Assembly (NCBI GenBank): GCA_963828495.1
Contig: CAWHFJ010000025.1
Coordinates: 1 to 58,131 of the forward strand
Reading direction: 5' to 3'
DNA length: 58,131 bases
Origin: Candidatus Omnitrophota bacterium
GTDB lineage: Bacteria; Omnitrophota; Gorgyraeia; Zapsychrales; Fredricksoniimonadaceae
This document shows, in pieces, positions 1 to 58,131 of this stretch. How positions within the stretch are numbered: the stretch's first letter is position 1; every line of letters starts with the position of its first letter. Under the pieces are notes generated by a model. That model was not told where the DNA came from and made no database searches. It saw nothing but the letters and a program-made list of their open reading frames with translations. The translations under genes were made by a program, and so were the position numbers.

Positions 1-81
1 GAGGTTGTTTTAGAGGAGTTTGGCAAGGTAAGAGACATGATCGTTGCCAAATTTAAGGACTTTAAAACCGCACTTCTTTAA
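1..81 (+). CDS. 3' end of an unidentified CDS entering from the left edge (...KFKDFKTALL*)
   Basis: Frame 1 is open from base 1 to TAA at 79-81. No recognisable motif in the 26 aa. Confidence 0.3.
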   Translation, partial: EVVLEEFGKVRDMIVAKFKDFKTALL

Positions 82-125
82 CCCCCACATTTTTCCTAGC
101 AAAGAAGGCACTTTTTTAACAAAGA

Positions 126-163
126 ATAAAAAAATTCTTATTTTATTTTAACCTTCTTTTTAT
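126..163 (+). repeat. AT-rich conserved intergenic element, copy 1 (partner at 14852-14889)
   Basis: 33 of 38 nt identical to 14852-14889, including an exact 15-mer ttattttattttaac (138-152 vs 14864-14878). Both copies lie just after a stop codon and about 60-70 nt before the next start. Confidence 0.5.
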
Positions 164-221
164 GGGCCTTATGTTAAAAAATAACAAGTTTACTAAACTT
201 TAAAATAAAAAGGAGTGGAAG

Positions 222-365
222 ATGAAAAAAACAATGGAAATTCAAGAGATATCTGTTCAAAAACCTTTTTCCCGGGATTGGTTACGGTATGAAATGACGG
301 AAGACGATTTTTTGTTAGGCAACGCAGGTCAATTTTCTCATCATGATTGGGAATGTGATGAATAA
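222..365 (+). CDS. small ORF, 47 aa, hypothetical (MKKTMEIQEISVQKPFSRDWLRYEMTEDDFLLGNAGQFSHHDWECDE)
   Basis: ATG preceded by aaaaggag at the right spacing. Below the ORF-track cutoff. Followed by a hairpin plus T-run. No known motif. Confidence 0.35.
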   Translation: MKKTMEIQEISVQKPFSRDWLRYEMTEDDFLLGNAGQFSHHDWECDE

Positions 366-390
366 AAGTATTTTGATGAAGGAGTGATTT

Positions 391-428
391 AACCCGTTGC
401 AGATGAATAATTTGTAGCGGGTTTTTTG
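391..428 (+). terminator. putative rho-independent terminator after the small ORF
   Basis: aacccg...cgggtt stem (imperfect extension) followed by tttttt. Confidence 0.4.
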
Positions 429-536
429 TTGACCCTTGACGGGAGTTAGAACCTTCCTTAAAAAAGTGTGGGCAGGACAGAAGGGGTGGACTATAATTAC
501 AATTAAGTTGTGTTACTGAAATGGGGAGGAGAATTT

Positions 537-1265
537 ATGACGGAATTTGAAAAATCACATTGGGCCCAAAAAGATTTTTCCAATCAGTACCTGGAAGACT
601 CGGACATCTATATTGTTGAAAGAAGAAGGTTGTTTGAAATTCTAAAATCATTTTATAGGTATTTTTTTGCAAATAAGAAAAATAATAAGATTCTGGATTT
701 AGGTTGTGGGGATGGCATCCTTACGCGAGAACTTTTGAAGATAGATGCGTCCATTTCAGCGACGTTAGTTGATGGTTCACAGGAGATGTTGAGCAAAGCC
801 AAGGAAAAACTATCTGGCGTTGAAGGCATTAATTATGTTAGGGCAAGTTTTCAGGAATTGTTAAGAAAAGACGTTGCTCTTGCCAATTTCGATTTTGTTG
901 TTTCTTCGCTGGCTATTCATCACCTGAATATGAAGGAGAAGAAGTCATTATTTGAATATATCTATTCACGCTTAAATAGCGGCGGATATTTTGTGAACAT
1001 AGATGTCGTTTTTTCGCCAACAGAGAATCTTGAAGGATGGTATCTTCTTTTATGGAAAGAACACATAAAAGAAGTGCAAACCAGATTGAAATTGGAAGGT
1101 AATTATGAGGATATTGTAGAAAGATATAGAAGTAATAAGGATAATCAGCCGGACACTTTAACAGCCCAATTAAAAGCATTGAAATCTGTTGGTTTTAAAG
1201 AAGTTGATTGCTTTTACAAATATGGGATATTCACGATATTTGGCGGGAAGAAATTGGAGGGTTAA
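537..1265 (+). CDS. class I SAM-dependent methyltransferase
   Basis: Motif I ILDLGCGDGILT, acidic loop LVDGSQEML, VSSLAIHHL, SGGYFVNID. ATG at 537 follows ggggagga. The ORF-track start at 510 is probably too early. Confidence 0.8.
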   Translation: MTEFEKSHWAQKDFSNQYLEDSDIYIVERRRLFEILKSFYRYFFANKKNNKILDLGCGDGILTRELLKIDASISATLVDGSQEMLSKAKEKLSGVEGINYVRASFQELLRKDVALANFDFVVSSLAIHHLNMKEKKSLFEYIYSRLNSGGYFVNIDVVFSPTENLEGWYLLLWKEHIKEVQTRLKLEGNYEDIVERYRSNKDNQPDTLTAQLKALKSVGFKEVDCFYKYGIFTIFGGKKLEG

Positions 1266-1293
1266 ATCAGCTCCATTAACAAGTTGAAGCCAT

Positions 1294-1326
1294 CAAACAG
1301 GTCCTAACTTGCTTTGCCCAACGACC
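1294..1326 (+). repeat. boundary repeat copy A (aaacaggtCctaacttg...ccaacgacc)
   Basis: 26 of 32 nt identical to copy B at 7002-7033. Lies between the methyltransferase stop and the symporter start. Confidence 0.55.
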
Positions 1327-1327
1327 A

Positions 1328-2559
1328 ATGTTAGAGAAACCGGCCTTTTTCAAACACTATAGTGCTTCATTAATGCTCCTGGGTGCCATTGCCGTTGGAT
1401 GCGCATTGGGCTTGGGTTAAAAGAAAAAGCGGTTGTTTTTAAGCCTTTTGGCGATGTGTTTCTTAATCTGTTGTTTACCCTCGTTGTCCCCCTGGTTTTC
1501 TTTTCTTTGTCATCCACTGTTGCCGCCATGCCAGATTTAAAACGTCTCGGCCGGATCCTGGTATGGATGATGGTTGTTTTTATAGTCACCGGCATCATTG
1601 CCTGTGGCTTTATGATCATAGCTGTCCGGATATATCCGCCCGCTCAAGGTGTTACTCTTGCCTTGCCTTCCCATGTCAATGCCCAACAGCTGAACATGGG
1701 GGAGACCATCATCAAGGCATTTACCGTGTCCGATTTTGCGGATCTTCTTTCTAAGAAAAACATGCTCCCGTTGATTGTTTTTGCCCTTCTTTTGGGTATC
1801 TCCGCTTCCGCCGCGGGGCCCAAGGCCCGTGCCTTCATTGATTTTCTGGTTGCTGCCAACCATGTGATGGAAAAAATGATTTCTTACATTATGCTTTATG
1901 CGCCCATTGGTTTAGGTGCCTATTTCGCCTATCTGGTCGGTATTTTAGGCCCACAGTTGTTGGGCACATATGTGCGTGCCGTGGAATTATATTATCCCAT
2001 GGCATTCTTTTATTTCTTTTTTGCATTTACCGTTTACGCTTATTTTGCCGGGGGGCTAAGTTGCATCAAAATGTTTTGGAAGAACATTATGCCAGTGGCA
2101 TTGATAGCTTGGGGCACAGGCAGCAGCATTGCTTCCATCCCCGCCAATATGGAGGCAGCCAAACGCATCGGCGTCCCTGAGGAGCTGCGGGAGGTGATCA
2201 TCCCTATCGGAGGGGCCACGCTTCACCTGGAAGGGTCCTGCTTGTCCGCCATTTTAAAAATCGCCTTGTTGTTTGGGTTGTTTCATATACCGTTTGCTTC
2301 GGCAGGGACCATAGCAACTGCAGTCGGCATCGCTCTTTTGAGCGGGACGGTCATGAGCGGTATCCCCGGAGGAGGGTTTTTGGGAGAGTTGTTGATTGTG
2401 ACCATGTATGGTTTTCCAGTGGAAGCCTTGCCTATCATTTCCATGGTTGGGACCCTGATCGACCCGCCTGCCACTATGGTTAATGCTACCGGAGACAATA
2501 TTTGCTGTATGCTGGCCGCCCGTATTTTATATGGCAGAAACTGGATGCCGGTTAGATGA
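1328..2559 (+). CDS. dicarboxylate/amino acid:cation symporter (DAACS/GltP family), frameshifted as read
   Basis: N-terminal 30 aa (MLEKPAFFKHYSASLMLLGAIAVGCALGLG) are in another frame and run into TAA at 1418-1420. The rest (LKEKAVVFKPFGDVFLNLLFTLVVPLVFFSL...GGATLHLEG...IDPPATMVNATGD) matches the family. A 1-nt loss at ggtt(t)aaaag restores a single ORF. Confidence 0.8.
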
Positions 2560-2605
2560 AAAAGATTAGTCCAACCCGTATAATACGTGGAGGTATCTAA
2601 CTACA

Positions 2606-3244
2606 TTGAGACCTGCGTTTTATTTTATTCTATTGGTTGCACAAGGATGTTGCCCTGTTACTCCCCATGCTCTGCAGGTGCTGGAAGCACCGATTAACCA
2701 AGCCATTGTTGTCCATCCGTTGAATAAAAATTCCACTCAAGCCCAGCTAAGTACCTGGCAAAGAGAGGGGGCCGTCTGGCGACGTTTACTTTTTATTAGC
2801 GCGGTGATTGGTAAAAACGGCTTGGGCTTAGCTGGTCAGAAAAAAGAAGGGGACGGCAAAACCCCCTCAGGCGTATATCCTCTTGGCCCAGCTTTCGGCT
2901 ACGCCCCGTTTATAAACACCGGCCTTTCATACCGCCAGGCGGGACCAAATGATTTTTGGGTGGATGATAAGCAATCACGGCAATATAATCAATGGGTCAG
3001 CGGTATGCCCGATGCCAAGTCTTTTGAACGGATGAGGCGCTCTGACGGTCTTTATCAGTACGGGATTGTCATCGGCTATAATAGGCATCCGGTCATATCT
3101 GGTGCCGGGAGCGCCATTTTTATGCATGTCTGGCGGGGGTACAACAGCCCCACCTCCGGCTGTGTGGCGGTCAATCAGAGATACCTGCGTAAAATCCTGC
3201 GCTGGTTGAACCGGCAAGACCATCCCGTTATACTTTTGGAATAA
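2606..3244 (+). CDS. L,D-transpeptidase catalytic-domain (YkuD-like) protein, secreted
   Basis: Hydrophobic N-terminus. Catalytic signature FMHVW...SPTSGCVAV (His ... S/T-x-G-C). TTG start assumed. Confidence 0.65.
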   Translation: MRPAFYFILLVAQGCCPVTPHALQVLEAPINQAIVVHPLNKNSTQAQLSTWQREGAVWRRLLFISAVIGKNGLGLAGQKKEGDGKTPSGVYPLGPAFGYAPFINTGLSYRQAGPNDFWVDDKQSRQYNQWVSGMPDAKSFERMRRSDGLYQYGIVIGYNRHPVISGAGSAIFMHVWRGYNSPTSGCVAVNQRYLRKILRWLNRQDHPVILLE

Positions 3245-3375
3245 TCATCCAGAGATAGAACTTCATTAAGGTTCTGATATTATGGTTCTCTGTAATCTTT
3301 ATTAGATTGCGGGGTTTTTTTGTTTGGGGTAGAATGACTTCTTCAAGAAGATTATTTGAGGGCAAGGAGGTTGAT

Positions 3376-4383
3376 ATGAACTATGTAAACTTAGGGAAAA
3401 CCGGATTAAAAGTGTCTCGCATTTGTCTTGGCTGTATGAGCTATGGGAAGCCTAAAGTGGAGCCGGGGCCGGGAACGCTTAATTGGCCATGGACTTTGAG
3501 CGAGGAAGAAAGTCGTCCCTACATCAAGCGTGCTTTGGAGTTGGGGATAAACTTTTTTGACACGGCTAATGTCTATTCGGCCGGTGAGAGCGAAGCGGTG
3601 CTTGGGGCGGCGATCCGTGACTTTGCACGTCGTGATGAAGTTGTTCTAGCTACCAAGGTCTGGGCACCTGTTCGACCAGACCCCAACGGCAAGGGTCTTT
3701 CACGTAAGGCGATTCTGACGGAAGTGGACAAGAGTTTACAGCGGCTTGGCACTGACTATATTGATCTTTACATTATTCATCGCTTTGATTACGAAACACC
3801 GCTGGAAGAAACCCTTGAAGCGCTTAATGATGTTGTTCGATCTGGTAAGGCTCGTTATATCGGTGCGTCCTCAATGTATGCGTGGCAGTTTATGAAAGCG
3901 ATAGGTATTCAGCGCGCCAAAGGTTGGGCGACATTCGTCTCAATGCAGAATTTTTACAATCTCCTTAACCGTGAGGAAGAACGGGAAATGCTTCGTCTAT
4001 GTCAGTCCGAAGGCATTGGTGTGACACCGTGGTCACCGCTTGCGCGTGGCCGGCTGGCGCGGCCTTGGACCCCAGAGCCGCAAACCAATCGGGCAAAGAC
4101 GGACAATTTTGCCAAAAGAATATTTACCAAGACGGAAGATATGGACAAGATTGTTATTGACCGTGTGAACGAAGTTGCGCGTGCGCGTGGGTTGGCGCCA
4201 TCACAAATTGCGCTTGCATGGCTTTTCCATAAACCAGTGATCACAGCGCCCATTGTCGGTGCCACCAAGCCTAATCATCTGGAAGATGCTATTGCGGCGC
4301 TCTCAGTGAAGCTTTCGGATGAGGAAATTGGTCGATTGGAAGAAGTATATCAGTACCATCCGCCGACTGAGGCGTTTTCCTAA
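3376..4383 (+). CDS. aldo/keto reductase
   Basis: GLKVSRICLGCMSYG, INFFDTANVYSAGESE, IDLYIIHRFD, GKARYIGASS. ATG at 3376 follows aaggagg. Confidence 0.85.
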   Translation: MNYVNLGKTGLKVSRICLGCMSYGKPKVEPGPGTLNWPWTLSEEESRPYIKRALELGINFFDTANVYSAGESEAVLGAAIRDFARRDEVVLATKVWAPVRPDPNGKGLSRKAILTEVDKSLQRLGTDYIDLYIIHRFDYETPLEETLEALNDVVRSGKARYIGASSMYAWQFMKAIGIQRAKGWATFVSMQNFYNLLNREEEREMLRLCQSEGIGVTPWSPLARGRLARPWTPEPQTNRAKTDNFAKRIFTKTEDMDKIVIDRVNEVARARGLAPSQIALAWLFHKPVITAPIVGATKPNHLEDAIAALSVKLSDEEIGRLEEVYQYHPPTEAFS

Positions 4384-4397
4384 GGAGGGAAGTTGTT

Positions 4398-5432
4398 ATG
4401 CGCTATAATTTATTAGGACAGACAGGCTTATATGTATCGCAACTTGCTTTAGGAACAATGACTTTTGGTGGTCGCGGCTTCTGGGAAAAAATTGGCAGTC
4501 TTAAGCTTGATGACGTAACGGCTCTTGTTAAAAAATCTTTTGATTCCGGTATTAACTTCATAGATACCGCCAATGTTTATTCTCTTGGTGAATCGGAGCA
4601 GCTAACAGGCCAGGCGATAAAGAAGTTAGGCCTTGCGCGTGAGGAGCTGGTCATAGCCACGAAGGCCACGGGGATTATGAACGAACTGCCCAATGGACGG
4701 GGACAATCGCGTTATCATCTGATGAATGAAGTTGATGCGAGTCTGAAGCGTTTACAAATGGATCATATTGATTTATATCAACTGCATGGATTTGACCCCC
4801 TGACGCCTCTTGAAGAAGCTCTTTCGACTTTAAATGATTTAGTCCGCTCAGGGAAGGTCCGCTACATTGGTTTATGCAATATGGCTTCATGGCAGATTAT
4901 GAAGGGACTTGCTATTTCCGACAAGCGCAACTGGGCACGTTTTGAAAGTGTGCAGGCACATTACACCATTGCCAGTCGTGATCTTGAGAGGGAAATAATT
5001 CCGCTTGTGCAAGATCAGAAAATGGGGGTTATGGTGTGGAGTCCGCTGGCCGGAGGATTATTGAGTGGAAAATATAAGGCTGACGCAAAGGGGCCTACAG
5101 GCGCAAGGCGTACGGATTTTGATTTTCCCCCTGTGGACAAAGTAAGGGCCTTTAAATGTGTGGATGTGATGCGGCCGATCGCCCAAAAGCATCAGGTATC
5201 TGTAGCTCAAGTGTCCCTTGCATGGCTTCTGAGTAAATCCTATGTGACCTCAGTTATTATCGGAGCCAAGACCCTCGTACAACTTGAGGACAATATCGCA
5301 TCAACGAAACTGAAATTATCTGAAACTGAGTTAAAGGCGCTGGAAGATGTTAGCCAGCTGCCTGTGGAATACCCTGGTTGGATGCTTGCTTTTCAGGGGC
5401 AATATCGTGCTAAAGCGCCAGTAAAGGAGTGA
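4398..5432 (+). CDS. aldo/keto reductase (second, tandem paralogue)
   Basis: GLYVSQLALGTMTFG, INFIDTANVYSLGESE, IDLYQLHGFD, GKVRYIGLCN. Confidence 0.85.
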   Translation: MRYNLLGQTGLYVSQLALGTMTFGGRGFWEKIGSLKLDDVTALVKKSFDSGINFIDTANVYSLGESEQLTGQAIKKLGLAREELVIATKATGIMNELPNGRGQSRYHLMNEVDASLKRLQMDHIDLYQLHGFDPLTPLEEALSTLNDLVRSGKVRYIGLCNMASWQIMKGLAISDKRNWARFESVQAHYTIASRDLEREIIPLVQDQKMGVMVWSPLAGGLLSGKYKADAKGPTGARRTDFDFPPVDKVRAFKCVDVMRPIAQKHQVSVAQVSLAWLLSKSYVTSVIIGAKTLVQLEDNIASTKLKLSETELKALEDVSQLPVEYPGWMLAFQGQYRAKAPVKE

Positions 5433-5434
5433 AG

Positions 5435-5713
5435 ATGAAAAAGAAAGTGATAGCCAGGCTTTTCATTAAGAATGGATCAATAGAAAGCTTTAAGAAACAA
5501 GCTGATGAGATGATTCAAAAGACCAGAAAAGAAAAAGGGTGTCTTTTTTACAGCCTGTTTCAAGATGTTTCCAGTCCTGGAGAATTCTTATTTTATGAAG
5601 AATATGCCAGCCAGGATGCGTTGGACATCCATTTTAAGTCGGAGTATTTGAAAATTTTCAGAACAAGCGTTAGTAACATGCAATCTAAAGAAACAGTCGT
5701 TGATATAATTTGA
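5435..5713 (+). CDS. antibiotic-biosynthesis-monooxygenase (ABM) domain protein / putative quinol monooxygenase
   Basis: About 92 aa with a ferredoxin-like ABM pattern (ARLFIK...GCLFYSLFQD...FLFYEEYASQDALDIHFKSEY). aaggag lies 5 nt upstream of the ATG at 5435. Confidence 0.7.
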   Translation: MKKKVIARLFIKNGSIESFKKQADEMIQKTRKEKGCLFYSLFQDVSSPGEFLFYEEYASQDALDIHFKSEYLKIFRTSVSNMQSKETVVDII

Positions 5714-5731
5714 AAAGGAAGGAGTACATTT

Positions 5732-6238
5732 ATGTCACTATCAATGTATCAAGCTTCTATACCGGTTTTTATAAAGAATCTAAGTAATTTATCAGCGATT
5801 CTTAAAAAAGCAGAAGCGCATGCTCTGCCCAAGAAAATCGAGCTGGATGTTTTTGTTAATGCCCGATTGGCTCCGGACATGTTCCCGCTGTCACGTCAAA
5901 TACAAATTGCCACTGATGGGGCCAAAGGATGTGCGGCGCGTCTGTCCGGCGTTGAAATTCCAAGTTACCCGGATACTGAGAAGACTTTTCCTGAGTTGCA
6001 GGCACGGATTACTAAGACCATTGAATTTTTAAAGACTTTCAACGCAAAACAGATCGACGGCAGTGAAGAACGCAAGGTTGTCTTGAAGCTCCAGGGTAAG
6101 GAAACCAGTTTTTTGGGGCAACCATATCTATTAAATTTCGTTCTGCCCAATTTTTATTTTCACATTTGTATGGCCTATGCCATTCTCCGGCATAATGGGG
6201 TAGACATCGGTAAGAAGGATTTTATCGGGGGCCTTTAG
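5732..6238 (+). CDS. DUF1993 domain protein
   Basis: N-terminus MSLSMYQASIPVFIKNLSNLSAILKKAEAHA... and ARLAPDMFPLSRQIQIATD are as I remember for DUF1993 (from memory). Confidence 0.65.
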   Translation: MSLSMYQASIPVFIKNLSNLSAILKKAEAHALPKKIELDVFVNARLAPDMFPLSRQIQIATDGAKGCAARLSGVEIPSYPDTEKTFPELQARITKTIEFLKTFNAKQIDGSEERKVVLKLQGKETSFLGQPYLLNFVLPNFYFHICMAYAILRHNGVDIGKKDFIGGL

Positions 6239-6270
6239 TTGTAAGATCAAAGAATTGGGAAGGGGGCTTT

Positions 6271-6576
6271 ATGAAATGGTATCACTATGTTGCTTGCTTC
6301 TTCGCTGGTATGTTCTTAGCTAACGCCGTTCCCCATTATGTGCACGGGATATCGGGTGATGGTTTCCCTTCTCCATTTGCCAATCCTCCGGGAAAGGGGC
6401 TGTCATCTCCAATAATAAATGTTATTTGGGGGCTGGTTAATGTAATCGTTGGGTACATTCTTTTAAGAACGGGTAAAGTCTCCAATTCAAATAAATGGAA
6501 TCTTTTTGTATTTTTTGCTGGTGTTGTTTGCATGAGTATAATATTAAGCTTCGCATTTGTTGACAAGATGCGTTAA
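6271..6576 (+). CDS. small integral membrane protein, hypothetical
   Basis: Three hydrophobic segments and a good RBS (gggaaggggg). Confidence 0.5.
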   Translation: MKWYHYVACFFAGMFLANAVPHYVHGISGDGFPSPFANPPGKGLSSPIINVIWGLVNVIVGYILLRTGKVSNSNKWNLFVFFAGVVCMSIILSFAFVDKMR

Positions 6577-6603
6577 GAGGTCAATAGGGGAAGGAATCAA
6601 AAT

Positions 6604-7014
6604 ATGGACATCAAAAGAATTGGCTCACAACCATCCAACAAAGGACCGGCCGATTGGTTTACAGGCACGGTGCGCATAGACCCTTTATTTCAAACAAGTG
6701 CTCCGGCCCGTGTGGCTGGCGCCAGTGTCACCTTTGAGCCCGGCGCCAGGACAATATGGCACGCCCATCCGTTGGGCCAAACCTTGATTGTGACTGCTGG
6801 TTGTGGTTGGGTGCAACGCCAAGGGGGACCGGTTGAAGAAATGCATCCAGGCGATGTGGTTTTGATTGCGCCTGGTGAGAAGCATTGGCATGGCGCCACG
6901 GCAACTACTGCTGTAACACATATTGCCGTTCATGAACATGTAGACGGTAAGGTCGTTGATTGGATGGAGCGGGTGAATGACGAACAATACCGCTTTGTAT
7001 TAAACAGGTTCTAA
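6604..7014 (+). CDS. cupin domain protein
   Basis: Cupin_2 pattern [17 protein letters not shown]...[16 protein letters not shown]. Confidence 0.8.
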
Positions 7015-7033
7015 CTTGGGCCGTCCAACGACC
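7000..7033 (+). repeat. boundary repeat copy B (ttaaacaggttctaacttg...ccaacgacc)
   Basis: 16-nt exact match to copy C (7000-7015 = 10450-10465) and a 26/32 match to copy A. Overlaps the cupin stop codon. Confidence 0.6.
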
Positions 7034-7054
7034 CTAACATTTGAAATAACATAA

Positions 7055-7092
7055 GCCTCTGTGACTACGCAAGTTGCAGAGGCCTTGTTTTT
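7055..7092 (+). terminator. rho-independent terminator after the cupin gene
   Basis: gcctctg (7055-7061) pairs with cagaggc (7077-7083), followed by cttgttttt. Confidence 0.65.
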
Positions 7093-7196
7093 ATCCTCCT
7101 ACCGTATTTCTTACCGGGTGGTTTTCGTCTATATAAATGTTGTATACTTATATGGAGAAGAAACTATTGATATTTTAGGAAGTATCTTTAAATGAT

Positions 7197-10100
7197 ATGA
7201 GCCGAACCCCATTAGCCCACATAATTATCCTTACAGCCTTTTTGGTTAATACATTTGGGCCCATGCCTTTGGTCCAAGCTCAAGACTTTCGTTTGCCTGT
7301 TCCTGGGGTGATGGTTCATTTAAGCCCGGAATTTAATCCACCAATCTTGAAGGCATTAAAGTCCATCCCGATAATCCATTCCAATTTGATTTTATCTTGG
7401 ATAAAGGTGATAGCCGGTTAGGTAATGACCAGCTTAAAGATGAATCCACTAAGTTGATTAAATATTTCCTTGCCAGCCTGACAATTCCTGAAAAAGATCT
7501 ATGGGTTAACTTATCGCCTTATGAAAAAGATCGCATTATCCCCACAAGTTTTGGGTTAACCGGAATGGGCCGGGACCTGCTGGCGGAAGATTACATGCTG
7601 AAACAGATAACCGCGAGTTTGATTTATCCTGAAGGTGAAGTCGGAAAGAAATTTTGGAAACGCATCTATGAAGAAGCAGCCAAAAAATTTGGCACAACCA
7701 ATATTCCGGTCAATACGTTTAATAAGGTATGGATACTCCCTGAGAAGGCGGTTGTTTATGAGAATGCCAAGGCAGGGACGGCCTATGTAGTTGAAAGCAA
7801 ATTAAAGGTCATGCTGGAACAAGACTATCTTTCCCTTGAGAAACATGAGGGGATTCAAGCAACCCAGAGGAACCAGCCTAACGCCGTACAACCAAGCGCC
7901 CTGGGCTCTCAAATCGTCCGCGAGATAGTCATCCCCGAACTGACCCGTGAAGTCAACGAAGGCAAAAACTTCGCCCAACTGCGCCAAGTCTACAACAGCC
8001 TCATTTTAGCCACATGGTACAAAAAGAAAATCAAAGACAGTATTTTGTCTCAAGTATATGCGGATAAAAATAAGGTGACAGGTGTTAATATCGATGATCC
8101 GCAGGAGAAAGAGAGGATTTATCAGCGATATCTTAGAGCTTTTAAGAAAGGCGTCTTTAATTATATCAAAGAAGATGCAATCTCTATCCCCGATATGCCG
8201 AGCAAGGAACAGGGAATATTTCCAAGAAAATATTTTTCCGGCGGTGAAGATTTAATTAATATGGATAGCGCGATGAACATTACGCAATTGGTCCCCCAAA
8301 AATTTACTATTAAAGGCAGCTTAGTTAGAATTTTCAGCAAAATGGATGCGGCAATGGATGTGCCACATTATGCGGATAGATTAAAATTCTTAAATCCTGA
8401 GTATGTTTCTTCATATGAAGATTCGCCGCCTTCTCGCATAGGAAATCAAGATATGTCTGTCAATGTAACCCAACCAATGAAAGTAAAAGGTCTAGATGAA
8501 TTATTATCTGAATTTAATAAAGAAACCATTAATCAACATATAGAAGTTGTTATGTTAGGAGCTGGGAATGCGGTAGCGTATCATCCGGATATCAATTCTT
8601 CGCCCCAAGCCATAGAAATAATTGGGGCACTGAGTAATGGAAGGCAAGGAGTGCTTGACTTTACAATTGTTGACCGCAGCCCTAAAGTACTCGAGGTGGC
8701 TACAGGTAGGGATCAAAAATACGTAAGTAATGATTTTATCTCGGATTCCGTAAATCATATGGTGACTTCCCATAATGTAATTGCAGGTCGACGTGTTTAT
8801 AATATTGTTATCCATGACAACACAAATTTAGAAAGTTTTAGAGGTAGCTTTCAAGAATTGATGTATGGGGAAAATCAAGTTAATTTGATTATAGCAACAA
8901 ATTCCTTAATTTATTCCTATAGAGCGCTCAATTATGATAAAGGGGCTTACTTAGCATTGATCCTTAGTTTGATAAGAGCGTTAAAGCCATCAGGGAAATT
9001 ACTGATAGATCGACCTTCCCTTGCTGCTTTTATGCCACAAATGGGGGAAGGGAGAGAGGATTCTATAATCAAGGAATCAGATGCCAAAAGATTCGAAGGG
9101 GAGGTTCAAAAATTTGAGGAAGATTTATATAAAAATTACGGGGTAGATATTAGATTGAGATTTTATGATGGCATTGTCGAAATTGAAAAACTGCCCAATT
9201 TAATCAAACGCATTCGAGCCTACGTTAAATCCAGGCTTTTTGCAGAGGGATCGGTTGGACGGGGCCCCATCAGATTTAACTCTCGAATAATTAAAATAGG
9301 CAGCACCCCATTTGACCAGAAAATGGCGGTGGTCACTAAGGAGATAAATAAGATTAGGGCCGGGTTGCGCCAATATTTTACAACAGAAAGTCCGGAGTTT
9401 GATGGTGAAATATCGGAAGGATTGGAAGCTAAAATTTATTATGATGCGCGTGATCCGACGCACAGAAGGTTTTATAAAATATTTTCTAGAGGGGGGGAAC
9501 AGAATGAAGATGAAATCGTATTTTTAAAATATTTGGAAAGTAAGGGAGTTGCAGACGTTCCCAGAGTCTTAGATTGGGGTTTTATAGGTAATGATGTATG
9601 GGCCCATATGGAAGGCATTGCAGAAGCCCAGAGTATCCAAATTTTTAATAAGCAGACCGGGGAGTTGAAATTCTCGCCCATTTGGACTAGGTTAAGCTTT
9701 CCACAGCGTCTTGCTGTGCTCGCTAAAGTAGCTAAGATTTTGTCGGAGGTCCATAAAATGGGGATCAGTGATAACGATGTGAAACCCCTGAATATTATTA
9801 TCAATGATCAAGGGGATGTTATGGTGATTGATTGGAATATTGCTGTGAAATTAGGACAGGAACAAATAATGGGAACTACAGGGTATAGAGCACCAGAGGA
9901 AATAATAATGCTAGACCAGACAGATGTTTATGGTTTGGGGAAAACCATTTACTATAGTCTTGTATCATCACCAGAATACCTTGAGGCTACGGACTTAGCC
10001 AGATGCTTAAGAAATTTCGAAGATGAGATGACACGGCCAAACAATGAAGCCAATAATCGGCCATCGATGGAAGAATCTGCCGAATATCTAGGGGAAATTG

Positions 10101-10453
10101 CCCAATGGGCTGTAAACCCGCAAGCCAAGCCTGAGGCATGGCATCCCAAGCAGTTGGTGGTGGAGTCGAATCAAGGGAAAGTCATGAAAACTGTGTCCCA
10201 CATTGTGCAAAGGGCGAAAAGACTTATTGGGAAAGATGCTGCGATGACTAATGGGGGTATCGACTTAACTCCTGCTAATATGAATGTACAGACACAAAAT
10301 GCAGGTGAAGGGATTAAATTTCACATGGACCCCGCCATACTGCAACAACTTCAAAACGCCCCCGGTTTTGTGCCGGTCATCATCAATATCCAGCCGATGA
10401 CGGATCTCAGGCAATTTCTTGGCATTCAAGAAAGCGTTCCCGCAGCCGGTTAA
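7197..10453 (+). CDS. large secreted modular protein: signal peptide + conserved N-terminal module + class-I methyltransferase-like fold + Hanks-type Ser/Thr protein kinase domain + conserved C-terminal GGIDL...MTDLRQFLG tail. One frameshift as read.
   Basis: ORFs 7197-7421 and 7397-10453 join if one A is restored at ~7351 (ILK-GIKVHPDNPFQFDFILDKGD). MTase-like region is ~8540-9010: VVMLGAGNA, FTIVDRSPKVLEVA, NLIIATNSLIYSY, LKPSGKLLI. Kinase region is ~9400-10100: FYKIF, EDEIVFLKYL, DNDVKPLN (9770-9795), VIDWN (9829-9837), GTTGYRAPEE (9890-9898), DVYGLGKTIY. Confidence 0.75.
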
Positions 10454-10465
10454 ACAGGTTCTAAC
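10450..10465 (+). repeat. boundary repeat copy C (ttaaacaggttctaac)
   Basis: Exact 16-mer shared with 7000-7015. Overlaps the stop codon of the large protein. Confidence 0.55.
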
Positions 10466-10473
10466 ATCCTCAT

Positions 10474-10998
10474 TTAACCCGCCCATTTGTTGAAATGAAC
10501 ATGAGCGGGATTATATTTGTCTCGAGGTTTATCTTCTCCGGTCGGCATACCAACCGCGATCACGCATAACGGGCTTATGTGTTCAGGCAGTACGAGTATT
10601 TTTTTGACTAACGCAACTCGCTCTGCCCTTGGATGAGCCGCGGTCCAGCATGCGCCTAGCCCTAATGCTTTGGCGGCAAGAAGAATATTTTCCGCAGCTG
10701 CTGAACAGTCTTGCACCCAATAGTCGCTTGAGCCGGTATCGTGAGCTGTACTTAAATCACTGGCCACAACGATAGCGTGTCTTGCCGTTAAAAGCATTTT
10801 AGCATAAGGCAGTCCTGTGGCAAGCGCGTCAATAAGCGACGGGTCATCCACAATGATAAAACGAAAATGCCGTGTGTCACGGGAACTGGGTGCTGCCATG
10901 CCCGCTTTTGCCAGTTGTAATAGAATTTCCCGGGAAACAGGGGCCTTGGTGTATCTTCGAATACTCCTTCGTTCCAAAATAGTTTTTAAAGTGTCCAT
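10474..10998 (-). CDS. nitroreductase family protein
   Basis: MDTLKTILERRSIRRYTKAPVSREILLQLAKAGMAAPSSRDTRHFRFIIV.... The ATG at 10998 is chosen over the longer ORF-track start at 11202. Confidence 0.8.
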   Translation of the reverse strand: MDTLKTILERRSIRRYTKAPVSREILLQLAKAGMAAPSSRDTRHFRFIIVDDPSLIDALATGLPYAKMLLTARHAIVVASDLSTAHDTGSSDYWVQDCSAAAENILLAAKALGLGACWTAAHPRAERVALVKKILVLPEHISPLCVIAVGMPTGEDKPRDKYNPAHVHFNKWAG

Positions 10999-11167
10999 GA
11001 TTGTCCTTTCGTTGATTATCATTTTAACAAATGGTGATGATACTTTTTGTAATAATTTGAATTTTTTTCCAACATGACCTCCCATAATTAAAAGCTTCAA
11101 AAAGTCATTGCGCATAACTATAATTATTTGAAACTGCACATTATAGAAGGGGGGAGAGAATACGATC

Positions 11168-11539
11168 ATGGCTAATCCAAGAATTCTTTTGTGGTTTGGC
11201 ATTGTGTTGATTTTGATGATTGGCCTTATCCATGTGATTGATGCAAAAGACAGCTTTAACGATGCTGTTTATAAGGGTTGGCTTTTTTATGCTAATGGAG
11301 TTGGGGCATTGATTGCTGCATATGGTATTTCCCGTAAGCATCATTGGGGGTGGAACCTGGGACTTCTAATTGCAACAGGTTCTTTTATTGGCTATGTGAT
11401 GAGCCGTACTGTAGGATTGCCTCAAATCCCGGCTGAACCTGATGCATGGTTAGAGCCACTGGGCGTTGCCGCATTGATTGCAGAGGCGCTATTTGTGGCG
11501 GTTTTTATTGGGAGGGGAGTGTCCCATAGACACAGTTAA
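11168..11539 (+). CDS. integral membrane protein, hypothetical (4 predicted TM segments)
   Basis: Hydrophobicity pattern only. Confidence 0.5.
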   Translation: MANPRILLWFGIVLILMIGLIHVIDAKDSFNDAVYKGWLFYANGVGALIAAYGISRKHHWGWNLGLLIATGSFIGYVMSRTVGLPQIPAEPDAWLEPLGVAALIAEALFVAVFIGRGVSHRHS

Positions 11540-11574
11540 TGGAGTAATTAATTAAAGGGGTGTATAATAGGCAT

Positions 11575-11982
11575 ATGAAAGCAATGGGTGGCTTTTTAAT
11601 AGTTTTGTTTATTGTTACAGCGCTTAGCTTTGCCGAAGACCAGCCGAGTGCGTATGATATTATTACGCAAATGAAAGCGGATTTAAATTTGCAAGAAGAT
11701 CAGGTAACTCATATTACACCGATCATTGAAAAGTACGCCATCGTATGGCATGATTTTTTCAGAAGCATCGATGATGGGACTATTAATCAGAGTGCCATTG
11801 ACGCTCAAGAGCAGCAAATTAAAGCAGCTGAGGCCCAAGAGTTGTCCCCCTATCTGCGACCATATCAAATAACCCAGTGGAATTATATACAGGAGCAAAT
11901 GGCGCCAAAGAAGGACAAAGATGGCCGCCATGCGGATACAGATGAGTATTCAAATCTGCCAAGAAATTCAGGAGGCCCCTAA
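11575..11982 (+). CDS. secreted hypothetical protein, possibly Spy/CpxP-like (LTxxQ-type helices)
   Basis: Signal peptide MKAMGGFLIVLFIVTALSFA. Gln-rich helical repeats (LNLQEDQV, YQITQWN). Confidence 0.45.
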   Translation: MKAMGGFLIVLFIVTALSFAEDQPSAYDIITQMKADLNLQEDQVTHITPIIEKYAIVWHDFFRSIDDGTINQSAIDAQEQQIKAAEAQELSPYLRPYQITQWNYIQEQMAPKKDKDGRHADTDEYSNLPRNSGGP

Positions 11983-12060
11983 CACATGGTTGAATAATTT
12001 TAACATTCGTGGTATAAAAGTCCTACGCTATAGGAGTCACGATAACTAGGGGAGGTTAAA

Positions 12061-12552
12061 ATGGGAACAAAAGGACGGGAAATCGTTGGAGTAGAAGTTA
12101 AAGGATTAGTGAAGTTGCTTAACAAAGCCTTGGCAGACGAGTGGCTGGCTGTTTATCAATATTGGGCAGGTTCCAAAGTAGCCGTCGGCAGGATGCGCGG
12201 GATTGTCGCCAAAGAGTTACAAGAGCATGCGACAGAGGAATTAGAGCATGCCAATAAGCTTACAGACCGTATTATCCAGCTTGGGGGTTCACCGCTTCTT
12301 AATCCGGAACAATGGACAAAAGAAACCAATGGCGGTTATGATGAACCGAGCAATCCTAATACCAAAAAATTGCTGGAGCAGAATATCAAGGGAGAGCAGG
12401 GTGCCATTGCTGTTTACAGTAAGCTATTAAAAATGGTTGAGGGCAAGGACGCACTGACGGCGCATCTTGTCTTGGAAATTCTAGAAGATGAAGTGAAGCA
12501 CGAGGAAGACCTAGAGGCTATGCTCGAAGACATGAAGACAAAAGTCGAATAA
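12061..12552 (+). CDS. ferritin-like (bacterioferritin/Dps-like) di-iron protein
   Basis: Four-helix di-iron ligands: EWLAVYQY, ATEELEHANKL, GEQGAIAVY, LEDEVKHEEDL. Confidence 0.75.
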   Translation: MGTKGREIVGVEVKGLVKLLNKALADEWLAVYQYWAGSKVAVGRMRGIVAKELQEHATEELEHANKLTDRIIQLGGSPLLNPEQWTKETNGGYDEPSNPNTKKLLEQNIKGEQGAIAVYSKLLKMVEGKDALTAHLVLEILEDEVKHEEDLEAMLEDMKTKVE

Positions 12553-12587
12553 GTATAAAGAGATTAAGGTAAGAAGTCCTTCCTAAA

Positions 12588-12623
12588 CCCCTGTGGCCAA
12601 TCAAGTCGCAGGGGTTTTGTTTT
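12588..12623 (+). terminator. rho-independent terminator after the ferritin-like gene
   Basis: cccctg...cagggg stem followed by ttttgtttt. Confidence 0.6.
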
Positions 12624-12669
12624 CATCACCGACGGGCGGTTAGCCCCAGACCTCATGGAGGAGGTTTAA

Positions 12670-12698
12670 TTGACGGGGGGATTCTTTTGATGTATTAT
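12670..12698 (+). promoter_or_regulatory. sigma-70-type promoter candidate for the RR/HK operon, possibly giving a leaderless mRNA
   Basis: TTGACG (12670-12675), 17-nt spacer, TATTAT (12693-12698). The ATG at 12706 is only 7 nt after the -10 and has no Shine-Dalgarno. Confidence 0.4.
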
Positions 12699-12705
12699 TC
12701 TTTTT

Positions 12706-13377
12706 ATGCGTATATTACTTGTTGAAGACGAAAGAAAGTTGTCAGCCGTCATTAAAAGAGGCCTTAAAGAAGTCCATTATGCCGTTGACCTTGCGGATAA
12801 CGGCGAAGATGCACTTTTTTTGGCCCAATCGAATCCTTATGATCTTATTATCCTTGATATTATGCTTCCCGGCCGTGATGGCATCTCTATCTGCCGTCAG
12901 TTAAGGAAAGAAAAGAATACGACCCCTATTCTTATGCTCACAGCCCGTGATGATGTGGAGGACAAAATCTCGGGACTTGACTCCGGGGCGGATGACTATC
13001 TGACAAAGCCATTTTCTTTCCCGGAATTTCTGGCCCGTGTACGCGCCTTGCTCAGGCGTAAGAACACAGAAAAATCAACTCGTCTTCAGGTCGCGGATTT
13101 AGAACTTGATCAGCTGGCACGTCAAGCATGGCGCAAGGGGCAGGCCATCGAGTTGACAGCAACGGAATACTCTCTTCTTGAATATTTGATGCTTAACGTC
13201 GGTCAAGTGGTGACCCGGACGATGATCTCTGAACATGTGTGGAATGATGATTTTGACTCTTTTTCCAACGTTATCAATGTCTATATTAATTACCTTAGAA
13301 AAAAAGTTGACCAAGGCCATGAAAAACAATTGATTCATTCTTTACGCGGCGTTGGTTATGTCTTGAAAGACCAATGA
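12706..13377 (+). CDS. OmpR/PhoB-family response regulator (CusR/CopR-like)
   Basis: Receiver MRILLVEDE...LIILDIMLPGRDG...LTARD...DDYLTKPF, plus a winged-helix C-terminus (ELTATEYSLLEYLM...LRGVGYVL). Confidence 0.9.
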   Translation: MRILLVEDERKLSAVIKRGLKEVHYAVDLADNGEDALFLAQSNPYDLIILDIMLPGRDGISICRQLRKEKNTTPILMLTARDDVEDKISGLDSGADDYLTKPFSFPEFLARVRALLRRKNTEKSTRLQVADLELDQLARQAWRKGQAIELTATEYSLLEYLMLNVGQVVTRTMISEHVWNDDFDSFSNVINVYINYLRKKVDQGHEKQLIHSLRGVGYVLKDQ

Positions 13378-14842
13378 AAACCAATTCGATTCGTTTTAAG
13401 ACTACGGGGCTGGGCACGTGCATTTTGGGCGTCGTCCTTATTCTTTTTAGTGTTTATTTAGTCCATTCAAGTCAGCGGATTCTTTATAAGGAGGAAGAAG
13501 AAGAAATATCGGTCAAAGCTCAAGAGATCACCGACTTCATTGATGCATACGCCAAAATATCTCAGGAAGATAAATCTCCTAAAATGTTGATTTATCAGTT
13601 ACTCGGGGGCAAGAGGCTTACGGATAGGAAGATCGTTGATCAATTGTGGAGAGAAGACAGCAAAACCTTAGGTTTGCAGAATGATTTTTATAGAATACGG
13701 GACCTTAAGGGAGTAGTTATTTTTCGTTCAGATAATCTGATAACCGATGCTGAAAAATCTTTTGATACTCAATTCGCACGGTTTGGCAATGCCACTCATT
13801 TTTCACCCATGAAAATCAACGGCGTCCTTTTTTATGGGATCAATTATCCGGTAAGATTTTCTAACCGCAATGAGTTGAATTTGCAATTAGCTATGCCGAT
13901 TATGCGTATTCAAAGGATCCTCTATAAGCTGGAGGTTGCTCTTATGAGCGGTGTTGTGTTTGTCCTGTTGATCAGCATTTTTGTGGGGATGTATCTGACT
14001 CGTCGGGTCCTGAAACCCGTGGAAGAGGTCACGCGGGTCGCCAATCATATCACTCAAAAGGATTTAAACATGAGGATCCCTATTAGGGAATTGGATAAAG
14101 AGATGGAAGAGCTTGTGGCCTCTTTTAATCATATGATTGAGCGCCTGGAGCAATCATTTGCTCATGTCAATGAGTTTAGCTCACACGTGGCCCACGAGTT
14201 GAAAACCCCGCTGGCCATCATCAAAAATGAGCTTGAATTGGCGATTAATTCAGGCAATTCGAAACAAGAGAATGAGCGTGTCATGGTAGTTACACTTAAT
14301 GAGGTAGATCGGCTTATCAGAATAATTAAGGATTTGTTTCTTTTAGCAAAACTTGAATATAAGCTCAACATTTTTAAAATGGAAAAAATAGATTTAACGG
14401 ATTTCCTTAAGGATGTTTATCAGCATTGCCAAGTATTGGCTTCAGAAAAGAATATCAGTCTTGAATTGATCATTGTTGACCATCCGATTCGGATACAAGG
14501 GGATGCCGTTCATTTACGGAGAGTTTTCTTTAATTTACTTCACAATGCGGTTAACTTTACTTTGCCGGGCGGCCAATCAAGATCGTTAACGAGGTTCGTG
14601 AGAACCAGGTTTTTGTTTCAGTTGAAGATACCGGGATCGGTATTGCCGCGGCTGACAAGGGTCGGATTTTTGAGAAATTCTACCGTGTCCGCCGGGCGGA
14701 GCAGGAAGACGTCGGAGGCCATGGCCTCGGATTATGTATGGCCCGCGCGATCGCCAGGACCCATGGCGGCGATATCACCCTCCAAAGCGAAATTAATAAA
14801 GGGTCCACCTTTACGGTCATCTTACCCATCTTGCTGGATTAA
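13374..14842 (+). CDS. sensor histidine kinase (HAMP-HisKA-HATPase_c, CusS-like), frameshifted as read
   Basis: H-box FSSHVAHELKTPLA. After ~14575 the ATPase domain (GGQIKIVNEVRENQVFVSVEDTGIGI...GGHGLGLCMARAIARTHGGDITLQSE...) continues in the -1 frame to TAA at 14840-14842. A 1-nt loss at ca(a)atc explains it. Confidence 0.85.
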
Positions 14843-14851
14843 AATTCCCAG

Positions 14852-14889
14852 ATAAGAAAATTTTTATTTTATTTTAACGTTCCTTTTAC
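14852..14889 (+). repeat. AT-rich conserved intergenic element, copy 2 (partner at 126-163)
   Basis: See copy 1. Sits 10 nt after the HK stop and about 60 nt before the receiver gene. Confidence 0.5.
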
Positions 14890-14949
14890 TTCGGTTTTGG
14901 TAAAAAGAATGCTAGGCAAATGAGGATTTGCCCGGAAAGGAGTGTGCGC

Positions 14950-15426
14950 ATGAGCACCATGAAGGAGGAGGGAATCATGATGAGGACCCATATGTACAGG
15001 CTGCCGGAACATTATGAGCAAAAGTATAAGGAAAAATATGATAATTTGGATTGGAATTGGATCAAAGAGCTTTCGCTAAAAAGGAGAATGTTAGTGATCG
15101 ATGATGAAACGCATATCACAGATGCTTATCGGCGGGTTTTCTCTAAGGACGGCCTGGATGTACTGACGGCGTCAAATGCCATGCAGGCCAATGATCTTTT
15201 GGCCCATGAAAAAGTCGATATTGTTCTTCTGGATATTAATATGCCTGAAGTCGACGGGGCAGTCTTTTTTGAGCTGATACGGACTTTTCATCAGAATGTC
15301 AAGGTGGTTATTTCCAGCGTTTATCCGATTGATGAGCAAAAGGAAAGAATTAAAGATGCGGATGCGTATTTCGACAAATCTGACGGCAAGGATGTCCTTC
15401 GGGGGATCATCTCTTCTCTTTTTTGA
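14950..15426 (+). CDS. single-domain response regulator (CheY-like receiver with an N-terminal extension)
   Basis: RRMLVIDDE...DIVLLDINMPEVDG...VISS...YFDKS. The start is ambiguous (14920, 14950 or 14977). 14950 follows ggaaaggag. Confidence 0.75.
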   Translation: MSTMKEEGIMMRTHMYRLPEHYEQKYKEKYDNLDWNWIKELSLKRRMLVIDDETHITDAYRRVFSKDGLDVLTASNAMQANDLLAHEKVDIVLLDINMPEVDGAVFFELIRTFHQNVKVVISSVYPIDEQKERIKDADAYFDKSDGKDVLRGIISSLF

Positions 15427-15453
15427 TGGTTGCGGCTCAATGGGGAGGGACAT

Positions 15454-16218
15454 ATGGAAAATCTCATTTGGACCAATCAAATCAGTCTGATGCCGTTTTA
15501 TACAATACCCGTCATTATCGCCACAGTCATGGGGGGACGCTTGACCGGGATTGTGGTATCGGTTTTGAGTGCTTTGGTGTTGTTATTAGCGGATTTGGGC
15601 AATGGAGCAACGGCGTACCACTACTCGCTAACGCCATACTGGAACGCGTTGGTCCGGTTGTCGGTTTTTCTTCTTGTAGTCGGTGTAATTGATTTGAGAA
15701 AGGTACTTGAGAAAGAAAGGATGCGCTGCCGGCTTGACCCTTTGACAGGAATTGTGAATCGCAGGGCTTTCTATGAGTTGGCCCGTAAGGAGATTGCGCG
15801 TTCTAGGAGGCATGGGCGAGCGTTGAGTTTGGTTTTTTTTGATTGTAATGGGTTCAAGCAGATCAATGATCAATTTGGTCATAGAACAGGGGATAAGGTC
15901 CTGTATCATGTGGGGGAAGCCATCAGGAAAAATGTCCGTAATGAAGATATTGCAGCCAGGTGGGGTGGTGATGAATTCATTGTCCTTTTACCGGAGACGG
16001 ATTATATGGGAGCGGTCAGGTTTGTGAATCGTTTGAATAAGGCATTTGTCAAGATCGCCCGTCAGGAAGCCAAAGGCGTGAGTGCGAGTTTCGGGGTTAA
16101 GTCGTATGCCATGGCTCCGCTTTCAGTCGATGAAATGGTGAGGGAGGCGGATGAGCTTATGTATTCTGCTAAACGCTCCAGAGTCCTTGATCGTAGTACT
16201 GTTCCAACCTGCCATTAA
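15454..16218 (+). CDS. membrane-anchored diguanylate cyclase (GGDEF)
   Basis: Three N-terminal TM segments, then DPLTGIVNRRAF...FDCNGFKQINDQFGHRTGD...RWGGDEFIVLLPETD. Confidence 0.9.
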   Translation: MENLIWTNQISLMPFYTIPVIIATVMGGRLTGIVVSVLSALVLLLADLGNGATAYHYSLTPYWNALVRLSVFLLVVGVIDLRKVLEKERMRCRLDPLTGIVNRRAFYELARKEIARSRRHGRALSLVFFDCNGFKQINDQFGHRTGDKVLYHVGEAIRKNVRNEDIAARWGGDEFIVLLPETDYMGAVRFVNRLNKAFVKIARQEAKGVSASFGVKSYAMAPLSVDEMVREADELMYSAKRSRVLDRSTVPTCH

Positions 16219-16331
16219 TTCCTTCCTTAGAGCATTTAAAAAGATTGCAAAATGATGACTAAAATGCCAAAATCCTATCTCAATGGGATTTCGGACAGGG
16301 TCTCCCTGCGCAACTTCTGTGACTAAACTCT

Positions 16332-18680
16332 ATGAAATTAAGACCGCCGTCTAAATCTTTTCTAAAAGAAAATTTTAGGATCATTTTTTTGTTGCTTATT
16401 ATTTTAGCCGTTTCCTTTTATGAAGTTTTTTTCTTGGGGAAAACATTCAAAGTCACCAATACGGTCAGTCAGGCAGTCTCGAGCGGGGTCTATGGCCAAC
16501 AGAACAATCATCTTAACTTTATTCCTACGACCGGGGTTGATTCTGCCGTTCTTGAGGAACCCATCTTTGAGTTTATCAGGAAAAGTTTAAGGCAAGGCAT
16601 CCTGCCGCTGTGGAACCCCCACCAGGCCTGCGGGTATCCGTTGATTTCCCTGATGTACGCCGGTATTTTTTATCCTCTCAATTTCATCATATACATTTTT
16701 CCTTCTTTTTGCTCTTGGGACATCCTCATACTCATGCGTTTCCTTCTCGCCGGGTTTTTTACCTATTGGTTCATGCGTACACTTCGTTTTACGCCAATGC
16801 CTTCTGTCTGTGCGGCCATCTGTTTTATGTTAAGCGGGCCGATGGTCGTTATTCAGAATTGTACGGTCAATGTGATCATTTTGACACCGCTGTTGCTGAT
16901 TGTTTTAGAGAAGCTTATTCAAAAGCCCGTAGCCGGCAGGCTTGTCCTTGTGGCGGTAGTTGTGGCGATGACTTTCTTTGCCGGGCATCCCGAAAACGTT
17001 TTTTTTGTTAACGTCTACGGCTTTTTGTTTTTTTTGTTTCGGCTTTATTCTTTACGCAAGACTTCTCCCTGGAAGAAAGTCAGCGGCTGTTTAGCTCTTG
17101 CGTATGGTCTTGGTCTTGGCTTAGCAGCGGTAACGCTATTTCCTTTTATAGGAGATTTCACAGGCAGGTGGCATAACCATCAGCCGGGCGTGGGTTTCCT
17201 GGCCGAACAAGATCAAGAAAGGATCGTGAGTGTAGCGTTACCGCATTTTTTTCAGAAGGTGGTGTTAACGAACGATTGGGTCTTAGCCGGTTGGTCAGGC
17301 GGGTATCTTGGAGTAATTCCGTTGGCCCTGGCCTTTTTGGGTTTATTCTCTAATCAGAAAAAGGGCCTTAATTATTTTTTTGCCGCTATAGCTTTCATAG
17401 CGTTTGGTAAAACGTATGGCTGGCCGATTGTCAATTGGATCGGGGCTCTCCCAGTCTTTAGTATGTGCCGGTTTAGCCTGCACACCGTCCATTTGATTGC
17501 TTTAAGCACGGCCATTTGCGCAGGGGCCGGGTGCAGGGCCATTACCATTGGCTCAAAGTCTTTTTTAAAAGGAGTTATTTTTTGCGCAGTATTTTGGACG
17601 ATTATTTTTTGGAACACATGGGGACACCTCAGTCTTTTTGATTTAAAACTTGCGCATCAAGCGATTATTTTTGCGGGTTGTCTTTTGGCTTTATGGTTGA
17701 TTGTTTTGTGGATGAAGGATAAAAAATTCTTAAAGAGACGATACGTCGGGTTTCTGATAGTATTTTTACTTTTTTTTGAATTATTTTGTTATATCAATCA
17801 CCAACGGTCAAGCCGATTTGATTCTTTCCCCAAGTCTCCGTACATTGAATTTCTTAAGAGTCAGCCGGAGAAATTTCGAGTTTACGGATTGGAACATGAA
17901 TTTTTTCCCAATACAGCTACCGGCTATGGGATTGATGATATCGGCATATTCGAAGGTCTGCTGGGTAAAAAATATGTCAATTTTATTAATGAGTTCGTCT
18001 TTAAGGATTGGTTTGTCCCTGACCTGAGGCCGTCGTCCTTCAGGAATGCCTGTCCTAATCAGCGGAAAGAATTTTTGGATTTAATGAATCTGAAGTATTT
18101 TATTTTTCTCCCTTTCCCTCAGATGGAGCGGTTGGTTACTCCTGCGTATACCATTAATCCCAGTGGCGTGACACAGGATAAGGCCCGTTTAATTTACTCC
18201 CAAGAAGTCAATATTTATGAGAGGTCTCAGAGCTTTCCCAGGGCCTTTGTGGTTCATAGGGCCATCTTTGCCGAGCAACAGGAAGCATCTCTAGCTAGCC
18301 TTGGGTCCATTGTTGATCGTTTAAGATCTACGATTGTTGTTCATCATGCCGTGGTCCCTGAAATCAATAGTCAGCTTCGTCATGCTCCCTCACAAGACGC
18401 CTCGAACGTACAGATCGTTAAATATACGCCGAATGAAGTGGGGATCGATGCTCATTTAGATTATCCCGGATTCCTGGTTTTAAGTGATGCGTATCACCCC
18501 GATTGGAAGGCCTACGTCGATGGGAAAGAAGTCAAAATCTATGAAGCTGATTATCTTTTCCGGGCGGTTTTTTTGCCGGCCGGCCAACATTGGGTTAAAT
18601 TTATTTTTGTCCCGGTCAGTTTTACTATCGGGCTTATGGTCAGCATTCTCACCGTTACGGGTATGATTTTCTTCTTTTAA
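16332..18680 (+). CDS. YfhO-family polytopic membrane protein (glycosyl-carrier/glycosylation-associated)
   Basis: More than 12 TM segments. C-terminal soluble part ends ...VLSDAYHPDWKAYVDGKEVKIYEADYLFRAVFLPAGQHWVKFIF plus a final TM, as in YfhO proteins (from memory). Confidence 0.65.
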   Translation: MKLRPPSKSFLKENFRIIFLLLIILAVSFYEVFFLGKTFKVTNTVSQAVSSGVYGQQNNHLNFIPTTGVDSAVLEEPIFEFIRKSLRQGILPLWNPHQACGYPLISLMYAGIFYPLNFIIYIFPSFCSWDILILMRFLLAGFFTYWFMRTLRFTPMPSVCAAICFMLSGPMVVIQNCTVNVIILTPLLLIVLEKLIQKPVAGRLVLVAVVVAMTFFAGHPENVFFVNVYGFLFFLFRLYSLRKTSPWKKVSGCLALAYGLGLGLAAVTLFPFIGDFTGRWHNHQPGVGFLAEQDQERIVSVALPHFFQKVVLTNDWVLAGWSGGYLGVIPLALAFLGLFSNQKKGLNYFFAAIAFIAFGKTYGWPIVNWIGALPVFSMCRFSLHTVHLIALSTAICAGAGCRAITIGSKSFLKGVIFCAVFWTIIFWNTWGHLSLFDLKLAHQAIIFAGCLLALWLIVLWMKDKKFLKRRYVGFLIVFLLFFELFCYINHQRSSRFDSFPKSPYIEFLKSQPEKFRVYGLEHEFFPNTATGYGIDDIGIFEGLLGKKYVNFINEFVFKDWFVPDLRPSSFRNACPNQRKEFLDLMNLKYFIFLPFPQMERLVTPAYTINPSGVTQDKARLIYSQEVNIYERSQSFPRAFVVHRAIFAEQQEASLASLGSIVDRLRSTIVVHHAVVPEINSQLRHAPSQDASNVQIVKYTPNEVGIDAHLDYPGFLVLSDAYHPDWKAYVDGKEVKIYEADYLFRAVFLPAGQHWVKFIFVPVSFTIGLMVSILTVTGMIFFF

Positions 18681-18722
18681 TTTATTTTGTGGGCAAGATG
18701 AAAAGGGGGGGCTATAATTGCC

Positions 18723-19736
18723 ATGAAGCGTTTCCCTCATTTAAAGAAAGCGGCCCTTGATATGGGAAAACAGGTGAAAAGGAACAACGAGTTAGAACTT
18801 TTATTTAAAGAATTAAACGAAAATCCTTACAGGCTGCTGAATTTTTCTTTTCTTCTGATTAGCATCATCCCGGTCCTCTCCCTTACCTATGTCCTTATTG
18901 ATAAAATCACCAGTGCCAAGCATAGTTCCAATAATGCGATGTACATCTTGTTTTTCGCCGGGGTCATTCTTATTTTGGGGTATATTGTGGCGTATAATGT
19001 CATCAGGAATATTGTTAACAAAACGCTGGTGTACGCCGCCAAGGCCAAACGGGCGGATGAACTTAAATCGGCCTTTGCCATCTCTCTGGCGCATGACCTG
19101 AAAAGTCCGCTGATGACAGTTAAAGCCAATATAGCCAATCTCAAAGCAGGGTTTCTGGGGAAACTTGACCTTCCCCAAGAGGAAGTCATTGATGTCTGCA
19201 AAGAGACCGCAGATCGGATGAACACGATGATCATGGAGCTTATCGACACGTATATGATCGAGGCGCGGGAAGCCGAACTTAAAATGACCTCTTTTGACCT
19301 GCGGGAGCTTTTTGAAGAACAAGAGCGGGAGATGGTCGGTGTGGCTTCAACAAAAAATATTACCATGAAGCTGGAACTTCCTCCCAAGCCCCTGATCGTC
19401 CATGCGGACAAAGAAAAGATGCTGCGGGCCGTGAATAACCTTTTCAACAATTCCATTAAGCATTCTTTTGAAAGGGGGGCAGTCACCGTTAAAGCATATT
19501 GTACGGATGGGTTTGTGCGGATAGAATTCTTAAATGACGGCCCTACTATTCCCGAAGACAGGCTGGAAAAGATCTTTGATAAATTCGAACGCTTGGATAA
19601 AAATGTTGAAGGTCATGGGCTTGGCCTGTCCATAGCTAAAGATATCGTGGAACTTCATCAAGGGAAGATTTGGGCCACCAGCCGTGCCGGTTTCCCCAAT
19701 TATTTTATTGTCGTATTGCCTTTAAGGAAGGAGTAG
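18723..19736 (+). CDS. sensor histidine kinase (TM, HisKA, HATPase_c)
   Basis: H-box FAISLAHDLKSPL, N-box NNLFNNSIKHS, G-boxes GHGLGLSIAKDIVELHQG. Confidence 0.85.
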   Translation: MKRFPHLKKAALDMGKQVKRNNELELLFKELNENPYRLLNFSFLLISIIPVLSLTYVLIDKITSAKHSSNNAMYILFFAGVILILGYIVAYNVIRNIVNKTLVYAAKAKRADELKSAFAISLAHDLKSPLMTVKANIANLKAGFLGKLDLPQEEVIDVCKETADRMNTMIMELIDTYMIEAREAELKMTSFDLRELFEEQEREMVGVASTKNITMKLELPPKPLIVHADKEKMLRAVNNLFNNSIKHSFERGAVTVKAYCTDGFVRIEFLNDGPTIPEDRLEKIFDKFERLDKNVEGHGLGLSIAKDIVELHQGKIWATSRAGFPNYFIVVLPLRKE

Positions 19737-19741
19737 AAATT

Positions 19742-20119
19742 TTGGAAGATCAACCATCAAAAAAAATACTTATTGTCGATGATGACCAGGCCTTTAACAA
19801 GGCGCTGGCAACGTTTCTGACCGGGCACGGATTTACGGTGTTTATGGCCCAGGACGCAACATTCGCCATACAACACGTTGTCCAAGAGAGGATAGACCTT
19901 GTTATCCTTGATATGGGCCTGCCTTCCGGCGGAGGCTTTTTTGTGCTGGAAAATATTCGTAAAAACCGGAAAATCAGGCAAATGCCCATTATTGTATTAA
20001 CAGCCAATATTTCTGCCGATACTGAAAAGAAATCCCGGGAATTAGGCGCGGATGTTTTTATCCTCAAACCCTACGATCTCGAAAAACTGCTGGAGAGCAT
20101 AAAAGCCCATCTGAAGTGA
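19742..20119 (+). CDS. single-domain response regulator
   Basis: KILIVDDD...LVILDMGLPSGGG...VLTA...ILKPYD. An in-frame TTG at 19742 follows aggaaggag. Confidence 0.8.
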   Translation: MEDQPSKKILIVDDDQAFNKALATFLTGHGFTVFMAQDATFAIQHVVQERIDLVILDMGLPSGGGFFVLENIRKNRKIRQMPIIVLTANISADTEKKSRELGADVFILKPYDLEKLLESIKAHLK

Positions 20120-20142
20120 ATTATGGCTCTTCAGACCATTAA

Positions 20143-20658
20143 ATGGTGAAATCAATGCTGAAGAACTGTTTATGGACAGTCGTCGTATTATTTTTGGTAT
20201 TCTCTAAAACGTGTTGGGGGGATGGCAGTTCTCAGACAGGTAATTTCAGTCAGTACGTTAATTCGCCTAAAGGTTCTGCGTGGGGCCCGGGTAATAAAAA
20301 TATTAATCCAATCCATGTCATAAAGGACAATTCAGTGAAGGCGGATTCAGTTCAGGAAGATTCTCAACAGGGATGGCAAGGGATTTCTACGCACTGGCAA
20401 GCTTGTAGTATAACCAGTGATTGTACGGCTGTAGTCGTTGATTGCGCATCGTGGGAGCCACTCAACAAGAGGTATTTAAACAGGATTGCTAAAAGCATGA
20501 ATTCTTGTTCAGCATCCATTGATCCCGGATTCCAACCGGAAACGGTTTGCGTTCATAAGGCCTGTAAAATTACAGAGAAGACCACACATGTTTCATGGCA
20601 AGAATGGTTAAGCCAAATGCGCAAGACAAGAGAGTCGTTGGAGAAAGGGAAAATATGA
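20143..20658 (+). CDS. secreted Cys-containing hypothetical protein
   Basis: Signal peptide LWTVVVLFLVFSKTCWG. No known motif. Confidence 0.45.
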   Translation: MVKSMLKNCLWTVVVLFLVFSKTCWGDGSSQTGNFSQYVNSPKGSAWGPGNKNINPIHVIKDNSVKADSVQEDSQQGWQGISTHWQACSITSDCTAVVVDCASWEPLNKRYLNRIAKSMNSCSASIDPGFQPETVCVHKACKITEKTTHVSWQEWLSQMRKTRESLEKGKI

Positions 20659-21929
20659 ATTATAAAATTATTGTACTGGATTTCGTCAACGCCTTTTTGG
20701 TTAAGCTCAAAGATGGTTTTATTTTGATTGATACAGGCATGCCCCAGCACTGGGAAAGGCTAGAGGCCCAATTGACAGCCGAGGGATGCCTGCCTTCTCA
20801 ATTAAAGCTTGTGGTCATAACTCATGGAGATCGAGATCACCTCGGTAATTGTGCGCAGTTACAGGAAAAATATAAAGTTAAGATAGCCATGCATGAGGCC
20901 GATAGTTTGATGGCAGAAGGCGGCGTATTACTCAAGCGCAAAGCAAGGACATTGGCTGCCAAAATTCTCATGCTGCTTTTTAGGTTACGCAGACCAAAGG
21001 TAAGCGTACAGAAGTTTAAACCGGATATATTGTTAAGAGACGGACAGGATTTGAAGGCGTATGGATGGGACGCAAAAATTATTCATTTACCCGGACATAC
21101 CAAAGGCTCTATCGGTATTTTGACCGCAGAAGGCGACCTATTCGTCGGAGATACATTGGTTAATTATAAAAAGCCCGATAGGGCCATATTTGTTGATGAT
21201 CCTCAGGAACTTAAAAACAGTATTGAGAAATTAAGGACGTTGAAGATCAACAAGGTGTATCCCGGTCACGGTAAAATATTTTCATTCTCTGATTTTGTTT
21301 GTTTACTCGCCATAATTTTGTTGATCAGTCCAGGAATTATCTGGGCCCAACAGATCAAGCCCATTCAGTTATTAGCGCCGCAAACACAAGGCGGTAAACC
21401 GCTCATGCAAGCGTTAAAGGATAGAAAGAGCACGCGCGCATTTAGCTCTAAGGAGTTGTCTTTACAGGTCATTTCAGATATGCTTTGGGCCGCCTTCGGC
21501 ATCAATCGGCCTGATTCAGGGCAACGGACAGCACCCAGCGCCATGAATCTGCAGGAAATTGATATTTATGTTGCCAAGACGGATGGTTTATACCTTTTTG
21601 ATGCTAAAGCCAATATTTTAACTCCGGTTGTAGCCAAAGATTTAAGGTATTTAACGGGCAATCAACCGTTTGTGAGTGATGCCCCTATAAATCTTATTTA
21701 TGTAGCCGATCTATCAAAAATGAATGAATTGTCCGCAACAGACGCAGATTTTTATGCCGCCGCGGATACAGGGTTTATTAGCGAGAATGTCTATTTATTT
21801 TGCGCTTCCGGCGGATTAGCCACTGTTGTACGTGGTTCGATGGATAAGCCGGCTTTGGCCCATGCGATGCAATTAAGAGACAATCAGAAGATCATCCTTG
21901 CCCAGACAATAGGATACCCTCATGAATAA
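20655..21929 (+). CDS. MBL-fold metallo-hydrolase fused through a hydrophobic segment to a nitroreductase-family domain
   Basis: N-terminal half: ILIDTGMP...VITHGDRDHLGN...HLPGHTKGS...PGHG. Then FVCLLAIILLISPGIIWAQ. C-terminal half: LMQALKDRKSTRAFSSKELS...TAPSAMNLQEIDIYV... Confidence 0.7.
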   Translation: MNYKIIVLDFVNAFLVKLKDGFILIDTGMPQHWERLEAQLTAEGCLPSQLKLVVITHGDRDHLGNCAQLQEKYKVKIAMHEADSLMAEGGVLLKRKARTLAAKILMLLFRLRRPKVSVQKFKPDILLRDGQDLKAYGWDAKIIHLPGHTKGSIGILTAEGDLFVGDTLVNYKKPDRAIFVDDPQELKNSIEKLRTLKINKVYPGHGKIFSFSDFVCLLAIILLISPGIIWAQQIKPIQLLAPQTQGGKPLMQALKDRKSTRAFSSKELSLQVISDMLWAAFGINRPDSGQRTAPSAMNLQEIDIYVAKTDGLYLFDAKANILTPVVAKDLRYLTGNQPFVSDAPINLIYVADLSKMNELSATDADFYAAADTGFISENVYLFCASGGLATVVRGSMDKPALAHAMQLRDNQKIILAQTIGYPHE

Positions 21930-23646
21930 GGAGGGGGAGTCTTTTTATGTCAGGCCGCTTTCTATAATAAGCATTGCTTGTGTAGGCATTATTGTCTATG
22001 CCAACACCTTCCTTTGTCCCTTTCATTTTGATGATATGCCTTCCATAGTCGATAATCCTGCTATAAGGCATATGGGCAATCTGCAGGGCATTTGGAATTA
22101 TCTGCCTCGTCGGTTTATCCTCTATTTTTCCCTGGCCCTTAACTATCATTGGCATGGGCTTGATGTATTCGGGTACCATCTGTTTAATTTGAGCGTCCAT
22201 TTGGGGGCAGCTATTTTTGTTTGGTGGCTGACTCTTTTGACTTTCTCAAGTCCTGTGATGAAAAAGGAAAAGATCGCGCAACATGCCGAGACCCTTGCGT
22301 TATTGGCAGGGCTGGTGTTTGTAGCGCATCCCATTCAAACCGAAGCGGTCACCTATATCGTACAACGGGCCGCTGTGATGGCGGGTTTGTTTTATTTGGC
22401 ATCGTTGAGCCTTTACGTTAAATCCAGACTGCTTCAGGGGAAATTTTATTACATCGGCTCATTGATTGCGGCCATCGCGGCCATGTTGACTAAAGAGACA
22501 GCTATAACGCTGCCGTTGATGATGGTGCTTTATGAGTTTAGCTTTTTTAGAACGAAGAGAGGCATGAATTGGAGATACCTGGCTCCTTTTTTGTTGACTC
22601 TGTTGATTATTCCTTTAATCATGTTATTCACCGAGACCTCAGCCGCGAGATGGCAACAGCTTTGCCGCGAACCGGGTATTTCATCGATGCATTATCTTCT
22701 GACACAATGCAGGGTCATGGTCACCTATATAAGGCTGAGCTTCTTTCCCTTTCATCAGAACCTGGATTATGATTATCCTGTTTATAAGAGTATCTTTGAA
22801 GTCCCTGTGTTGGTCAGTTTTTTATTTTTAGGGACGATCTTTTTTTTCGCCAAACGCCTGTTCTTAAAATATAGATTGGTTTCTTTTTCCATCTTTTGGT
22901 TTTTCCTGACCCTGTTACCTGAATCAAGTCTGTTGCCTATCAAAGATGTCATTTATGAACATAGACTTTATTTGCCGATGGTGGGTTATAGTATGTTCTT
23001 GGTCAGCGGCGTGTATTATTTATTAGGGAAGAATACGATCAAAATGGCGGTGATAGCCCTGACGGTGATGATCACGTACTATGCCGTTTTGACGCATCAA
23101 AGGAATGAAGTTTGGAAAGATGAGCTTACTTTATGGAATGATACAGTTAGCCGATCTCCGCATAAAGCAAGGCCGCATTACAACCGTGGCCATAGCTATG
23201 ACAAACAAAACAACTTCATTCAAGCGATCGCTGATTATAATAAAGCCATTGACATAGATCCTGACTATGCAGACGCCTACTACAACCGTGGCCTAATCTA
23301 CGCTAAACACAACAACTTCACGCAAGCGGTTTTGGACTTTACTAAAGCCATTGAAATAAAACCTAATTATGCAGGCGCGTATAACAACCGTGGTATTATT
23401 TACGCCCATCAAGGTCATTTGACTCAAGCCCTATCAGATTTTTCCCGAGCTATTGCCATCGATCCTAATGATGCTAAGGCCTATTGTAATCTTGGCAATA
23501 CCTATTACAACCAAGGCAACCTTACTCAAGCGGTTTTATATTATAATAAGGCCATTGACATAGACCCTACAGATATAGAGGCCCGTAATAATAGGGATAT
23601 CGTCTATAAACAGGCCCCTACCTTGCAAACATCATACTATAGATAA
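21922..23646 (+). CDS. TMTC-like polytopic membrane protein with C-terminal TPR repeats (putative protein O-mannosyl/glycosyl-transferase-like)
   Basis: N-terminal FHFDDMPSIVDNPAIR motif, about 10 TM segments, then 5-6 TPRs (AIADYNKAIDIDPDYADAYYNRGLIY...). Confidence 0.65.
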   Translation: MNKEGESFYVRPLSIISIACVGIIVYANTFLCPFHFDDMPSIVDNPAIRHMGNLQGIWNYLPRRFILYFSLALNYHWHGLDVFGYHLFNLSVHLGAAIFVWWLTLLTFSSPVMKKEKIAQHAETLALLAGLVFVAHPIQTEAVTYIVQRAAVMAGLFYLASLSLYVKSRLLQGKFYYIGSLIAAIAAMLTKETAITLPLMMVLYEFSFFRTKRGMNWRYLAPFLLTLLIIPLIMLFTETSAARWQQLCREPGISSMHYLLTQCRVMVTYIRLSFFPFHQNLDYDYPVYKSIFEVPVLVSFLFLGTIFFFAKRLFLKYRLVSFSIFWFFLTLLPESSLLPIKDVIYEHRLYLPMVGYSMFLVSGVYYLLGKNTIKMAVIALTVMITYYAVLTHQRNEVWKDELTLWNDTVSRSPHKARPHYNRGHSYDKQNNFIQAIADYNKAIDIDPDYADAYYNRGLIYAKHNNFTQAVLDFTKAIEIKPNYAGAYNNRGIIYAHQGHLTQALSDFSRAIAIDPNDAKAYCNLGNTYYNQGNLTQAVLYYNKAIDIDPTDIEARNNRDIVYKQAPTLQTSYYR

Positions 23647-23968
23647 GCAGACCAAGGACAATCGAAGTAATAAGACAGTAGAGGGTGTCTTTTTGTTTGG
23701 CATAAAAACTAAGGGCAAAAAGGACTCTCATCACAGGCGTGGCTATTAAGCATAATAAGCCTAATTGGATGATGCCGCGGCTATGAAAAGACAGGGCAGA
23801 CTTGAGGATTCCGTAGATGTCTTTTAAATTCTCCGGCTCTCCTTTAAACGTAGCATATCCTGACCAAGCGGCCCCGTAGTGGTATAAATACAATATCCCT
23901 CCCGACAAAACCAGCCCGGCGGAGACAATCACACCAACTCTCAAGACACGACCTAGCCATCGTTCCAT
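23618..23968 (-). CDS. DUF1634 membrane protein
   Basis: About 116 aa with 3-4 TM segments, directly downstream of a TauE gene, which is the usual pairing (from memory). Confidence 0.55.
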   Translation of the reverse strand: MERWLGRVLRVGVIVSAGLVLSGGILYLYHYGAAWSGYATFKGEPENLKDIYGILKSALSFHSRGIIQLGLLCLIATPVMRVLFALSFYAKQKDTLYCLITSIVLGLLIYSMMFAR

Positions 23969-24802
23969 TTAAAATTTCCCCTTGAATCCGTTGAAGATCA
24001 TTTCACCCGCTAAAATTAAAATAACGACACTAAACAGTATTCTTAATGTTTGAGTTTTTGATTTCATAAGCCAATGAGTCCCTGCCGTGGCCCCTAACAA
24101 AACACCTAACATCACGGGCATGGCCAAGACCGGATCGATATAGCCGCGGTTTAGATAAATGCCTGCACTGGCGGCAGCGGTCACGCCGATCATAAAATTA
24201 CTCGTTGTGGTTGAAACCTTAAAAGGCATTTTCATGATTCTGTCCATGGCAATGACTTTGAGTGCTCCGGAACCGATGCCTAATAAACCGGACAGCGCAC
24301 CGGCCAGTAGCATCACCAAGAACCCTCCGGGAATGTTGTGGACATGATATTGACGTAGTCCGCCGGATGTCGGATAGGTTGAATCCATATTTAATAGGTG
24401 TGCTAAACGGTCCGTTTTAGATGCAATGACCTCTTTAGGATTTTTCCAAGAGCTGTAGGCTGATTGGAGAAGGACAAAACCAAAGATTAGGACAATAGTG
24501 CGGGGGCTAAGGATCAAGGCTAAAAACGCTCCTGACAACGCCCCAATGGTGGTGGCGATCTCCAGAAACATGCCGACGCGCAGATTGGAATAGCCTTCTT
24601 TGATATAGGTTGCAGCTGCGCTCGAAGAGGTGGCGATGATAGATATTAAGGAGGCACCGATAGCGTAGCGGATATCCATACCAAAAGTGAGGGTCAGGAG
24701 TGGCACGATAACAACGCCGCCGCCTAACCCTGTCAGCGCTCCGATCAATCCGGCTAAGATGGAACCTAATCCGATCAAGAGGGTGGATTCAATGGTGTTC
24801 AT
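23969..24802 (-). CDS. TauE/SafE family sulfite/anion exporter
   Basis: Internally duplicated 4-TM halves with GLIGALTGLGGGVVIVP and SGLLGIGSGALKV motifs. Confidence 0.8.
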   Translation of the reverse strand: MNTIESTLLIGLGSILAGLIGALTGLGGGVVIVPLLTLTFGMDIRYAIGASLISIIATSSSAAATYIKEGYSNLRVGMFLEIATTIGALSGAFLALILSPRTIVLIFGFVLLQSAYSSWKNPKEVIASKTDRLAHLLNMDSTYPTSGGLRQYHVHNIPGGFLVMLLAGALSGLLGIGSGALKVIAMDRIMKMPFKVSTTTSNFMIGVTAAASAGIYLNRGYIDPVLAMPVMLGVLLGATAGTHWLMKSKTQTLRILFSVVILILAGEMIFNGFKGKF

Positions 24803-24900
24803 AACATTTTTATTATAACACGTGGGATATTCTTAGCAATTTTTTGGATTTCATTTAGAATATATTGTCGGAATTTTAGAACATGAGGGAGGGCTTTGTT

Positions 24901-25332
24901 ATGAAATTACTGGCGAACTGGCAAATTTATGCTTTGGGGTCTGCGTTTTTCGCGGGCTTGACCGTACTCTTTGGCAAAATAGGGGTGATGCATATTAATT
25001 CGAATTTAGCCACATTTATTCGGACCATATGTATTATTACAATGACTGCAGGCATTCTGTGCTGGCGTAATGAATGGCAGATGCCTCAAACTATTGATAT
25101 CAAGACGTGGACATTCCTTTTGCTTTCCGGTGTGGCTACGGGGCTTTCTTGGCTTTGTTATTACCGGGCCATTCAACTTGGGCCCATTTCAAAAGTAGCA
25201 CCAGTGGATAAGTTAAGTGTCGCTCTCGCGATTATTTTTGGGATCATCTTTTTGGGGGAGAAGGTTACCTGGCAGGTCCTTTTAGGCAGCGGATTAGTCA
25301 TTATCGGGGCCGTTGTTATTCTTTCGATATGA
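24901..25332 (+). CDS. EamA-like (DMT superfamily) small transporter
   Basis: About 143 aa with 4-5 TM segments, a single EamA repeat (YALGSAFFAGL...YYRAIQLGPISKVAPVDKLS). Confidence 0.65.
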   Translation: MKLLANWQIYALGSAFFAGLTVLFGKIGVMHINSNLATFIRTICIITMTAGILCWRNEWQMPQTIDIKTWTFLLLSGVATGLSWLCYYRAIQLGPISKVAPVDKLSVALAIIFGIIFLGEKVTWQVLLGSGLVIIGAVVILSI

Positions 25333-25357
25333 ATCAAGCTATTCAGGGGGTTTTGTG

Positions 25358-25414
25358 TTGACAGGGGTAATCCTTTAGATAGAATACTTAGATTACTCAA
25401 TTAGTATTATTGAG
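25358..25414 (+). promoter_or_regulatory. promoter candidate plus palindromic operator-like site upstream of the radical SAM gene
   Basis: TTGACA (25358-25363), 16-nt spacer, TAGAAT (25380-25385). Then ctcaa-N9-ttgag (25396-25414). Confidence 0.45.
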
Positions 25415-25448
25415 ATAATAAGACCGATATAATACATAGGGGGAAGAG

Positions 25449-26915
25449 ATGAAAGTTCTTTTTTTGACACCCAAATTGGGCTCATGGGCAACACACGGTC
25501 ACCATGTGGCTCCTAATCAAATGCATGCCCAATGGGCAGCGTATGCCCGCCAGCAGGGGACCATTCAGCCGGAAGTCTTGGATTGTAAGGTGCTGGAGAT
25601 CCCTTTTGATGCGATGCTCGATTCCGTCAAAGCGAAAAATCCCGAGGTGGTTGTTTTAGGCGATGTGTTGCATTCGTACGGCGGGTTTGCGGTGCAGAAA
25701 TATTTTGATGATACGGCTTGTGCGGTCAAAAAAATTCTTCCCAAAACAAAAATTGTGGTCGGAGGTTTGTGGTATTCCTTTTTCGGCAAGGAAACGCTGG
25801 AAAAGAATCCGGCGATTGATTTCGTGGTGATGGGAGAAGGCGAACTGACCTTCAATGATTTAATGGACGCGTTAAATAAAGGGAAGACAGATTTTACCGA
25901 TATCGCAGGGCTTTCATCGCGTAAAAATGGGGCGGCTGTTTTTGGGCCTATACGTCCGCTCATCAAGGATTTGGACATGCTTCCTTTACCTGCCTATGAC
26001 CTTTTCCCTATGGATAAATATGTAGGACATACTTATTGGAAGCCGTTTGTTGAGATCGTCACTTCCCGCGGGTGCACGCATGGCTGTACTTTTTGCTATG
26101 AGTGGAGTGAGCACGACCCCAGGTCGCTTAACCATTTTAACCGATGGCGCGCCAAATCAGCCCAAAAAGTTGTTGATGAAGTGGAATTATTGGAAAAGAA
26201 ATTCGGCACTAAAGTCATGGTTATTCAGGAAGATAATTTTAATTTGAACCCCAAGCGTGTCAGAGAATTTTGCGAAGAGAAAATCAAGCGTGGCCTTAAA
26301 ATGAAATGGGTGAGTTTAGGCTGTGCCAGCGATTGGGTCAAACTGGAGGCGGACATTCCGCTGATGAAGAAGGCGGGCATGTTTATGGCTGTTTTCGGGA
26401 TTGAAGTGGCCAGCGACGATGAATTGCGTAAATTAGAAAAAGGCATCACCGTCAATCAAATATTCAAGACCATTGAAATACTCAGGAGCAACGATATTGC
26501 CATTGTCGGGGACATCATGATTGGTTTTGATTATGATAATGAAGAAATCATTAAGAGGCGTTTTGATTTCGCCGACCAGGTTGATCCTGATGTGATGTGG
26601 GTCGGGTATTTGACGCCGCCTCCGGGGTCGCCTATTTGGGCGGATGGGATCAAACGCGGATGGATACATCCGGATCAGATCGATATGCTCAAATGGGATT
26701 TTCTTCATCCGGTCATTCCCACCGACCATTTGACCATTGAAGATTTAGGGCGGCTGGGTGCTTGGGGTATGAGGGAATTTTATTCCAAACCCGGACGTAT
26801 CCAGCGCATTTTAGAGAGCAATTTTGATGAGTTGGGTAAATTATGCTTTAAAGATGTCATGGCCGGCGTAGGCAAATGGGAAGCGGGTGCTGTAAAGGGA
26901 GAGAAACACATTTAG
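25449..26915 (+). CDS. B12-binding-domain radical SAM enzyme
   Basis: N-terminal Rossmann-like B12 domain (MKVLFLTP...EVVVLGDV). CxxxCxxC cluster SRGCTHGCTFCYE. Confidence 0.85.
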   Translation: MKVLFLTPKLGSWATHGHHVAPNQMHAQWAAYARQQGTIQPEVLDCKVLEIPFDAMLDSVKAKNPEVVVLGDVLHSYGGFAVQKYFDDTACAVKKILPKTKIVVGGLWYSFFGKETLEKNPAIDFVVMGEGELTFNDLMDALNKGKTDFTDIAGLSSRKNGAAVFGPIRPLIKDLDMLPLPAYDLFPMDKYVGHTYWKPFVEIVTSRGCTHGCTFCYEWSEHDPRSLNHFNRWRAKSAQKVVDEVELLEKKFGTKVMVIQEDNFNLNPKRVREFCEEKIKRGLKMKWVSLGCASDWVKLEADIPLMKKAGMFMAVFGIEVASDDELRKLEKGITVNQIFKTIEILRSNDIAIVGDIMIGFDYDNEEIIKRRFDFADQVDPDVMWVGYLTPPPGSPIWADGIKRGWIHPDQIDMLKWDFLHPVIPTDHLTIEDLGRLGAWGMREFYSKPGRIQRILESNFDELGKLCFKDVMAGVGKWEAGAVKGEKHI

Positions 26916-26949
26916 TTAAACGGTTTAATGTTTTAATCGGGAGGTGTGT

Positions 26950-27270
26950 ATGGGAGCTAAATTAAGAATGATGGTCCTGAGTTTATGCATTGCAGGTGCG
27001 CTGACGTTGAGGGCAGATGCCCAACAGCCCCCTGCGCCAAGCACAGGGGCCCCTTCAGGCGGCCATTCTCAAGCCAACGGTCAAGCGCAACAATTAAGGC
27101 AGGAAATTCAGACATTACGCGGGCAAATCGAACCCTTGCGTACACAGCTTCAACAGGCCCTGGCCCAAGTGAAGGCATTAAGGGAACAAATACGTCCGCT
27201 TCAAGAAAAGATCAAAGCCGATCGTGAACAACTGCGGGCTTTGCGTGGAGAAAGAAAGCAAGGACAATAA
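26950..27270 (+). CDS. secreted Gln-rich coiled-coil protein, hypothetical (Spy/CpxP-like?)
   Basis: Signal peptide MMVLSLCIAGALTLRADA, then heptad-like repeats LRQEIQTLRGQIEPLRTQLQQALAQVKALREQIRPLQEKI. Confidence 0.5.
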   Translation: MGAKLRMMVLSLCIAGALTLRADAQQPPAPSTGAPSGGHSQANGQAQQLRQEIQTLRGQIEPLRTQLQQALAQVKALREQIRPLQEKIKADREQLRALRGERKQGQ

Positions 27271-27292
27271 ATTCTGAGGGTTTTTTCAAAAA

Positions 27293-27323
27293 CTCCGACG
27301 GTGCAAATCGTCGGAGTTTTTTT
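27293..27323 (+). terminator. rho-independent terminator
   Basis: ctccgacg (27293-27300) pairs with cgtcggag (27309-27316), followed by ttttttt. Confidence 0.8.
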
Positions 27324-27347
27324 GTCCCTTCGGTGTTTAGCCAGTGA

Positions 27348-27376
27348 TTGACATTCCTTCAAGGCGCCTTTATAAT
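27348..27376 (+). promoter_or_regulatory. perfect consensus sigma-70 promoter
   Basis: TTGACA (27348-27353), exactly 17 nt, TATAAT (27371-27376). About 30 nt upstream of hisC. Confidence 0.7.
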
Positions 27377-27407
27377 GCTCTGTCTTATTAAAATAAAATA
27401 GGGGACT

Positions 27408-28497
27408 ATGTATATGAAGGTGGCTAATCCGTATATTTTTAAAATTAAGCCTTATGTTTCGGGCAAGCCCATTGAAGAGGTCAAGCGCGAGCTTAGGCTT
27501 AAAAGTGTCATTAAGCTGGCTTCCAATGAGAACCCCTACCCGCCTTCGCCCAAGGTTTTGGCGGCAATGGCGGTGGCGGCTTACAATGTCAATCGTTATC
27601 CGGACGGCGGCTGTTTCTTGCTGCGCCGCGCATTGGCTAAAAAGTTGAACGTCAATGAAGATCAGCTGATTTTCGGTAATGGCTCGGATGAAATCATTGT
27701 TTTAGCGGTTAAAGCCTTTGCGGGACGAGGGGATGAGGTTATTATTGCCAAACCGTCATTTCTGATTTACGAAATTGCCTCGACGTTGTCCGGGGCCCGC
27801 TTGCATCAGGTGCCTCTTAAAGATTTTCGCTATGACCTTGAGGCCATGAAAGCCAAGGTCAACAAGCGCACTACGATGATATTTATCGGCAATCCCGATA
27901 ATCCGGCCGGAACATATATTACGGTGCGTGAAGCTGAAGGATTGTTGCAAAGCGTCCCTCAAAGCACCGTGGTATTTTTTGATGAGGCTTATTTTGAATT
28001 TGTGCGAGGAGTGCGATTATCCGGATACGTTAGCATTGATGAAAAAATACCCCAATGTGATTGTGACCCGTACGTTTTCCAAAGTTTACGGATTGGCGGG
28101 GTTACGTGTCGGTTATGGGGTGGCTCGTCGGGAAATCATGGATATTCTCAATCGTTTACGCGAGCCTTTTAATGTCAATAGTGTCGCCCAGGCCGCGGCC
28201 GTGGCGGCTTTATCGGATGAGCGCTATTACTTGGGCCTAGCCCGAGAAATCCAAGAGCAAAAGCAATATCTCTACCGCTCTTTGGACAAAATGGGAGTTG
28301 ATTACCGGGAAAGTTTCACAAATTTTATTTTAGTTCATGTTATCAAAGACAGCAGCCGGATAGCCCGGGCTTTGCTGAAAAAAGGCGTGATTGTCCGTGA
28401 CATGGCCGCGTGGAATTTAAAGGGATATATCCGCGTATCCATAGGCAAACCGTCGGAAAACAAGTATTTTATAAAAGCATTGGGAGAGATATTATGA
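27408..28497 (+). CDS. hisC: histidinol-phosphate aminotransferase, frameshifted as read
   Basis: KLASNENPYPPSP...GNGSDE...FFDEAYFEF, then in the +1 frame DYPDTLALMKKYPNVIVTRTFSKVYGLAGLRVGYG (PLP lysine motif). The frame change is near 27975-28010. Confidence 0.85.
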
Positions 28498-29508
28498 TTG
28501 TCATTTTACGCCCGGACGCGACTGAGGCTAATATTCAACATATTGTCGAACGAGCCGGTAAACTTGGCCTTCGTGCCAATATTTCACGCGGGGTGGAGCG
28601 TACGGTGATCGGCTTTATCGGTCCGGAAGATGCCTTGCGCGTCATTCCTCTGGAAGTTTTTCCGGTGTAGAGCAGGTCATGCAGGTGCTGGCCCCCTATA
28701 AATTAGTTTCCCGGGAGTTTAAAAAAGATAATACCGTCATTAAATTGCCCTATCATACGACGGTTGGAGGCAAAAAGATTGCGGTCATGGCCGGCCCTTG
28801 CTCGGTAGAAAGTTATGAGGGGATGCTTTCGATTGCCCGTAAAGTCAAGGCTTTGGGGGCCAATATTTTGCGCGGTGGCGCTTTCAAACCGCGCACCTCG
28901 CCGTATGATTTTCAGGGGTTGGGTGAGGAAGGCTTAAAAATTTTGCAGGCGGTAGGCCGTGAGGTCGGCATCTGCACGATTTCCGAAGTCATGGACCCCC
29001 GTCAGGTGGATTTATCGGCCCAATACGTTGACATTCTGCAGATCGGCGCCCGCAACGTGCAGAATTTTTCTTTACTGAAAGAAGTGGGGGTATTAAAAAA
29101 CCGGTTATGCTCAAACGCGGCATGAGTTCGACTGTCAAAGAATGGCTGATGTCCGCCGAGTACCTTTTAGCTAATGGCAATTTTGACGTCATGCTCTGCG
29201 AGCGCGGTATCCGCACATTTGAGACCTCCACCCGTAATACGTTGGATATCAATGCCGTCGCTGTGGCTAAACGCCTGACCCATTTGCCGGTCGTAGTTGA
29301 CCCCAGCCATGCCACCGGTTTGTGGGAGTATGTGGCGTCTGGCGCGCGTGCCGGTATTGCCGCGGGCTGCGACGCTTTAATGATTGAGGTTCATGAAAAT
29401 CCGGAAGAGGCTCTGTCTGACGGAGCACAGTCTTTGATGCCGGATAAATTTCAGGAAATGATGGTCTCCTGCAGGCGCGTGGCTGGAGCTATGGACAGGG
29501 ACCTCTAA
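28494..29508 (+). CDS. aroF: 3-deoxy-7-phosphoheptulonate (DAHP) synthase, type I-beta with an N-terminal ferredoxin-like regulatory domain. Two frameshifts as read.
   Basis: [26 protein letters not shown]...ERTVIGFIG, then [10 protein letters not shown]...[12 protein letters not shown]...[19 protein letters not shown], then KPVMLKRG...[10 protein letters not shown]. 1-nt losses at ~28660 (ccg(g)gt) and ~29097 (A-run). The ATGA overlaps the hisC stop. Confidence 0.85.
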
Positions 29509-29519
29509 CAAGGAAAACT

Positions 29520-30374
29520 ATGTTTAACAGAAGAGAACTTTTTAGAAGGGTAGCGATTGTTGGGGTTGGGTTTATGGGTGCTTCTTTGGGGCTGGCGATT
29601 AAGAAAAAAGGGTTGGCCCGTCAGGTCGTCGGCATAGGGCATCATGAAGCCTCTTTAAAAGAAGCCCAAAAGACAGGCGCTATTGATGAGGGCACGTTAG
29701 ATTTTAATAAGGGGATTCTGGGAGCGGATTTGATTGTGCTGGCCACTCCGGTCAACACGATTTTGGATTTTATTGAAATCTTGGGGCAAGAGCACCGGCG
29801 CGGATGCATTATTACGGATTTAGGCTCTACCAAAGCCGCGATCGTTGAGCGGGCTGAAAAAGTATTACATCATTCGCTTTTATTTGTCGGCTCCCATCCT
29901 TTGGTCGGCTCCGAGAAAAAAGGCCCCGGGGCGGCCATAGCCTCGCTTTATGAAGGGAATGTCTGTATCATGACCCCTACGGATAAAACCAACAGACTCG
30001 CCAGAGAAAAGGTCAAACAGTTTTGGTCGCAGCTGGGATCTTCTGTTAAATTTATGCTGCCTGGCGAGCATGACCAGGTTTTAGCGTATATCAGTCATCT
30101 GCCGCATTTGACGGCGTTTGCCCTGATGAAGGCCATGCCGGAGGAGTTCCTGGAGCACGCGACCCAAGGACTTAAAGATTCGACGAGAATCGCGGCCTCC
30201 GACCCGCAGGTCTGGAAGGACATTGTTTTAACCAATCATAGGCCCATTCTGAAGGCCCTTGATGAAGTTGTGAAAGTTTTAGCCGCAATGCGTCGTGCTA
30301 TTGTGAGTCGTGATCAGGAAGTATTGATGGACATTTTCAAACAAGCGCAAAGCAAACGCGAAGGTCTTGGGTAA
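29520..30374 (+). CDS. tyrA: prephenate dehydrogenase
   Basis: VAIVGVGFMGASLGLAIKK...GSHPLVGSEKKG...ISHLPHL. Confidence 0.85.
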   Translation: MFNRRELFRRVAIVGVGFMGASLGLAIKKKGLARQVVGIGHHEASLKEAQKTGAIDEGTLDFNKGILGADLIVLATPVNTILDFIEILGQEHRRGCIITDLGSTKAAIVERAEKVLHHSLLFVGSHPLVGSEKKGPGAAIASLYEGNVCIMTPTDKTNRLAREKVKQFWSQLGSSVKFMLPGEHDQVLAYISHLPHLTAFALMKAMPEEFLEHATQGLKDSTRIAASDPQVWKDIVLTNHRPILKALDEVVKVLAAMRRAIVSRDQEVLMDIFKQAQSKREGLG

Positions 30375-30378
30375 GCCC

Positions 30379-31050
30379 ATGCCGACGGAACATTTAGTCA
30401 TCACTTTAGATGGCCCTGCGGGAGCAGGTAAAAGTACTGTAGCCAAGTTGTTAGCCAAACGTTTGGGAATTTCCTATCTGGATACCGGGGCGATGTATCG
30501 GGCTTTGACCCTGAAAGCTCTGCGGTTAAAAATGGATTTATCCGACGAAGAGGCCCTTACCACACTGGCGCGTCGTACCCAAATCGGCTTTCAAGATATG
30601 CCGGATGGTTCTTTGCACATCACGCTAGACGGTGAAGATGTGTCGGCGACCATCCGTACCTTGGAGGTGACCAACAATACTTTTTATGCGGCCCGTACGC
30701 CCGGCGTCAGGACATTGATGGTGGCCTGGCAAAGAGCCATGGCCACAAGCCGCTCTATTGTGACCGACGGACGCGACCAGGGTACGGTGGTTTTTACGGA
30801 TGCCAAGTATAAATTTTATTTGGATGCGGAGCTAGAGGAACGCGTACGACGGCGTTTTAAAGAACTCCAGGAGGCGGGCCGGGAGGTCAATTGTGATCAA
30901 TTACGCATGGAAATCAAAGAGCGCGACCATAAAGATTTTTCACGTAGCGTCGGCCCATTGAAGAAAGCTTCGGACGCCCTCACCATTGATTCCACCGCCC
31001 TTGACGCAGATGGGGTGGTGGATAAAATTATGAAACTACTTGCGTTATGA
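30379..31050 (+). CDS. cmk: cytidylate kinase
   Basis: ITLDGPAGAGKSTVAKLLAKRLGISYLDTGAMYRA...DGRDQGTVVF. Confidence 0.9.
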   Translation: MPTEHLVITLDGPAGAGKSTVAKLLAKRLGISYLDTGAMYRALTLKALRLKMDLSDEEALTTLARRTQIGFQDMPDGSLHITLDGEDVSATIRTLEVTNNTFYAARTPGVRTLMVAWQRAMATSRSIVTDGRDQGTVVFTDAKYKFYLDAELEERVRRRFKELQEAGREVNCDQLRMEIKERDHKDFSRSVGPLKKASDALTIDSTALDADGVVDKIMKLLAL

Positions 31051-32840
31051 GCAGGCATTCCAATATCCGCAATTTCTCCATCATCGCCCATATCGATCAC
31101 GGCAAATCCACCCTGGCAGACAGGCTTTTATTGTTTGCCGGCGCTATCGACGAGCGTAAATTCCGCAACCAAATGCTCGATGATATGGACCTTGAACGCG
31201 AGCGCGGGATTACCATTAAAGCCTCGGCGGTGCGCCTGAATTATAAAGCCCGTGACGGCCGGGACTATATTTTTAATCTGATCGATACTCCGGGCCATGT
31301 GGATTTTTCTTATGAAGTAGAAAAGTCCCTGCGCGCCTGCGAAGGGGCCGTACTTTTGATTGATGTCACCCAGGGGGTGGAGTCGCAGACCATTGCCAAT
31401 TACTATCTGGCTATTGATAATAACCTGGAGATTTTACCGGTCATCAATAAAATCGATATTGCCAATGCGGATATCGATGAAGCCAAACGCCAATTCATAG
31501 AAATTCTCAAGTTTAAATTAGAAGACATTCAACTGGTGTCTGCCAAAGAGGGTTTAAATATCGGTGAATTATTTGAAAAAATTGTGAGTTTTATTCCGCC
31601 GCCCGAGGGAGACCCCCAGCTGCCTTTAAAAGCCCTGGTTTTTGACATGAAGTATGATATCTACAAAGGGATCATTATTTATATACGATTGTTTGAAGGC
31701 TCCATCAAGCCCGGGGTGCGGATACGTTTTATGAACACAGGTCGTGATTTTGATGTGCAGGAAGTGGGTATTTTTACACCCGCCATTGAGCCGGTCAAAG
31801 GGCTGTCCGCCGGAGAAGTTGGGTATATCACCTGCAATTTGCATGATCCTAAAGAAGTGCATGTCGGCGACACAGTGACCGAGTTGGCACGACCGACGGA
31901 CAAGCCTTTGGAAGGTTACCGTCGGCTTAAACCTTTGGTTTTCTGTGGGGTTTATCCCGTTAATGCGGGGGATTATGCGCCTTTACGGGAAGCCATTGAT
32001 AAATTGCGCCTTTCAGACCCCAGCTTCGTTTATGAGCCTGAAACGTCCCAGTCTTTCGGGTATGGGTTTCGTTGCGGGTTTTTGGGGTTATTGCATATGG
32101 AAATCGTGCAGGAACGTCTGGAGCGTGAGTATGATTTGAATTTGATTCTGACCACCCCTAATGTCGGCTATAAAATCATCAAACGGGACGGCAGTATGAT
32201 GGACTTGGAAAATCCGTCGGATTTGCCCAATGCCTCTGAGATTGCCCGGATCGAAGAACCGATTTTAGCCGTGTCTATTTTTACACCCGTTACGTATATG
32301 GATGCGGTCATGGAATTAGCCAAACGTAAACGCGGGCTCTTTCAAAAAAGTGAGTTTGTCGGGGACCGCATGAAAATCCATTTTGATATTCCGCTCTCGG
32401 AGGTGATTGTTGATTTTAATGATTGTATCAAGTCTTCAACCCGCGGTTATGGGTCCATTGATTATGAATTCAAAGATTATGCTCCCGCCCAGATTGCGCG
32501 TCTCGACATTTTGATCAATGATGAGACGTGTGATGCTTTTTCGTGCATGGTGCATAAAGACAGGGCCTATGATAAGGGCCTGGGGCTGGTCACCAAACTT
32601 AAAGAACTGATCCCTCAGCAATTGTTTGAAGTGCGTATCCAGGCCCAGTCCGACGGGCGGATCATCTCTTCGGCCCGGGTCAAGCCCGCGGGTAAAAATG
32701 TTACGGCTAAATGTTATGGCGGGGACATCACGCGTAAACGCAAATTGTGGGAGAAGCAAAAAGAAGGTAAAAAGAAACTTAAAACAATCGGCCGTGTGGA
32801 AGTGCCGCAGGAGGCGTTCCTGGCGGCGTTAAAAATTTAG
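31047..32840 (+). CDS. lepA: translation elongation factor 4
   Basis: IRNFSIIAHIDHGKSTLADRLL...NLIDTPGHVDF...NKID, and the LepA C-terminal domain. Confidence 0.95.
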   Translation: MSRHSNIRNFSIIAHIDHGKSTLADRLLLFAGAIDERKFRNQMLDDMDLERERGITIKASAVRLNYKARDGRDYIFNLIDTPGHVDFSYEVEKSLRACEGAVLLIDVTQGVESQTIANYYLAIDNNLEILPVINKIDIANADIDEAKRQFIEILKFKLEDIQLVSAKEGLNIGELFEKIVSFIPPPEGDPQLPLKALVFDMKYDIYKGIIIYIRLFEGSIKPGVRIRFMNTGRDFDVQEVGIFTPAIEPVKGLSAGEVGYITCNLHDPKEVHVGDTVTELARPTDKPLEGYRRLKPLVFCGVYPVNAGDYAPLREAIDKLRLSDPSFVYEPETSQSFGYGFRCGFLGLLHMEIVQERLEREYDLNLILTTPNVGYKIIKRDGSMMDLENPSDLPNASEIARIEEPILAVSIFTPVTYMDAVMELAKRKRGLFQKSEFVGDRMKIHFDIPLSEVIVDFNDCIKSSTRGYGSIDYEFKDYAPAQIARLDILINDETCDAFSCMVHKDRAYDKGLGLVTKLKELIPQQLFEVRIQAQSDGRIISSARVKPAGKNVTAKCYGGDITRKRKLWEKQKEGKKKLKTIGRVEVPQEAFLAALKI

Positions 32841-32853
32841 GAAAGGATGCCTC

Positions 32854-33549
32854 ATGTCCAAAATAAGCCAACCAAAATCAGTTTTGCGCGAATGGGTGGA
32901 ATCCATTCTTATTGCCTTGCTTTTGGCGGCATTGATTCGCAGTTATTTTGTTCAGCCTTTTAAAATCCCCAGCGGCTCCATGCGTATGACGCTCATCGAA
33001 GGGGACCATCTCTTTGTTGATAAATGGACGTATGGCCCGCAGGTTTTGCCGCCGATGTTCTGGGACATCGGAACTCCCCTAGTGAGTCATAGTGGTTTAG
33101 ATGAGAATTATGTGTCTTCTCGAGCGCTGTTGTCACTTAGATGGCCCCAGGCTTGGCTGCCGTTGACAAAAATGCGCTTGCCGGGTTTAAGACACCCTCA
33201 ACGCGGAGACATCATTGTTTTTGTTTATCCGGTCGATCCCACTAAAGATTTTATCAAGAGGCTTATTGCGGTGGGCGGGGAAACTGTGGAAATCAAAGAA
33301 GGCGCTATTTATATCGACGGTAAGGAAATAACCGACCCCCGCATGAAAAACGTTTATTATTACAACCGGGGTGATTACGGAGGCGAAGGCCAGCAAATTC
33401 ATGTCCCGCCCGGGTATGTATTTGTGATGGGGGACAATAGCGGCTCGAGCTATGACAGCCGTTATTGGGGATTTGTGTCGCAGACGGATATTATCGGCAG
33501 GGCGGACTTTATTTTCTGGCCGCTGGATCGTATCAGGATCATACAATGA
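32854..33549 (+). CDS. lepB: signal peptidase I
   Basis: PSGSMRMTL, KRLIAVGGETVEIK, GDNSGSSYDSRYWGFV. Confidence 0.9.
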   Translation: MSKISQPKSVLREWVESILIALLLAALIRSYFVQPFKIPSGSMRMTLIEGDHLFVDKWTYGPQVLPPMFWDIGTPLVSHSGLDENYVSSRALLSLRWPQAWLPLTKMRLPGLRHPQRGDIIVFVYPVDPTKDFIKRLIAVGGETVEIKEGAIYIDGKEITDPRMKNVYYYNRGDYGGEGQQIHVPPGYVFVMGDNSGSSYDSRYWGFVSQTDIIGRADFIFWPLDRIRIIQ

Positions 33550-33555
33550 AACTTG

Positions 33556-33636
33556 TGTCATTGCGAGCGAAGCGAAGCAATCTTTTGACATGTAAAGAGA
33601 TTGCTTCGTCGCTGAAAAGCGCTCCTCGCAATGACA
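33556..33636. repeat. 81-nt nested inverted repeat (REP/MITE-like palindromic element)
   Basis: Outer arms tgtcattgcgag (33556-33567) and ctcgcaatgaca (33625-33636). Inner arms cgaagcaatct and agattgcttcg (~33573-33608). Confidence 0.7.
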
Positions 33637-33644
33637 TAAACCTT

Positions 33645-33986
33645 ATGATGTCGATGCAATTGGGCCTTTTGACACTTGGTTTCATACTTTGGCTTTCAGG
33701 ATGTCAGACAGCGGTACATAAACCCGGGGACACACGAGCAGAAACAGTCTCAGCGTTAATGACCATGACGCAGGGGTTGACGCATCAACCCATGACACAA
33801 ACCCAATTAAAGAATTTGGTCTTCCAGGTCGCGCATGATTCTAATGCCCAGTCTGCCCTGCGTTCGATCAACACGGCTTTAAGCGTGCAGCATACGGTTA
33901 AATATTGTCCGGAAAACGGAGAGCGTTTTAGCGCAGATATGATTTATTGCCCGGATCATAAAGTTAAATTAGAATGGGTAGAGTGA
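33645..33986 (+). CDS. lipoprotein, hypothetical
   Basis: Lipobox LWLSGC after a hydrophobic leader MMSMQLGLLTLGFI. Confidence 0.5.
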   Translation: MMSMQLGLLTLGFILWLSGCQTAVHKPGDTRAETVSALMTMTQGLTHQPMTQTQLKNLVFQVAHDSNAQSALRSINTALSVQHTVKYCPENGERFSADMIYCPDHKVKLEWVE

Positions 33987-34034
33987 GCCACTAAATGTGG
34001 CTCACTAATGTGTAGTTACAGGGGATGTAATACT

Positions 34035-34604
34035 ATGGCATTAACGTTCGCTAACAAGGTTACCGTAGGCCGTATATTGATCGTGCCGTTTTTTATCGCG
34101 ACGGTCATGTATATTTCGCCTTATCATGAATACTTCCGTTGGCTGGCGTTAGGACTTTTTGTCGTAGCGGTGGTTTCGGATGTCATCGATGGCTATATTG
34201 CCAGGACCCACGGTCAGAAAACAAAAGCCGGGGCCATTCTTGACCCGTTGGCGGATAAAATGCTTTTGATCAGCGCGTTTATTTGCCTGTATATAAAAAG
34301 AGGAGTTTTTGCGGACATCCATTTCCCGCTATGGTTTGTGGTCGCTATCATCAGCCGGGATGTTATCCTATTGCTCGGATCCATGATTATTCAGTTGGTC
34401 ACCGGAAAATTGGAAATCGAGGCCAACCGTTCCGGTAAATTGACCACTTTTTTACAAATTATCTGCATACTGGGGGTTTTATTGCAATTGAAGTTTACTT
34501 TTGTCTTTTGGTATGTGGCGTTGGTAGCCACCTTTGTTTCCGGCGTCATCTATATTAAGGAAGGGATAAAAGTCATCAATGAATCTTCTGTTTCTGGCCC
34601 TTAG
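34035..34604 (+). CDS. pgsA: CDP-diacylglycerol--glycerol-3-phosphate 3-phosphatidyltransferase (CDP-alcohol phosphatidyltransferase family)
   Basis: DGYIARTHGQKTKAGAILDPLADK matches D-G-x2-A-R-x8-G-x3-D-x3-D. Confidence 0.8.
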   Translation: MALTFANKVTVGRILIVPFFIATVMYISPYHEYFRWLALGLFVVAVVSDVIDGYIARTHGQKTKAGAILDPLADKMLLISAFICLYIKRGVFADIHFPLWFVVAIISRDVILLLGSMIIQLVTGKLEIEANRSGKLTTFLQIICILGVLLQLKFTFVFWYVALVATFVSGVIYIKEGIKVINESSVSGP

Positions 34605-35217
34605 TGCTGTTTTGGCGTATTTGATCGGTTCCATTCCGGTGGCGTATATTTTCGGACGTCTCTTAAAAGGTATTGATATCCGCGAGCATGGCTCCGGTAA
34701 TATGGGTGCCACCAATGCCTTTCGGGTTTTGGGCAAAGGCCCCGGTACGGTGGTTTTAATTTTGGATATTATCAAAGGGATTATTCCGGTCACTTTGTTG
34801 GCCAATGCTTTTGGCCAGGGTGAGGCTTTATCTTTGGTTATTATCTCGCTGGCGGCAGTGGCAGGGCACAACTGGACAGTATTTTTAGGGTTTAAAGGCG
34901 GCAAGGGCATGGCGACCAGTTTGGGGGTTTTAATCGGGCTGGCCATGCAATTGCCGGGCTTGAGAGTCGTTTTAGGTTTTGCGACCATGATATGGCTGGT
35001 GTTTTTTCTTTTATTTGGATTTGTGTCGGCAGCTTCGATAGCCGCGGCTGTTGCCTTACCTGTTTTAATGGTGGTCTTTGAAGCCCCGTTTCCCATGAAG
35101 GTCATGGCCATTGTATTGTGTATTTTTATCGTTTTCCGCCACCGTTCCAACATCAAGCGCTTAGGTCTGGGCCAAGAAAATCGAGTTCTTTTTTTTAGAA
35201 ATTTACCTAAAAAATAG
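34579..35217 (+). CDS. plsY: glycerol-3-phosphate acyltransferase PlsY
   Basis: YLIGSIPVAYIFGRLLKGIDIREHGSGNMGATNAFRVLG. Confidence 0.9.
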   Translation: MNLLFLALSAVLAYLIGSIPVAYIFGRLLKGIDIREHGSGNMGATNAFRVLGKGPGTVVLILDIIKGIIPVTLLANAFGQGEALSLVIISLAAVAGHNWTVFLGFKGGKGMATSLGVLIGLAMQLPGLRVVLGFATMIWLVFFLLFGFVSAASIAAAVALPVLMVVFEAPFPMKVMAIVLCIFIVFRHRSNIKRLGLGQENRVLFFRNLPKK

Positions 35218-35348
35218 CCCTACTTCTTCCTCCTCCGTCGGTGAAATCGCAAGAAAACGTTTTCTCCAAAACGCCCCAAGGCCCTTGTTTTTGGTTTTTG
35301 GCATGTTACACTTCGTTTAGAAGTGGTAGTAGAGGGAGAGATTTAATA

Positions 35349-35744
35349 ATGGACACCAACAAGCAAGTAAGCACTGGCATAAAGGAAGCGCCTATGCGCG
35401 ATATTCTTCATAAAACCACAGAGATTTACAACGGCCGGGGGAAGGTGATTACGCTCCGCGAACATGCCGAGGAAGATGAAAGCATTACGGATGTGCGCAA
35501 GAATTTTATTTACGTGGCCTCTGAGGTGCCCAACGAAGAAAAACAAGGCGAGCCTCAAGTGCACGTCAAGAAGTCTTTTGACAGCGTTACTCATGATGAA
35601 AAATTTTCTTTCCGGGTGAAGGGGTTCTTTTATGTTAATCGCAATCGCCGGTTGGTAAAAGTGGGTTACAGCCATACACTGAGGATCAATTTACACTGGA
35701 AAGTCAATGCGCATACTCCCAAGAAGACCGTGACCATGGCCTAG
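35349..35744 (+). CDS. hypothetical protein
   Basis: ORF with ATG at 35349 and no recognisable motif. A hairpin plus T-run lies at 35776-35810 downstream. Confidence 0.4.
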   Translation: MDTNKQVSTGIKEAPMRDILHKTTEIYNGRGKVITLREHAEEDESITDVRKNFIYVASEVPNEEKQGEPQVHVKKSFDSVTHDEKFSFRVKGFFYVNRNRRLVKVGYSHTLRINLHWKVNAHTPKKTVTMA

Positions 35745-35759
35745 GAACCGTACGTGTCA

Positions 35760-37433
35760 CTATCTTCCTAACCTTGAACCCTGCTTTAAGATAAGCGGGG
35801 TTCTTTTTTTGTCTGTCACCCAAAACTCCAGGTATCGGCCTAACATCAGACGGGTTTGGGCGTCCAGCGCGGGCAGGGCGCTGAATAGAACCAGAATGAG
35901 CGGGACCAACAGCCACTCTAAGGCGTGGCCCAATTTGAGCAACCAGTCGTAGCGCATCTTTGTTTTTGGCAACAAAGACAAAGAGAGCACGATACTGATG
36001 CATACGGCAAAGAACCCCAGAGAGAAGATGGTGTTGGCGATAGCAGGCACGTTATAATAGACGACGGACGCGGCGAATTCGTTGCGGGCAAAAATAACCG
36101 GAAGCCAGCCGATGATCGAGAGTATAAACCCTGAGGTCGCCCAGGACAGATGTCCTTCAAAAAGTTTAAAACTCAACCGGGCTCTTTCATACAACGGGAT
36201 TTTTTTGGATTGTAGAAAAGCCCGTGCCACGATCGGGAAATTTTCAACCCCCCAGGCCCAGCGTCTTTTTTGTTTGTAGACACTTTTGACTGTCTGCCAC
36301 CAGTTGTTCGCACAGGCGACATCCATGGACAGGGTGACATACATGGGGATGACTTGATAATCCCCATCGTAGTGAATATACGCTTTCCAGTAAATAGCGG
36401 AGTCATCGGAAATCATATCGATCGGCCAATAATCCACGTCAACTAAAGCCTTGAAGCTCATGCTGTGGCTGGAGAAGGTGACCAGTTTTTCGGGGTTGGT
36501 GGCTTCGATCAATTGGAAAAATGAAGAACCTGTTTCGACCACACGGGCAAAGCCCGGCACATGCCATATATTATTATGATAAACCGGGATAGGCTGGAAA
36601 CTGGCGCGCAGGCGTTGAGGGCAAATCATAAAATGATGGGTTAAGCAGGCAAAATAGTTGGGGCTGACAACAGTGTCCGCGTCGAAACAGGAACTGACGA
36701 CATTGGCAAAAGGGATTTGGCGTTGGGTGAAGAATGCCGCAGCTTGTTTGGCGGCACAGGTAATATTGGCCCCTTTGACCCGGGCTTCTTCGGGGACATC
36801 CGCTGGATGCAGGACGGCCCAACAGGAGAAAAACACATTTTTATATTTATCTACCAACTGGTGTACGGCCTTTTGGACCGGGGGTTGGGCGCGTTCTTCC
36901 AGGGCAAAGATAACGACGATCTGCTTGAGCGGAAAATTTTGATGACTGACAGCTTCAATGGCCGGTTCCAGGATGTCGAGGTCTTCTTTGATAACAGGGA
37001 AGATGACTAAATGATAAATATCTTTGGATGCAGGCGGCAAGATTTTGCTGTTGACAAGTTTGTCTAATTGTTTCAGGTGAATGTCCTGGGAGATGTAGGA
37101 ACGCCAATGGGTCCCTAGTTTTTTGTATTTATTCTTTCTCGGGTAGGTTTGTATGTTGTCAATGTCATGGATGCGGTCCATCCAGTCTGTTTTCTTTTCA
37201 ATATTCAGACGCAGATAAGACAGTAAAAGAAAAATGGTGGAATACAAAATTCTGAGGATCCATGAGAGATAAAAAGCCACAATAAGAATAGCGGCACTGA
37301 TGGGGGAAAAAATAGAAAGGACAATCAGCCCCAGCAAAACGACCCAGGTGGATAGACCGGGGAGCACTTCCAGGAATCTTTGCAGGCGGGCTTGGCGCGA
37401 TGACAAATTTTCTTTAGAGTAAGGGAATTTCAC
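35760..37433 (-). CDS. processive family-2 glycosyltransferase with flanking TM segments (cellulose/chitin-synthase-like)
   Basis: N- and C-terminal TM bundles. Central GT-A with CFDADTVV, ISDDSAIYW and a Q-x-x-R-W motif (YKQKRRWAWG). Confidence 0.75.
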   Translation of the reverse strand: MKFPYSKENLSSRQARLQRFLEVLPGLSTWVVLLGLIVLSIFSPISAAILIVAFYLSWILRILYSTIFLLLSYLRLNIEKKTDWMDRIHDIDNIQTYPRKNKYKKLGTHWRSYISQDIHLKQLDKLVNSKILPPASKDIYHLVIFPVIKEDLDILEPAIEAVSHQNFPLKQIVVIFALEERAQPPVQKAVHQLVDKYKNVFFSCWAVLHPADVPEEARVKGANITCAAKQAAAFFTQRQIPFANVVSSCFDADTVVSPNYFACLTHHFMICPQRLRASFQPIPVYHNNIWHVPGFARVVETGSSFFQLIEATNPEKLVTFSSHSMSFKALVDVDYWPIDMISDDSAIYWKAYIHYDGDYQVIPMYVTLSMDVACANNWWQTVKSVYKQKRRWAWGVENFPIVARAFLQSKKIPLYERARLSFKLFEGHLSWATSGFILSIIGWLPVIFARNEFAASVVYYNVPAIANTIFSLGFFAVCISIVLSLSLLPKTKMRYDWLLKLGHALEWLLVPLILVLFSALPALDAQTRLMLGRYLEFWVTDKKRTPLILKQGSRLGR

Positions 37434-38503
37434 GGAGTTTTAATCCTCAGTGGCTGATTGTGCAAAATCGCAACCGTGTCTAAAAACAGGGTGTCGTCAT
37501 CCAGATAAAAAAGTTCCCCGTTCTTTTCTTCGAAATACATATTTGTCAACGGACGGGATCGAGCAATCGTATAACTTTCAGGGACGTCAAAATCGGCTTT
37601 TGGGTAAATCCGTATCCAGGGCCCTTCCCGTGTGAGCAGGTCATTTTTGTTATTAATGAGAAATGCTTGTTGCACCCGAGCGGACGGCGCTTGAGGTAGG
37701 ATGCCGGGTGGTCCTGCCGTGGGTTTAAAAGGATAAATAGTTTTAGTTTTGATATTGATGCGGGTAATCGCCTGCGGATAAAAAGCCCATATATTTTTAT
37801 CATCTGTATTTGCCCAAACAATGTTATCCGGAATTGGACCGAAAAGATCGGTAATGTCTTCGATCAAGGGGGGCTTGTCTTTTAAGCTGACCCATAAAAA
37901 TTTATGTTTATCATGGAGGGACGCCTCCAGCAGAATATAAGGGCTTTTATCTGCGTTAAATACACGGACTAATTGCCCATCGGCGTAAATGGCATTTTTT
38001 AAGAACAAGGGGAGGGCCTCATGATTATTATTTTCGTCGGTGCGGAAGATGTCGATATCTTTAAGTACGGGATTAATCCCCACTAGGATGCCGGCTGAGG
38101 CGCCAATCAAGTTCTGATAAGGCTTGTTGGAAATCCTTTTAATGGGCCATTGTTCAGGAATAAGCAGGGTATTCTCCAGGACGGTGGCTTTTTTACCGAC
38201 TATGGGGATGCTTTTTTCCCAATCTTTATAACCATCGAGCTGCAAGCGGATAAAATGTTTCCCCGGCGTTAAATCTCTGATCACTGTAGGGGTCGTCCCA
38301 TGAATCATGCGGCCGTCCATGAATACGGCGGCATCCGGCGGGTTGGTAGAAACATAGACTAAGCCGGTTTTGACAAAACGGTGCGTCAGGGGATTGGTGA
38401 CAAATCCCAGCATGCGGGCGATGATCAAGGGGGTGAGGACAAGATAGAGAAGACAAAAAACGGTAAATAGTATCTTTCTAAGCCTAAGCATGACCCAAAT
38501 CAT
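37430..38503 (-). CDS. PEGA-domain protein with an N-terminal membrane anchor
   Basis: VSTNPPDAAVFMDGRMIHGTTPTVIRDLTPGKHFIRLQLDGYKDWEKSI. Its 3' end overlaps the GT2 start by 4 nt. Confidence 0.7.
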   Translation of the reverse strand: MIWVMLRLRKILFTVFCLLYLVLTPLIIARMLGFVTNPLTHRFVKTGLVYVSTNPPDAAVFMDGRMIHGTTPTVIRDLTPGKHFIRLQLDGYKDWEKSIPIVGKKATVLENTLLIPEQWPIKRISNKPYQNLIGASAGILVGINPVLKDIDIFRTDENNNHEALPLFLKNAIYADGQLVRVFNADKSPYILLEASLHDKHKFLWVSLKDKPPLIEDITDLFGPIPDNIVWANTDDKNIWAFYPQAITRINIKTKTIYPFKPTAGPPGILPQAPSARVQQAFLINNKNDLLTREGPWIRIYPKADFDVPESYTIARSRPLTNMYFEEKNGELFYLDDDTLFLDTVAILHNQPLRIKTP

Positions 38504-38599
38504 AACTCATGTTGCCCCAGCAAGCAATAGGGAATATTCATAACCTAATTCACAGCAGCCGTTGAATTTAGTATTGTGTCCTTTCAATTTTTATGTATA

Positions 38600-39103
38600 A
38601 TGGCAGACATGCTTGCGTTTATTATGATTAGTTTTGGCATCCTTTCTCGCGTTATAGTTCATGCGCCTAATTTTACGCCGGTATTAAGTTTGGCTTTATT
38701 TGGGGGTATGTATCTGAAAGGCCGTCAGGCCGTAGGGGTGCCTTTGGCATTGATGGCCGTTAGTGATTTTATGATCGGTTTCCATCATGTGATGTTTTTT
38801 ACATGGGGGAGCATAGTGGCAATCAGTGTTTTGGGGCTGTGGCTAAAGAAAAGAAAAAATTTTGCAACGGTGTTAGGCACCAGCATTGTCTCAGCCGTGG
38901 TGTTTTTTATAGTGACTAATTTTGGCGCGTGGCTGACATCATATCCGCATACGATGGATGGCCTGAGGCAATGTTATATTTTAGCCATTCCGTTTTTCAG
39001 AGGCACATTTATTAGCACTATAGCGTATAGTGTGTTTTTTTGGGCTGTTTACGAATGGATATTAAAGCGCAGCCGGGGTACGGCTTTGGCGCGGTTGATC
39101 TAA
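38600..39103 (+). CDS. polytopic membrane protein, DUF6580-like putative transporter component
   Basis: Five or six TM segments. RVIVHAPNFTPVLSLALFGG resembles what I remember of DUF6580 (from memory). The start is uncertain (38600 or 38609). Confidence 0.5.
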   Translation: MADMLAFIMISFGILSRVIVHAPNFTPVLSLALFGGMYLKGRQAVGVPLALMAVSDFMIGFHHVMFFTWGSIVAISVLGLWLKKRKNFATVLGTSIVSAVVFFIVTNFGAWLTSYPHTMDGLRQCYILAIPFFRGTFISTIAYSVFFWAVYEWILKRSRGTALARLI

Positions 39104-39111
39104 AAAATACA

Positions 39112-39297
39112 TACTAGTTGGGGAAATCTCGTGTGAATCGAGAACAGTCCCGCTGCGGTGACCCCTTAAGGGGCAGTCCGAAGACCTAACGGTATTTACA
39201 AGCTGAATGCCTGCGAGAGAACAGGACAGGAAGCGCATATATTGAGAAGTGTTACGGGAACGCCCTCAATCGTCATTGGATGGTTGAGGGTTTTTTA
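39112..39297 (+). promoter_or_regulatory. cobalamin (B12) riboswitch with an intrinsic terminator expression platform
   Basis: Core GGGAAatctcGTGTGAATCgagaaCAGTCCCGCTGCGGTGA, then a B12-box-like CAGTCCGAAGACCTAAC. Terminator ccctcaa (39263-39269) pairs with ttgaggg (39284-39290), followed by T6. Confidence 0.7.
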
Positions 39298-39357
39298 TTT
39301 GGCCCCCGCCTGGGCTGATGGCCCAAGCGGCGGGGGGCTGTAAAGAGAGAGAGTGCC

Positions 39358-41080
39358 ATGAGAATTTTAGGTTTGATTTTTATATTATTTTTATCTTTGG
39401 TTAATGTGGCAGCGGCGCAGGAAGTTTTGGATTTGGACAAAATTGTTGTTGAGGCGTCCCGCAGCAATGATACTGTTGGTGCAATGAATAAAGATGTAAC
39501 CGTTATTACTTCTGAGGATATTGCCAATTCGCCGGCTAAGAGTTTGCCCGAGTTATTGAACGAAGTGCCTGGTGTTGACGCAAGAGTCAATAGCAGTATT
39601 AAGGATCAGCAGATTGATATGGGGCAGTTTGGGGAGTCGAGCATGTCTAATGTGGTGGTGTTAATTGACGGCCGGCGTTTGAATACGCCTGATCTGGCTG
39701 CTGCGGATTTGTCACTGATTGACGTAAATGCCATTGATCATATTGAAGTCATACAAGGGGCCGGTACCGTGCTTTATGGGGACAATGCCACCGGTGGGGT
39801 CATCAATATTATAACCAAGAAGGCCCAAGAAAATACCAAGCCGTCCATTACCTTGACCAGTGAAGTGGATGAGTTTAAGGGGAATAAAGAGGGCATGAGC
39901 TTAAGCGGCGGACTGCCTCAATTGACGTATCAAATTGATTATAACCGCCAACAAACGGACAATTATCGTACCCAAGATAATTATTGGGCCAATGATTACG
40001 GTACGCGTTTAAACTATAACCCTACGGATATCTTTGGTGTTGATTTTTCAGAAGGTTATCACTTGGACCGTTATCGCCTGCCGGGGGCCATCAGTCTTGA
40101 GGCAATCAACACCGCGGGGCCGACGGGTGTGGACCCATCAAGTACCGATTATGGGACGACATCGGATTCTCATTTTGATGTTACCCCGCATATGAAATTT
40201 GACATAGGCGCCAGCCATGTGGATCTTTCATTATTTACCTCTGCCCGTAAGAGTGATACTAATTTCGTTTCAAGTTTTGAGTCAACAAACTATGAATTGG
40301 AATCCTATGAATTTCAACCTAAGCTCATCGTATCAACTCCTTTAACAGATCGTTTGAGCAATAAATTAACCTCAGGGTACGACTATATTTATTATACGGA
40401 AAAACGACGCATCGATCCTGACGGTGAACCTGAGGATATTGTTCATGCCAGCGAGGCTTCACAGGGGGTTTATGTGTTAGATGAGGCAACCCTGGATGAT
40501 CGTTGGCTGCTGAATGCCGGGGCCAGGGGGTCGTGGGCAGACTACGTTTTTGATCAAACACAACAAGCAGCTGCAAAATTTGATCGTTCCCCTACAAATG
40601 AAGGCTATGAGGGAGGTTTAGGGTACAAGTATAATCCTGATTCAAAAGTATTTGTGGATTATACCCGTTCCTATCGCTTGCCCAAACTCGATGAATTTTT
40701 TGAAAACCCTTATTGCATTTATGGGTTTTGTGTACCGGGAGGGTTAAATTCCGGATTAACCCCGCAGGTGGGCAATCAGTACCAATTAGGTATTAAGGAC
40801 AAAAGCTTTAAAGGCATTCATTTAGGTTCCAGCTTTACAGAGGTCCAATATAGGAATGAGATTTACGATGATCCTGCAACATTCTCTAATGCTAATTACG
40901 ACGGTAAAACGAGGCATTATAGCGAAGAAGCAGATCTTGCCGTGGCACTGTTTAATAATAAGATTGAGCCGTTTGCCAACATCACCTTCCAACAAACGGA
41001 ATTTATTAAGGGACAATATGCGGGCAATCAAATCCCGGATGTCCCTGACCATCTGGCCCACGCGGGCATAACTTATCGGC
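39358..41080 (+). CDS. TonB-dependent receptor (BtuB-like), 3'-truncated at the block junction
   Basis: Signal peptide, TonB box DKIVVEASR, plug (LLNEVPGVD...VLIDGRRLN...IEVIQGAGTVLYGDNATGGVINIITKK) and barrel. The C-terminal strands and terminal aromatic residue are missing. Confidence 0.85.
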
Positions 41081-41099
41081 CGCTGGAGCGGTTAAGCAC

Positions 41100-42090
41100 G
41101 ACTATTCCTGCGGCGACACACGTCGGAAGCAGATCGAGTTGAACGACCGGCTTTTCGTACAACTTGCCGGCCGGCAGCTTTCCCTTCCATTGGACCATGA
41201 ACGGCACTCGCATGCCGCCTTCCCAGGTCGTGTACTTGAAGCCGCGGAGCGGGCCATTCCCTTCCGGATGGCCGCCGGTGTCCCGTTATCGCTGACGAAG
41301 AACACAAGTGTGTTCTCCTCGTGCCCGGTCCGGCCGCATGGCTTCGAGGACTCGTCCCACGCCATCATCGAGCGCCGAAAGCATGGCGTTCAACACGCGC
41401 TGTTTGCGGTCGGTGACGTGCTTGAACCGCTCCAAATACTTGTCCGATGCTTCATGTGGTCCGTGGATGGCATTGAACGGTAGATACAAGAACCACGGGT
41501 TGTCCTTGTGCCGGGTGATCCAATCACTGGCCCGCGGCAAAGGCATCCGTTGTGTAAAAGTTCGGGTCCTCGATCGGCTGAACGTCGGCCGAGACCCGCG
41601 AGTCGATGAACCCGCCTGGTTCGAAATACGAGCCCGGATTGCCGGTCACTCCGTAGTAGTCGTCGAAACCACGCGACATTGGCAAGCGACCATCGATTTT
41701 ACCAAGATGCCATTTGCCAACCGCGGCGGTGCTGTAGCCGAGCGTTTTCATCCGATCGGCAAAGGTTTTTTCCGTGAGCGGCAGTCCGCCGCCGGCCAGC
41801 GAATTGTTTTCATGGCCATACCGCGTCGGATAGCGGCCGGTCATCATTCCGGCCCTCGACGGTGAGCAGAGCGGGGCCGAGACATAACCGGCCGTGAAAC
41901 GAATGCCGCTGGCGGCAATCGAATCGATGTTCGGAGTTGGCACTTGCTTGCCGCCATAGCAGCCCAATTCGCCATACCCCAGATCATCCGCCAGGATCAC
42001 GAGGATATTCGGCAATCGATCCGCCGCCGCCGGGCGAGCCGCCATTGAAAAGCTGGCCAACACGATGAGGGTCAAAAGACATGCTTTCAC
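41100..42090 (-). CDS. arylsulfatase-family sulfatase, 3'-truncated at the junction and frameshifted at least 3 times as read
   Basis: Signal peptide, NILVILADDLGYGELGCYGG, formylglycine motif CSPSRAGMMTGRYP, GKWHLG. Later segments (NPWFLYLPFNAIHGP, TLVFFVSDNG, GHPEGNGPLRGFKYTTWEGGMRVPFMVQWKGKLPAG...QLDLLPTCVAAGI) are in other frames. Confidence 0.85.
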
Positions 42091-42286
42091 GATTGCTTGC
42101 TCCTGGCAAGGCCTGGATTGCAGTGGGCGGCGATGAAACGACCGCCCAATAGACGCTTGAGCGAGGCAGATTATTTGCCTTGCCTGGTAGTCGCAAGGTG
42201 CCTTCCCATAACGACAGGCTGTATGCTTGATCGGAAAAGGCCCGGCAAGCTGTTCGCGGCCATTGCTGCCACGCTACAATTCGACC

Positions 42287-42703
42287 ATGAAATCCAAGAC
42301 CGAATACCTGACGTTTAACCTGCCGGCCCGCATGGCCTTCCTGAACATCACGCAGGAAGTGGCACGGATCGTTCGCGAAAGCGGCGTCCAGGAGGGCCTG
42401 GTGCTGTGCAACGCGATGCACATCACGGCCTCGGTGTTTATCAATGACGACGAGCGGGTTGCACGAGGACTATAAGAAGTGGCTCGAGCAACTGGCTCCG
42501 TTCGATGCGTCGCCCAGCCGCTATCAACACAATCGCACCGGCGAAGACAACGCGGACGCGCACATGAAGCGGCAAGTCATGGGCCGCGAGGTCGTCGTGG
42601 CCATCACGGCCGGCAAGCTCGATTCGGACCGTGGGAGCAAATCTTTTACGGCGAGTTCGACGGCCGGCGGCCAAAGCGCGTGCTGGTCAAAGTGATTGGA
42701 GAG
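42287..42703 (+). CDS. yjbQ: YjbQ/UPF0047 family protein (secondary thiamine-phosphate synthase), frameshifted at least 2 times as read
   Basis: [18 protein letters not shown]...[20 protein letters not shown] / [15 protein letters not shown]...[28 protein letters not shown] / [24 protein letters not shown]. No stop is found in the last frame. Confidence 0.75.
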
Positions 42704-43141
42704 TCAGCGCATTTGCGTCAGGCCTCGATCCGCGGAGCGTTACGGTCCCAATCAGGGACCGTGGCCATCGTTACGCTCGTGGCAGGCTGTGCTTTTCCGA
42801 CTGCCTCATGCTAGCACCTCCGCTAAACCCCGCCGCAGATGACGAATTGGCCGCCGATCGACCAATTCGCCCAATCAAGCCGGTCTAAACTGGGAAGTCT
42901 GGCTGAGTTGTGCGCTTTGTTCCAAAAAGCGTGAAATGCCGGTTACGCCGAGTCGATGAGTTTTTCTGAGCAAACCGTTTATTCCCAAAAGTGTTGTTAT
43001 ACGGAACGATCGGGAAATGCTCACCTGGCCGCGGCAACCCGCTTGCCGCCGCGCTTAGAGGCGGAACGAAACCCAGCAGCCAACGACAAAGACCCAGCGG
43101 CGGCGAAAAACGCTGGCCGAGCACGAGCATCGACGGAAAAA

Positions 43142-44692
43142 GTGTTTCCCTTATCGGCACGGTTTGTTCCCAACTCCGTTCGCCGCCTGGCTTGGAGTTT
43201 GACCCTGGCGATTGGCGGCGTGGCTACGGCGGACGATGGCCTGGCCGACAAACTGATCGCTCCGCCGCTTCCGCCGGCCCCGTCGAGCGCAGCCAACGCT
43301 CCAGAAGAAGTCGAGGCCGAAAACACGGAAGTCATTAGGAACGCTATCCGAACCGCAACGTCAAGGTGGAACGCCACGTCGCCCAAGATGCGGACGGCAA
43401 TTATGCCAACCATGGCACCTGGTCCATTGTGGGATTAAGAACGGCCGGCGCATGTGCCGCGGCCAGTATCAGAACGGAGCTCGTGAAGGGAAGTGGGTCC
43501 GGTTCTTCAAAGCCGGTGAGGCCGAAGTCGTATCCGGCCCGCTCGGCAAAAGCTTCAGTGCCCCGTTCACCTCGGCCGTCACGTTCTTGCATGGCGAACT
43601 CAACGGCACGTGGACGATCGTTGATTGCGCGAGCGGCCGGTCATTTCCTGGCAAATGGAAGACGGTCAACGTCACGGCAAGAGCATCTGGTGGTTCCCCA
43701 ATGGCCAGAAATGGCGCGAGATGGACTATGTGCACGGCGAACTCGACGGCTTCCTCGTCGAATGGGACGCCAACGGCAAGCTCGTTGCCAAAGAACAGTA
43801 CGTCGAAGGCCATCGCTGCGGCGTGCAAATCGAATGGTATTCACCAGGCGTGAAGAAGGTTGAAGCCCAGTACATCTTCGCCCGCGACATCGCGCAAATT
43901 AACGACGACTGGTTCAAAGGGACCAGCCACGTCCGAGTCCTCGGCAAGGAGGGCAAAGACGAGCGGCACGGTCACTGGACGACCTATTACAGCAACGGCC
44001 AGAAGGCGATGCAGGGTGAATACCGTTTCGACAAGCCGTCGGGCGTGTTTATCTGGTGGCATCCCAACGGCCAGAAGGCCATCGTCGGCGAATACACGGA
44101 CGGAAAGCAAACCGGCCATTGGGCCTGGTGGCATGCCAACGGCCAGAAACACATCCGCGGCAACTACGAAAGTGGACGCCAGGCCGGCGCATGGACCTGG
44201 TGGACCGAAGACGGCAAGGTCGCCGAAGCCGCCTCCTTCAATGAGGAGGGGGGCCGAGTCCGGCGCGTCGATCGGCCGTTGGAAGCGGTCGAGCAGCCGC
44301 CGGAGTTGCAAAACCCGGCGGATGCCCAGCCTTCGGCGAATGAATCGGCACAAGCCAAGGCGTCATCGGCCGCTGAACCGGCGACGGTAACCCCGATGCC
44401 GGCCGCGACGTTGCCAGCGGAGCCAGCCGCAACGGTTTCGGCTCCTACGAACCCGACGCCAGTTGACAGTCTGCCAGAGCTGACGCAACCGCCAGCCGTG
44501 GTTGAGCCGAGCAATGGGACGGAAGCCGCCAAGCCGAACAGCCCTGCGACCGTGGAAAAGGACGAAGCGGCCGCGCCACCTGCTCCTCGCCGCGCCGCAC
44601 GCTTGGCACCTCCGCGAAGGGCTAGGCGCATCGCGGACCTTGACTGCCTTAGCTCAAGGTCCGCGCCCAATAACATCCACCGCCACGCTTAA
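43142..44692 (+). CDS. secreted MORN-variant (YwqK-type) repeat protein with a Pro/Ala-rich tail, frameshifted at least 4 times as read
   Basis: Repeats of the form G-x-W-x-WW-x-NGQK-x-x-x-G-x-Y-x-x-G (YSNGQKAMQGEYRFDKPSGVFIWWHPNGQKAIVGEYTDGKQTGHWAWWHANGQKHIRGNYESGRQAGAWTWW). The start (GTG 43142) is uncertain. Confidence 0.65.
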
Positions 44693-44996
44693 TACCGCGG
44701 ACGACCGATCTCAACCGTCCACTTCTTCGAATTCGAAGAGCGGGTCGCCTGCACGGACGCTGCATTCAGGGCGGAACTCAGCTCATCGGCCCGCTTCACC
44801 CGCGTCCCAGCGTCGTTAGGAGCGCGCGGGATCTTCCGCGCATCTCCACGCGCCCGGCTTCAGTACCTATATTGAATCGGGCGCACGCCGAACGCCACAG
44901 CGGAACCAGGCGAGGCCTCCAGGCGAACCTTGCTGGTCGCGCCGTGTCAGTGGATTTCATGGGACCTGGACCGCTGCCTTGTTGGTGATTCGTGTC

Positions 44997-46393
<1,397 letters not shown>

Positions 46394-46418
46394 GCCGACC
46401 AGTCTTGCGATGGCCTGC

Positions 46419-48297
46419 TCAATCGAAGCGGTGATGTTCAAACTGACATAGCTGGCGTTCCAGCGTTTCGCGTGCGCTGTAATTGGCTTTGATCCAGTCT
46501 CGCGACTCCTTGCCGAGCATTTGTAGCCGTGCGGGCGAGCTGAACGCCCGGCGGAGCTGGACGACAATGTCCGCCTCGCTATAGGCATTGATTATCGGAG
46601 GGACCGACGGAAAGCGGCCTCGGATGGCGGCCTCGTCCAGATAGGTGCAAACCGGCGCTGTGGCGGCCATCGCTTTGAGCATGATGCCGCCAAACGCGCC
46701 GAGATGGAATTGATCTGCGACCACGTCGCAGGCCTGGGCCGTTCGTTCAAATTGAACCATGCCCATGGTTTCGACCCACTTGACGTCACTCGCGACTCTC
46801 AGCTCCTCGAGCAAGGCCAGACTCTCGGGGACATTGCTTCCCCAACGGCAACAAACCATGCCGATTCGCATACCTTCACCGCGCAGGCGAGCGAAAGGTG
46901 CGCAACAGCTTGTCGTTGCCTTTATCGGCATAGCCGGTGCCAGGAACCCAGTCGTGACGCGTCGGAAAGAAAGATCAGAAAATCGGCATCGAGCTCGCGA
47001 ACCAGTTGAGTTCGCCGTTGATTGATTCCGGTCACGGCCAACGAATGGTCGTCGTCGAATGGATGATTGAGGAACGTGACCCGATCGGCGGCCAATCGGC
47101 GGCCATTTTCGTAGCAGTCGGAGTTCGTGACAAAAACATGTTCGGCCATGTGGTAGGCCAGTGCGGTGAGCCGGCCCGTCGGGTCGTCCTCAAACGGGAT
47201 TTGCGCACAGCGTGCCGTGCTCGAGCGCAAATAGGGGCAATCGGCCAACAGCGGTAAGATCGGGTCCGTCGAGTAGCCCAACAACAGATCGTAGTGGCTG
47301 AACAGTTCTTTCCAATGCGGCATCGCCCAGCGGTAGAATTCCATGTCCTGCCGCGTCAATTGATCGCGACGGCCAGGAAAAGCGGCGGCAAAGGCCTCGA
47401 TCAGCACGTCCATGCGTCGGTCGAAGCTGTATTGTTCGGCAACCCGGGGTGTGATTGCCGTTGCAGCTTGTTGATGCGTCCCATGGGCCGGCGTGAGCAG
47501 CCGGACTGCGGCGCTGCGAAACCGTCTCAGGCAGGTATGAATCGCTTCCGTGAAAAGAATGCATTGCAGCTTCACCAGCTTGGCCACTTGCCGCAGTCTG
47601 GGGTGACGATAGACGAGTGTGACCGCGACCCGAGGCGCAGCCCAGCAACAGCCACCAGCCGCCAGCCTGCCAGCGGCGCGGACTGTGGCGAGCGGCCAGG
47701 TATCTCCAGCACAACCGCGCGGCCCTTGGGCAAACCAGCCCGCGGCCGCCGAAAGCCTCTCAGTCGAACGCGCTCCCAAGCTGGATAAAAGTCGTCGCGA
47801 ACGTCGCCTTCGAAGTCCGCGTCTTCCCACTCGGGACAGCCCATGATGTGGTAATAGTTGTGGCAAATAACATCACTGTCGAGGCCGACCTCATTGAGCA
47901 GCTTGGCATTGTTGTAAGCGTTGTTGGCAATGTTCCCGATGTGCAACAGGCGTGGAGCGCGACCATGGCGTCGGCGAAACTCATCCAGCCAGGCAATGCA
48001 TTCAGGCGCGACCCGGCCAGTGGACGGATCTGGCAGCGGAGGGGAATCGTGGCGAAGTGATCGCCGCGACTTCCGGAGAACGGAACAAACTATTGCAGCC
48101 AGGTTGCTTAAGGTGAAGCCGATTAATGGCCGGTCCACGCGGAAGATCGTCTGGCTGTCGTTGTCACCGGCGAACGAGGACATCTGGCGACGGCCTGCCG
48201 GCAGCTTCCAATGCCCCAACCGCCGGAAAACCCTTGAGCTTAAGCGCTCAACGAAGAACCGCACTCCCGGCTTCCTGCCTGGGGTCTGTGGTGTCAT
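46419..48297 (-). CDS. large glycosyltransferase-like protein (GT-B C-terminal half), frameshifted at least 2 times as read
   Basis: N-terminal LLHIGNIANNAYNNAKLLNEVGLDSDVI. C-terminal FGGIMLKAMAATAPV resembles the GT4 E-x7-E region, but both Glu positions are replaced (G and K). Confidence 0.45.
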
Positions 48298-48401
48298 GAA
48301 TGATTCCGCCGCCTGGCTCCGATTCCGATTACAGACTTTGTGGCTACAGCTTAGCCGATCTTACGGCCCGGCAACAACGCACCGGTCGGCAATGAACCCG
48401 C

Positions 48402-48830
48402 TCAAGGAATTGCTAGCCCCTTTCGTCCTTCAAATCCGAAGGCTTGCGCGAGCTTGGAATCAATCGCCAGTCTGTCTCGGAGCATGGAGAGGCGATTTTG
48501 TCGGCGGTATGTCCCGGTCCAACCAATGGCGGAGTCGAGCATAGAACTGGCCTGAAGTTTCGCCTTCCATGCCTGGCACTCGCCGAGAAGTTTCGTTCGG
48601 CGCTGCAACTCAGCGGCTCCGGGAGGAGTTTGTTCAAGCTGGCGGACGAACGCCAGTAACTCCGTCAGCTTGCCGTCATTAAGCTCTTCTACAAGGAGTG
48701 CCTCTTGCCGGCTTTGGTACTGCAGGGTTATCTCGTGGTCCTCACGATTCGCTTTTCGGCTGGCATCCATCCTGAATCTCCATTTTCCATCGCGTTTGGA
48801 TTCACTACAAACATGATAGCAGTTCGGCAC
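48402..48830 (-). CDS. hypothetical protein
   Basis: 142-aa ORF with coding-like composition and no motif. Confidence 0.3.
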   Translation of the reverse strand: MPNCYHVCSESKRDGKWRFRMDASRKANREDHEITLQYQSRQEALLVEELNDGKLTELLAFVRQLEQTPPGAAELQRRTKLLGECQAWKAKLQASSMLDSAIGWTGTYRRQNRLSMLRDRLAIDSKLAQAFGFEGRKGLAIP

Positions 48831-49033
48831 GATGCTGATGGCAAAAGCCGAGGCTTGCGGACATGATTTGTTGCGATTTTCGCGCCATGTTGCTCATATT
48901 ATACGCGGCTTTCCAGGCCGCAGTGGACAGCGTTGGCCTCGACTCGCGTCAGTTACCGGTTGTCGGACGGCGTACATTCGGCCTGGTGTGAAAGCCGGCT
49001 CGTTGGAAATCTTTTCAAGAAAGGTCGGCTGCC

Positions 49034-49617
49034 ATGCGATTCATGAAATCGGCATCGCCTCAGGTTCTTTTGGTTTGCGGCATGGTCCTGGCAACCTTCA
49101 GCGCAATCGGGATCGGACAGAGCAAGTTGACCGCGGCAGAACCGGCCGACAAGATTGGGCAGCTTTTCAAGGCGGACGACTTCTGGTCGCGAACCGGAGC
49201 CAGCCCGATCCACGATTCGATCACGCCCAGGGACAACGATTCCGTCCGGCAATTGGCCGGAAATGCAGAGCATTCCGCCGTGCGTATTCGAGCCTTCAAG
49301 GTGTTGGCCGATCTTTACGGACGGACTCAGTACGCAAGCGATGTTCCGCGCGAGCAGAGGTTAGAGGCGGTCGAAGGTTGCTTTTTATATTTGGAACAGC
49401 ACTTGACGCCCCCGTGGTATCGAAGTTTCGGCCAGAATTAGGATTCACCCACGTTAGTCTCTCGAAGCGGTCAGACGATCGGGATGGACTGTGGGTGCTG
49501 ATCGAGGCCACCGATGGCGTCTTGCCAAGCGGCGGCTTGAACATCCGCTGGGATCTGACCTCGAAGGCGGTCGATCGAATCGACCATTGGGGAGCCAACC
49601 GTAATCCCCTGCCGTAG
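49034..49617 (+). CDS. secreted hypothetical protein, probably one frameshift near 49435
   Basis: Signal peptide MRFMKSASPQVLLVCGMVLATFSAIGIG. The reading continues in another frame (LGFTHVSL...DRIDHWGANRNPLP*). Confidence 0.35.
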
Positions 49618-49883
49618 GCACCGGCTATGCTTCTCCGGCTAGGAAGCCAGATCAACATCCTGGCTTTGGCGGTCCGGCGAGTGACGCCAACCCACCTATT
49701 TTAACAGGCGGATGCGCTCGGTTGCATGGTTGTGGGCGATCGCAAAAAAATCGCGAGATTTTCTGCCGTTACCTGTCGCCGACCCGAAACGGCTCGCGTT
49801 TAAGAGGGCAGGAACATCTCATCCCTCGAAACTTGCCGATTCCGGCAGTTTGTGGGCCTTGTCCTTGAGAAGGGTAGCCACAC

Positions 49884-51105
<1,222 letters not shown>

Positions 51106-51174
51106 CTTGTTTTCCAAGTCGACGAGGCCGTAGCCTTTAAAGTCATCCATGACTGTCGCATCGCAATGAGCAGT

Positions 51175-51220
51175 CCGCGTCTCGGTGGCCAGTCGGTTAC
51201 CGAGACGCGGCTGTTTTTCT
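51175..51220 (+). terminator. rho-independent terminator after the repeat-protein gene
   Basis: 12-bp perfect stem: ccgcgtctcggt (51175-51186) pairs with accgagacgcgg (51199-51210), followed by ctgttttt. Confidence 0.7.
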
Positions 51221-51356
51221 GCCTGGTGTGGCGGCGTGGCCGCTTTCGAGCAATTGCCCGCGGCGAGCCGAGCAACGAAGCGTCACTCAGACGCTCGACG
51301 GCTCCGTGCCGGGTGGCCACAATACGCGAGCTTGCACTTGGAACAAAGGAGTCCAC

Positions 51357-52158
51357 TTGAATCCAGCTTCGTGTGTCATCTTAGTGCCCGATGCCGGATC
51401 GATTTCGCCGGAATTCGCCCAGGGCCTGCAAGTGCTCGAAGGGCGTGGCTACGCCGTGCGCCTTGACGGATGCGCAACCGATCGAAGTCGTTCCGGCCCG
51501 CCATGGCGCGATACGTGTTGGCGGCGGGGTTTGATGAGTTGATGTGGATTGACGGCGACATCTCGTTCCAGGCCGACGATGTGGAAAAGCTACGTCGACA
51601 CGAGCAGCCACTCGTCTGTGGCATTTATCCGAAGGTGCGAAGCCGCGAATTGGCCTGTGCCTTTCTGCCTGGGACGGAAAAGATCCAGTTTGGCGAGATT
51701 GGCGGCCTGGCTGGAGATTTTGTGTGGCGCGTTTGGTTTCATGTTAACTCGCCGCGTTGTCTTCGAAGAGATCCAGCGGCAGTTATCATTGCCCGAGTGC
51801 AATCAGCGATTTTGGCACCGCTATGGTGCCGTGGTTCATGCCATTGTTGGCTGAAGATGCCGCGGCCGGACCTTGGTACCTGGCGGACGATTTCGCATTC
51901 TGCGAGCGTGTGCGGCGCTGCCAGTTCAGAGATCAACTGGCAGATAGCAGCGTCCGACTGTGGTGCATGGGCCGCGCTATCTTTTGGCTGGAAGACGCCG
52001 GCAGCGACAAGCAGGAATATGCCAGTTACATCTTCCATTTGCCGGCAGCGACGGCCGGACCGCAAGCTGTGGAGCTGCTGATGCCGATGCAACAACCCAC
52101 ACAACCCAGTGAGCGTAGCGTGGCCGAGCAGCAATCCGCCTCGCGGCGCGTTGCATGA
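51357..52158 (+). CDS. GT-A-type (family 2-like) glycosyltransferase, frameshifted at least 3 times as read
   Basis: TTG at 51357 after aaggag. CVILVPDAGSISPEFAQGLQVLEGRGYAV, ELMWIDGDISFQADDVEKL, GGL.EILCGAFGFMLTRRVVFEEI, PWYLADDFAFCERVR. Confidence 0.55.
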
Positions 52159-52169
52159 GCCGCCACGGC

Positions 52170-52615
52170 CGCTGCGGGACGATTTCCCACGTTTTCGGGC
52201 TTATGTTGTGAGCTATGCGGCGGACAATCACGAAGCCCTTGCAGGAAACCTTGAAGTCGTATTGCGAAAGCGATTGGGGCGAAGAGCCGCGGGTGTTTAT
52301 GCAACCGGACGATTGGCCGCTAGGCACCCAATCGGCGGCTAATAATTACAAGCGCGGCTTGAAGCGGCCATCGAAGATGATTGCGACTTTGCAGTCATCT
52401 CGGAGGACGATGTCCGCGTCAATCGCCACTTGCGGCGTAACCTGGGGGCGATCCCGCTGTTGAACCGCGATCAATGCGACTATTTCAGTCTGTTCATGCC
52501 GGACCTGATTGCCTCGCCCTGGGAACGGCAAGAACCGCATCTGGGATATCGCCTGGCGAAACCGTTGTACAGCGGTCCCAATCACATGTGGGAAAAACAT
52601 CGGATTTGGCAGTGA
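52170..52615 (+). CDS. hypothetical protein fragments (possible small glycosyltransferase, GT25-like?), frameshifted
   Basis: FPRFRAYVVSYAADNHEAL..., then ...DFAVISEDDVRVNRHLRRNLGAIPLLNRDQCDYFSLFMPDL.... The resemblance is weak. Confidence 0.25.
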
Positions 52616-52830
52616 ACAACCTACGTCTTGTCGCGCCGCTTCATTTTGCAGCGCCGAGCGCCGGGATCGCCTGGCTGAATCGCAGGACACGAGGGTCGTC
52701 TCGGTCTGCTCGGAGCTCCGTTTACCAATGTGGTATTCGGCTCCCTGTCTGATGCAGCATGCCCCGTTGCGTTCGGCGTTTAGCACCCCGGCGGCATACG
52801 CCCCCGACTTCGACAGCGACTTTATCTTCG

Positions 52831-53281
52831 ATGTCCGCGCCGGCTATCAGCTCGCTGGAGGCCATCGCCGGCTGGCTAACATGCGACGAGGGCAGCTTTG
52901 GGGAAGCCGGTGGCGCGGGCGCGATGCTCCGAATTGGGCACGACCGCAGGGCGAGCGACCGTCTGCTGTGCAGCAGAGTCGGCGCGTCGTCAGCGTCGAT
53001 CCGCTCGATCAGAGCGAAGCCCGTCAGTGGACCGCGCGTTACGGTCTGGCGGATCGCGTCGAGTTTCGCGCAAGGCGAGGTCATCGACTGTTGCCCCCTG
53101 CTGGATCAGCAATTTGACCTGGTGTTCCTGGGATACGGAGTACGATGTGGAGTTGCTCCGTGTGATCGACCAGCCCTTGCCACGATTACGACCAGGCGGT
53201 TATCTGGCCGTTCACGACTACCCCGATCCGGACTGGCCCGAGGTGCGGCGCGTCGTGGACGAGTACTGGCGCGGCGACTGA
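52831..53281 (+). CDS. class I SAM-dependent methyltransferase (Methyltransf_24-like), frameshifted as read
   Basis: LEAIAGWLTCDEG..., VVSVDPLDQSEARQWTARYGLADRVEF, FDLVFLD.EYDVELLRVIDQPLPRLRPGGYLAVHDY. Confidence 0.5.
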
Positions 53282-53631
53282 ACTGGAAGCGTCATGGGCA
53301 GGTCGACTACCTCGGCGTTTTCCGTACGTGAGCAATCGTGCGGGTATTGATCCATCGCGGCTCCGCCAGCCAACAGCAACGGTTGAAAGAAACGGCCGCA
53401 AATGATATGCCTAACCTTGATGGCACTAGCGGCAATCGCCAGAGTACCCGCTTGCTCAAGGCGTTGCGCGAACTGATTGTAGGTGAATGGCCCCCGTGTC
53501 GCCTTCTTCTCGTCGTGGCGGCAACCATTTGCAGGCCTGGGCTTGCCCTGATTGCCAAGCACGGCTGACGGCCTTGCCGGCTTGGGCGAAAGCGTACCTG
53601 CGCGGGCAGCACTACCTGAAGGGGAGAGAAG

Positions 53632-54992
53632 ATGTTTCGCGTCAAAGCATCTGAGGGCACCGAAGAGCTTCTCTGCCGCAGAACTCAACTCTACGGATCA
53701 CGCTATTGCTGGCCTGCACCCTGGCCAGTTGCGGGTCGATTTATCTGATCTTCCAAGACATCGTCGCGTCAGTGCCTGGCTCGAAGCTCGAACCGCTGTC
53801 GATGTCGAGCCTCGCATCGCTAAAGGCAGCAGCTCAGCCTGCAACTCTGCGGAAGTCTGGTCGTCCTCGCCATCCTGCTGTTTTGCCAGATCGCCATGTG
53901 GTGGCTGCGGCGCCGGTACCTGTTTAGCCAACAGTCTTTACGCCAGGTGAAGATGCTCGCACATGACATTTTGGCAAGCATGGACCGGGGTGTCCTGACG
54001 ACCAACTGCGAAGGAGTCGTCACAAGCATCAATTCAGCAGGAATCAACCTACTTGGGTTGGACTTTGAATGCGTCGGCACACCAGTTGCGTCCATCTCCT
54101 CGGCGGGATGTGCCTTTGGCCGAAGTATGCGGGGACGTACTTCGGAGCGAGGTAGCGGTTTGCGATCGTAACGTAAAAATCGAACGAGTGGGGCGCGTTG
54201 GCGCATTCGGCGACTGTGCATGTGCTTCAAGACAGCGAAGTGGCAGTCGTGGGTTGCGTTATCCACCTGCGCGATGTGACCGAGCGGATGTTGTTGGAAG
54301 AACAGATGCGCCGGATGGAGCGATTCGTCAGCGTTGCCATGTTGGCATCCGGGCTGCATCACGAAATCAAGAATCCGCTAACCGCCTTGAGCATCCATAT
54401 CCAACTCCTGGAGGAGAACCTGTCGTCTAGCGAGCCCGAGCAACAGGTCAACGAAATTGTCGGCGTACTGAAAACCGACTTGCCATTCGGCTCAACGGCG
54501 TGCTGGAAAGTCTTCCCGAAACTTTGCGAACCTTCAACATTTGGAACTGCAGCCGACCGACGTTCTGGACTTGGTCGAAAATGTCATCCGCCTGATTCGG
54601 CCGCAGGCGGCGAAACAGAAGGTCGAGATATGTTCCTCCGGCCAGACGCTGAACTGCCTCGCGTGCCGATGGATGCCGACAAGTTCGAAGAAGGGCCTGT
54701 AACCTCGTCATCAATGCCCTGGAGGCAATGCCGGATGGTGGCAAACTGACGCTGAACCTCTTGGCTGGCAACGGCAAAGTCTGTCTCGCGATTGAGGATA
54801 ATGGTTTTGGCATCCCGCCCGAGGTACAGCGCAACCTGTTTCGGCCATACTTCTCGACGAAGAGCAAAGGAAGTGGGATGGGTTTGGCATTGTGCGAGAA
54901 GTTAATCAGTCAGCACGGCGGACAAATCGACTATCGAACGGGCACAACAGGAACAACTTTTGAAATCAGCATCCCACTCCACAAATCAATGA
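53632..54992 (+). CDS. membrane PAS sensor histidine kinase (NtrB-like), frameshifted at least 4 times as read
   Basis: ATG after aggggagag. Two TM segments. PAS (LAHDILASMDRGVLTTNCEGVVTSINSAGINLLG). H-box LASGLHHEIKNPLTAL. ATPase GGKLTLNL...IEDNGFGIPPEV...STKSKGSGMGLALCEKLISQHGG. The end is assumed at an ATGA overlap. Confidence 0.75.
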
Positions 54993-56358
54993 AGTCCATG
55001 AAGCGATCGAAATTTTCGCATCCTGATCGTCGACGATGAGCCGAATATCCGCGCCTGGCCTGGCGAAGGCTTTGGCCGGCGAGGCTGATGAGGTCGATAC
55101 CGCTCAAGACGAGGTTGCCGCTCTCGCCTTATTCCGCAAGGAACACCACCATCTCGTGATTACCGATCTCAAGATGGTGGGACCTCGGCCGGGCTAGATC
55201 TGATGAAGCAGATCAAGCAGGAGAGGCCGAGACGCTGATCTTTGTCATTACGGCTCATGGTACCATCGATACCGCCGTCGAAGCCATGCGGGCCGGCGCC
55301 CATGAACTATATGAGCAAACCGGTTGATATCGGGATGCTGCGCCTTCAGGTTCGCAACGCCTACGAGCACCATCGGCTGACTCGAGGAGAACCGCCAACT
55401 CCGCAATCGGTTAGCGATGGCCGGCGAGGTTCCCGAGATGATCGGCCAAAGTCGCCGGCAATGCACGACGTGTTCGATCGGATTCGCCAGGTTGCCGCCA
55501 CGGATGTGACCATCTTGATCCACGGTGAAAGCGGTACCGGCAAGGAGCTGGTTGCCCGGGCTCTCCATAACTTGAGCCCCAGGTGTCTCAGCAACCGTTC
55601 ATTGCTGCGAACGTCGGCGCCTTGCCGGAATCACTGATCGAAAGCGAGCTATTCGGCTACGAGAAGGGAGCCTTTACCGGGGCTCATCGAGATAAGCCCG
55701 GTTGGTTTGAAATGGCTCAAGGCGGTATCTTGTTTCTCGACGAGATCGGAGAAATGCCGCCGAAGACGCAGGTGGACTTGCTGGCGAGAGCGCTGGAGCA
55801 GCGCAACTTGCCGGGGTCGGCAGTGAGGACTTGATCCGCGTTGACGTGAGGCTCATCGCCGCGACGCACCGAGACACCGCGACGTTGGTACGTGAGGGAA
55901 AATTTCGGGAAGATCTGTATTATCGATTGAACGTCGTACCGTTGCGGGTGCCTCCATTGCGTGAGCGACGTGACGACATCCCACTGCTGGTCGAGCATTT
56001 CCTTTGCCGATCCAGGGAAAGTTACCAAAAAGAGGCGCAAAGACGTCGCCGAGGCTGCCATGCGTATCATGTGTGGCTACCCTTGGCCGGGCAACGTCCG
56101 GCAGTTGCGGAATTGCATGGAACGGCTGACGGTCACAGTCGAAGGCCCCTCGATCCATGCAGAGGACTTACCCGAGGACATGCTTGCCGTGCCCGACCCA
56201 ACCGTTGTGACCCTGGAGCAAGCCGTCCAGAAAGCAGAAAAGGCCGCGATCTTGGCCGCGTTGGGGCAGTGCAACCAGCATCGCGATGCTCGGCCCATCT
56301 CCTCGGCATCAGCGTCCGGAACCTGCATTACAAGATGAACCGCTACGGTTTGCAGTAA
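54989..56358 (+). CDS. sigma-54-dependent response regulator (NtrC/AtoC family enhancer-binding protein), frameshifted at least 6 times as read
   Basis: Receiver [11 protein letters not shown]...VITDLKM...[21 protein letters not shown]+ [89 protein letters not shown]. Fis-type [21 protein letters not shown]. Confidence 0.85.
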
Positions 56359-56378
56359 TCATCTGCTTTTCAAGGATC

Positions 56379-56415
56379 TGCAAGATTTTGCAGATAATGT
56401 GCAGCGGTTTGCAGA
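56379..56415 (+). promoter_or_regulatory. helically phased TGCA(G/A) array, candidate enhancer (UAS) for the adjacent activator
   Basis: TGCAAG at 56379, TGCAGA at 56389, TGCAGC at 56400, TGCAGA at 56410 (10-11 nt spacing). A further TTTGCAG sits at 56348. Confidence 0.35.
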
Positions 56416-56515
56416 GTCGTTGACCCGAGGTCGCGGTGCTGCTGGGACGTGCCTGCGGCTACAACCCTAGACTCGTTCGGCCGGATACGCTCTTCGCGGG
56501 AGCAAGTCCTAGTTC

Positions 56516-56530
56516 CGGCATGCGCTTTGC
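56516..56530 (+). promoter_or_regulatory. sigma-54 (-24/-12) promoter candidate
   Basis: CGGCAT-GCGCT-TTGCG against consensus TGGCAC-N5-TTGCW. GG and GC are at the correct spacing, about 100-150 nt downstream of the TGCA array. Confidence 0.45.
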
Positions 56531-56684
56531 GGGTCTTAGTTTGCAACGTATCCGCCCGCGATTATCCAGGTAGGGCGACCTCGCGCCGTAACCAGCGACT
56601 TGAGCGTTGCGGGTCGCCAGCCTCGCCTAATCTGCACCATCGGATTTCGCGCGGCTCTCGCATGTCTGGACGCCCGGAGCTTCT

Positions 56685-56897
56685 ATGGCAGTTGATTCCG
56701 ACACCGAGACACGCGGCCTTTCGCGACATGTCAACCCGAGTGTTCGTCCTGTTTGGAACTCGTTCGACTATGCGCACCAGGACAAACTACTGGGCGACGA
56801 TATGCATGCCGGCATCAGTGTGTCTCTGGTTCTTGTGGCCTGCTTTGCTATCGGGTTGACGATGATCGGAATCGCCGTGGCCACACTGATCGTTTAG
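56685..56897 (+). CDS. small protein with a C-terminal TM helix, hypothetical
   Basis: 70-aa ORF ending ...MHAGISVSLVLVACFAIGLTMIGIAVATLIV*. The start is uncertain. Confidence 0.3.
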   Translation: MAVDSDTETRGLSRHVNPSVRPVWNSFDYAHQDKLLGDDMHAGISVSLVLVACFAIGLTMIGIAVATLIV

Positions 56898-56960
56898 GGC
56901 CGTTGAGTCCACCGCGTCAAAAACACAAATTGTTCGTCCGGTGGAGATGGGGCCGCGACA

Positions 56961-57455
56961 ATGCACGAAACAAGCCTCGTCTCATCGGGCGTTAGCCTGG
57001 CAGATGTTTTTCCGCGAGATGCGATACTGCTCGGCCTCCAGGTGCACACAAAGTGCGCGGCGATCGAACGGATGGTTTATCACTTGGCCGAACTACAGGG
57101 CCTTGGGCGCGATCGCGAGCGACTCCTAGTCCAAAGCATTCTCGCGCGGGAAACAGCCGGCTCAACCGGCATCGGAAATGGAATCGCGATCCCGCATTGT
57201 CGTTCAAGCCTGGTCGACAAGTGTTTCGGCGTATTGGCCCTTGATCCTGCTGGTGTTCCGTTCGACACGCTGGACGGAGAACCGGTCTATAGCGTTTTTC
57301 TTCTCGTGGCACCCCTGGATGGCATTGACAAGCCGTATCAAGTTATCGGAAAAATCGCGGCTATTGGCATGAACAAGAGCCAGCGCATACGATTGCAGGG
57401 ATGTAGGACGCAGGAAACAGCTCATCACTTCCTTTGTGATTTCGATCGTCCATAA
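56961..57455 (+). CDS. ptsN: PTS EIIA type-2 domain protein (PtsN / EIIA-Ntr-like), intact
   Basis: RETAGSTGIGNGIAIPHCR (active-site His context), PVYSVFLLVAP. Confidence 0.75.
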   Translation: MHETSLVSSGVSLADVFPRDAILLGLQVHTKCAAIERMVYHLAELQGLGRDRERLLVQSILARETAGSTGIGNGIAIPHCRSSLVDKCFGVLALDPAGVPFDTLDGEPVYSVFLLVAPLDGIDKPYQVIGKIAAIGMNKSQRIRLQGCRTQETAHHFLCDFDRP

Positions 57456-57817
57456 AGGCTACCCGACTGGGACCGCTGTTCGGTGAGCCAAGACAGAATA
57501 CCCCATGCCACCAGCGCGGAAGTATTTGGCATCAAGTCAGAGCAGTTGCCTGCGAGGGGAGCTCAAGCGACCTGCTCGCGCTGGGGTGTCCCAAAGGCGG
57601 CAAGCGACTGCTGATTCGCTTCAGCCAGACTCCTCAGGCCTCAGGCGGGACTGCCGGCTGCCTGATGATTCGGCGCGACAAGTGTTGTGGGGTTCCTGTC
57701 GTGACGGCCTTTCGCAAGCGCCCCCCTGGGTCAAGTCGTTGGGCCTGAAAGTGGTGACTCAACCGCCGGCGACCTAGGAATATTGGCTCCGCTTACGAAG
57801 TTGAGCGATTCCCTGCC

Positions 57818-58084
57818 TTGGAATTCGCTTTCACCTACTGCCGTGGCCCAGGCGTCGTGCATACATACCGCTGCAAGGACTGCGGCTGCCGTTTGTGGGC
57901 ACGGCTAACGAGCGGAAAGTGGATTTTAACACTCCGAGTTCTCATGGTCCCTTGCTGCCCGCATTCCGCCAGCCCCGATGTTCGCCGTTCGCCGTTTCGC
58001 TGGTTTGAGCGGTTGCTCGGGCTATTGCTCATGCGCCCATATCGTTGCTCGAACTGCGGAAAGCGATTCTGGGGTGCGTTCTAG
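57818..58084 (+). CDS. small double CxxC (zinc-ribbon-like) protein, hypothetical
   Basis: YRCKDCGCRLW ... RPYRCSNCGKRFW. Non-ATG start, so uncertain. Confidence 0.3.
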   Translation: MEFAFTYCRGPGVVHTYRCKDCGCRLWARLTSGKWILTLRVLMVPCCPHSASPDVRRSPFRWFERLLGLLLMRPYRCSNCGKRFWGAF

Positions 58085-58131
58085 CCCTCGCAAGGGATGG
58101 GTCGGCTGGCCGGCAAGTATCGGAGAGCGGT

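Follow-up and report, generated by a model that had tools for sequence, protein, structure and literature searches.

The window considered here, a stretch of 58,131 nucleotides (contig CAWHFJ010000025.1 of GenBank assembly GCA_963828495.1, Candidatus Omnitrophota bacterium), contains a monocistronic gene for a large modular protein, preceded by an upstream region of 182 nt and followed by a convergent gene. The features of the locus, in window coordinates, are as follows.

6604-7014, cupin gene upstream of the gene; its last codons and stop overlap the left repeat copy
7000..7015, + strand, left copy of the 16-bp direct repeat TTAAACAGGTTCTAAC, an exact match to the right copy
7016..7196, + strand, leader (upstream region) with a terminator-like hairpin and a T run, GC 0.37
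7197-10453, + strand, the gene, two ORFs joined by restoring one base
7197..7283, + strand, predicted Sec-type signal peptide, aa 1-29, MSRTPLAHIIILTAFLVNTFGPMPLVQAQ (hydrophobicity scan and family conservation)
7284..8245, + strand, conserved N-module up to PRKYFSGG, covering aa 30-350 after repair of the frame (homologue alignment)
7349..7354, + strand, frameshift site, GAAGGC in the window against GGAGGGC in six other assemblies
8246..8359, + strand, linker with two D-x-A-M motifs, DSAM (8264-8275) and DAAM (8345-8356)
8342..9202, + strand, predicted class I methyltransferase (MTase)-fold module (AF2 and Foldseek; Pfam below threshold)
8546-8572, + strand, motif I VVMLGAGNA of the MTase-fold module
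8666-8683, + strand, IVDRSP with the beta2 Asp of the MTase-fold module
8981-9007, + strand, LKPSGKLLI of the MTase-fold module
9410..10150, + strand, non-RD Hanks-type Ser/Thr kinase module (Pfam, NCBIfam, PknA and family alignments)
9770-9793, + strand, putative kinase catalytic loop DNDVKPLN
9830-9838, + strand, DWN in the DFG position of the kinase
10235..10423, + strand, tail GGIDLTPANM...GFVPVIINIQPMTDLRQFLG after DAAM (10235-10246) (homologue alignment)
10424..10453, + strand, short variable C-terminal extension IQESVPAAG and stop codon
10450..10465, + strand, right copy of the 16-bp direct repeat, 8 nt before the nitroreductase stop
10474-11202, - strand, nitroreductase gene, the convergent downstream neighbour

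The terminator-like hairpin of the leader occupies positions 7055-7083 and is followed by the T run, while at the other end of the unit the stop codon of the gene sits within the right repeat copy. A preliminary description of this DNA had presented the gene as monocistronic, with its own upstream region and bracketed by a 16-bp direct repeat, and this picture was borne out in full. An exact 16-bp match of TTAAACAGGTTCTAAC at those two places is expected by chance with a probability of about 1e-5 to 1e-3.

The coding region is split in the window into two ORFs of the + strand, 7197-7421 (74 aa) and 7397-10453 (1018 aa, with 1018 stop-free codons), which are merged into a single frame of 1085 aa by one added base between 7337 and 7360. 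In six further assemblies from this population the site reads CTTGGAGGGCATT in place of the window's CTTGAAGGCATT; the window has lost one G of a run of Gs around 7350, resulting in a -1 frame change, whereas in these assemblies, the short-read ones included, an intact ORF of 1086-1090 aa is present. The allele of locus L001, which occupies 6594-9854 there and is called as an intact protein of 1086 aa, reads PPILEGIKVH across the site and differs from the window protein by only 5 amino acids. The frameshift is specific to the window assembly. The repair of one base at about 7351, suggested earlier, was right as to the missing base and wrong as to its identity, which is G in the six assemblies and not A. 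A programmed -1 frameshift was also considered and rejected, since the site has no slippery heptamer and the other assemblies carry one more G. The five parts initially proposed (signal peptide, N-module, MTase-like region, kinase and tail) were all found, in that order.

The N-terminus carries a positive n-region and a hydrophobic core, followed by VQA|QD, and sequence rules predict cleavage after VQA/AQA. The positive n-region, the h-region and an A/V-x-A|(Q/D)(D/E)F site are kept in 107/107 relatives. Beyond the signal peptide, a hydrophobicity scan revealed no further hydrophobic segment in the window protein. Taken together, these sequence features suggest export by a Sec-type route.

The N-module, about 320 aa long and located directly behind the signal peptide, shares 75-86% identity with hundreds of relatives over 298 aa. 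At the other end, the tail of about 60 aa (GGIDL...GFVPVIINIQP...FLG, aa 1020-1076) lies within about 70 aa of the C-terminus. By alignment, both occur together in 120/120 of the best homologues (the tail in 119/120 by regular expression), around variable centres, in agreement with the proposal that an N-terminal module and a GGIDL/MTDL tail recur in many large proteins. Among paralogous N-modules, amino-acid identity is about 0.79, while identity at 4-fold sites is 0.33-0.36 against 0.26 by chance; the combination of conserved protein and near-saturated synonymous sites points to strong purifying selection at the protein level. These values are about equal within and between genomes, and gene conversion was rejected as the source of the conservation. 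Neither the N-module nor the tail matched any entry in Pfam, NCBIfam, the PDB or a fold search, thus no characterised family that might account for the architecture emerged from these sources; together with the distant N-module homologue L209, they also gave no match in PHROGs. The AF2 model of a short family member (P0032, 600 aa) reached a mean pLDDT of 55, and Foldseek retrieved nothing for it from the PDB and BFVD at E<=0.001, so that structure gives no mechanism for the N-module. A profile made from the whole-family alignment found among PDB sequences only low-complexity and coiled-coil noise from the variable middle.

The family defined by the N-module comprises 7,838 protein clusters (50% identity) at E<=1e-3 and at least 6,221, a lower bound, at E<=1e-30. 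At least 552 N-module loci are present in species-representative genomes, and the 80 that were retrieved all belong to MAGs whose titles read Candidatus Omnitrophota, 'uncultured Planctomycetales' or, in one case, 'bacterium', which fits the recurrence in candidate phyla such as Omnitrophota that had been proposed at the outset. One MAG holds at least 12 copies, and tandem arrays are frequent. The longest of the top 150 representatives has 2,610 aa. The family is apparently restricted to Omnitrophota and apparently undescribed, no description of it having been found in the searchable literature.

The central part of these proteins was surveyed through precomputed Pfam labels of the homologues. 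The labels include kinase, MTases, GNAT, HATPase_c, HEAT, PLD, GT1, metallophosphatase, SNF2 and CheY, as well as FHA, guanylate kinase, PPDK_N, DnaJ, aminotransferase, response regulator and others; the suggestion of a variable enzymatic cargo is thereby upheld, the central domains being highly diverse and shuffled. For example, the MTase-like module is common to the window protein, P0006, P0007 and P0008, and the kinase module is also found in P0002, P0005 and P0040, and in two to three tandem copies in P0003, P0004 and P0011. D-x-A-M motifs occur 344 times in the family, against 13.5 expected, and are located at module boundaries. A DNA-level signal was considered as well, but their coding DNA shows no more than a mild GCC/GCG bias before ATG, hence the motif was treated as a protein-level one. 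The shortest members, P0140 and P0123, were considered as possible cargo-less forms and discarded, as both are devoid of the tail and look truncated. In the distant homologue L209, the N-module is followed by multi-pass TM segments. A Fic gene is located close to family locus L211.

The first cargo module of the window protein was modelled by AF2 (pTM 0.70, mean pLDDT 61) with the topology b1-aA-b2...b6-b7, including the C-terminal beta6-beta7 hairpin. Foldseek returned 185 PDB matches at E<=1e-3 (best 1.9e-7), and the 50 best of these, as listed, belong to the class I SAM MTases or the spermidine synthases. According to the predicted structure, the module has a class I MTase fold, and VVMLGAGNA, IVDRSP and LKPSGKLLI, three of the motifs named beforehand, were located in it. 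In sequence profile searches, Pfam Methyltransf_31 scored 12.3-16.6 bits, below its cutoff of 27, and the PDB profile match to 1ve3 had E=0.57. In motif I, the GAG (G455, G457) is invariant in 4/4 homologues, although the loop is atypical (MLGAGNA with an insertion), and the beta2 Asp (D493), present in the window protein, is missing from one of three relatives (P0008). Given the sub-threshold Pfam score, the atypical motif I and the loss of the beta2 Asp in P0008, MTase activity is uncertain, and the module might have a non-catalytic role or bind a ligand instead.

The second cargo module matched PF00069 with 46.3 bits (cutoff 31.7), by its C-lobe only (model positions 103-212), and NCBIfam as well. 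In an alignment with PknA, D861, K863 and N866, the D879 of DWN, the APE at 899-901 and the subdomain IX Asp are conserved, and a family kinase alignment shows conservation of the beta3 Lys K761 (in FYKIF) and the alphaC Glu E773. GTTGYRAPE and DVYGLG are also present. Instead of a GxGxxG the homologous position holds a degenerate loop, ISEGLEAKIYY, with one Gly, whereas paralogous modules have two to three. Judged by its sequence, this is a bona fide Hanks-type kinase with complete catalytic residues. The preliminary description had named the same kinase motifs and had seen no obvious glycine-rich loop, and it was correct on both counts; its alternative, that the central regions might be neither MTase nor kinase folds, gave way to an MTase fold and a genuine kinase domain in the searches. 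A defence-system context was considered and dropped, as PADLOC gave merely generic kinase-domain matches (PD-T4-6, MkoA, Stk2).

Direct repeats of at least 15 bp flank 5 of 55 family genes, with a control maximum of 11 bp. At locus L073, the repeat is 35 bp long and homologous to that of the window, and its leader keeps the hairpin and the post-repeat sequence of the window leader. At locus L019, a 23-bp repeat is the 3' end of tRNA-Gln. These repeats suggest a cassette-like integration. The window unit would be such a cassette, standing alone among housekeeping genes with the 16-bp repeats at its borders. The repeat core GTTCTAACTTGG was also tried as a marker of every family gene border and did not hold. 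A metagenome scan for AAAYWRGTTCTAACTTGG yielded at least 120 sites, none adjoining a family gene; these sites belong to another conserved promoter-like element, which had no match in Rfam.

Omnitrophota are widespread, uncultured and ultra-small, and they presumably rely on other cells as hosts or as prey. A family that numbers thousands of proteins, with a dozen copies or more per genome, is a concrete candidate for their interaction toolkit. As it has no Pfam or NCBIfam model and no structural relative, it also amounts to a sizeable part of sequence space that is without annotation.

The explanation we prefer, to which we give about an even chance of being correct, is that the gene belongs to a very large family, confined to Omnitrophota, of modular proteins that are exported by Sec, combine a scaffold with interchangeable cargo and likely act as effectors. 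A cleavable signal peptide would carry the protein through the inner membrane, and the positionally invariant N-module and tail would form a common scaffold, read by or built into one conserved apparatus for delivery, anchoring or translocation. The middle segment would be a swappable cargo of cassettes, each preceded by D-x-A-M, and in the window copy would consist of the module of class I MTase fold and a catalytically complete non-RD Hanks-type Ser/Thr kinase. We infer from this layout both the scaffold function and a role of the cargo as an effector or as a displayed enzyme, and the effector role seems most likely because the cargo consists of ATP-, SAM- and nucleotide-dependent enzymes of cytoplasmic type. 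The proteins may then act at the cell surface of what have been proposed to be host-dependent or predatory nanobacteria (PMC10066038), or upon or inside their host or prey cells.

Several considerations speak against this explanation. The N-module model is poor and without a structural match, the MTase module scores below the Pfam threshold and has lost its beta2 Asp in P0008, and the window copy is frameshifted. ATP-dependent cargo left in the periplasm would be useless unless it were delivered onward, a step that we postulate. Moreover, no secretion-system genes were found near the window copy, and no neighbouring gene recurs across the 80 family loci.

A bolder form of the effector explanation, possible though rather doubtful, is that the N-module and tail constitute a new phylum-specific export or translocation platform that brings enzymes into host or prey cells, a single conserved apparatus serving thousands of Sec-exported paralogues, with genes spreading as integrase-independent cassettes at short att-like sites, including tRNA 3' ends. 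If true, the ultra-small Omnitrophota would have an effector-delivery system of a new kind and an economy of mobile effector cassettes, and the family would possibly be a small-gene counterpart of the giant Archaeovorin proteins.

Conserved termini around a hypervariable centre also follow the logic of flagellins and pilins, and every paralogue has a signal peptide; it could therefore be imagined that the N-modules and tails of the paralogues polymerise into a surface layer, filament or periplasmic lattice on which enzymes are displayed rather than injected. The constraint on the N-module among ancient paralogues fits self-assembling or machine-integrated proteins better than it fits secretion signals. 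This is unlikely nevertheless, since kinase, CheY, SNF2, DnaJ and guanylate kinase cargo has no obvious use at a surface, no repeat, coiled coil or known polymer fold was recognised, and the AF2 model was uninformative.

The many signalling domains of the cargo (Ser/Thr kinase, HATPase_c, response regulator, FHA) and the TM segments past the N-module of L209 would suit a self-signalling protein, held in the membrane by an uncleaved N-terminal helix, with the N-module as a periplasmic sensor and the cargo in the organism's own cytoplasm. The absence of a second hydrophobic segment in the window protein, which puts cargo and N-module together on one side of the membrane, the conserved canonical A-x-A cleavage site and the abundance of non-signalling cargo (PLD, GT, aminotransferase, SNF2) make it improbable. 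There is an equally small chance that the proteins are classical polymorphic toxins, in which a conserved trafficking region delivers variable toxic domains against competitors and immunity genes are paired with them. Trafficking-like modules, hypervariable recombining enzymes, numerous paralogues in tandem arrays, some toxin-compatible cargo (PLD) and the Fic gene near L211 are in line with it, but the 80 loci have no small conserved immunity-like gene downstream nor any other recurrent neighbour, the downstream gene here is a convergent nitroreductase, and the variable part is central rather than C-terminal, with most cargo outside known toxin domains. Finally, a decaying pseudogene or assembly artefact, insignificant for the source organism, is very improbable: the frame is broken at about 7350 in the window, whereas the additional G and an uninterrupted ORF are found in six assemblies from this population, the remaining frame is open over 1018 codons and every kinase catalytic residue is retained.

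Among known systems, the kinase module is comparable with PknA and PknB in its alignable catalytic core, with D-x-K-x-x-N, the Mg-binding Asp and APE, but it is of the non-RD type (DND for HRD), has DWN for DFG, and its P-loop is Gly-poor and its N-lobe divergent and unmatched in Pfam. It is also placed inside the scaffold behind a signal peptide, while in kinases of the PknA/PknB type the domain lies in the cytoplasm as part of a membrane receptor kinase. Polymorphic toxins of the Rhs, CDI and MafB types similarly form large sets of paralogues in which the delivery part is conserved and the enzyme part is hypervariable and recombining; their toxin, however, is at the extreme C-terminus and accompanied by an immunity gene, in contrast to the internal variable part of the window family. 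T9SS cargo of Bacteroidota also combines a Sec signal peptide, arbitrary domains and a conserved C-terminal sorting domain of about 70-100 aa, with dozens of such proteins per genome, yet it belongs to another phylum and has no conserved 320-aa N-module, and the window tail did not match the T9SS CTD models in Pfam and NCBIfam.

The MARTX toxins of Vibrio and other bacteria resemble the family in having conserved N- and C-terminal regions around an effector mosaic with short linker sites, which recombination between paralogues or strains reshuffles. They differ from it in their glycine-rich repeats, in being secreted by a type I route that needs no Sec signal peptide, and in their processing by an internal cysteine protease domain; the window protein has a Sec signal peptide instead, RTX-type repeats and a cysteine protease domain gave no Pfam or NCBIfam match in it, and sequence homology between the two is absent.

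A further parallel is found within the same phylum. According to two preprints (West-Roberts et al. 2023, 10.1101/2023.11.21.568195, and a 2026 preprint, 10.64898/2026.06.07.730766), the giant Archaeovorin proteins of Omnitrophota contain the same kinds of domains together with signal peptides or TM segments, and action on a host or prey is proposed for them too; methyltransferases, HATPase_c, GNAT, HEAT, glycosyltransferases, PPDK_N and receiver domains are described there on one polypeptide. These proteins have from 10,000 to more than 100,000 aa and mostly many TM helices, whereas the window protein has 1,085 aa and a signal peptide only, and a term search of both papers returned neither the N-module/tail scaffold nor the D-x-A-M delimiters. 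The present family may also explain how giant multi-enzyme proteins are built up, for example by the fusion of cassettes.

The best-supported reading of the family gene at 7197-10453 (+), based on comparison with its relatives, is that it encodes a putative Sec-exported scaffold, made up of a conserved N-terminal module (N-module) and a conserved C-terminal tail, with interchangeable enzyme cargo; in the window copy this scaffold would carry a methyltransferase (MTase)-fold module and a non-RD Ser/Thr kinase. The following features were located:

N-module: residues 30-350, + strand, ending in PRKYFSGG at nt 8245
D-x-A-M motifs: 8264, 8345 and 10235, + strand
MTase-like module: residues ~385-670, + strand, also present, with 28-48% identity, in the homologous family proteins P0006, P0007 and P0008
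Tail: residues 1020-1076, + strand, GGIDLTPANM...GFVPVIINIQPMTDLRQFLG, then nine variable residues

The gene is split in the window into two overlapping + strand ORFs, 7197-7421 (74 aa) and 7397-10453 (1018 aa). One base inserted anywhere within ~7337-7360 joins them into a 1085-aa protein, and only insertion near 7349-7353 restores the family consensus PPIL(K/E)GIKVHPDN. Eight further contigs of the same population were retrieved with the upstream cupin protein as query, three of which (L005, L006 and L008) are Logan assemblies of public sequencing runs. Six of the eight (L001, L003, L005-L008) have CTTGGAGGGCATT in place of the window's CTTGAAGGCATT, and the L001 allele is intact (1086 aa), its product departing from the repaired window protein at only five amino acids. 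The window assembly has thus lost one nucleotide from a G run, a change specific to it; the preliminary description, which repaired one A at ~7351, was right about the single missing base, but the other assemblies identify it as G. The loss would be due to an assembly error or to a rare variant. In L002 and L004, which cover the same locus, the family gene and its neighbours are split at differing positions into many small ORFs, indicating indel-rich assemblies of the long-read type, which supports the assembly-error reading. The view that the interrupted window copy is a pseudogene is disfavoured because intact alleles exist. Programmed frameshifting was rejected, as there is no slippery site at the frameshift.

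Residues 1-29 form a predicted signal peptide, with a positive n-region, a hydrophobic core of ~15 residues, a Gly-Pro break and the predicted cleavage site, VQA followed by QD; no second hydrophobic segment occurs elsewhere in the protein. Of the 107 relatives whose N-terminus is complete, all keep the core and 94% have a net positive n-region; position -3 is A or V in 95 and position -1 is A in 91, with Q/D-D/E-F following, and the family cleavage region is predicted to be a textbook SPase I site.

Pfam, NCBIfam, PHROGs and PDB sequences gave no match to the N-module. For a 600-aa family member, an AF2 model (70-sequence alignment) reached a mean pLDDT of only 55, with a mixed alpha/beta N-module containing blocks at 70-90, and Foldseek of this model against PDB and BFVD returned nothing at E<=0.001. 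A comparison of 39 N-modules from five MAGs gave a mean amino-acid identity of 0.79; at 4-fold degenerate sites identity falls to 0.33-0.36, vs 0.26 expected from composition, and pairs from one genome are no closer than pairs from different genomes. This combination of conserved residues, near-random 4-fold sites and no within-genome excess points to ancient paralogues under strong purifying selection. Gene conversion homogenising the N-modules was excluded by the low 4-fold identity and by the equal closeness within and between genomes. Constraint across 320 residues exceeds the need of a loose targeting signal, which argues that the N-module may work inside or on a conserved machine, or co-assemble.

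Distant N-module homologues (34-37%) were found on two IMG/VR contigs, L209 (~5809-7775) and L210. In the L209 protein a signal peptide precedes an N-module ending in RSYFSGG, which leads through a Pro/Gly-rich linker into multi-pass TM segments in place of enzyme cargo and tail; this architecture is consistent with an extracytoplasmic N-module. Both contigs are classed as viral, and one of the homologues adjoins a 1381-aa ORF that, by eye, may be phage tail/host-specificity-like. The N-module also has a variable loop between SLEKHEGIQ and LGSQIVREI (window ~7850-7900), where several homologues (P0013, P0022) carry in-frame insertions (VIPAKAGIQ, VILSAAKDL or IPAPTGALGQAKAGIQ). These look like a translated GC-rich palindromic repeat element inside coding sequence, recalling Rickettsia palindromic elements.

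At least 4,872 matches emerged from a word-indexed search, each confined to the N-terminal third (56-81% identity); in 120 of the 120 best matches the N-module ends at residue ~320-435 and the tail lies ~65 aa from the C-terminus. Exhaustive HMMER over 1.84 billion cluster representatives found 7,838 matches at E<=1e-3 and 6,221 at E<=1e-30, with the N-module always N-terminal. Species-representative genomes hold at least 552 N-module loci, and all 80 retrieved loci belong to MAGs titled Candidatus Omnitrophota, 'uncultured Planctomycetales' or (one) 'bacterium'. Tandem arrays are frequent, and copies reach at least 12 in one MAG and at least 11 in another; the window has a single copy. Precomputed Pfam labels of the cargo include Pkinase, several MTase families, GNAT, HATPase_c, HEAT, PLD, Glycos_transf_1, Metallophos, SNF2, Response_reg, FHA, Guanylate_kin, PPDK_N, aminotransferase, DnaJ and PolyA_pol, while more than half of the extremely diverse middles have no Pfam label. 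Modules are exchanged between family members as whole units: besides the MTase-like module, found again in P0006, P0007 and P0008, the window kinase module is present in P0002, P0005 and P0040, and P0003, P0004 and P0011 carry two to three copies of it in tandem. D-x-A-M (sometimes D-x-A-Q) is 25-fold enriched (344 observed vs 13.5 expected) and stands right after KYFSGG, ahead of internal modules and 5-25 residues before GGIDL. The N-module end (FSGG-x-D-L/M/F-AM) resembles the tail start (NGGIDL), a hint that cargo might have been inserted into an originally continuous protein.

Matches of the MTase-like module to Pfam Methyltransf_31/25/11 were all sub-threshold. Its AF2 model, built on a shallow MSA of 4 sequences (pTM 0.70, mean pLDDT 61), reproduces the class I topology exactly, with a GAG loop after beta1 and Asp493 ending beta2. 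Foldseek gave 185 PDB matches at E<=1e-3 (best 1.9e-7), the 50 best listed being class I SAM methyltransferases or spermidine synthases. A class I MTase fold is thus supported by the model, and catalysis is uncertain. The GC content of this module (window 8346-9200) is 0.37, vs 0.43 in the N-module, 0.42 in the kinase and 0.47 in the tail (neighbouring genes, 0.44-0.45), consistent with cassettes with separate histories.

The kinase scores 46.3 bits with Pfam PF00069 (cutoff 31.7). Aligned to PknA, it has DND for HRD (non-RD) and DWN for DFG, and retains APE and the subdomain IX Asp. Twelve aligned paralogous modules conserve the beta3 Lys (FYKIF), the alphaC Glu, H/D-N-D-V-K-P-x-N, D-W-G/N and R-P-S-M. 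The Gly-loop of the window kinase is degenerate, in agreement with the earlier remark that no glycine-rich loop is obvious. The window copy apparently encodes an active non-RD Ser/Thr kinase.

The gene stands alone between housekeeping-type genes: aldo-keto reductases, ABM, DUF1993 and cupin on the 5' side, and, on the 3' side, a convergent nitroreductase followed by ferritin and a response regulator. The 16-bp direct repeat previously said to bracket it was recovered as exact copies of TTAAACAGGTTCTAAC enclosing 3,450 bp. The left copy supplies the cupin gene with its final codons and stop; the right copy holds the family-gene stop, 8 nt before the nitroreductase stop. Flanking direct repeats of at least 15 bp occur in 5 of 55 other family genes (maximum 11 bp in the sequence-reversed control). 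In another MAG (locus L073) the repeat is 35 bp long, and its core (AAATTAGTTCTAAC) and the leader hairpin after it are homologous to those of the window. At locus L019, a tRNA-Gln gene (7549-7620) lies immediately upstream of the family gene P0023; the repeat is the last 23 nt of tRNA-Gln, with a second copy (12196-12218) in the final codons of P0023. This attL/attR-like arrangement round a single gene, with no integrase inside, has the appearance of a classic footprint of site-specific integration. Tyrosine recombinase genes within a few hundred nt of family-gene ends were found at 6 of 80 loci (L012, L021, L023, L051, L058, L068), not clearly more than chance; L012 has three in tandem (175-3372, -), like a recombinase-in-trio element. 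No other neighbour gene recurs across the 80 loci, which leaves no candidate for an immunity or chaperone gene. From the repeats and this survey, the units look like single-gene cassettes, which would integrate or duplicate at short repeats.

Several further observations concern these surroundings. On contig JGI 3300050821 a T2SS-type ATPase (PF00437) comes after the tandem kinase-bearing pair P0002/P0005, and 7 kb beyond it lies a secretin (PF00263); contig L211 has CsgG-like, Fic and HTH genes scattered among its three to four family genes. A ~45-nt element, TTTTGAAAATAGGTTCTAACTTGGTACAATAAAGACAC, resembling the family flanking repeats (window 7000-7030, L073 6753-6787), is conserved in at least 120 metagenome contigs (L089-L208), groundwater assemblies included. 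It reads as -35 TTGAAA, a 16-nt spacer and an extended -10 TGGTACAAT, often has a GC-rich hairpin and T run ahead, adjoins tRNA genes and lies ~93 nt from contig ends; among these contigs it was never beside a family gene, and it had no Rfam match. Within window 41000-58131, GC jumps from ~0.45 to ~0.60 at about 41-42 kb, beyond which there are only short overlapping ORFs on both strands, none >355 aa; two organisms may be joined chimerically here, or the stretch may be a foreign island or badly error-ridden.

The family cargo is overwhelmingly ATP-, SAM- or nucleotide-dependent, of cytoplasm type, and Omnitrophota have been proposed as host-dependent or predatory nanobacteria (PMC10066038). 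Taken together, the most economical explanation is that the cargo is delivered to a partner cell or acts at a cell-cell interface. The main rival, favoured by the strength of the N-module constraint, is that N-module and tail co-assemble into a structural array displaying the enzymes. Action of such cytoplasm-type cargo in the bacterium's own cytoplasm is disfavoured because the window protein has no second TM segment, and a classical polymorphic toxin because no immunity-like neighbour recurs across the 80 loci.

For an exported scaffold with interchangeable cargo, the nearest counterparts on record are giant Omnitrophota proteins, the 'Archaeovorins' (10.1101/2023.11.21.568195, 10.64898/2026.06.07.730766; mentioned in PMC12419801), in which domains of the same kinds follow one another after signal peptides or TM helices. 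A term search in 10.1101/2023.11.21.568195 and 10.64898/2026.06.07.730766 found no description of the N-module, tail or D-x-A-M, and a full-text literature search with the family motifs gave nothing relevant. The design conceptually parallels MARTX toxins, T9SS cargo and polymorphic toxins, yet the features that define each of these were looked for and not found. Thus, built on modules of its own without detectable relatives, the family would be kin in kind to the modular exported effector families.

Follow-up and report, generated by a model that had tools for sequence, protein, structure and literature searches.

Composition, truncated genes and frameshift density point to a chimeric contig of Candidatus Omnitrophota and Planctomycetia-like DNA

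Contigs that combine DNA of different genomes are a form of contamination of metagenome-assembled genomes (MAGs), of the kind sought by tools such as GUNC. Errors linked to low coverage have been described for Flye assemblies run with '--meta --nano-hq', a report with no link to the DNA treated here (PMC12313526). The window, i.e. the whole stretch of 58,131 nt analysed here, resembles inter-genome mis-assemblies of metagenomes in several respects: composition and taxon change abruptly, genes are cut, hallmarks of mobile elements are missing and the native continuation is found elsewhere. We estimate a probability of about 95% that it is a chimeric contig in which a polished Omnitrophota piece (left arm, 1-41107) is joined bluntly to a poorly polished, unrelated Planctomycetia piece (right arm, 41108-58131). 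The features are compiled in Table 1.

Table 1. Features of the two arms and of the join. Positions refer to the window.
Feature	Position	Strand	Basis and remarks
Left arm: Candidatus Omnitrophota genome segment	1..41107		44.8% GC, high-quality consensus, contig alignments
Right arm: Planctomycetia-like DNA	41108..58131		59.9% GC, low-quality consensus, ~1 frameshift/300 bp
TonB-dependent receptor ORF, 594 aa	39358-41142	+	Plug domain and barrel profile positions 11-385 of 436 (Pfam)
TonB-dependent receptor, native 3'-truncated part	39358..41107	+	residues 1-583 of the 667-aa protein P0001
Spurious tail of the receptor ORF, PAATHVGSRSS and stop (11 codons)	41108..41142	+	antisense strand of the sulfatase
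Breakpoint of the chimeric join	41107..41108		DNA alignment of L003-L005; all blastn alignments to independent contigs end at 41102-41107
S1-family sulfatase, 3'-truncated, 3 frameshifts	41108..42090	-	C-x-P-x-R motif LCSPSRAG; Pfam, tblastn
UPF0047 (YjbQ-like)	42212..42692	+	Pfam UPF0047 positions 1-40 and 39-93 in two frames
MORN-repeat-variant protein	43625..44692	+	longest open frame of the right arm, 355 aa
RtcB RNA ligase, 5 frameshifts	45048..46390	+	Pfam RtcB positions 131-289 and 292-375 in different frames
Sensor histidine kinase	54177..55036	+	HisKA and HATPase_c in different frames
Sigma-54-dependent activator, 4 frameshifts	55239..56355	+	Sigma54_activat positions 4-49, 48-121 and 122-167 in three frames
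PTS EIIA-2 (PtsN-like)	56907..57455	+	Pfam segment scan

The original prediction placed an abrupt compositional break near 41.1 kb, which is confirmed by a GC step, a change point and tetranucleotide usage. GC content is 0.448 in the left arm and 0.599 in the right arm. In windows of 1 kb it ranges from 0.35 to 0.51 up to 41 kb and from 0.55 to 0.69 thereafter; windows of 100 nt show a rise from 0.42 to 0.60 across 40950-41150. The maximum-likelihood change point on GC falls at ~41.02-41.03 kb. The description of the left arm as AT-rich holds in relative terms only (45% GC). Between the arms, strand-symmetrised tetranucleotide profiles show no correlation (r = -0.02). All chunks of 4 kb lying within one arm reach r ≥ 0.81 with their own arm and r ≤ 0.29 with the other one, and the chunk spanning the join (40001-44000) yields r = 0.26 with the left and 0.86 with the right arm. 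Sliding-window GC and tetranucleotide profiles, which had been proposed as a check, separate the two arms fully. Moreover, the composition of the right arm does not drift towards that of the left arm.

The exact breakpoint was located in the receptor gene. A protein search (BLASTP) matched the product of the receptor ORF to P0001, a protein of 667 aa. The two are identical up to residue 583 and unrelated beyond, which means that the ORF product lacks 84 C-terminal residues. P0001 is encoded on the Logan contigs L003-L005, which stem from three independent runs. Their DNA is identical to the window through position 41107 and different from 41108 on. The receptor had been thought to stop making sense after ...ITYRP. 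This is too early, as the alignment of L003-L005 shows native sequence through ...ITYRPLERLSTTI, i.e. base 41107. The predicted loss of the last barrel strands agrees with the truncation relative to P0001. No filler, adaptor or duplication is visible in the window DNA at 41107/41108. The join may include a few bases of microhomology, the right arm being without a reference for comparison.

The chimeric 594-aa receptor is P0362, a protein listed under NCBI and ENA that falls into one cluster with the genuine proteins of 667 aa. Hence a public protein record exists that is partly antisense sulfatase, namely in its 11 spurious C-terminal residues.

On the opposite strand the sulfatase starts at 42090 and its active-site motif is intact. 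Pfam Sulfatase positions 1-124 and 151-224 lie in different frames and ORFs. Three-frame reading together with tblastn using homologues places the frameshifts at ~41535, 41330 and 41285. After correction of the frameshifts the sulfatase comprises 328 aa. It aligns colinearly with the carrageenan sulfatase 6prm_A (469 residues) over residues 22-347 of the latter and lacks ~120 C-terminal residues relative to it. Counting only codons made up entirely of right-arm bases, the sulfatase ends with 41111-41109 (Ala). The peptide had earlier been followed to ~41103; the truncation stands, but the final 'G' and 'I' were read across and beyond the join. Taken together, two 3'-truncated genes abut tail to tail, as had been claimed.

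How the left arm continues natively is revealed by independent contigs. Two of its stretches, 36448-39150 and 39306-41107 (4,505 bases), are 100.000% identical without gaps to five independent short-read Logan contigs, two of which cover the first stretch and three (L003-L005) the second. The complete 667-aa receptor is found on ten independent contigs, in three cases at 100% nt identity, in six at ~77-91% nt and in one at 65% aa. These are L003-L005, the contigs L011-L016 carrying full-length members from the 90%-identity cluster of P0001, and L006 (JADFXH010000004.1), a contig of a GTDB Omnitrophota MAG. L011 is an ENA k141 contig of 74.6 kb; L012 and L015 derive from JGI (3300014839 and 3300031524, respectively), L013 is a Logan contig, and L014 and L016 are ENA contigs. 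In all ten the receptor is followed by OEP, RND adaptor, ABC ATPase, ABC-2 permease, MscS and a cation-efflux gene. L006 shows this order at 66-89% aa identity, and L003 additionally carries Ppx and PPK downstream of the cation-efflux gene. The genes of the OEP/RND-adaptor/ABC operon, MscS, the cation-efflux gene and the 3' end of the receptor are found nowhere in the 58,131-nt window.

The upstream order of the window (signal peptidase, CDP-alcohol phosphatidyltransferase, PlsY, GT2, PEGA, DUF6580) is present on L011, L012, L014 and L015 as well. In blastn alignments, colinearity with the window begins at 29520 for L011 and L012 (86-91% nt) and at 35809 for L014 and L015 (77% nt). All four alignments end at 41102-41106, and the contigs continue for another 10 kb. 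Since these four contigs carry both the upstream and the downstream order, they bridge the breakpoint natively. Thus, with ten contigs continuing the receptor natively, the true neighbour of the left arm is known and differs from the right arm. Recurrence of the junction in independent assemblies had been named as an argument against a mis-join; the opposite was found, with ten native continuations and alignments that stop at 41102-41107. A 37-mer spanning the junction is absent from genome_contigs and metagenome_contigs, a result of little power, as a 40-mer of the native junction is likewise absent from metagenome_contigs and the closest receptor among GTDB representatives reaches only 65% aa.

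The intergenic stretch 39150-39306, located 5' of the receptor, behaves differently from its surroundings. L001 ends at 39150, and L003, L004 and L005 all begin exactly at 39306. Alignments to the relatives of 86-91% identity also break at 39197-39209. This suggests that the spacer is strain-variable or hard to assemble.

Intact genes in independent assemblies would also be compatible with a variant of a single strain. The junction would then be real, an Omnitrophota strain having taken up at least 17 kb of Planctomycetia DNA into its receptor gene by horizontal transfer or illegitimate recombination, with the frameshifts representing pseudogene decay. The contig does exist as a single public record. 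Moreover, its end at 58131 lies inside right-arm DNA, such that the far end of an insertion would be located beyond it, leaving room for a matching second junction. However, the incoming DNA would itself be cut in the middle of a gene, the sulfatase, and its composition would not have drifted towards that of the left arm at all. We consider a real junction of this kind extremely unlikely, and both the frameshifts and the surroundings of the join speak against it.

The density of indels had been predicted to change at the join. This change is real: a single candidate frameshift in 41 kb of left arm compares with 13 in ~3.9 kb of identifiable right-arm genes, i.e. ~1 per 300 bp. The latter comprise three in the sulfatase, five in RtcB, four in the sigma-54 activator and one in UPF0047. 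A tblastn search with P0251 returned RtcB pieces in three frames, and the frameshift sites were read directly in the sequence. In the sigma-54 activator AAA_lid_14 positions 1-27 and 22-76 are in two frames, and HTH_8 is back in the earlier frame. The Pfam analysis of the right arm included ~25 stop-free segments and thus covers it partially. Open frames of at least 300 aa cover 17% of the right arm versus 56% of the left arm, with a right-arm maximum of 355 aa. The codon phase of highest GC changes about every 300-500 bp in the right arm. Because homology splits the genes over frames, these switches represent frameshifts inside genes.

Half of the right-arm frameshift sites located at nucleotide level (6/12) sit at runs of at least 4 identical bases, while such runs occur in only 14% of the 15-nt windows of this arm. 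In the left arm runs of this length are more frequent (24 per kb vs 8 per kb in the right arm). Nevertheless the left arm is clean and shows zero differences from the short-read contigs; hence sequence context does not explain the difference in errors. The RtcB fragment of 255 aa is 86% identical to its best relative and has no in-frame stop. Frameshifts at homopolymers combined with high protein similarity are the signature of consensus errors and not of decay. Defects which are almost solely frameshifts, half of them at homopolymers, fit poorly to a captured and decaying segment, as does an error density that shifts where the taxonomy shifts despite the more numerous homopolymers of the left arm.

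The candidate in the left arm concerns a class I/II aminotransferase (27408-28497, + strand), which is represented by two overlapping ORFs with Aminotran_1_2 positions 2-194 and 195-361 in different frames. The split at ~27.9-28.2 kb represents either a genuine frameshift or an error left in the consensus. For a neighbouring protein, meant to lead to independent contigs, no exact record was returned.

Repetitive elements were observed in both arms. In the right arm, 50181-51036 holds ~10 tandem copies with a period of 84 nt and 60-80% identity. One frame of this array encodes Gly-Ser runs broken by KAPPPPPV motifs, a putative low-complexity repeat protein whose true frame is obscured by frameshifts. 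The left arm contains a 55-nt AT-rich direct repeat (126-180 and 14852-14906, copies 78% identical) and, inside the ORF 21922-23646, four tandem units of 102 nt (34 codons) with 63-75% identity at 23179-23586.

The two arms are assigned to different phyla. Separate classification, which had been recommended, assigns the left arm to Candidatus Omnitrophota, based on the named receptor homologues and all three GTDB matches, and the right arm to Planctomycetia. The named relatives of the RtcB fragment at 71-76% identity are Planctomycetaceae, Planctomycetales, Blastopirellula and Polystyrenella longa; those of the sulfatase are Planctomycetes, Pirellulaceae, Lacipirellulaceae and Phycisphaerales. 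The suspected Planctomycetota-like character of the right side is therefore supported by both genes. For the right arm the search for a native continuation gave no result: its closest sulfatase relative is fragmentary, 72% identical and without synteny, the RtcB relatives at 86% and 81% lie on large ENA contigs which have nothing but the RtcB gene in common with the window, and an exact look-up of the PtsN-like ORF gave no match.

The contigs with the closest RtcB relatives, L009 (ENA ERZ25039544 contig_24792) and L010 (ERZ25039454 contig_2787), show peculiarities of their own. Adjacent gene calls belong to one family (DabA with 681 and 376 aa, MFS_1 with 306 and 307, lactate permease with 406 and 140), and RtcB itself is annotated with 364 and 394 aa instead of ~447, which suggests that these assemblies suffer from frameshifts in a similar way. 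That the closest relatives of the right arm reside on ENA contigs named 'contig_N' with split genes fits long-read data but says nothing certain for the window.

Consensus quality, composition and taxonomy all change at the same point, which argues against a single replicon. A real molecule could, for instance, stem from an Omnitrophota strain with at least 17 kb of captured Planctomycetia DNA in its receptor gene; the low quality of the right arm would then need another cause, a combination that is hardly credible. If true, it would hint at a physical association of both organisms, e.g. a host or prey relationship.

The surroundings of the join were inspected for boundary elements. A tRNA is not found in the whole window, and no direct or inverted repeat in it involves the junction or links the arms. 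Two terminator-like sites near the join compare with 1.5 expected, which is chance level. The join shows no target duplication. Among the ~25 right-arm fragments scanned against Pfam, a selection that is not exhaustive, no recombinase or integrase family was matched. Hence the statement that terminator, repeat, tRNA and recombinase are missing near the join is upheld, for recombinases within these fragments. The same negative results count against a real junction.

The locus is similar to the boundary of a genomic island in that the compositional step is sharp and the genes on the right side are foreign to the lineage of the left arm. It differs from such a boundary by the missing tRNA and direct repeat, the lack of an integrase in the scanned fragments, the truncation of both flanking genes and the change in quality. 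An island was considered and rejected, given that boundary elements are missing, the incoming DNA is cut mid-gene and the quality step coincides with the junction. That this is no normal island boundary had been stated from the outset and agrees with our data, as does the mis-join of two organisms, for which composition, taxonomy, native continuation, truncations and the frameshift step speak in concert. The suggested checks that work without reads all lead to this result. The break at 41.1 kb is an assembly artefact and not a biological feature.

How the chimeric contig arose can be outlined as follows. The two arms of one molecule would share sequencing depth and show similar consensus quality. 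The step in frameshift density, which takes the place of the coverage step proposed as a check, thus suggests two templates of different abundance. One indel per 300 bp, as in the right arm, would not be left by a purely short-read assembly; an error-prone long-read or hybrid-polished assembly would fit better. Most likely, a chimeric read or a wrong link in the assembly graph extended the end of a high-coverage Omnitrophota contig into the sequence of a low-abundance Planctomycetia organism. High versus low depth would then account for the near-perfect consensus on the left and for homopolymer-type indels being kept on the right.

Alternatively, two finished contigs may have been concatenated after assembly with no N spacer between them, be it in scaffolding, binning or curation or when files were handled. 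A blunt join with no detectable overlap, repeat or filler would be expected in this case, and the sharp difference in consensus quality resembles that of two contigs assembled separately at different depth. Contig ends produced by an assembler, however, seldom leave two coding sequences abutting base to base, and we regard such a concatenation as very unlikely. It has the same practical outcome as a mis-join during assembly, namely that the contig has to be split at 41107/41108.

Whichever step produced the chimeric contig, its value is limited to matters of data quality, with the contig and the chimeric protein on record under NCBI/ENA. Binned as a whole, it would burden a genome bin with foreign DNA amounting to 17 kb or 41 kb. 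Such a bin could be credited with the sulfatase, RtcB and sigma-54 two-component system of another phylum, and the contig could also be misread as inter-phylum gene transfer. Splitting at the breakpoint removes the problem. Every gene call in the right arm should be regarded as damaged by frameshifts. Where frameshift density shifts together with composition and taxonomy, the shift marks a mis-join, a check which does not require reads.

Compared to usual mis-assemblies of metagenomes, the window stands out by the strong difference in consensus quality between its arms (~1 frameshift per 300 bp vs roughly none). This difference points to long-read data of unequal depth; it is not what a mis-join via shared k-mers in a short-read graph would yield. 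Chimeric long reads, formed by ligation or in silico and known for nanopore and PacBio, are the second related system. As in these, two unrelated molecules are joined bluntly and residual indels favour homopolymers. The join of the window has no adaptor remnant, and its origin in a read is a probable one. Between the join and the end of the contig lie 17 kb, a length that a single long read could cover. With ~0.3% frame-disrupting indels the right arm lies below raw reads of older chemistries; a residual error that low indicates that it is probably a single read of high accuracy or a consensus of low depth.

Follow-up and report, generated by a model that had tools for sequence, protein, structure and literature searches.

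In staphylococci, surface proteins in which SdrD B domains are followed by Ser-Asp dipeptide repeats are O-GlcNAcylated by the products of the adjacent genes sdgA and sdgB (PMC3794999, PMC8561734). In the window, by which we mean the whole 58,131-nt stretch of DNA that was analysed, a gene for a Gly-Ser (GS) repeat protein is followed on the same strand by a gene for an enzyme with two glycosyltransferase (GT) domains and a methyltransferase domain.

Downstream of the repeat gene, the initial annotation had listed a GT-A/GT2-like enzyme (51357–52158), possible small GT fragments (52170–52615) and a methyltransferase (52831–53281). The enzyme types held and the division into separate genes did not: a frameshift-aware alignment, guided by L078:9989-11950, yielded a single three-domain gene of ~650 aa at 51363–53325 (plus strand), in which residues 3–651 of 653 were colinear and 368/657 positions identical. 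Intact orthologues of 649–664 aa occur in Gemmataceae genomes (e.g. L017:9986-11935 and L021:9974-11968), and the gene shares 74% nucleotide identity with L088:8942-10929, from a related contig.

The first domain (51363–52050, plus strand) carries a DxD-type WIDGD motif, whose D65 and D67 are invariant in the family alignment, and the motif (A/E)D(D/Y)(F/A)FCER. Neither a signal peptide nor a membrane segment is present. Its AF2 model (pLDDT 89.7) matched STIV A197 (E 5e-9), the GT domain of LH3, COLGALT1 and SpsA in Foldseek. None of its 174 homologues has a Pfam domain, and its own Pfam matches, to Glyco_transf_21 and Anp1, were weak and below the cut-off. Elsewhere, this GT-A family is fused to Methyltransf_24, Sulfotransfer_3, GT2 and GT-B domains, indicating that the domain is a module of enzymes that build or decorate glycans. 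The second domain (52140–52851, plus strand) contains an EDD motif that is nearly invariant (ISEDDVRV in the window, ILEDDVRV in the family consensus) as well as RDQCDY...LFMPDL. Its 30 homologues are mostly from Gemmataceae and Isosphaeraceae and are usually Methyltransf_24 fusions; its AF2 model (pLDDT 83.3) matched POMGnT1 (E 6e-6), GnT-I, Mimivirus R699 and R655, and COLGALT1. Although neither GT domain reached a Pfam gathering score, both are confidently modelled as GT-A folds and retain acidic motifs of the metal-binding type (IDGD and EDD, respectively). The third domain (52852–53325, plus strand) is a class I SAM-dependent methyltransferase: the raw fragment scored 21.4 bits against Methyltransf_24, below the cut-off of 26.3, and the corrected sequence 44.8 bits (E 2.6e-11), with E-values of up to 5.5e-20 in intact orthologues.

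As initially claimed, a (GS)n- and proline-rich gene lies upstream, at 49884–51103 (plus strand). It encodes a low-complexity protein of the secreted type, in which an N-terminal motif of planctomycete type precedes ~11 units of the form (GS)n-K/Q-A/T-P5-7-V, such as (GS)n-KAPPPPPV. At the DNA level, the gene contains tandem repeats with periods of 84 and 120 and is 67–69% identical to its L088 counterpart (blastn). The latter, L088:7373-8692, is an intact ORF of 439 aa that reads as ~13 GS-type repeat units, and the first 47 residues of the window protein are 79% identical to it. The sole NCBIfam similarity of the L088 protein, to the SD-repeat regions of SdrD, SdrC and ClfA, was compositional and far below the cut-off. 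The N-termini of the planctomycetal GS-tract proteins examined typically carry the motif L-x-x-E-x-L-x-D/E-R-x-L. Between the two genes, a terminator-like hairpin on the plus strand (51175–51210), a consensus match only, comprises a 16-bp stem with 11 G-C pairs and a 4-nt loop, followed by CTGTTTTTCT; L088 has a weaker terminator-like site at the equivalent place (8786–8802). With so strong a hairpin between them, the two genes need not be co-transcribed, a point against reading them as one cassette.

The L088 contig carries both genes between different flanking genes and, according to blastn, they are the only two that it has in common with the window. The unit is thus best read as a two-gene cassette rather than a multi-gene island. 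To evaluate this pairing more broadly, we inspected the Planctomycetota loci that encode the GT-A family. In 15 of 43, an ORF with a (GS)≥4 tract lies on the same strand and ends at most 4 kb upstream, 9 of the 15 ending within 1.2 kb. Elsewhere in the 549 kb of these loci, only three such ORFs were found. By hand calculation, the enrichment is ~34-fold (binomial p ~2e-11), a p-value that ignores relatedness between loci and is optimistic, as related MAGs do not contribute independent loci. Apart from the tract, the upstream proteins vary widely (SdrD_B, NHL, beta-helix-like and RHS), such that the synteny follows the repeat feature rather than one protein family. Moreover, different paralogues of one genome have different GS proteins as partners (L019, L056 and L078 in one MAG; L008 and L016 in another), and the pairing recurs in an independent metagenome scan (L097, L101/L102). 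In Myxococcales, a secreted GS-tract protein is encoded directly upstream of the GT-A gene in two of three loci. The proposed synteny of repeat protein, GT and methyltransferase in Planctomycetota was thus borne out in part: ~60% of the loci have no strict upstream GS tract, and in some (L012, L033) a tract is missing from the nearest 10 kb even when mismatches are tolerated. An upstream tract was found in 0/37 actinomycete loci; three Nocardia loci have a convergent gene for a (GS)17 protein 1.8 kb downstream.

The core idea of the initial annotation, namely a gene for a Ser-x repeat protein beside GT and methyltransferase functions that may decorate that protein, gains comparative support from these data. 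Glycosylation itself is inferred from them, as are the use of protein Ser as acceptor, the sequence in which the domains act, the sugars involved and where the product is located in the cell. Our best reading of the sequences, held with about even confidence, is that of a cassette dedicated to the cytoplasmic O-glycosylation of Gly-Ser tracts, in which the repeat protein probably receives sugars from the enzyme. The first gene would encode an exported, intrinsically disordered protein in which Gly-Ser dipeptide tracts are separated by rigid polyproline spacers. The second would encode one soluble enzyme, presumably cytoplasmic because it lacks a signal peptide. Before export, domain 1 would transfer a first sugar from a nucleotide sugar to the Ser hydroxyls of the (GS)n tracts, domain 2 would add a second sugar, and the methyltransferase domain would O-methylate, and thus cap, the glycan. 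The predicted product is a densely O-glycosylated, protease-resistant, extended fibre at the surface or outside the cell. A literature search found no paper on this GT-A family or its biochemistry.

A possible, if somewhat doubtful, alternative is that the acceptor is not a protein but, for instance, a polysaccharide, a glycolipid or a small molecule, on which the enzyme would make or cap a methylated glycan, and that the adjacency to GS-tract proteins only reflects a location in variable islands that encode surface proteins. Polysaccharides and glycolipids, too, are built by GT-A enzymes that lack membrane segments, and the likeness of the two domains to protein-modifying GT-A enzymes is one of general fold. 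The fusions of the GT-A domain listed above are typical of polysaccharide-decorating enzymes, more than half of the loci have no nearby GS tract, the family, though widespread in Nocardia, has no GS protein upstream of it there, and the L005 gene has a GT25 gene and phage-tail-like genes nearby. Nevertheless, the enrichment is specific to position and strand (directly upstream, same strand) and to the GS feature across unrelated architectures, and within those 549 kb, other genes for large secreted proteins almost never bear GS tracts. Further, the two genes move as a pair between different flanks, and neither polysaccharide export genes nor polymerase or flippase genes lie alongside in the window, L088, L078, L017 or L101.

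It is considerably less likely that the locus is the full SRRP-like island first envisaged, in which the repeat protein would be the joint substrate of a GT-B-like enzyme, a GT2, further small GTs and a separately encoded methyltransferase. In favour of this model, the window has all of the genes inside 7 kb, and GT-B enzymes add the first sugar in SRRP and Sdr systems (PMC5207161, PMC3794999). The GT-B-like gene, annotated at 46419–48297 on the minus strand, is supported by homology over 46431–48015: it has 951 homologues of ~550 aa, the best 60% identical, in cyanobacteria, proteobacteria and planctomycetes. A GT4-like assignment is suggested by weak PF00534 and PF13692 matches in a few homologues and by MshA/BshA-type similarity, also weak. 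The protein indeed lacks the Glu residues of the E-x7-E motif, as had been noted; this is a trait of the whole family, in which an invariant DQFxLGxFGGxxxKAMA stands in its place, and not decay of the window copy. Its membership of the system did not hold up. In tblastn searches, none of the 84 GT-A loci contained the gene; it has no blastn match in L088, and its closest homologues occur with methyltransferase, epimerase and UDP-glucose dehydrogenase genes and without GS proteins. It also lies on the opposite strand to the repeat gene, separated from it by two small, unrelated ORFs (48402–48830, minus strand; 49034–49441, plus strand). Neither ORF has a Pfam or NCBIfam match, a tblastn match in related loci or a DNA-level counterpart in L088; the second has a signal-peptide-like N-terminus. 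The GT-B-like gene represents a separate, widespread family and, because it is missing from every related locus, is probably not part of the cassette. Finally, the "small GTs" and "methyltransferase" are domains of one gene, and neither accessory Sec genes nor a GtfA/GtfB-type pair was seen.

The annotation of all genes as frameshifted was confirmed for the enzyme, GT-B-like and repeat genes, and the window copy of the cassette is untranslatable as it stands. The contig is chimeric, joining an Omnitrophota-like part to an indel-rich planctomycete part at ~41107, and every gene from 41.1 to 58.1 kb contains frameshifts. The enzyme gene has at least 14, ~1 per 130 nt, together with one in-frame stop (52615); the GT-B-like gene changes frame at least three times (at ~47740, 46969 and 46900); and the repeat gene has many frameshifts, with pieces visible in different frames. 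Such a density could be taken to mean a decayed pseudogene region that encodes nothing functional, which we consider very unlikely. Housekeeping genes (RtcB, an NtrC-type regulator and a sulfatase) are hit as well, intact copies are present in relatives, the corrected enzyme is 56% identical to orthologues over its full length, and domain 2 is ~81–86% identical to close relatives. The excess of frameshifts over stops (14 versus 1) and the full-length identity retained in the corrected protein point to indel sequencing errors on a chimeric and poorly polished contig as the most likely cause, rather than dead genes. It is more improbable still that the (GS)n ORF is no gene but repetitive DNA open by chance in several frames: although three other frames across the L088 repeat are also open (332–406 aa) and the gene caller picked the minus strand there, the 47 non-repetitive N-terminal residues are conserved in the GS frame only and include the L-x-x-E-x-L-x-x-R-x-L motif common to other GS-tract proteins, the GS tracts of other loci sit inside long ORFs with Pfam domains, and the terminator-like hairpin lies 3′ of the stop codon.

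In structure, the best matches were minimal and protein-modifying GT-A enzymes, namely STIV A197, the GT25 enzymes LH3 and COLGALT1, the GT13 enzymes GnT-I and POMGnT1, and Mimivirus R655 and R699, with acidic DxD/EDD motifs in common: A197, LH3 and COLGALT1 for domain 1, and POMGnT1, GnT-I, R699 and COLGALT1 for domain 2. With identities of 6–17% and TM-scores of 0.45–0.66, the likeness extends no further than the GT-A fold, and domains 1 and 2 met no Pfam or NCBIfam model of the A197, GT25, GT13 or Mimivirus families. In the initiation of eukaryotic proteoglycans, such as serglycin by xylosyltransferase, the Ser of Ser-Gly repeats is the acceptor for a dedicated GT-A-type transferase, after which further GTs act. 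That reaction is catalysed by other GT families, in the secretory-pathway lumen, and produces long glycosaminoglycan chains; it is cited here as an analogy.

A bacterial counterpart is the pgf operon of Streptococcus mutans, whose products include membrane proteins; by contrast, the present enzyme lacks membrane segments, and no such partners are encoded next to it. In that species, the repeat-region adhesin Cnm is encoded beside dedicated glycosylation genes, including one for a GT-A (GT2) enzyme, and several separate proteins act on Thr-rich Cnm repeats (PMC5856776). Gram-positive serine-rich repeat glycoproteins (SRRPs), with GtfA/GtfB, further GTs and the accessory Sec system, share with the proposed cassette a logic in which dedicated enzymes encoded alongside O-glycosylate Ser-rich repeats in the cytoplasm, and bifunctional two-domain GTs (dGT1) extend the glycan in SRRP systems (PMC5207161, PMC7661464, PMC6973325). 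Homology to these systems was not supported: the repeats are chemically different, the enzymes come from unrelated families, and the locus has no GtfA/GtfB pair, SecA2, SecY2 or Asp genes, KxYKxGKxW signal peptide or LPXTG motif.

A further close parallel is SdgA/SdgB with SdrC/D/E, ClfA/B and Pls, in which a Ser-x repeat surface protein is likewise encoded beside soluble GTs of cytoplasmic type (PMC3794999, PMC8561734, PMC5230774). Many planctomycetal GS-tract proteins have SdrD_B domains beside the tract, and two sequential sugar additions would be expected in both systems. The repeats are Ser-Asp in staphylococci and Gly-Ser with polyproline spacers here; SdgA and SdgB are GT-B (GT4) enzymes, whereas the present domains are GT-A folds without a Pfam family and, unlike SdgA/SdgB, are fused with a methyltransferase in a single polypeptide. 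An LPXTG anchor is missing here, and phylum and envelope type differ from those of staphylococci. Overall, the cassette is best read by analogy as a counterpart of SdgA/SdgB acting on Ser-Asp repeats, one that would employ unrelated enzymes.

The region at 51357-53281, which the initial annotation had read as several genes, corresponds to one ORF in intact relatives. In these, two GT-A domains and a Methyltransf_24 domain are encoded as a single polypeptide, as in the orthologues at L078:9989-11950 (653 aa), L017:9986-11935 (649 aa) and L021:9974-11968 (664 aa), where L-numbers denote loci retrieved from related genomes and metagenomes. According to a frameshift-aware alignment, the enzyme gene at 51363-53325 (plus strand) is colinear with residues 3-651 of the 653-residue L078 protein at 56% identity; the alignment requires 14 frameshifts and crosses one stop codon. 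Pfam scoring of the enzyme needed frameshift correction against the intact orthologues. Among the raw ORF fragments, the sole match was to Methyltransf_24 (PF13578; class I SAM methyltransferases), at 21.4 bits and below threshold. The correction that had been called for at the outset proved decisive for this domain: the corrected protein scored 44.8 bits against a cut-off of 26.3, and orthologues scored up to 72.6 bits.

Domain 1 (~228 aa) belongs to a family of 'hypothetical proteins' that has no Pfam family and for which we know of no CAZy family. Its carriers are Gemmataceae, Pirellulales, Isosphaeraceae, Myxococcales, and Nocardia and related actinomycetes. A species-level genome collection contained 382 relatives, and a profile search of 1.84 billion representatives returned 386 clusters at E ≤ 1e-30 and 4,615 at E ≤ 1e-10. 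Positions D65 and D67 do not vary in the alignment (the window reads WIDGD), which also has a conserved (A/E)D(D/Y)(F/A)FCER block. The AF2 model of domain 1 (pLDDT 89.7) yielded 107 PDB matches in Foldseek at E ≤ 1e-3 with GT-A enzymes on top, including STIV A197 (E 5e-9), the glycosyltransferase domain of LH3, COLGALT1 and SpsA. Pfam signals were confined to Glyco_transf_21/Anp1, below threshold (for Glyco_transf_21, E 1.4e-5 in one relative and 19.1 bits in the window against a cut-off of 21.7), and to weak PF00535 (Glycos_transf_2) matches (E 0.13) in 2 of 34 family members. PF01755 (Glyco_transf_25) gave no match in the window or in the relatives scanned with Pfam, and none of these proteins reached the gathering threshold of PF00535, PF01755 or Glyco_transf_21.

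The domain-2 family (~235 aa) is small, with 30 proteins; nearly all come from planctomycetes and most are fused to Methyltransf_24, and E88-D89-D90 is nearly invariant among them (ISEDDVRV in the window; consensus ILEDDVRV). As modelled (pLDDT 83.3; 53 Foldseek matches at E ≤ 1e-3, among them POMGnT1, GnT-I, Mimivirus R699/R655 and COLGALT1), it is a second GT-A fold. Part of this region, 52170-52615, was at first taken for a GT25 enzyme from its sequence pattern; it lacks a PF01755 match, and its likeness to GT13, GT25 and GT31 is at the level of fold only. Both GT domains carry a DxD-type motif, presumably with a catalytic role. Because the methyltransferase is fused to two GT domains, its substrate is probably a sugar hydroxyl, yielding an O-methyl sugar; the L017 protein additionally has a weak match to Methyltransf_3, an O-methyltransferase family. 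No signal peptide or membrane segment was visible in the intact orthologues, so the enzyme is presumably cytoplasmic. Elsewhere, the GT-A domain is fused to Sulfotransfer_3, Methyltransf_24, Glycos_transf_2 and GT-B domains in several orders (proteins P0300, P0314, P0315 and P0406; L005:7401-8849), which suggests a modular enzyme family making methylated or sulfated glycans. These recurrent fusions are in keeping with a module that builds and decorates glycans, and support the mechanism proposed below.

Upstream of the enzyme gene, the repeat gene starts at 49884 on the plus strand and continues in frame-broken pieces, in which (GS)n-KAPPPPPV occurs ~11 times, to a stop at ~51103. The repeats thus consist of Gly-Ser with K-A-P(5-7)-V spacers. 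NCBIfam models gave only compositional matches to SdrC, SdrD and ClfA, far below cut-off. An intact counterpart was located via an 86%-identical domain-2 match in L088 (ENA ERZ25039521, contig_27981, 134 kb). There, the repeat gene is an uninterrupted ORF of 439 aa, whose N-terminus is 79% identical to that of the window. The protein begins MRISISDILGR...SIESLGDRVLL, contains ~13 units of (GS)5-8 followed by K/Q-A/T-P6-7-V, and ends ...GSGSGSASTIVK. When 21 kb of L088 were compared with the window by blastn, the two sequences had only two genes in common, the repeat gene (67-69%) and the enzyme gene (74%), and their flanks were unrelated. As only these two genes are shared, the unit is a two-gene cassette, in which a GS-tract protein is paired with a GT-A/GT-A/methyltransferase enzyme. 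A strong terminator-like hairpin lies between the cassette genes of the window (51175-51210), with a weaker one at the same place in L088. We also observed that the L088 repeat gene (L088:7133-8765) can be read through in four frames, two on each strand, over 332-519 aa, and that the public gene call for this region is on the minus strand (EPLP frame); mis-annotation is probably common among such repeat genes.

The cassette lies wholly within the planctomycete part of a chimeric contig. The window is a complete public contig of 58,131 bases. Up to ~41,100, its GC content is 44% and its ORFs, most of them plus-strand, are unbroken and encode proteins that cluster at ≥90% identity with Omnitrophota/Smithellaceae-type MAG proteins. 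At ~41,100, the GC content rises to 60% within 200 bases, and beyond that point all genes are fragmented. A TonB-dependent-receptor-like gene (39358-41142) aligns to 667-aa relatives up to residue 583 (nt ~41,107) and then runs into unrelated sequence, the break falling at the site of the GC jump. Based on the GC break, the receptor-like gene cut at ~41107, and the Omnitrophota-type left versus planctomycetal right proteins, we concluded that an Omnitrophota-like left part has been joined to an indel-rich planctomycete right part. A prophage origin of the left part, considered for its 44% GC and plus-strand genes and with the cassette region as host flank, was rejected, as PHROGs returned ordinary cellular genes such as an elongation-factor-type GTPase and kinases. 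The window contains no tRNA genes.

The initial annotation was correct that the genes are frameshifted: besides the enzyme gene, the indels affect the genes for a sulfatase (41524-42090), a MORN-like protein (43625-44692), RtcB (45277-46268) and a His-kinase/NtrC-type regulator (53896-56358). Pfam recognized the sulfatase, RtcB and PTS EIIA-2 among the scanned fragments of 41.1-58.1 kb; the MORN-like protein, the GT-B-like protein, the cassette and the His-kinase/NtrC pair were identified from translations and homology searches. We favour sequencing indels over pseudogenization, because every gene of the planctomycete part is struck, including those for RtcB, the sulfatase and the two-component regulators; because the enzyme gene has 14 frameshifts versus one stop and the corrected protein is conserved from end to end; and because relatives have intact genes and the contig is chimeric. 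Inspection of local sequence contexts revealed no clear homopolymer bias at the indel sites. The window copy is poor, chimeric and indel-laden, and by itself is no proof of functional genes; better representatives are the intact L088, L078, L017 and L101 copies and that of Limnoglobus roseus.

To evaluate the adjacency of GS tracts and the domain-1 family, we searched 80 genome loci encoding domain-1 relatives and four metagenome loci for ORFs with (GS)≥4 tracts in six frames, counting those on the same strand that end ≤4 kb upstream. Such an ORF was present in 15 of 43 Planctomycetota loci, within 1.2 kb in nine of these, as compared with three tract ORFs in the rest of the 549 kb on both strands. 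Two of three Myxococcales loci also had one, with none elsewhere, and the 37 actinomycete loci had none upstream and seven elsewhere. By hand calculation, the Planctomycetota enrichment is ~34-fold with a binomial p of ~2e-11, an optimistic value because some loci derive from related MAGs; collapsed to ~9 lineages, p stays near 1e-6. Paralogous GT genes within one genome each have a different tract protein (L019/L056/L078; L008/L016). A scan of metagenome contigs with domain 2 yielded 18 loci, 12 of which had upstream sequence. An upstream GS tract was found in four of the 12 (L097, L101, L102 and L104), amounting to two new independent cases (L097 and L101/L102), since one upstream protein is common to L101 and L102, and L104, whose tract is at identical coordinates, is apparently a duplicate of L038.

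The adjacency of repeat and glycosyltransferase genes, whose conservation the initial annotation had proposed to test, was seen in 15 of the 43 Planctomycetota loci and in the L088 cassette, but is partial: a search with degenerate DNA patterns found no GS tract within 10 kb of some loci. The main rival explanation is that the enzyme acts on a non-protein acceptor and that the adjacency is a by-product of surface-protein islands, which we consider less likely than a protein acceptor. Because the pairing with tract proteins is conserved, we prefer the GS tract as the acceptor.

Two further arrangements were observed around GT-A homologues. In Nocardia (L071:10781-14117, also L073 and L086), the GT-A homologue is followed by a gene for a 339-aa protein without a family match and by a convergent gene, 1.8 kb downstream, for a protein of 767-775 aa (767 aa in L071) that combines (GS)17 with a region rich in Ser, Thr and Pro. 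Actinomycetes may therefore have the pairing as well, in another gene order. In L005:8001-16849, the neighbourhood of a GT-A homologue includes genes for a Glyco_transf_25 protein, a phage tape-measure-like protein (PhageMin_Tail) and a YD-shell protein, and an uncalled minus-strand ORF (13127-13588) encodes many GSSAPPP repeats; here the pairing may exist in a mobile or phage-borne form.

The tract-bearing proteins belong to several families rather than one. They include SdrD_B-domain proteins (L006, L008, L014, L017, L019 and L034), an NHL-repeat protein (L052), beta-helix-like repeat proteins (L009 and L101) and RHS proteins with SG-rich inserts (L021/L092 and L024). What they have in common is the tract, its position and an N-terminal L-x-x-E-x-L-x-x-R-x-L/V motif. 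An N-terminal basic stretch that leads into L-x-x-E-x-L-x-(D/E)-R-x-(L/V) was seen in L014, L019, L038, L048, L052, L078, L079, L101, L024 and at 49980-50030 of the window; it may be a planctomycete export or processing signal, and no published description of the L-x-x-E-x-L motif was found. In one MAG group, repeated (GS)3-5-[A/D]TTT-x-H-[N/E/D] sequences (e.g. GSGSGSGATTTVHN) directly precede the SdrD_B domain (L017:5228-6949, L019:6181-8652, L056:7310-7636 and L078:7191-9083). More than a mere linker, the (GS)3-5-[A/D]TTT-x-H motif resembles a dedicated site for recognition or modification.

Giant RHS/YD-repeat proteins with (GSGSES)n or SGS-rich inserts (L024:1844-9616 and L021:2144-8203/L092:16-3444) are encoded beside the GT-A gene. 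Since RHS proteins usually serve in toxin delivery, it was unexpected to find inserts in them that could be glycosylated. In the cultured Limnoglobus roseus PX52 (L024, from NZ_CP042425.1), a divergent 2,590-aa RHS protein with long (GSGSES)n tracts adjoins the GT-A copy at L024:10001-10726; the RHS gene has 48 degenerate tract matches versus 1.4 expected.

The GT-B-like gene (46431-48015, minus strand), which also lies in the planctomycete part and had been proposed as a component of the system, is probably not part of the cassette. It is a genuine member of a large uncharacterized, apparently GT4-like family, with 951 homologues of ~550 aa, many in cyanobacteria and proteobacteria; the best are 60% identical and occur on planctomycete-type contigs. 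According to tblastn, its frame changes at ~47740, 46969 and 46900. Some homologues have weak matches to PF00534, PF13692 or PF13524, and NCBIfam GT4 models scored far below cut-off. The glutamates of E-x7-E are indeed absent, as had been pointed out, and this is a property of the family rather than of the window copy: the position reads G...K within a DQFxLGxFGGxxxKAMA sequence that is invariant across the family. The gene was found in none of the GT-A loci by tblastn and had no blastn match in L088. Directly upstream of its closest homologues (L001:8862-11959 and L003; 652 aa), across a 12-nt gap, lies a gene for a class I methyltransferase; downstream are two unknown genes and genes for an NAD-dependent epimerase and UDP-glucose dehydrogenase. 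No GS tracts occur around them, and L001/L003 is a separate uncharacterized glycan locus. We therefore treated the GT-B-like gene as a neighbour. Overall, every feature listed in the initial annotation exists, and the observation was real but mis-parsed; of its interpretation, the pairing of GS protein and enzyme is supported and the inclusion of the GT-B-like gene is not.

In the mechanism we propose, the soluble three-domain enzyme would act on the unfolded repeat protein in the cytoplasm, before export. Domain 1 would place the first sugar on Ser of the (GS)n tracts, domain 2 would extend the glycan, and the Methyltransf_24 domain would O-methylate and so cap it; the polyproline spacers would keep the glycosylated tracts apart in an extended fibre. 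That the cassette enzyme glycosylates the GS tracts in this manner is, in our judgement, an even call. A broader reading, possible rather than probable, is that there exists a widespread, unrecognized family of soluble GT-A-fold protein O-glycosyltransferases for GS tracts in Planctomycetota, Myxococcota and perhaps Nocardia, and that in the window's subfamily one polypeptide writes a methyl-capped disaccharide on (GS)n-polyproline 'bottle-brush' proteins. If the cassette works as we propose, it would provide the first function for a large 'hypothetical' protein family, including its Nocardia members, and would explain why exported proteins of planctomycetes so often contain Gly-Ser tracts, commonly written off as linkers. 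(GS)n is also the commonest synthetic linker in protein engineering, and in that case a compact single-polypeptide enzyme with so simple an acceptor tag could glycosylate recombinant proteins. Surface glycoproteins of planctomycetes are poorly known, and the cassette provides a concrete starting point for testing them.

To our knowledge, surface proteins with dipeptide repeats have glycosylation enzymes of their own only in Gram-positive pathogens (SRRPs and Sdr/Clf proteins), and there the enzymes are of the GT-B type. Full-text literature searches on planctomycetes and other bacteria turned up neither Gly-Ser repeat glycosylation nor this enzyme family. A further analogy is found in eukaryotes, where Ser-Gly repeats are proteoglycan attachment sites. 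The initial annotation had drawn its analogy to the SRRP systems. By contrast with these, there is no GtfA/GtfB-type GT-B pair here: the sole GT-B-like gene is of another, ~550-aa family and is not syntenic with GS proteins or the GT-A family. SecA2, SecY2 and Asp1-3 were not among the genes identified in the planctomycete part and are absent from L088, L078, L017 and L101, in agreement with the earlier remark that no dedicated export genes are visible, and the intact L088 protein has neither an LPXTG anchor nor a KxYKxGKxW-type signal peptide. The staphylococcal enzymes SdgA and SdgB differ in being GT-B (GT4) enzymes that act on Ser-Asp repeats, whereas the adjacent enzyme here has two GT-A-fold domains and the repeats are Gly-Ser. 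By the fold and family of its enzyme, the chemistry of its repeats, the export genes and the anchor, the cassette falls outside both systems.

In working principle, the closest analogue would nevertheless be the staphylococcal SD-repeat system, in which SdrD B domains are followed by Ser-Asp repeats that are O-GlcNAcylated by the adjacent SdgA and SdgB (PMC3794999, PMC8561734), and the next closest the streptococcal SRRP/GtfAB/accessory Sec system (PMC5207161, PMC7661464). The principle in common with SdgA/SdgB, a dedicated glycosyltransferase gene beside genes for dipeptide-repeat surface proteins, is seen here as adjacency only, in 15 of 43 Planctomycetota and two of three Myxococcales loci and in the cassette kept in L088. 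Were the proposed function true, the same strategy would have evolved independently with GT-A enzymes in Planctomycetota and Myxococcota, a Gram-negative parallel to SdgA/SdgB and to the way in which eukaryotes start proteoglycans on Ser-Gly. The conserved cassette is a new form of 'repeat adhesin plus dedicated glycosyltransferase', assembled from unrelated parts.
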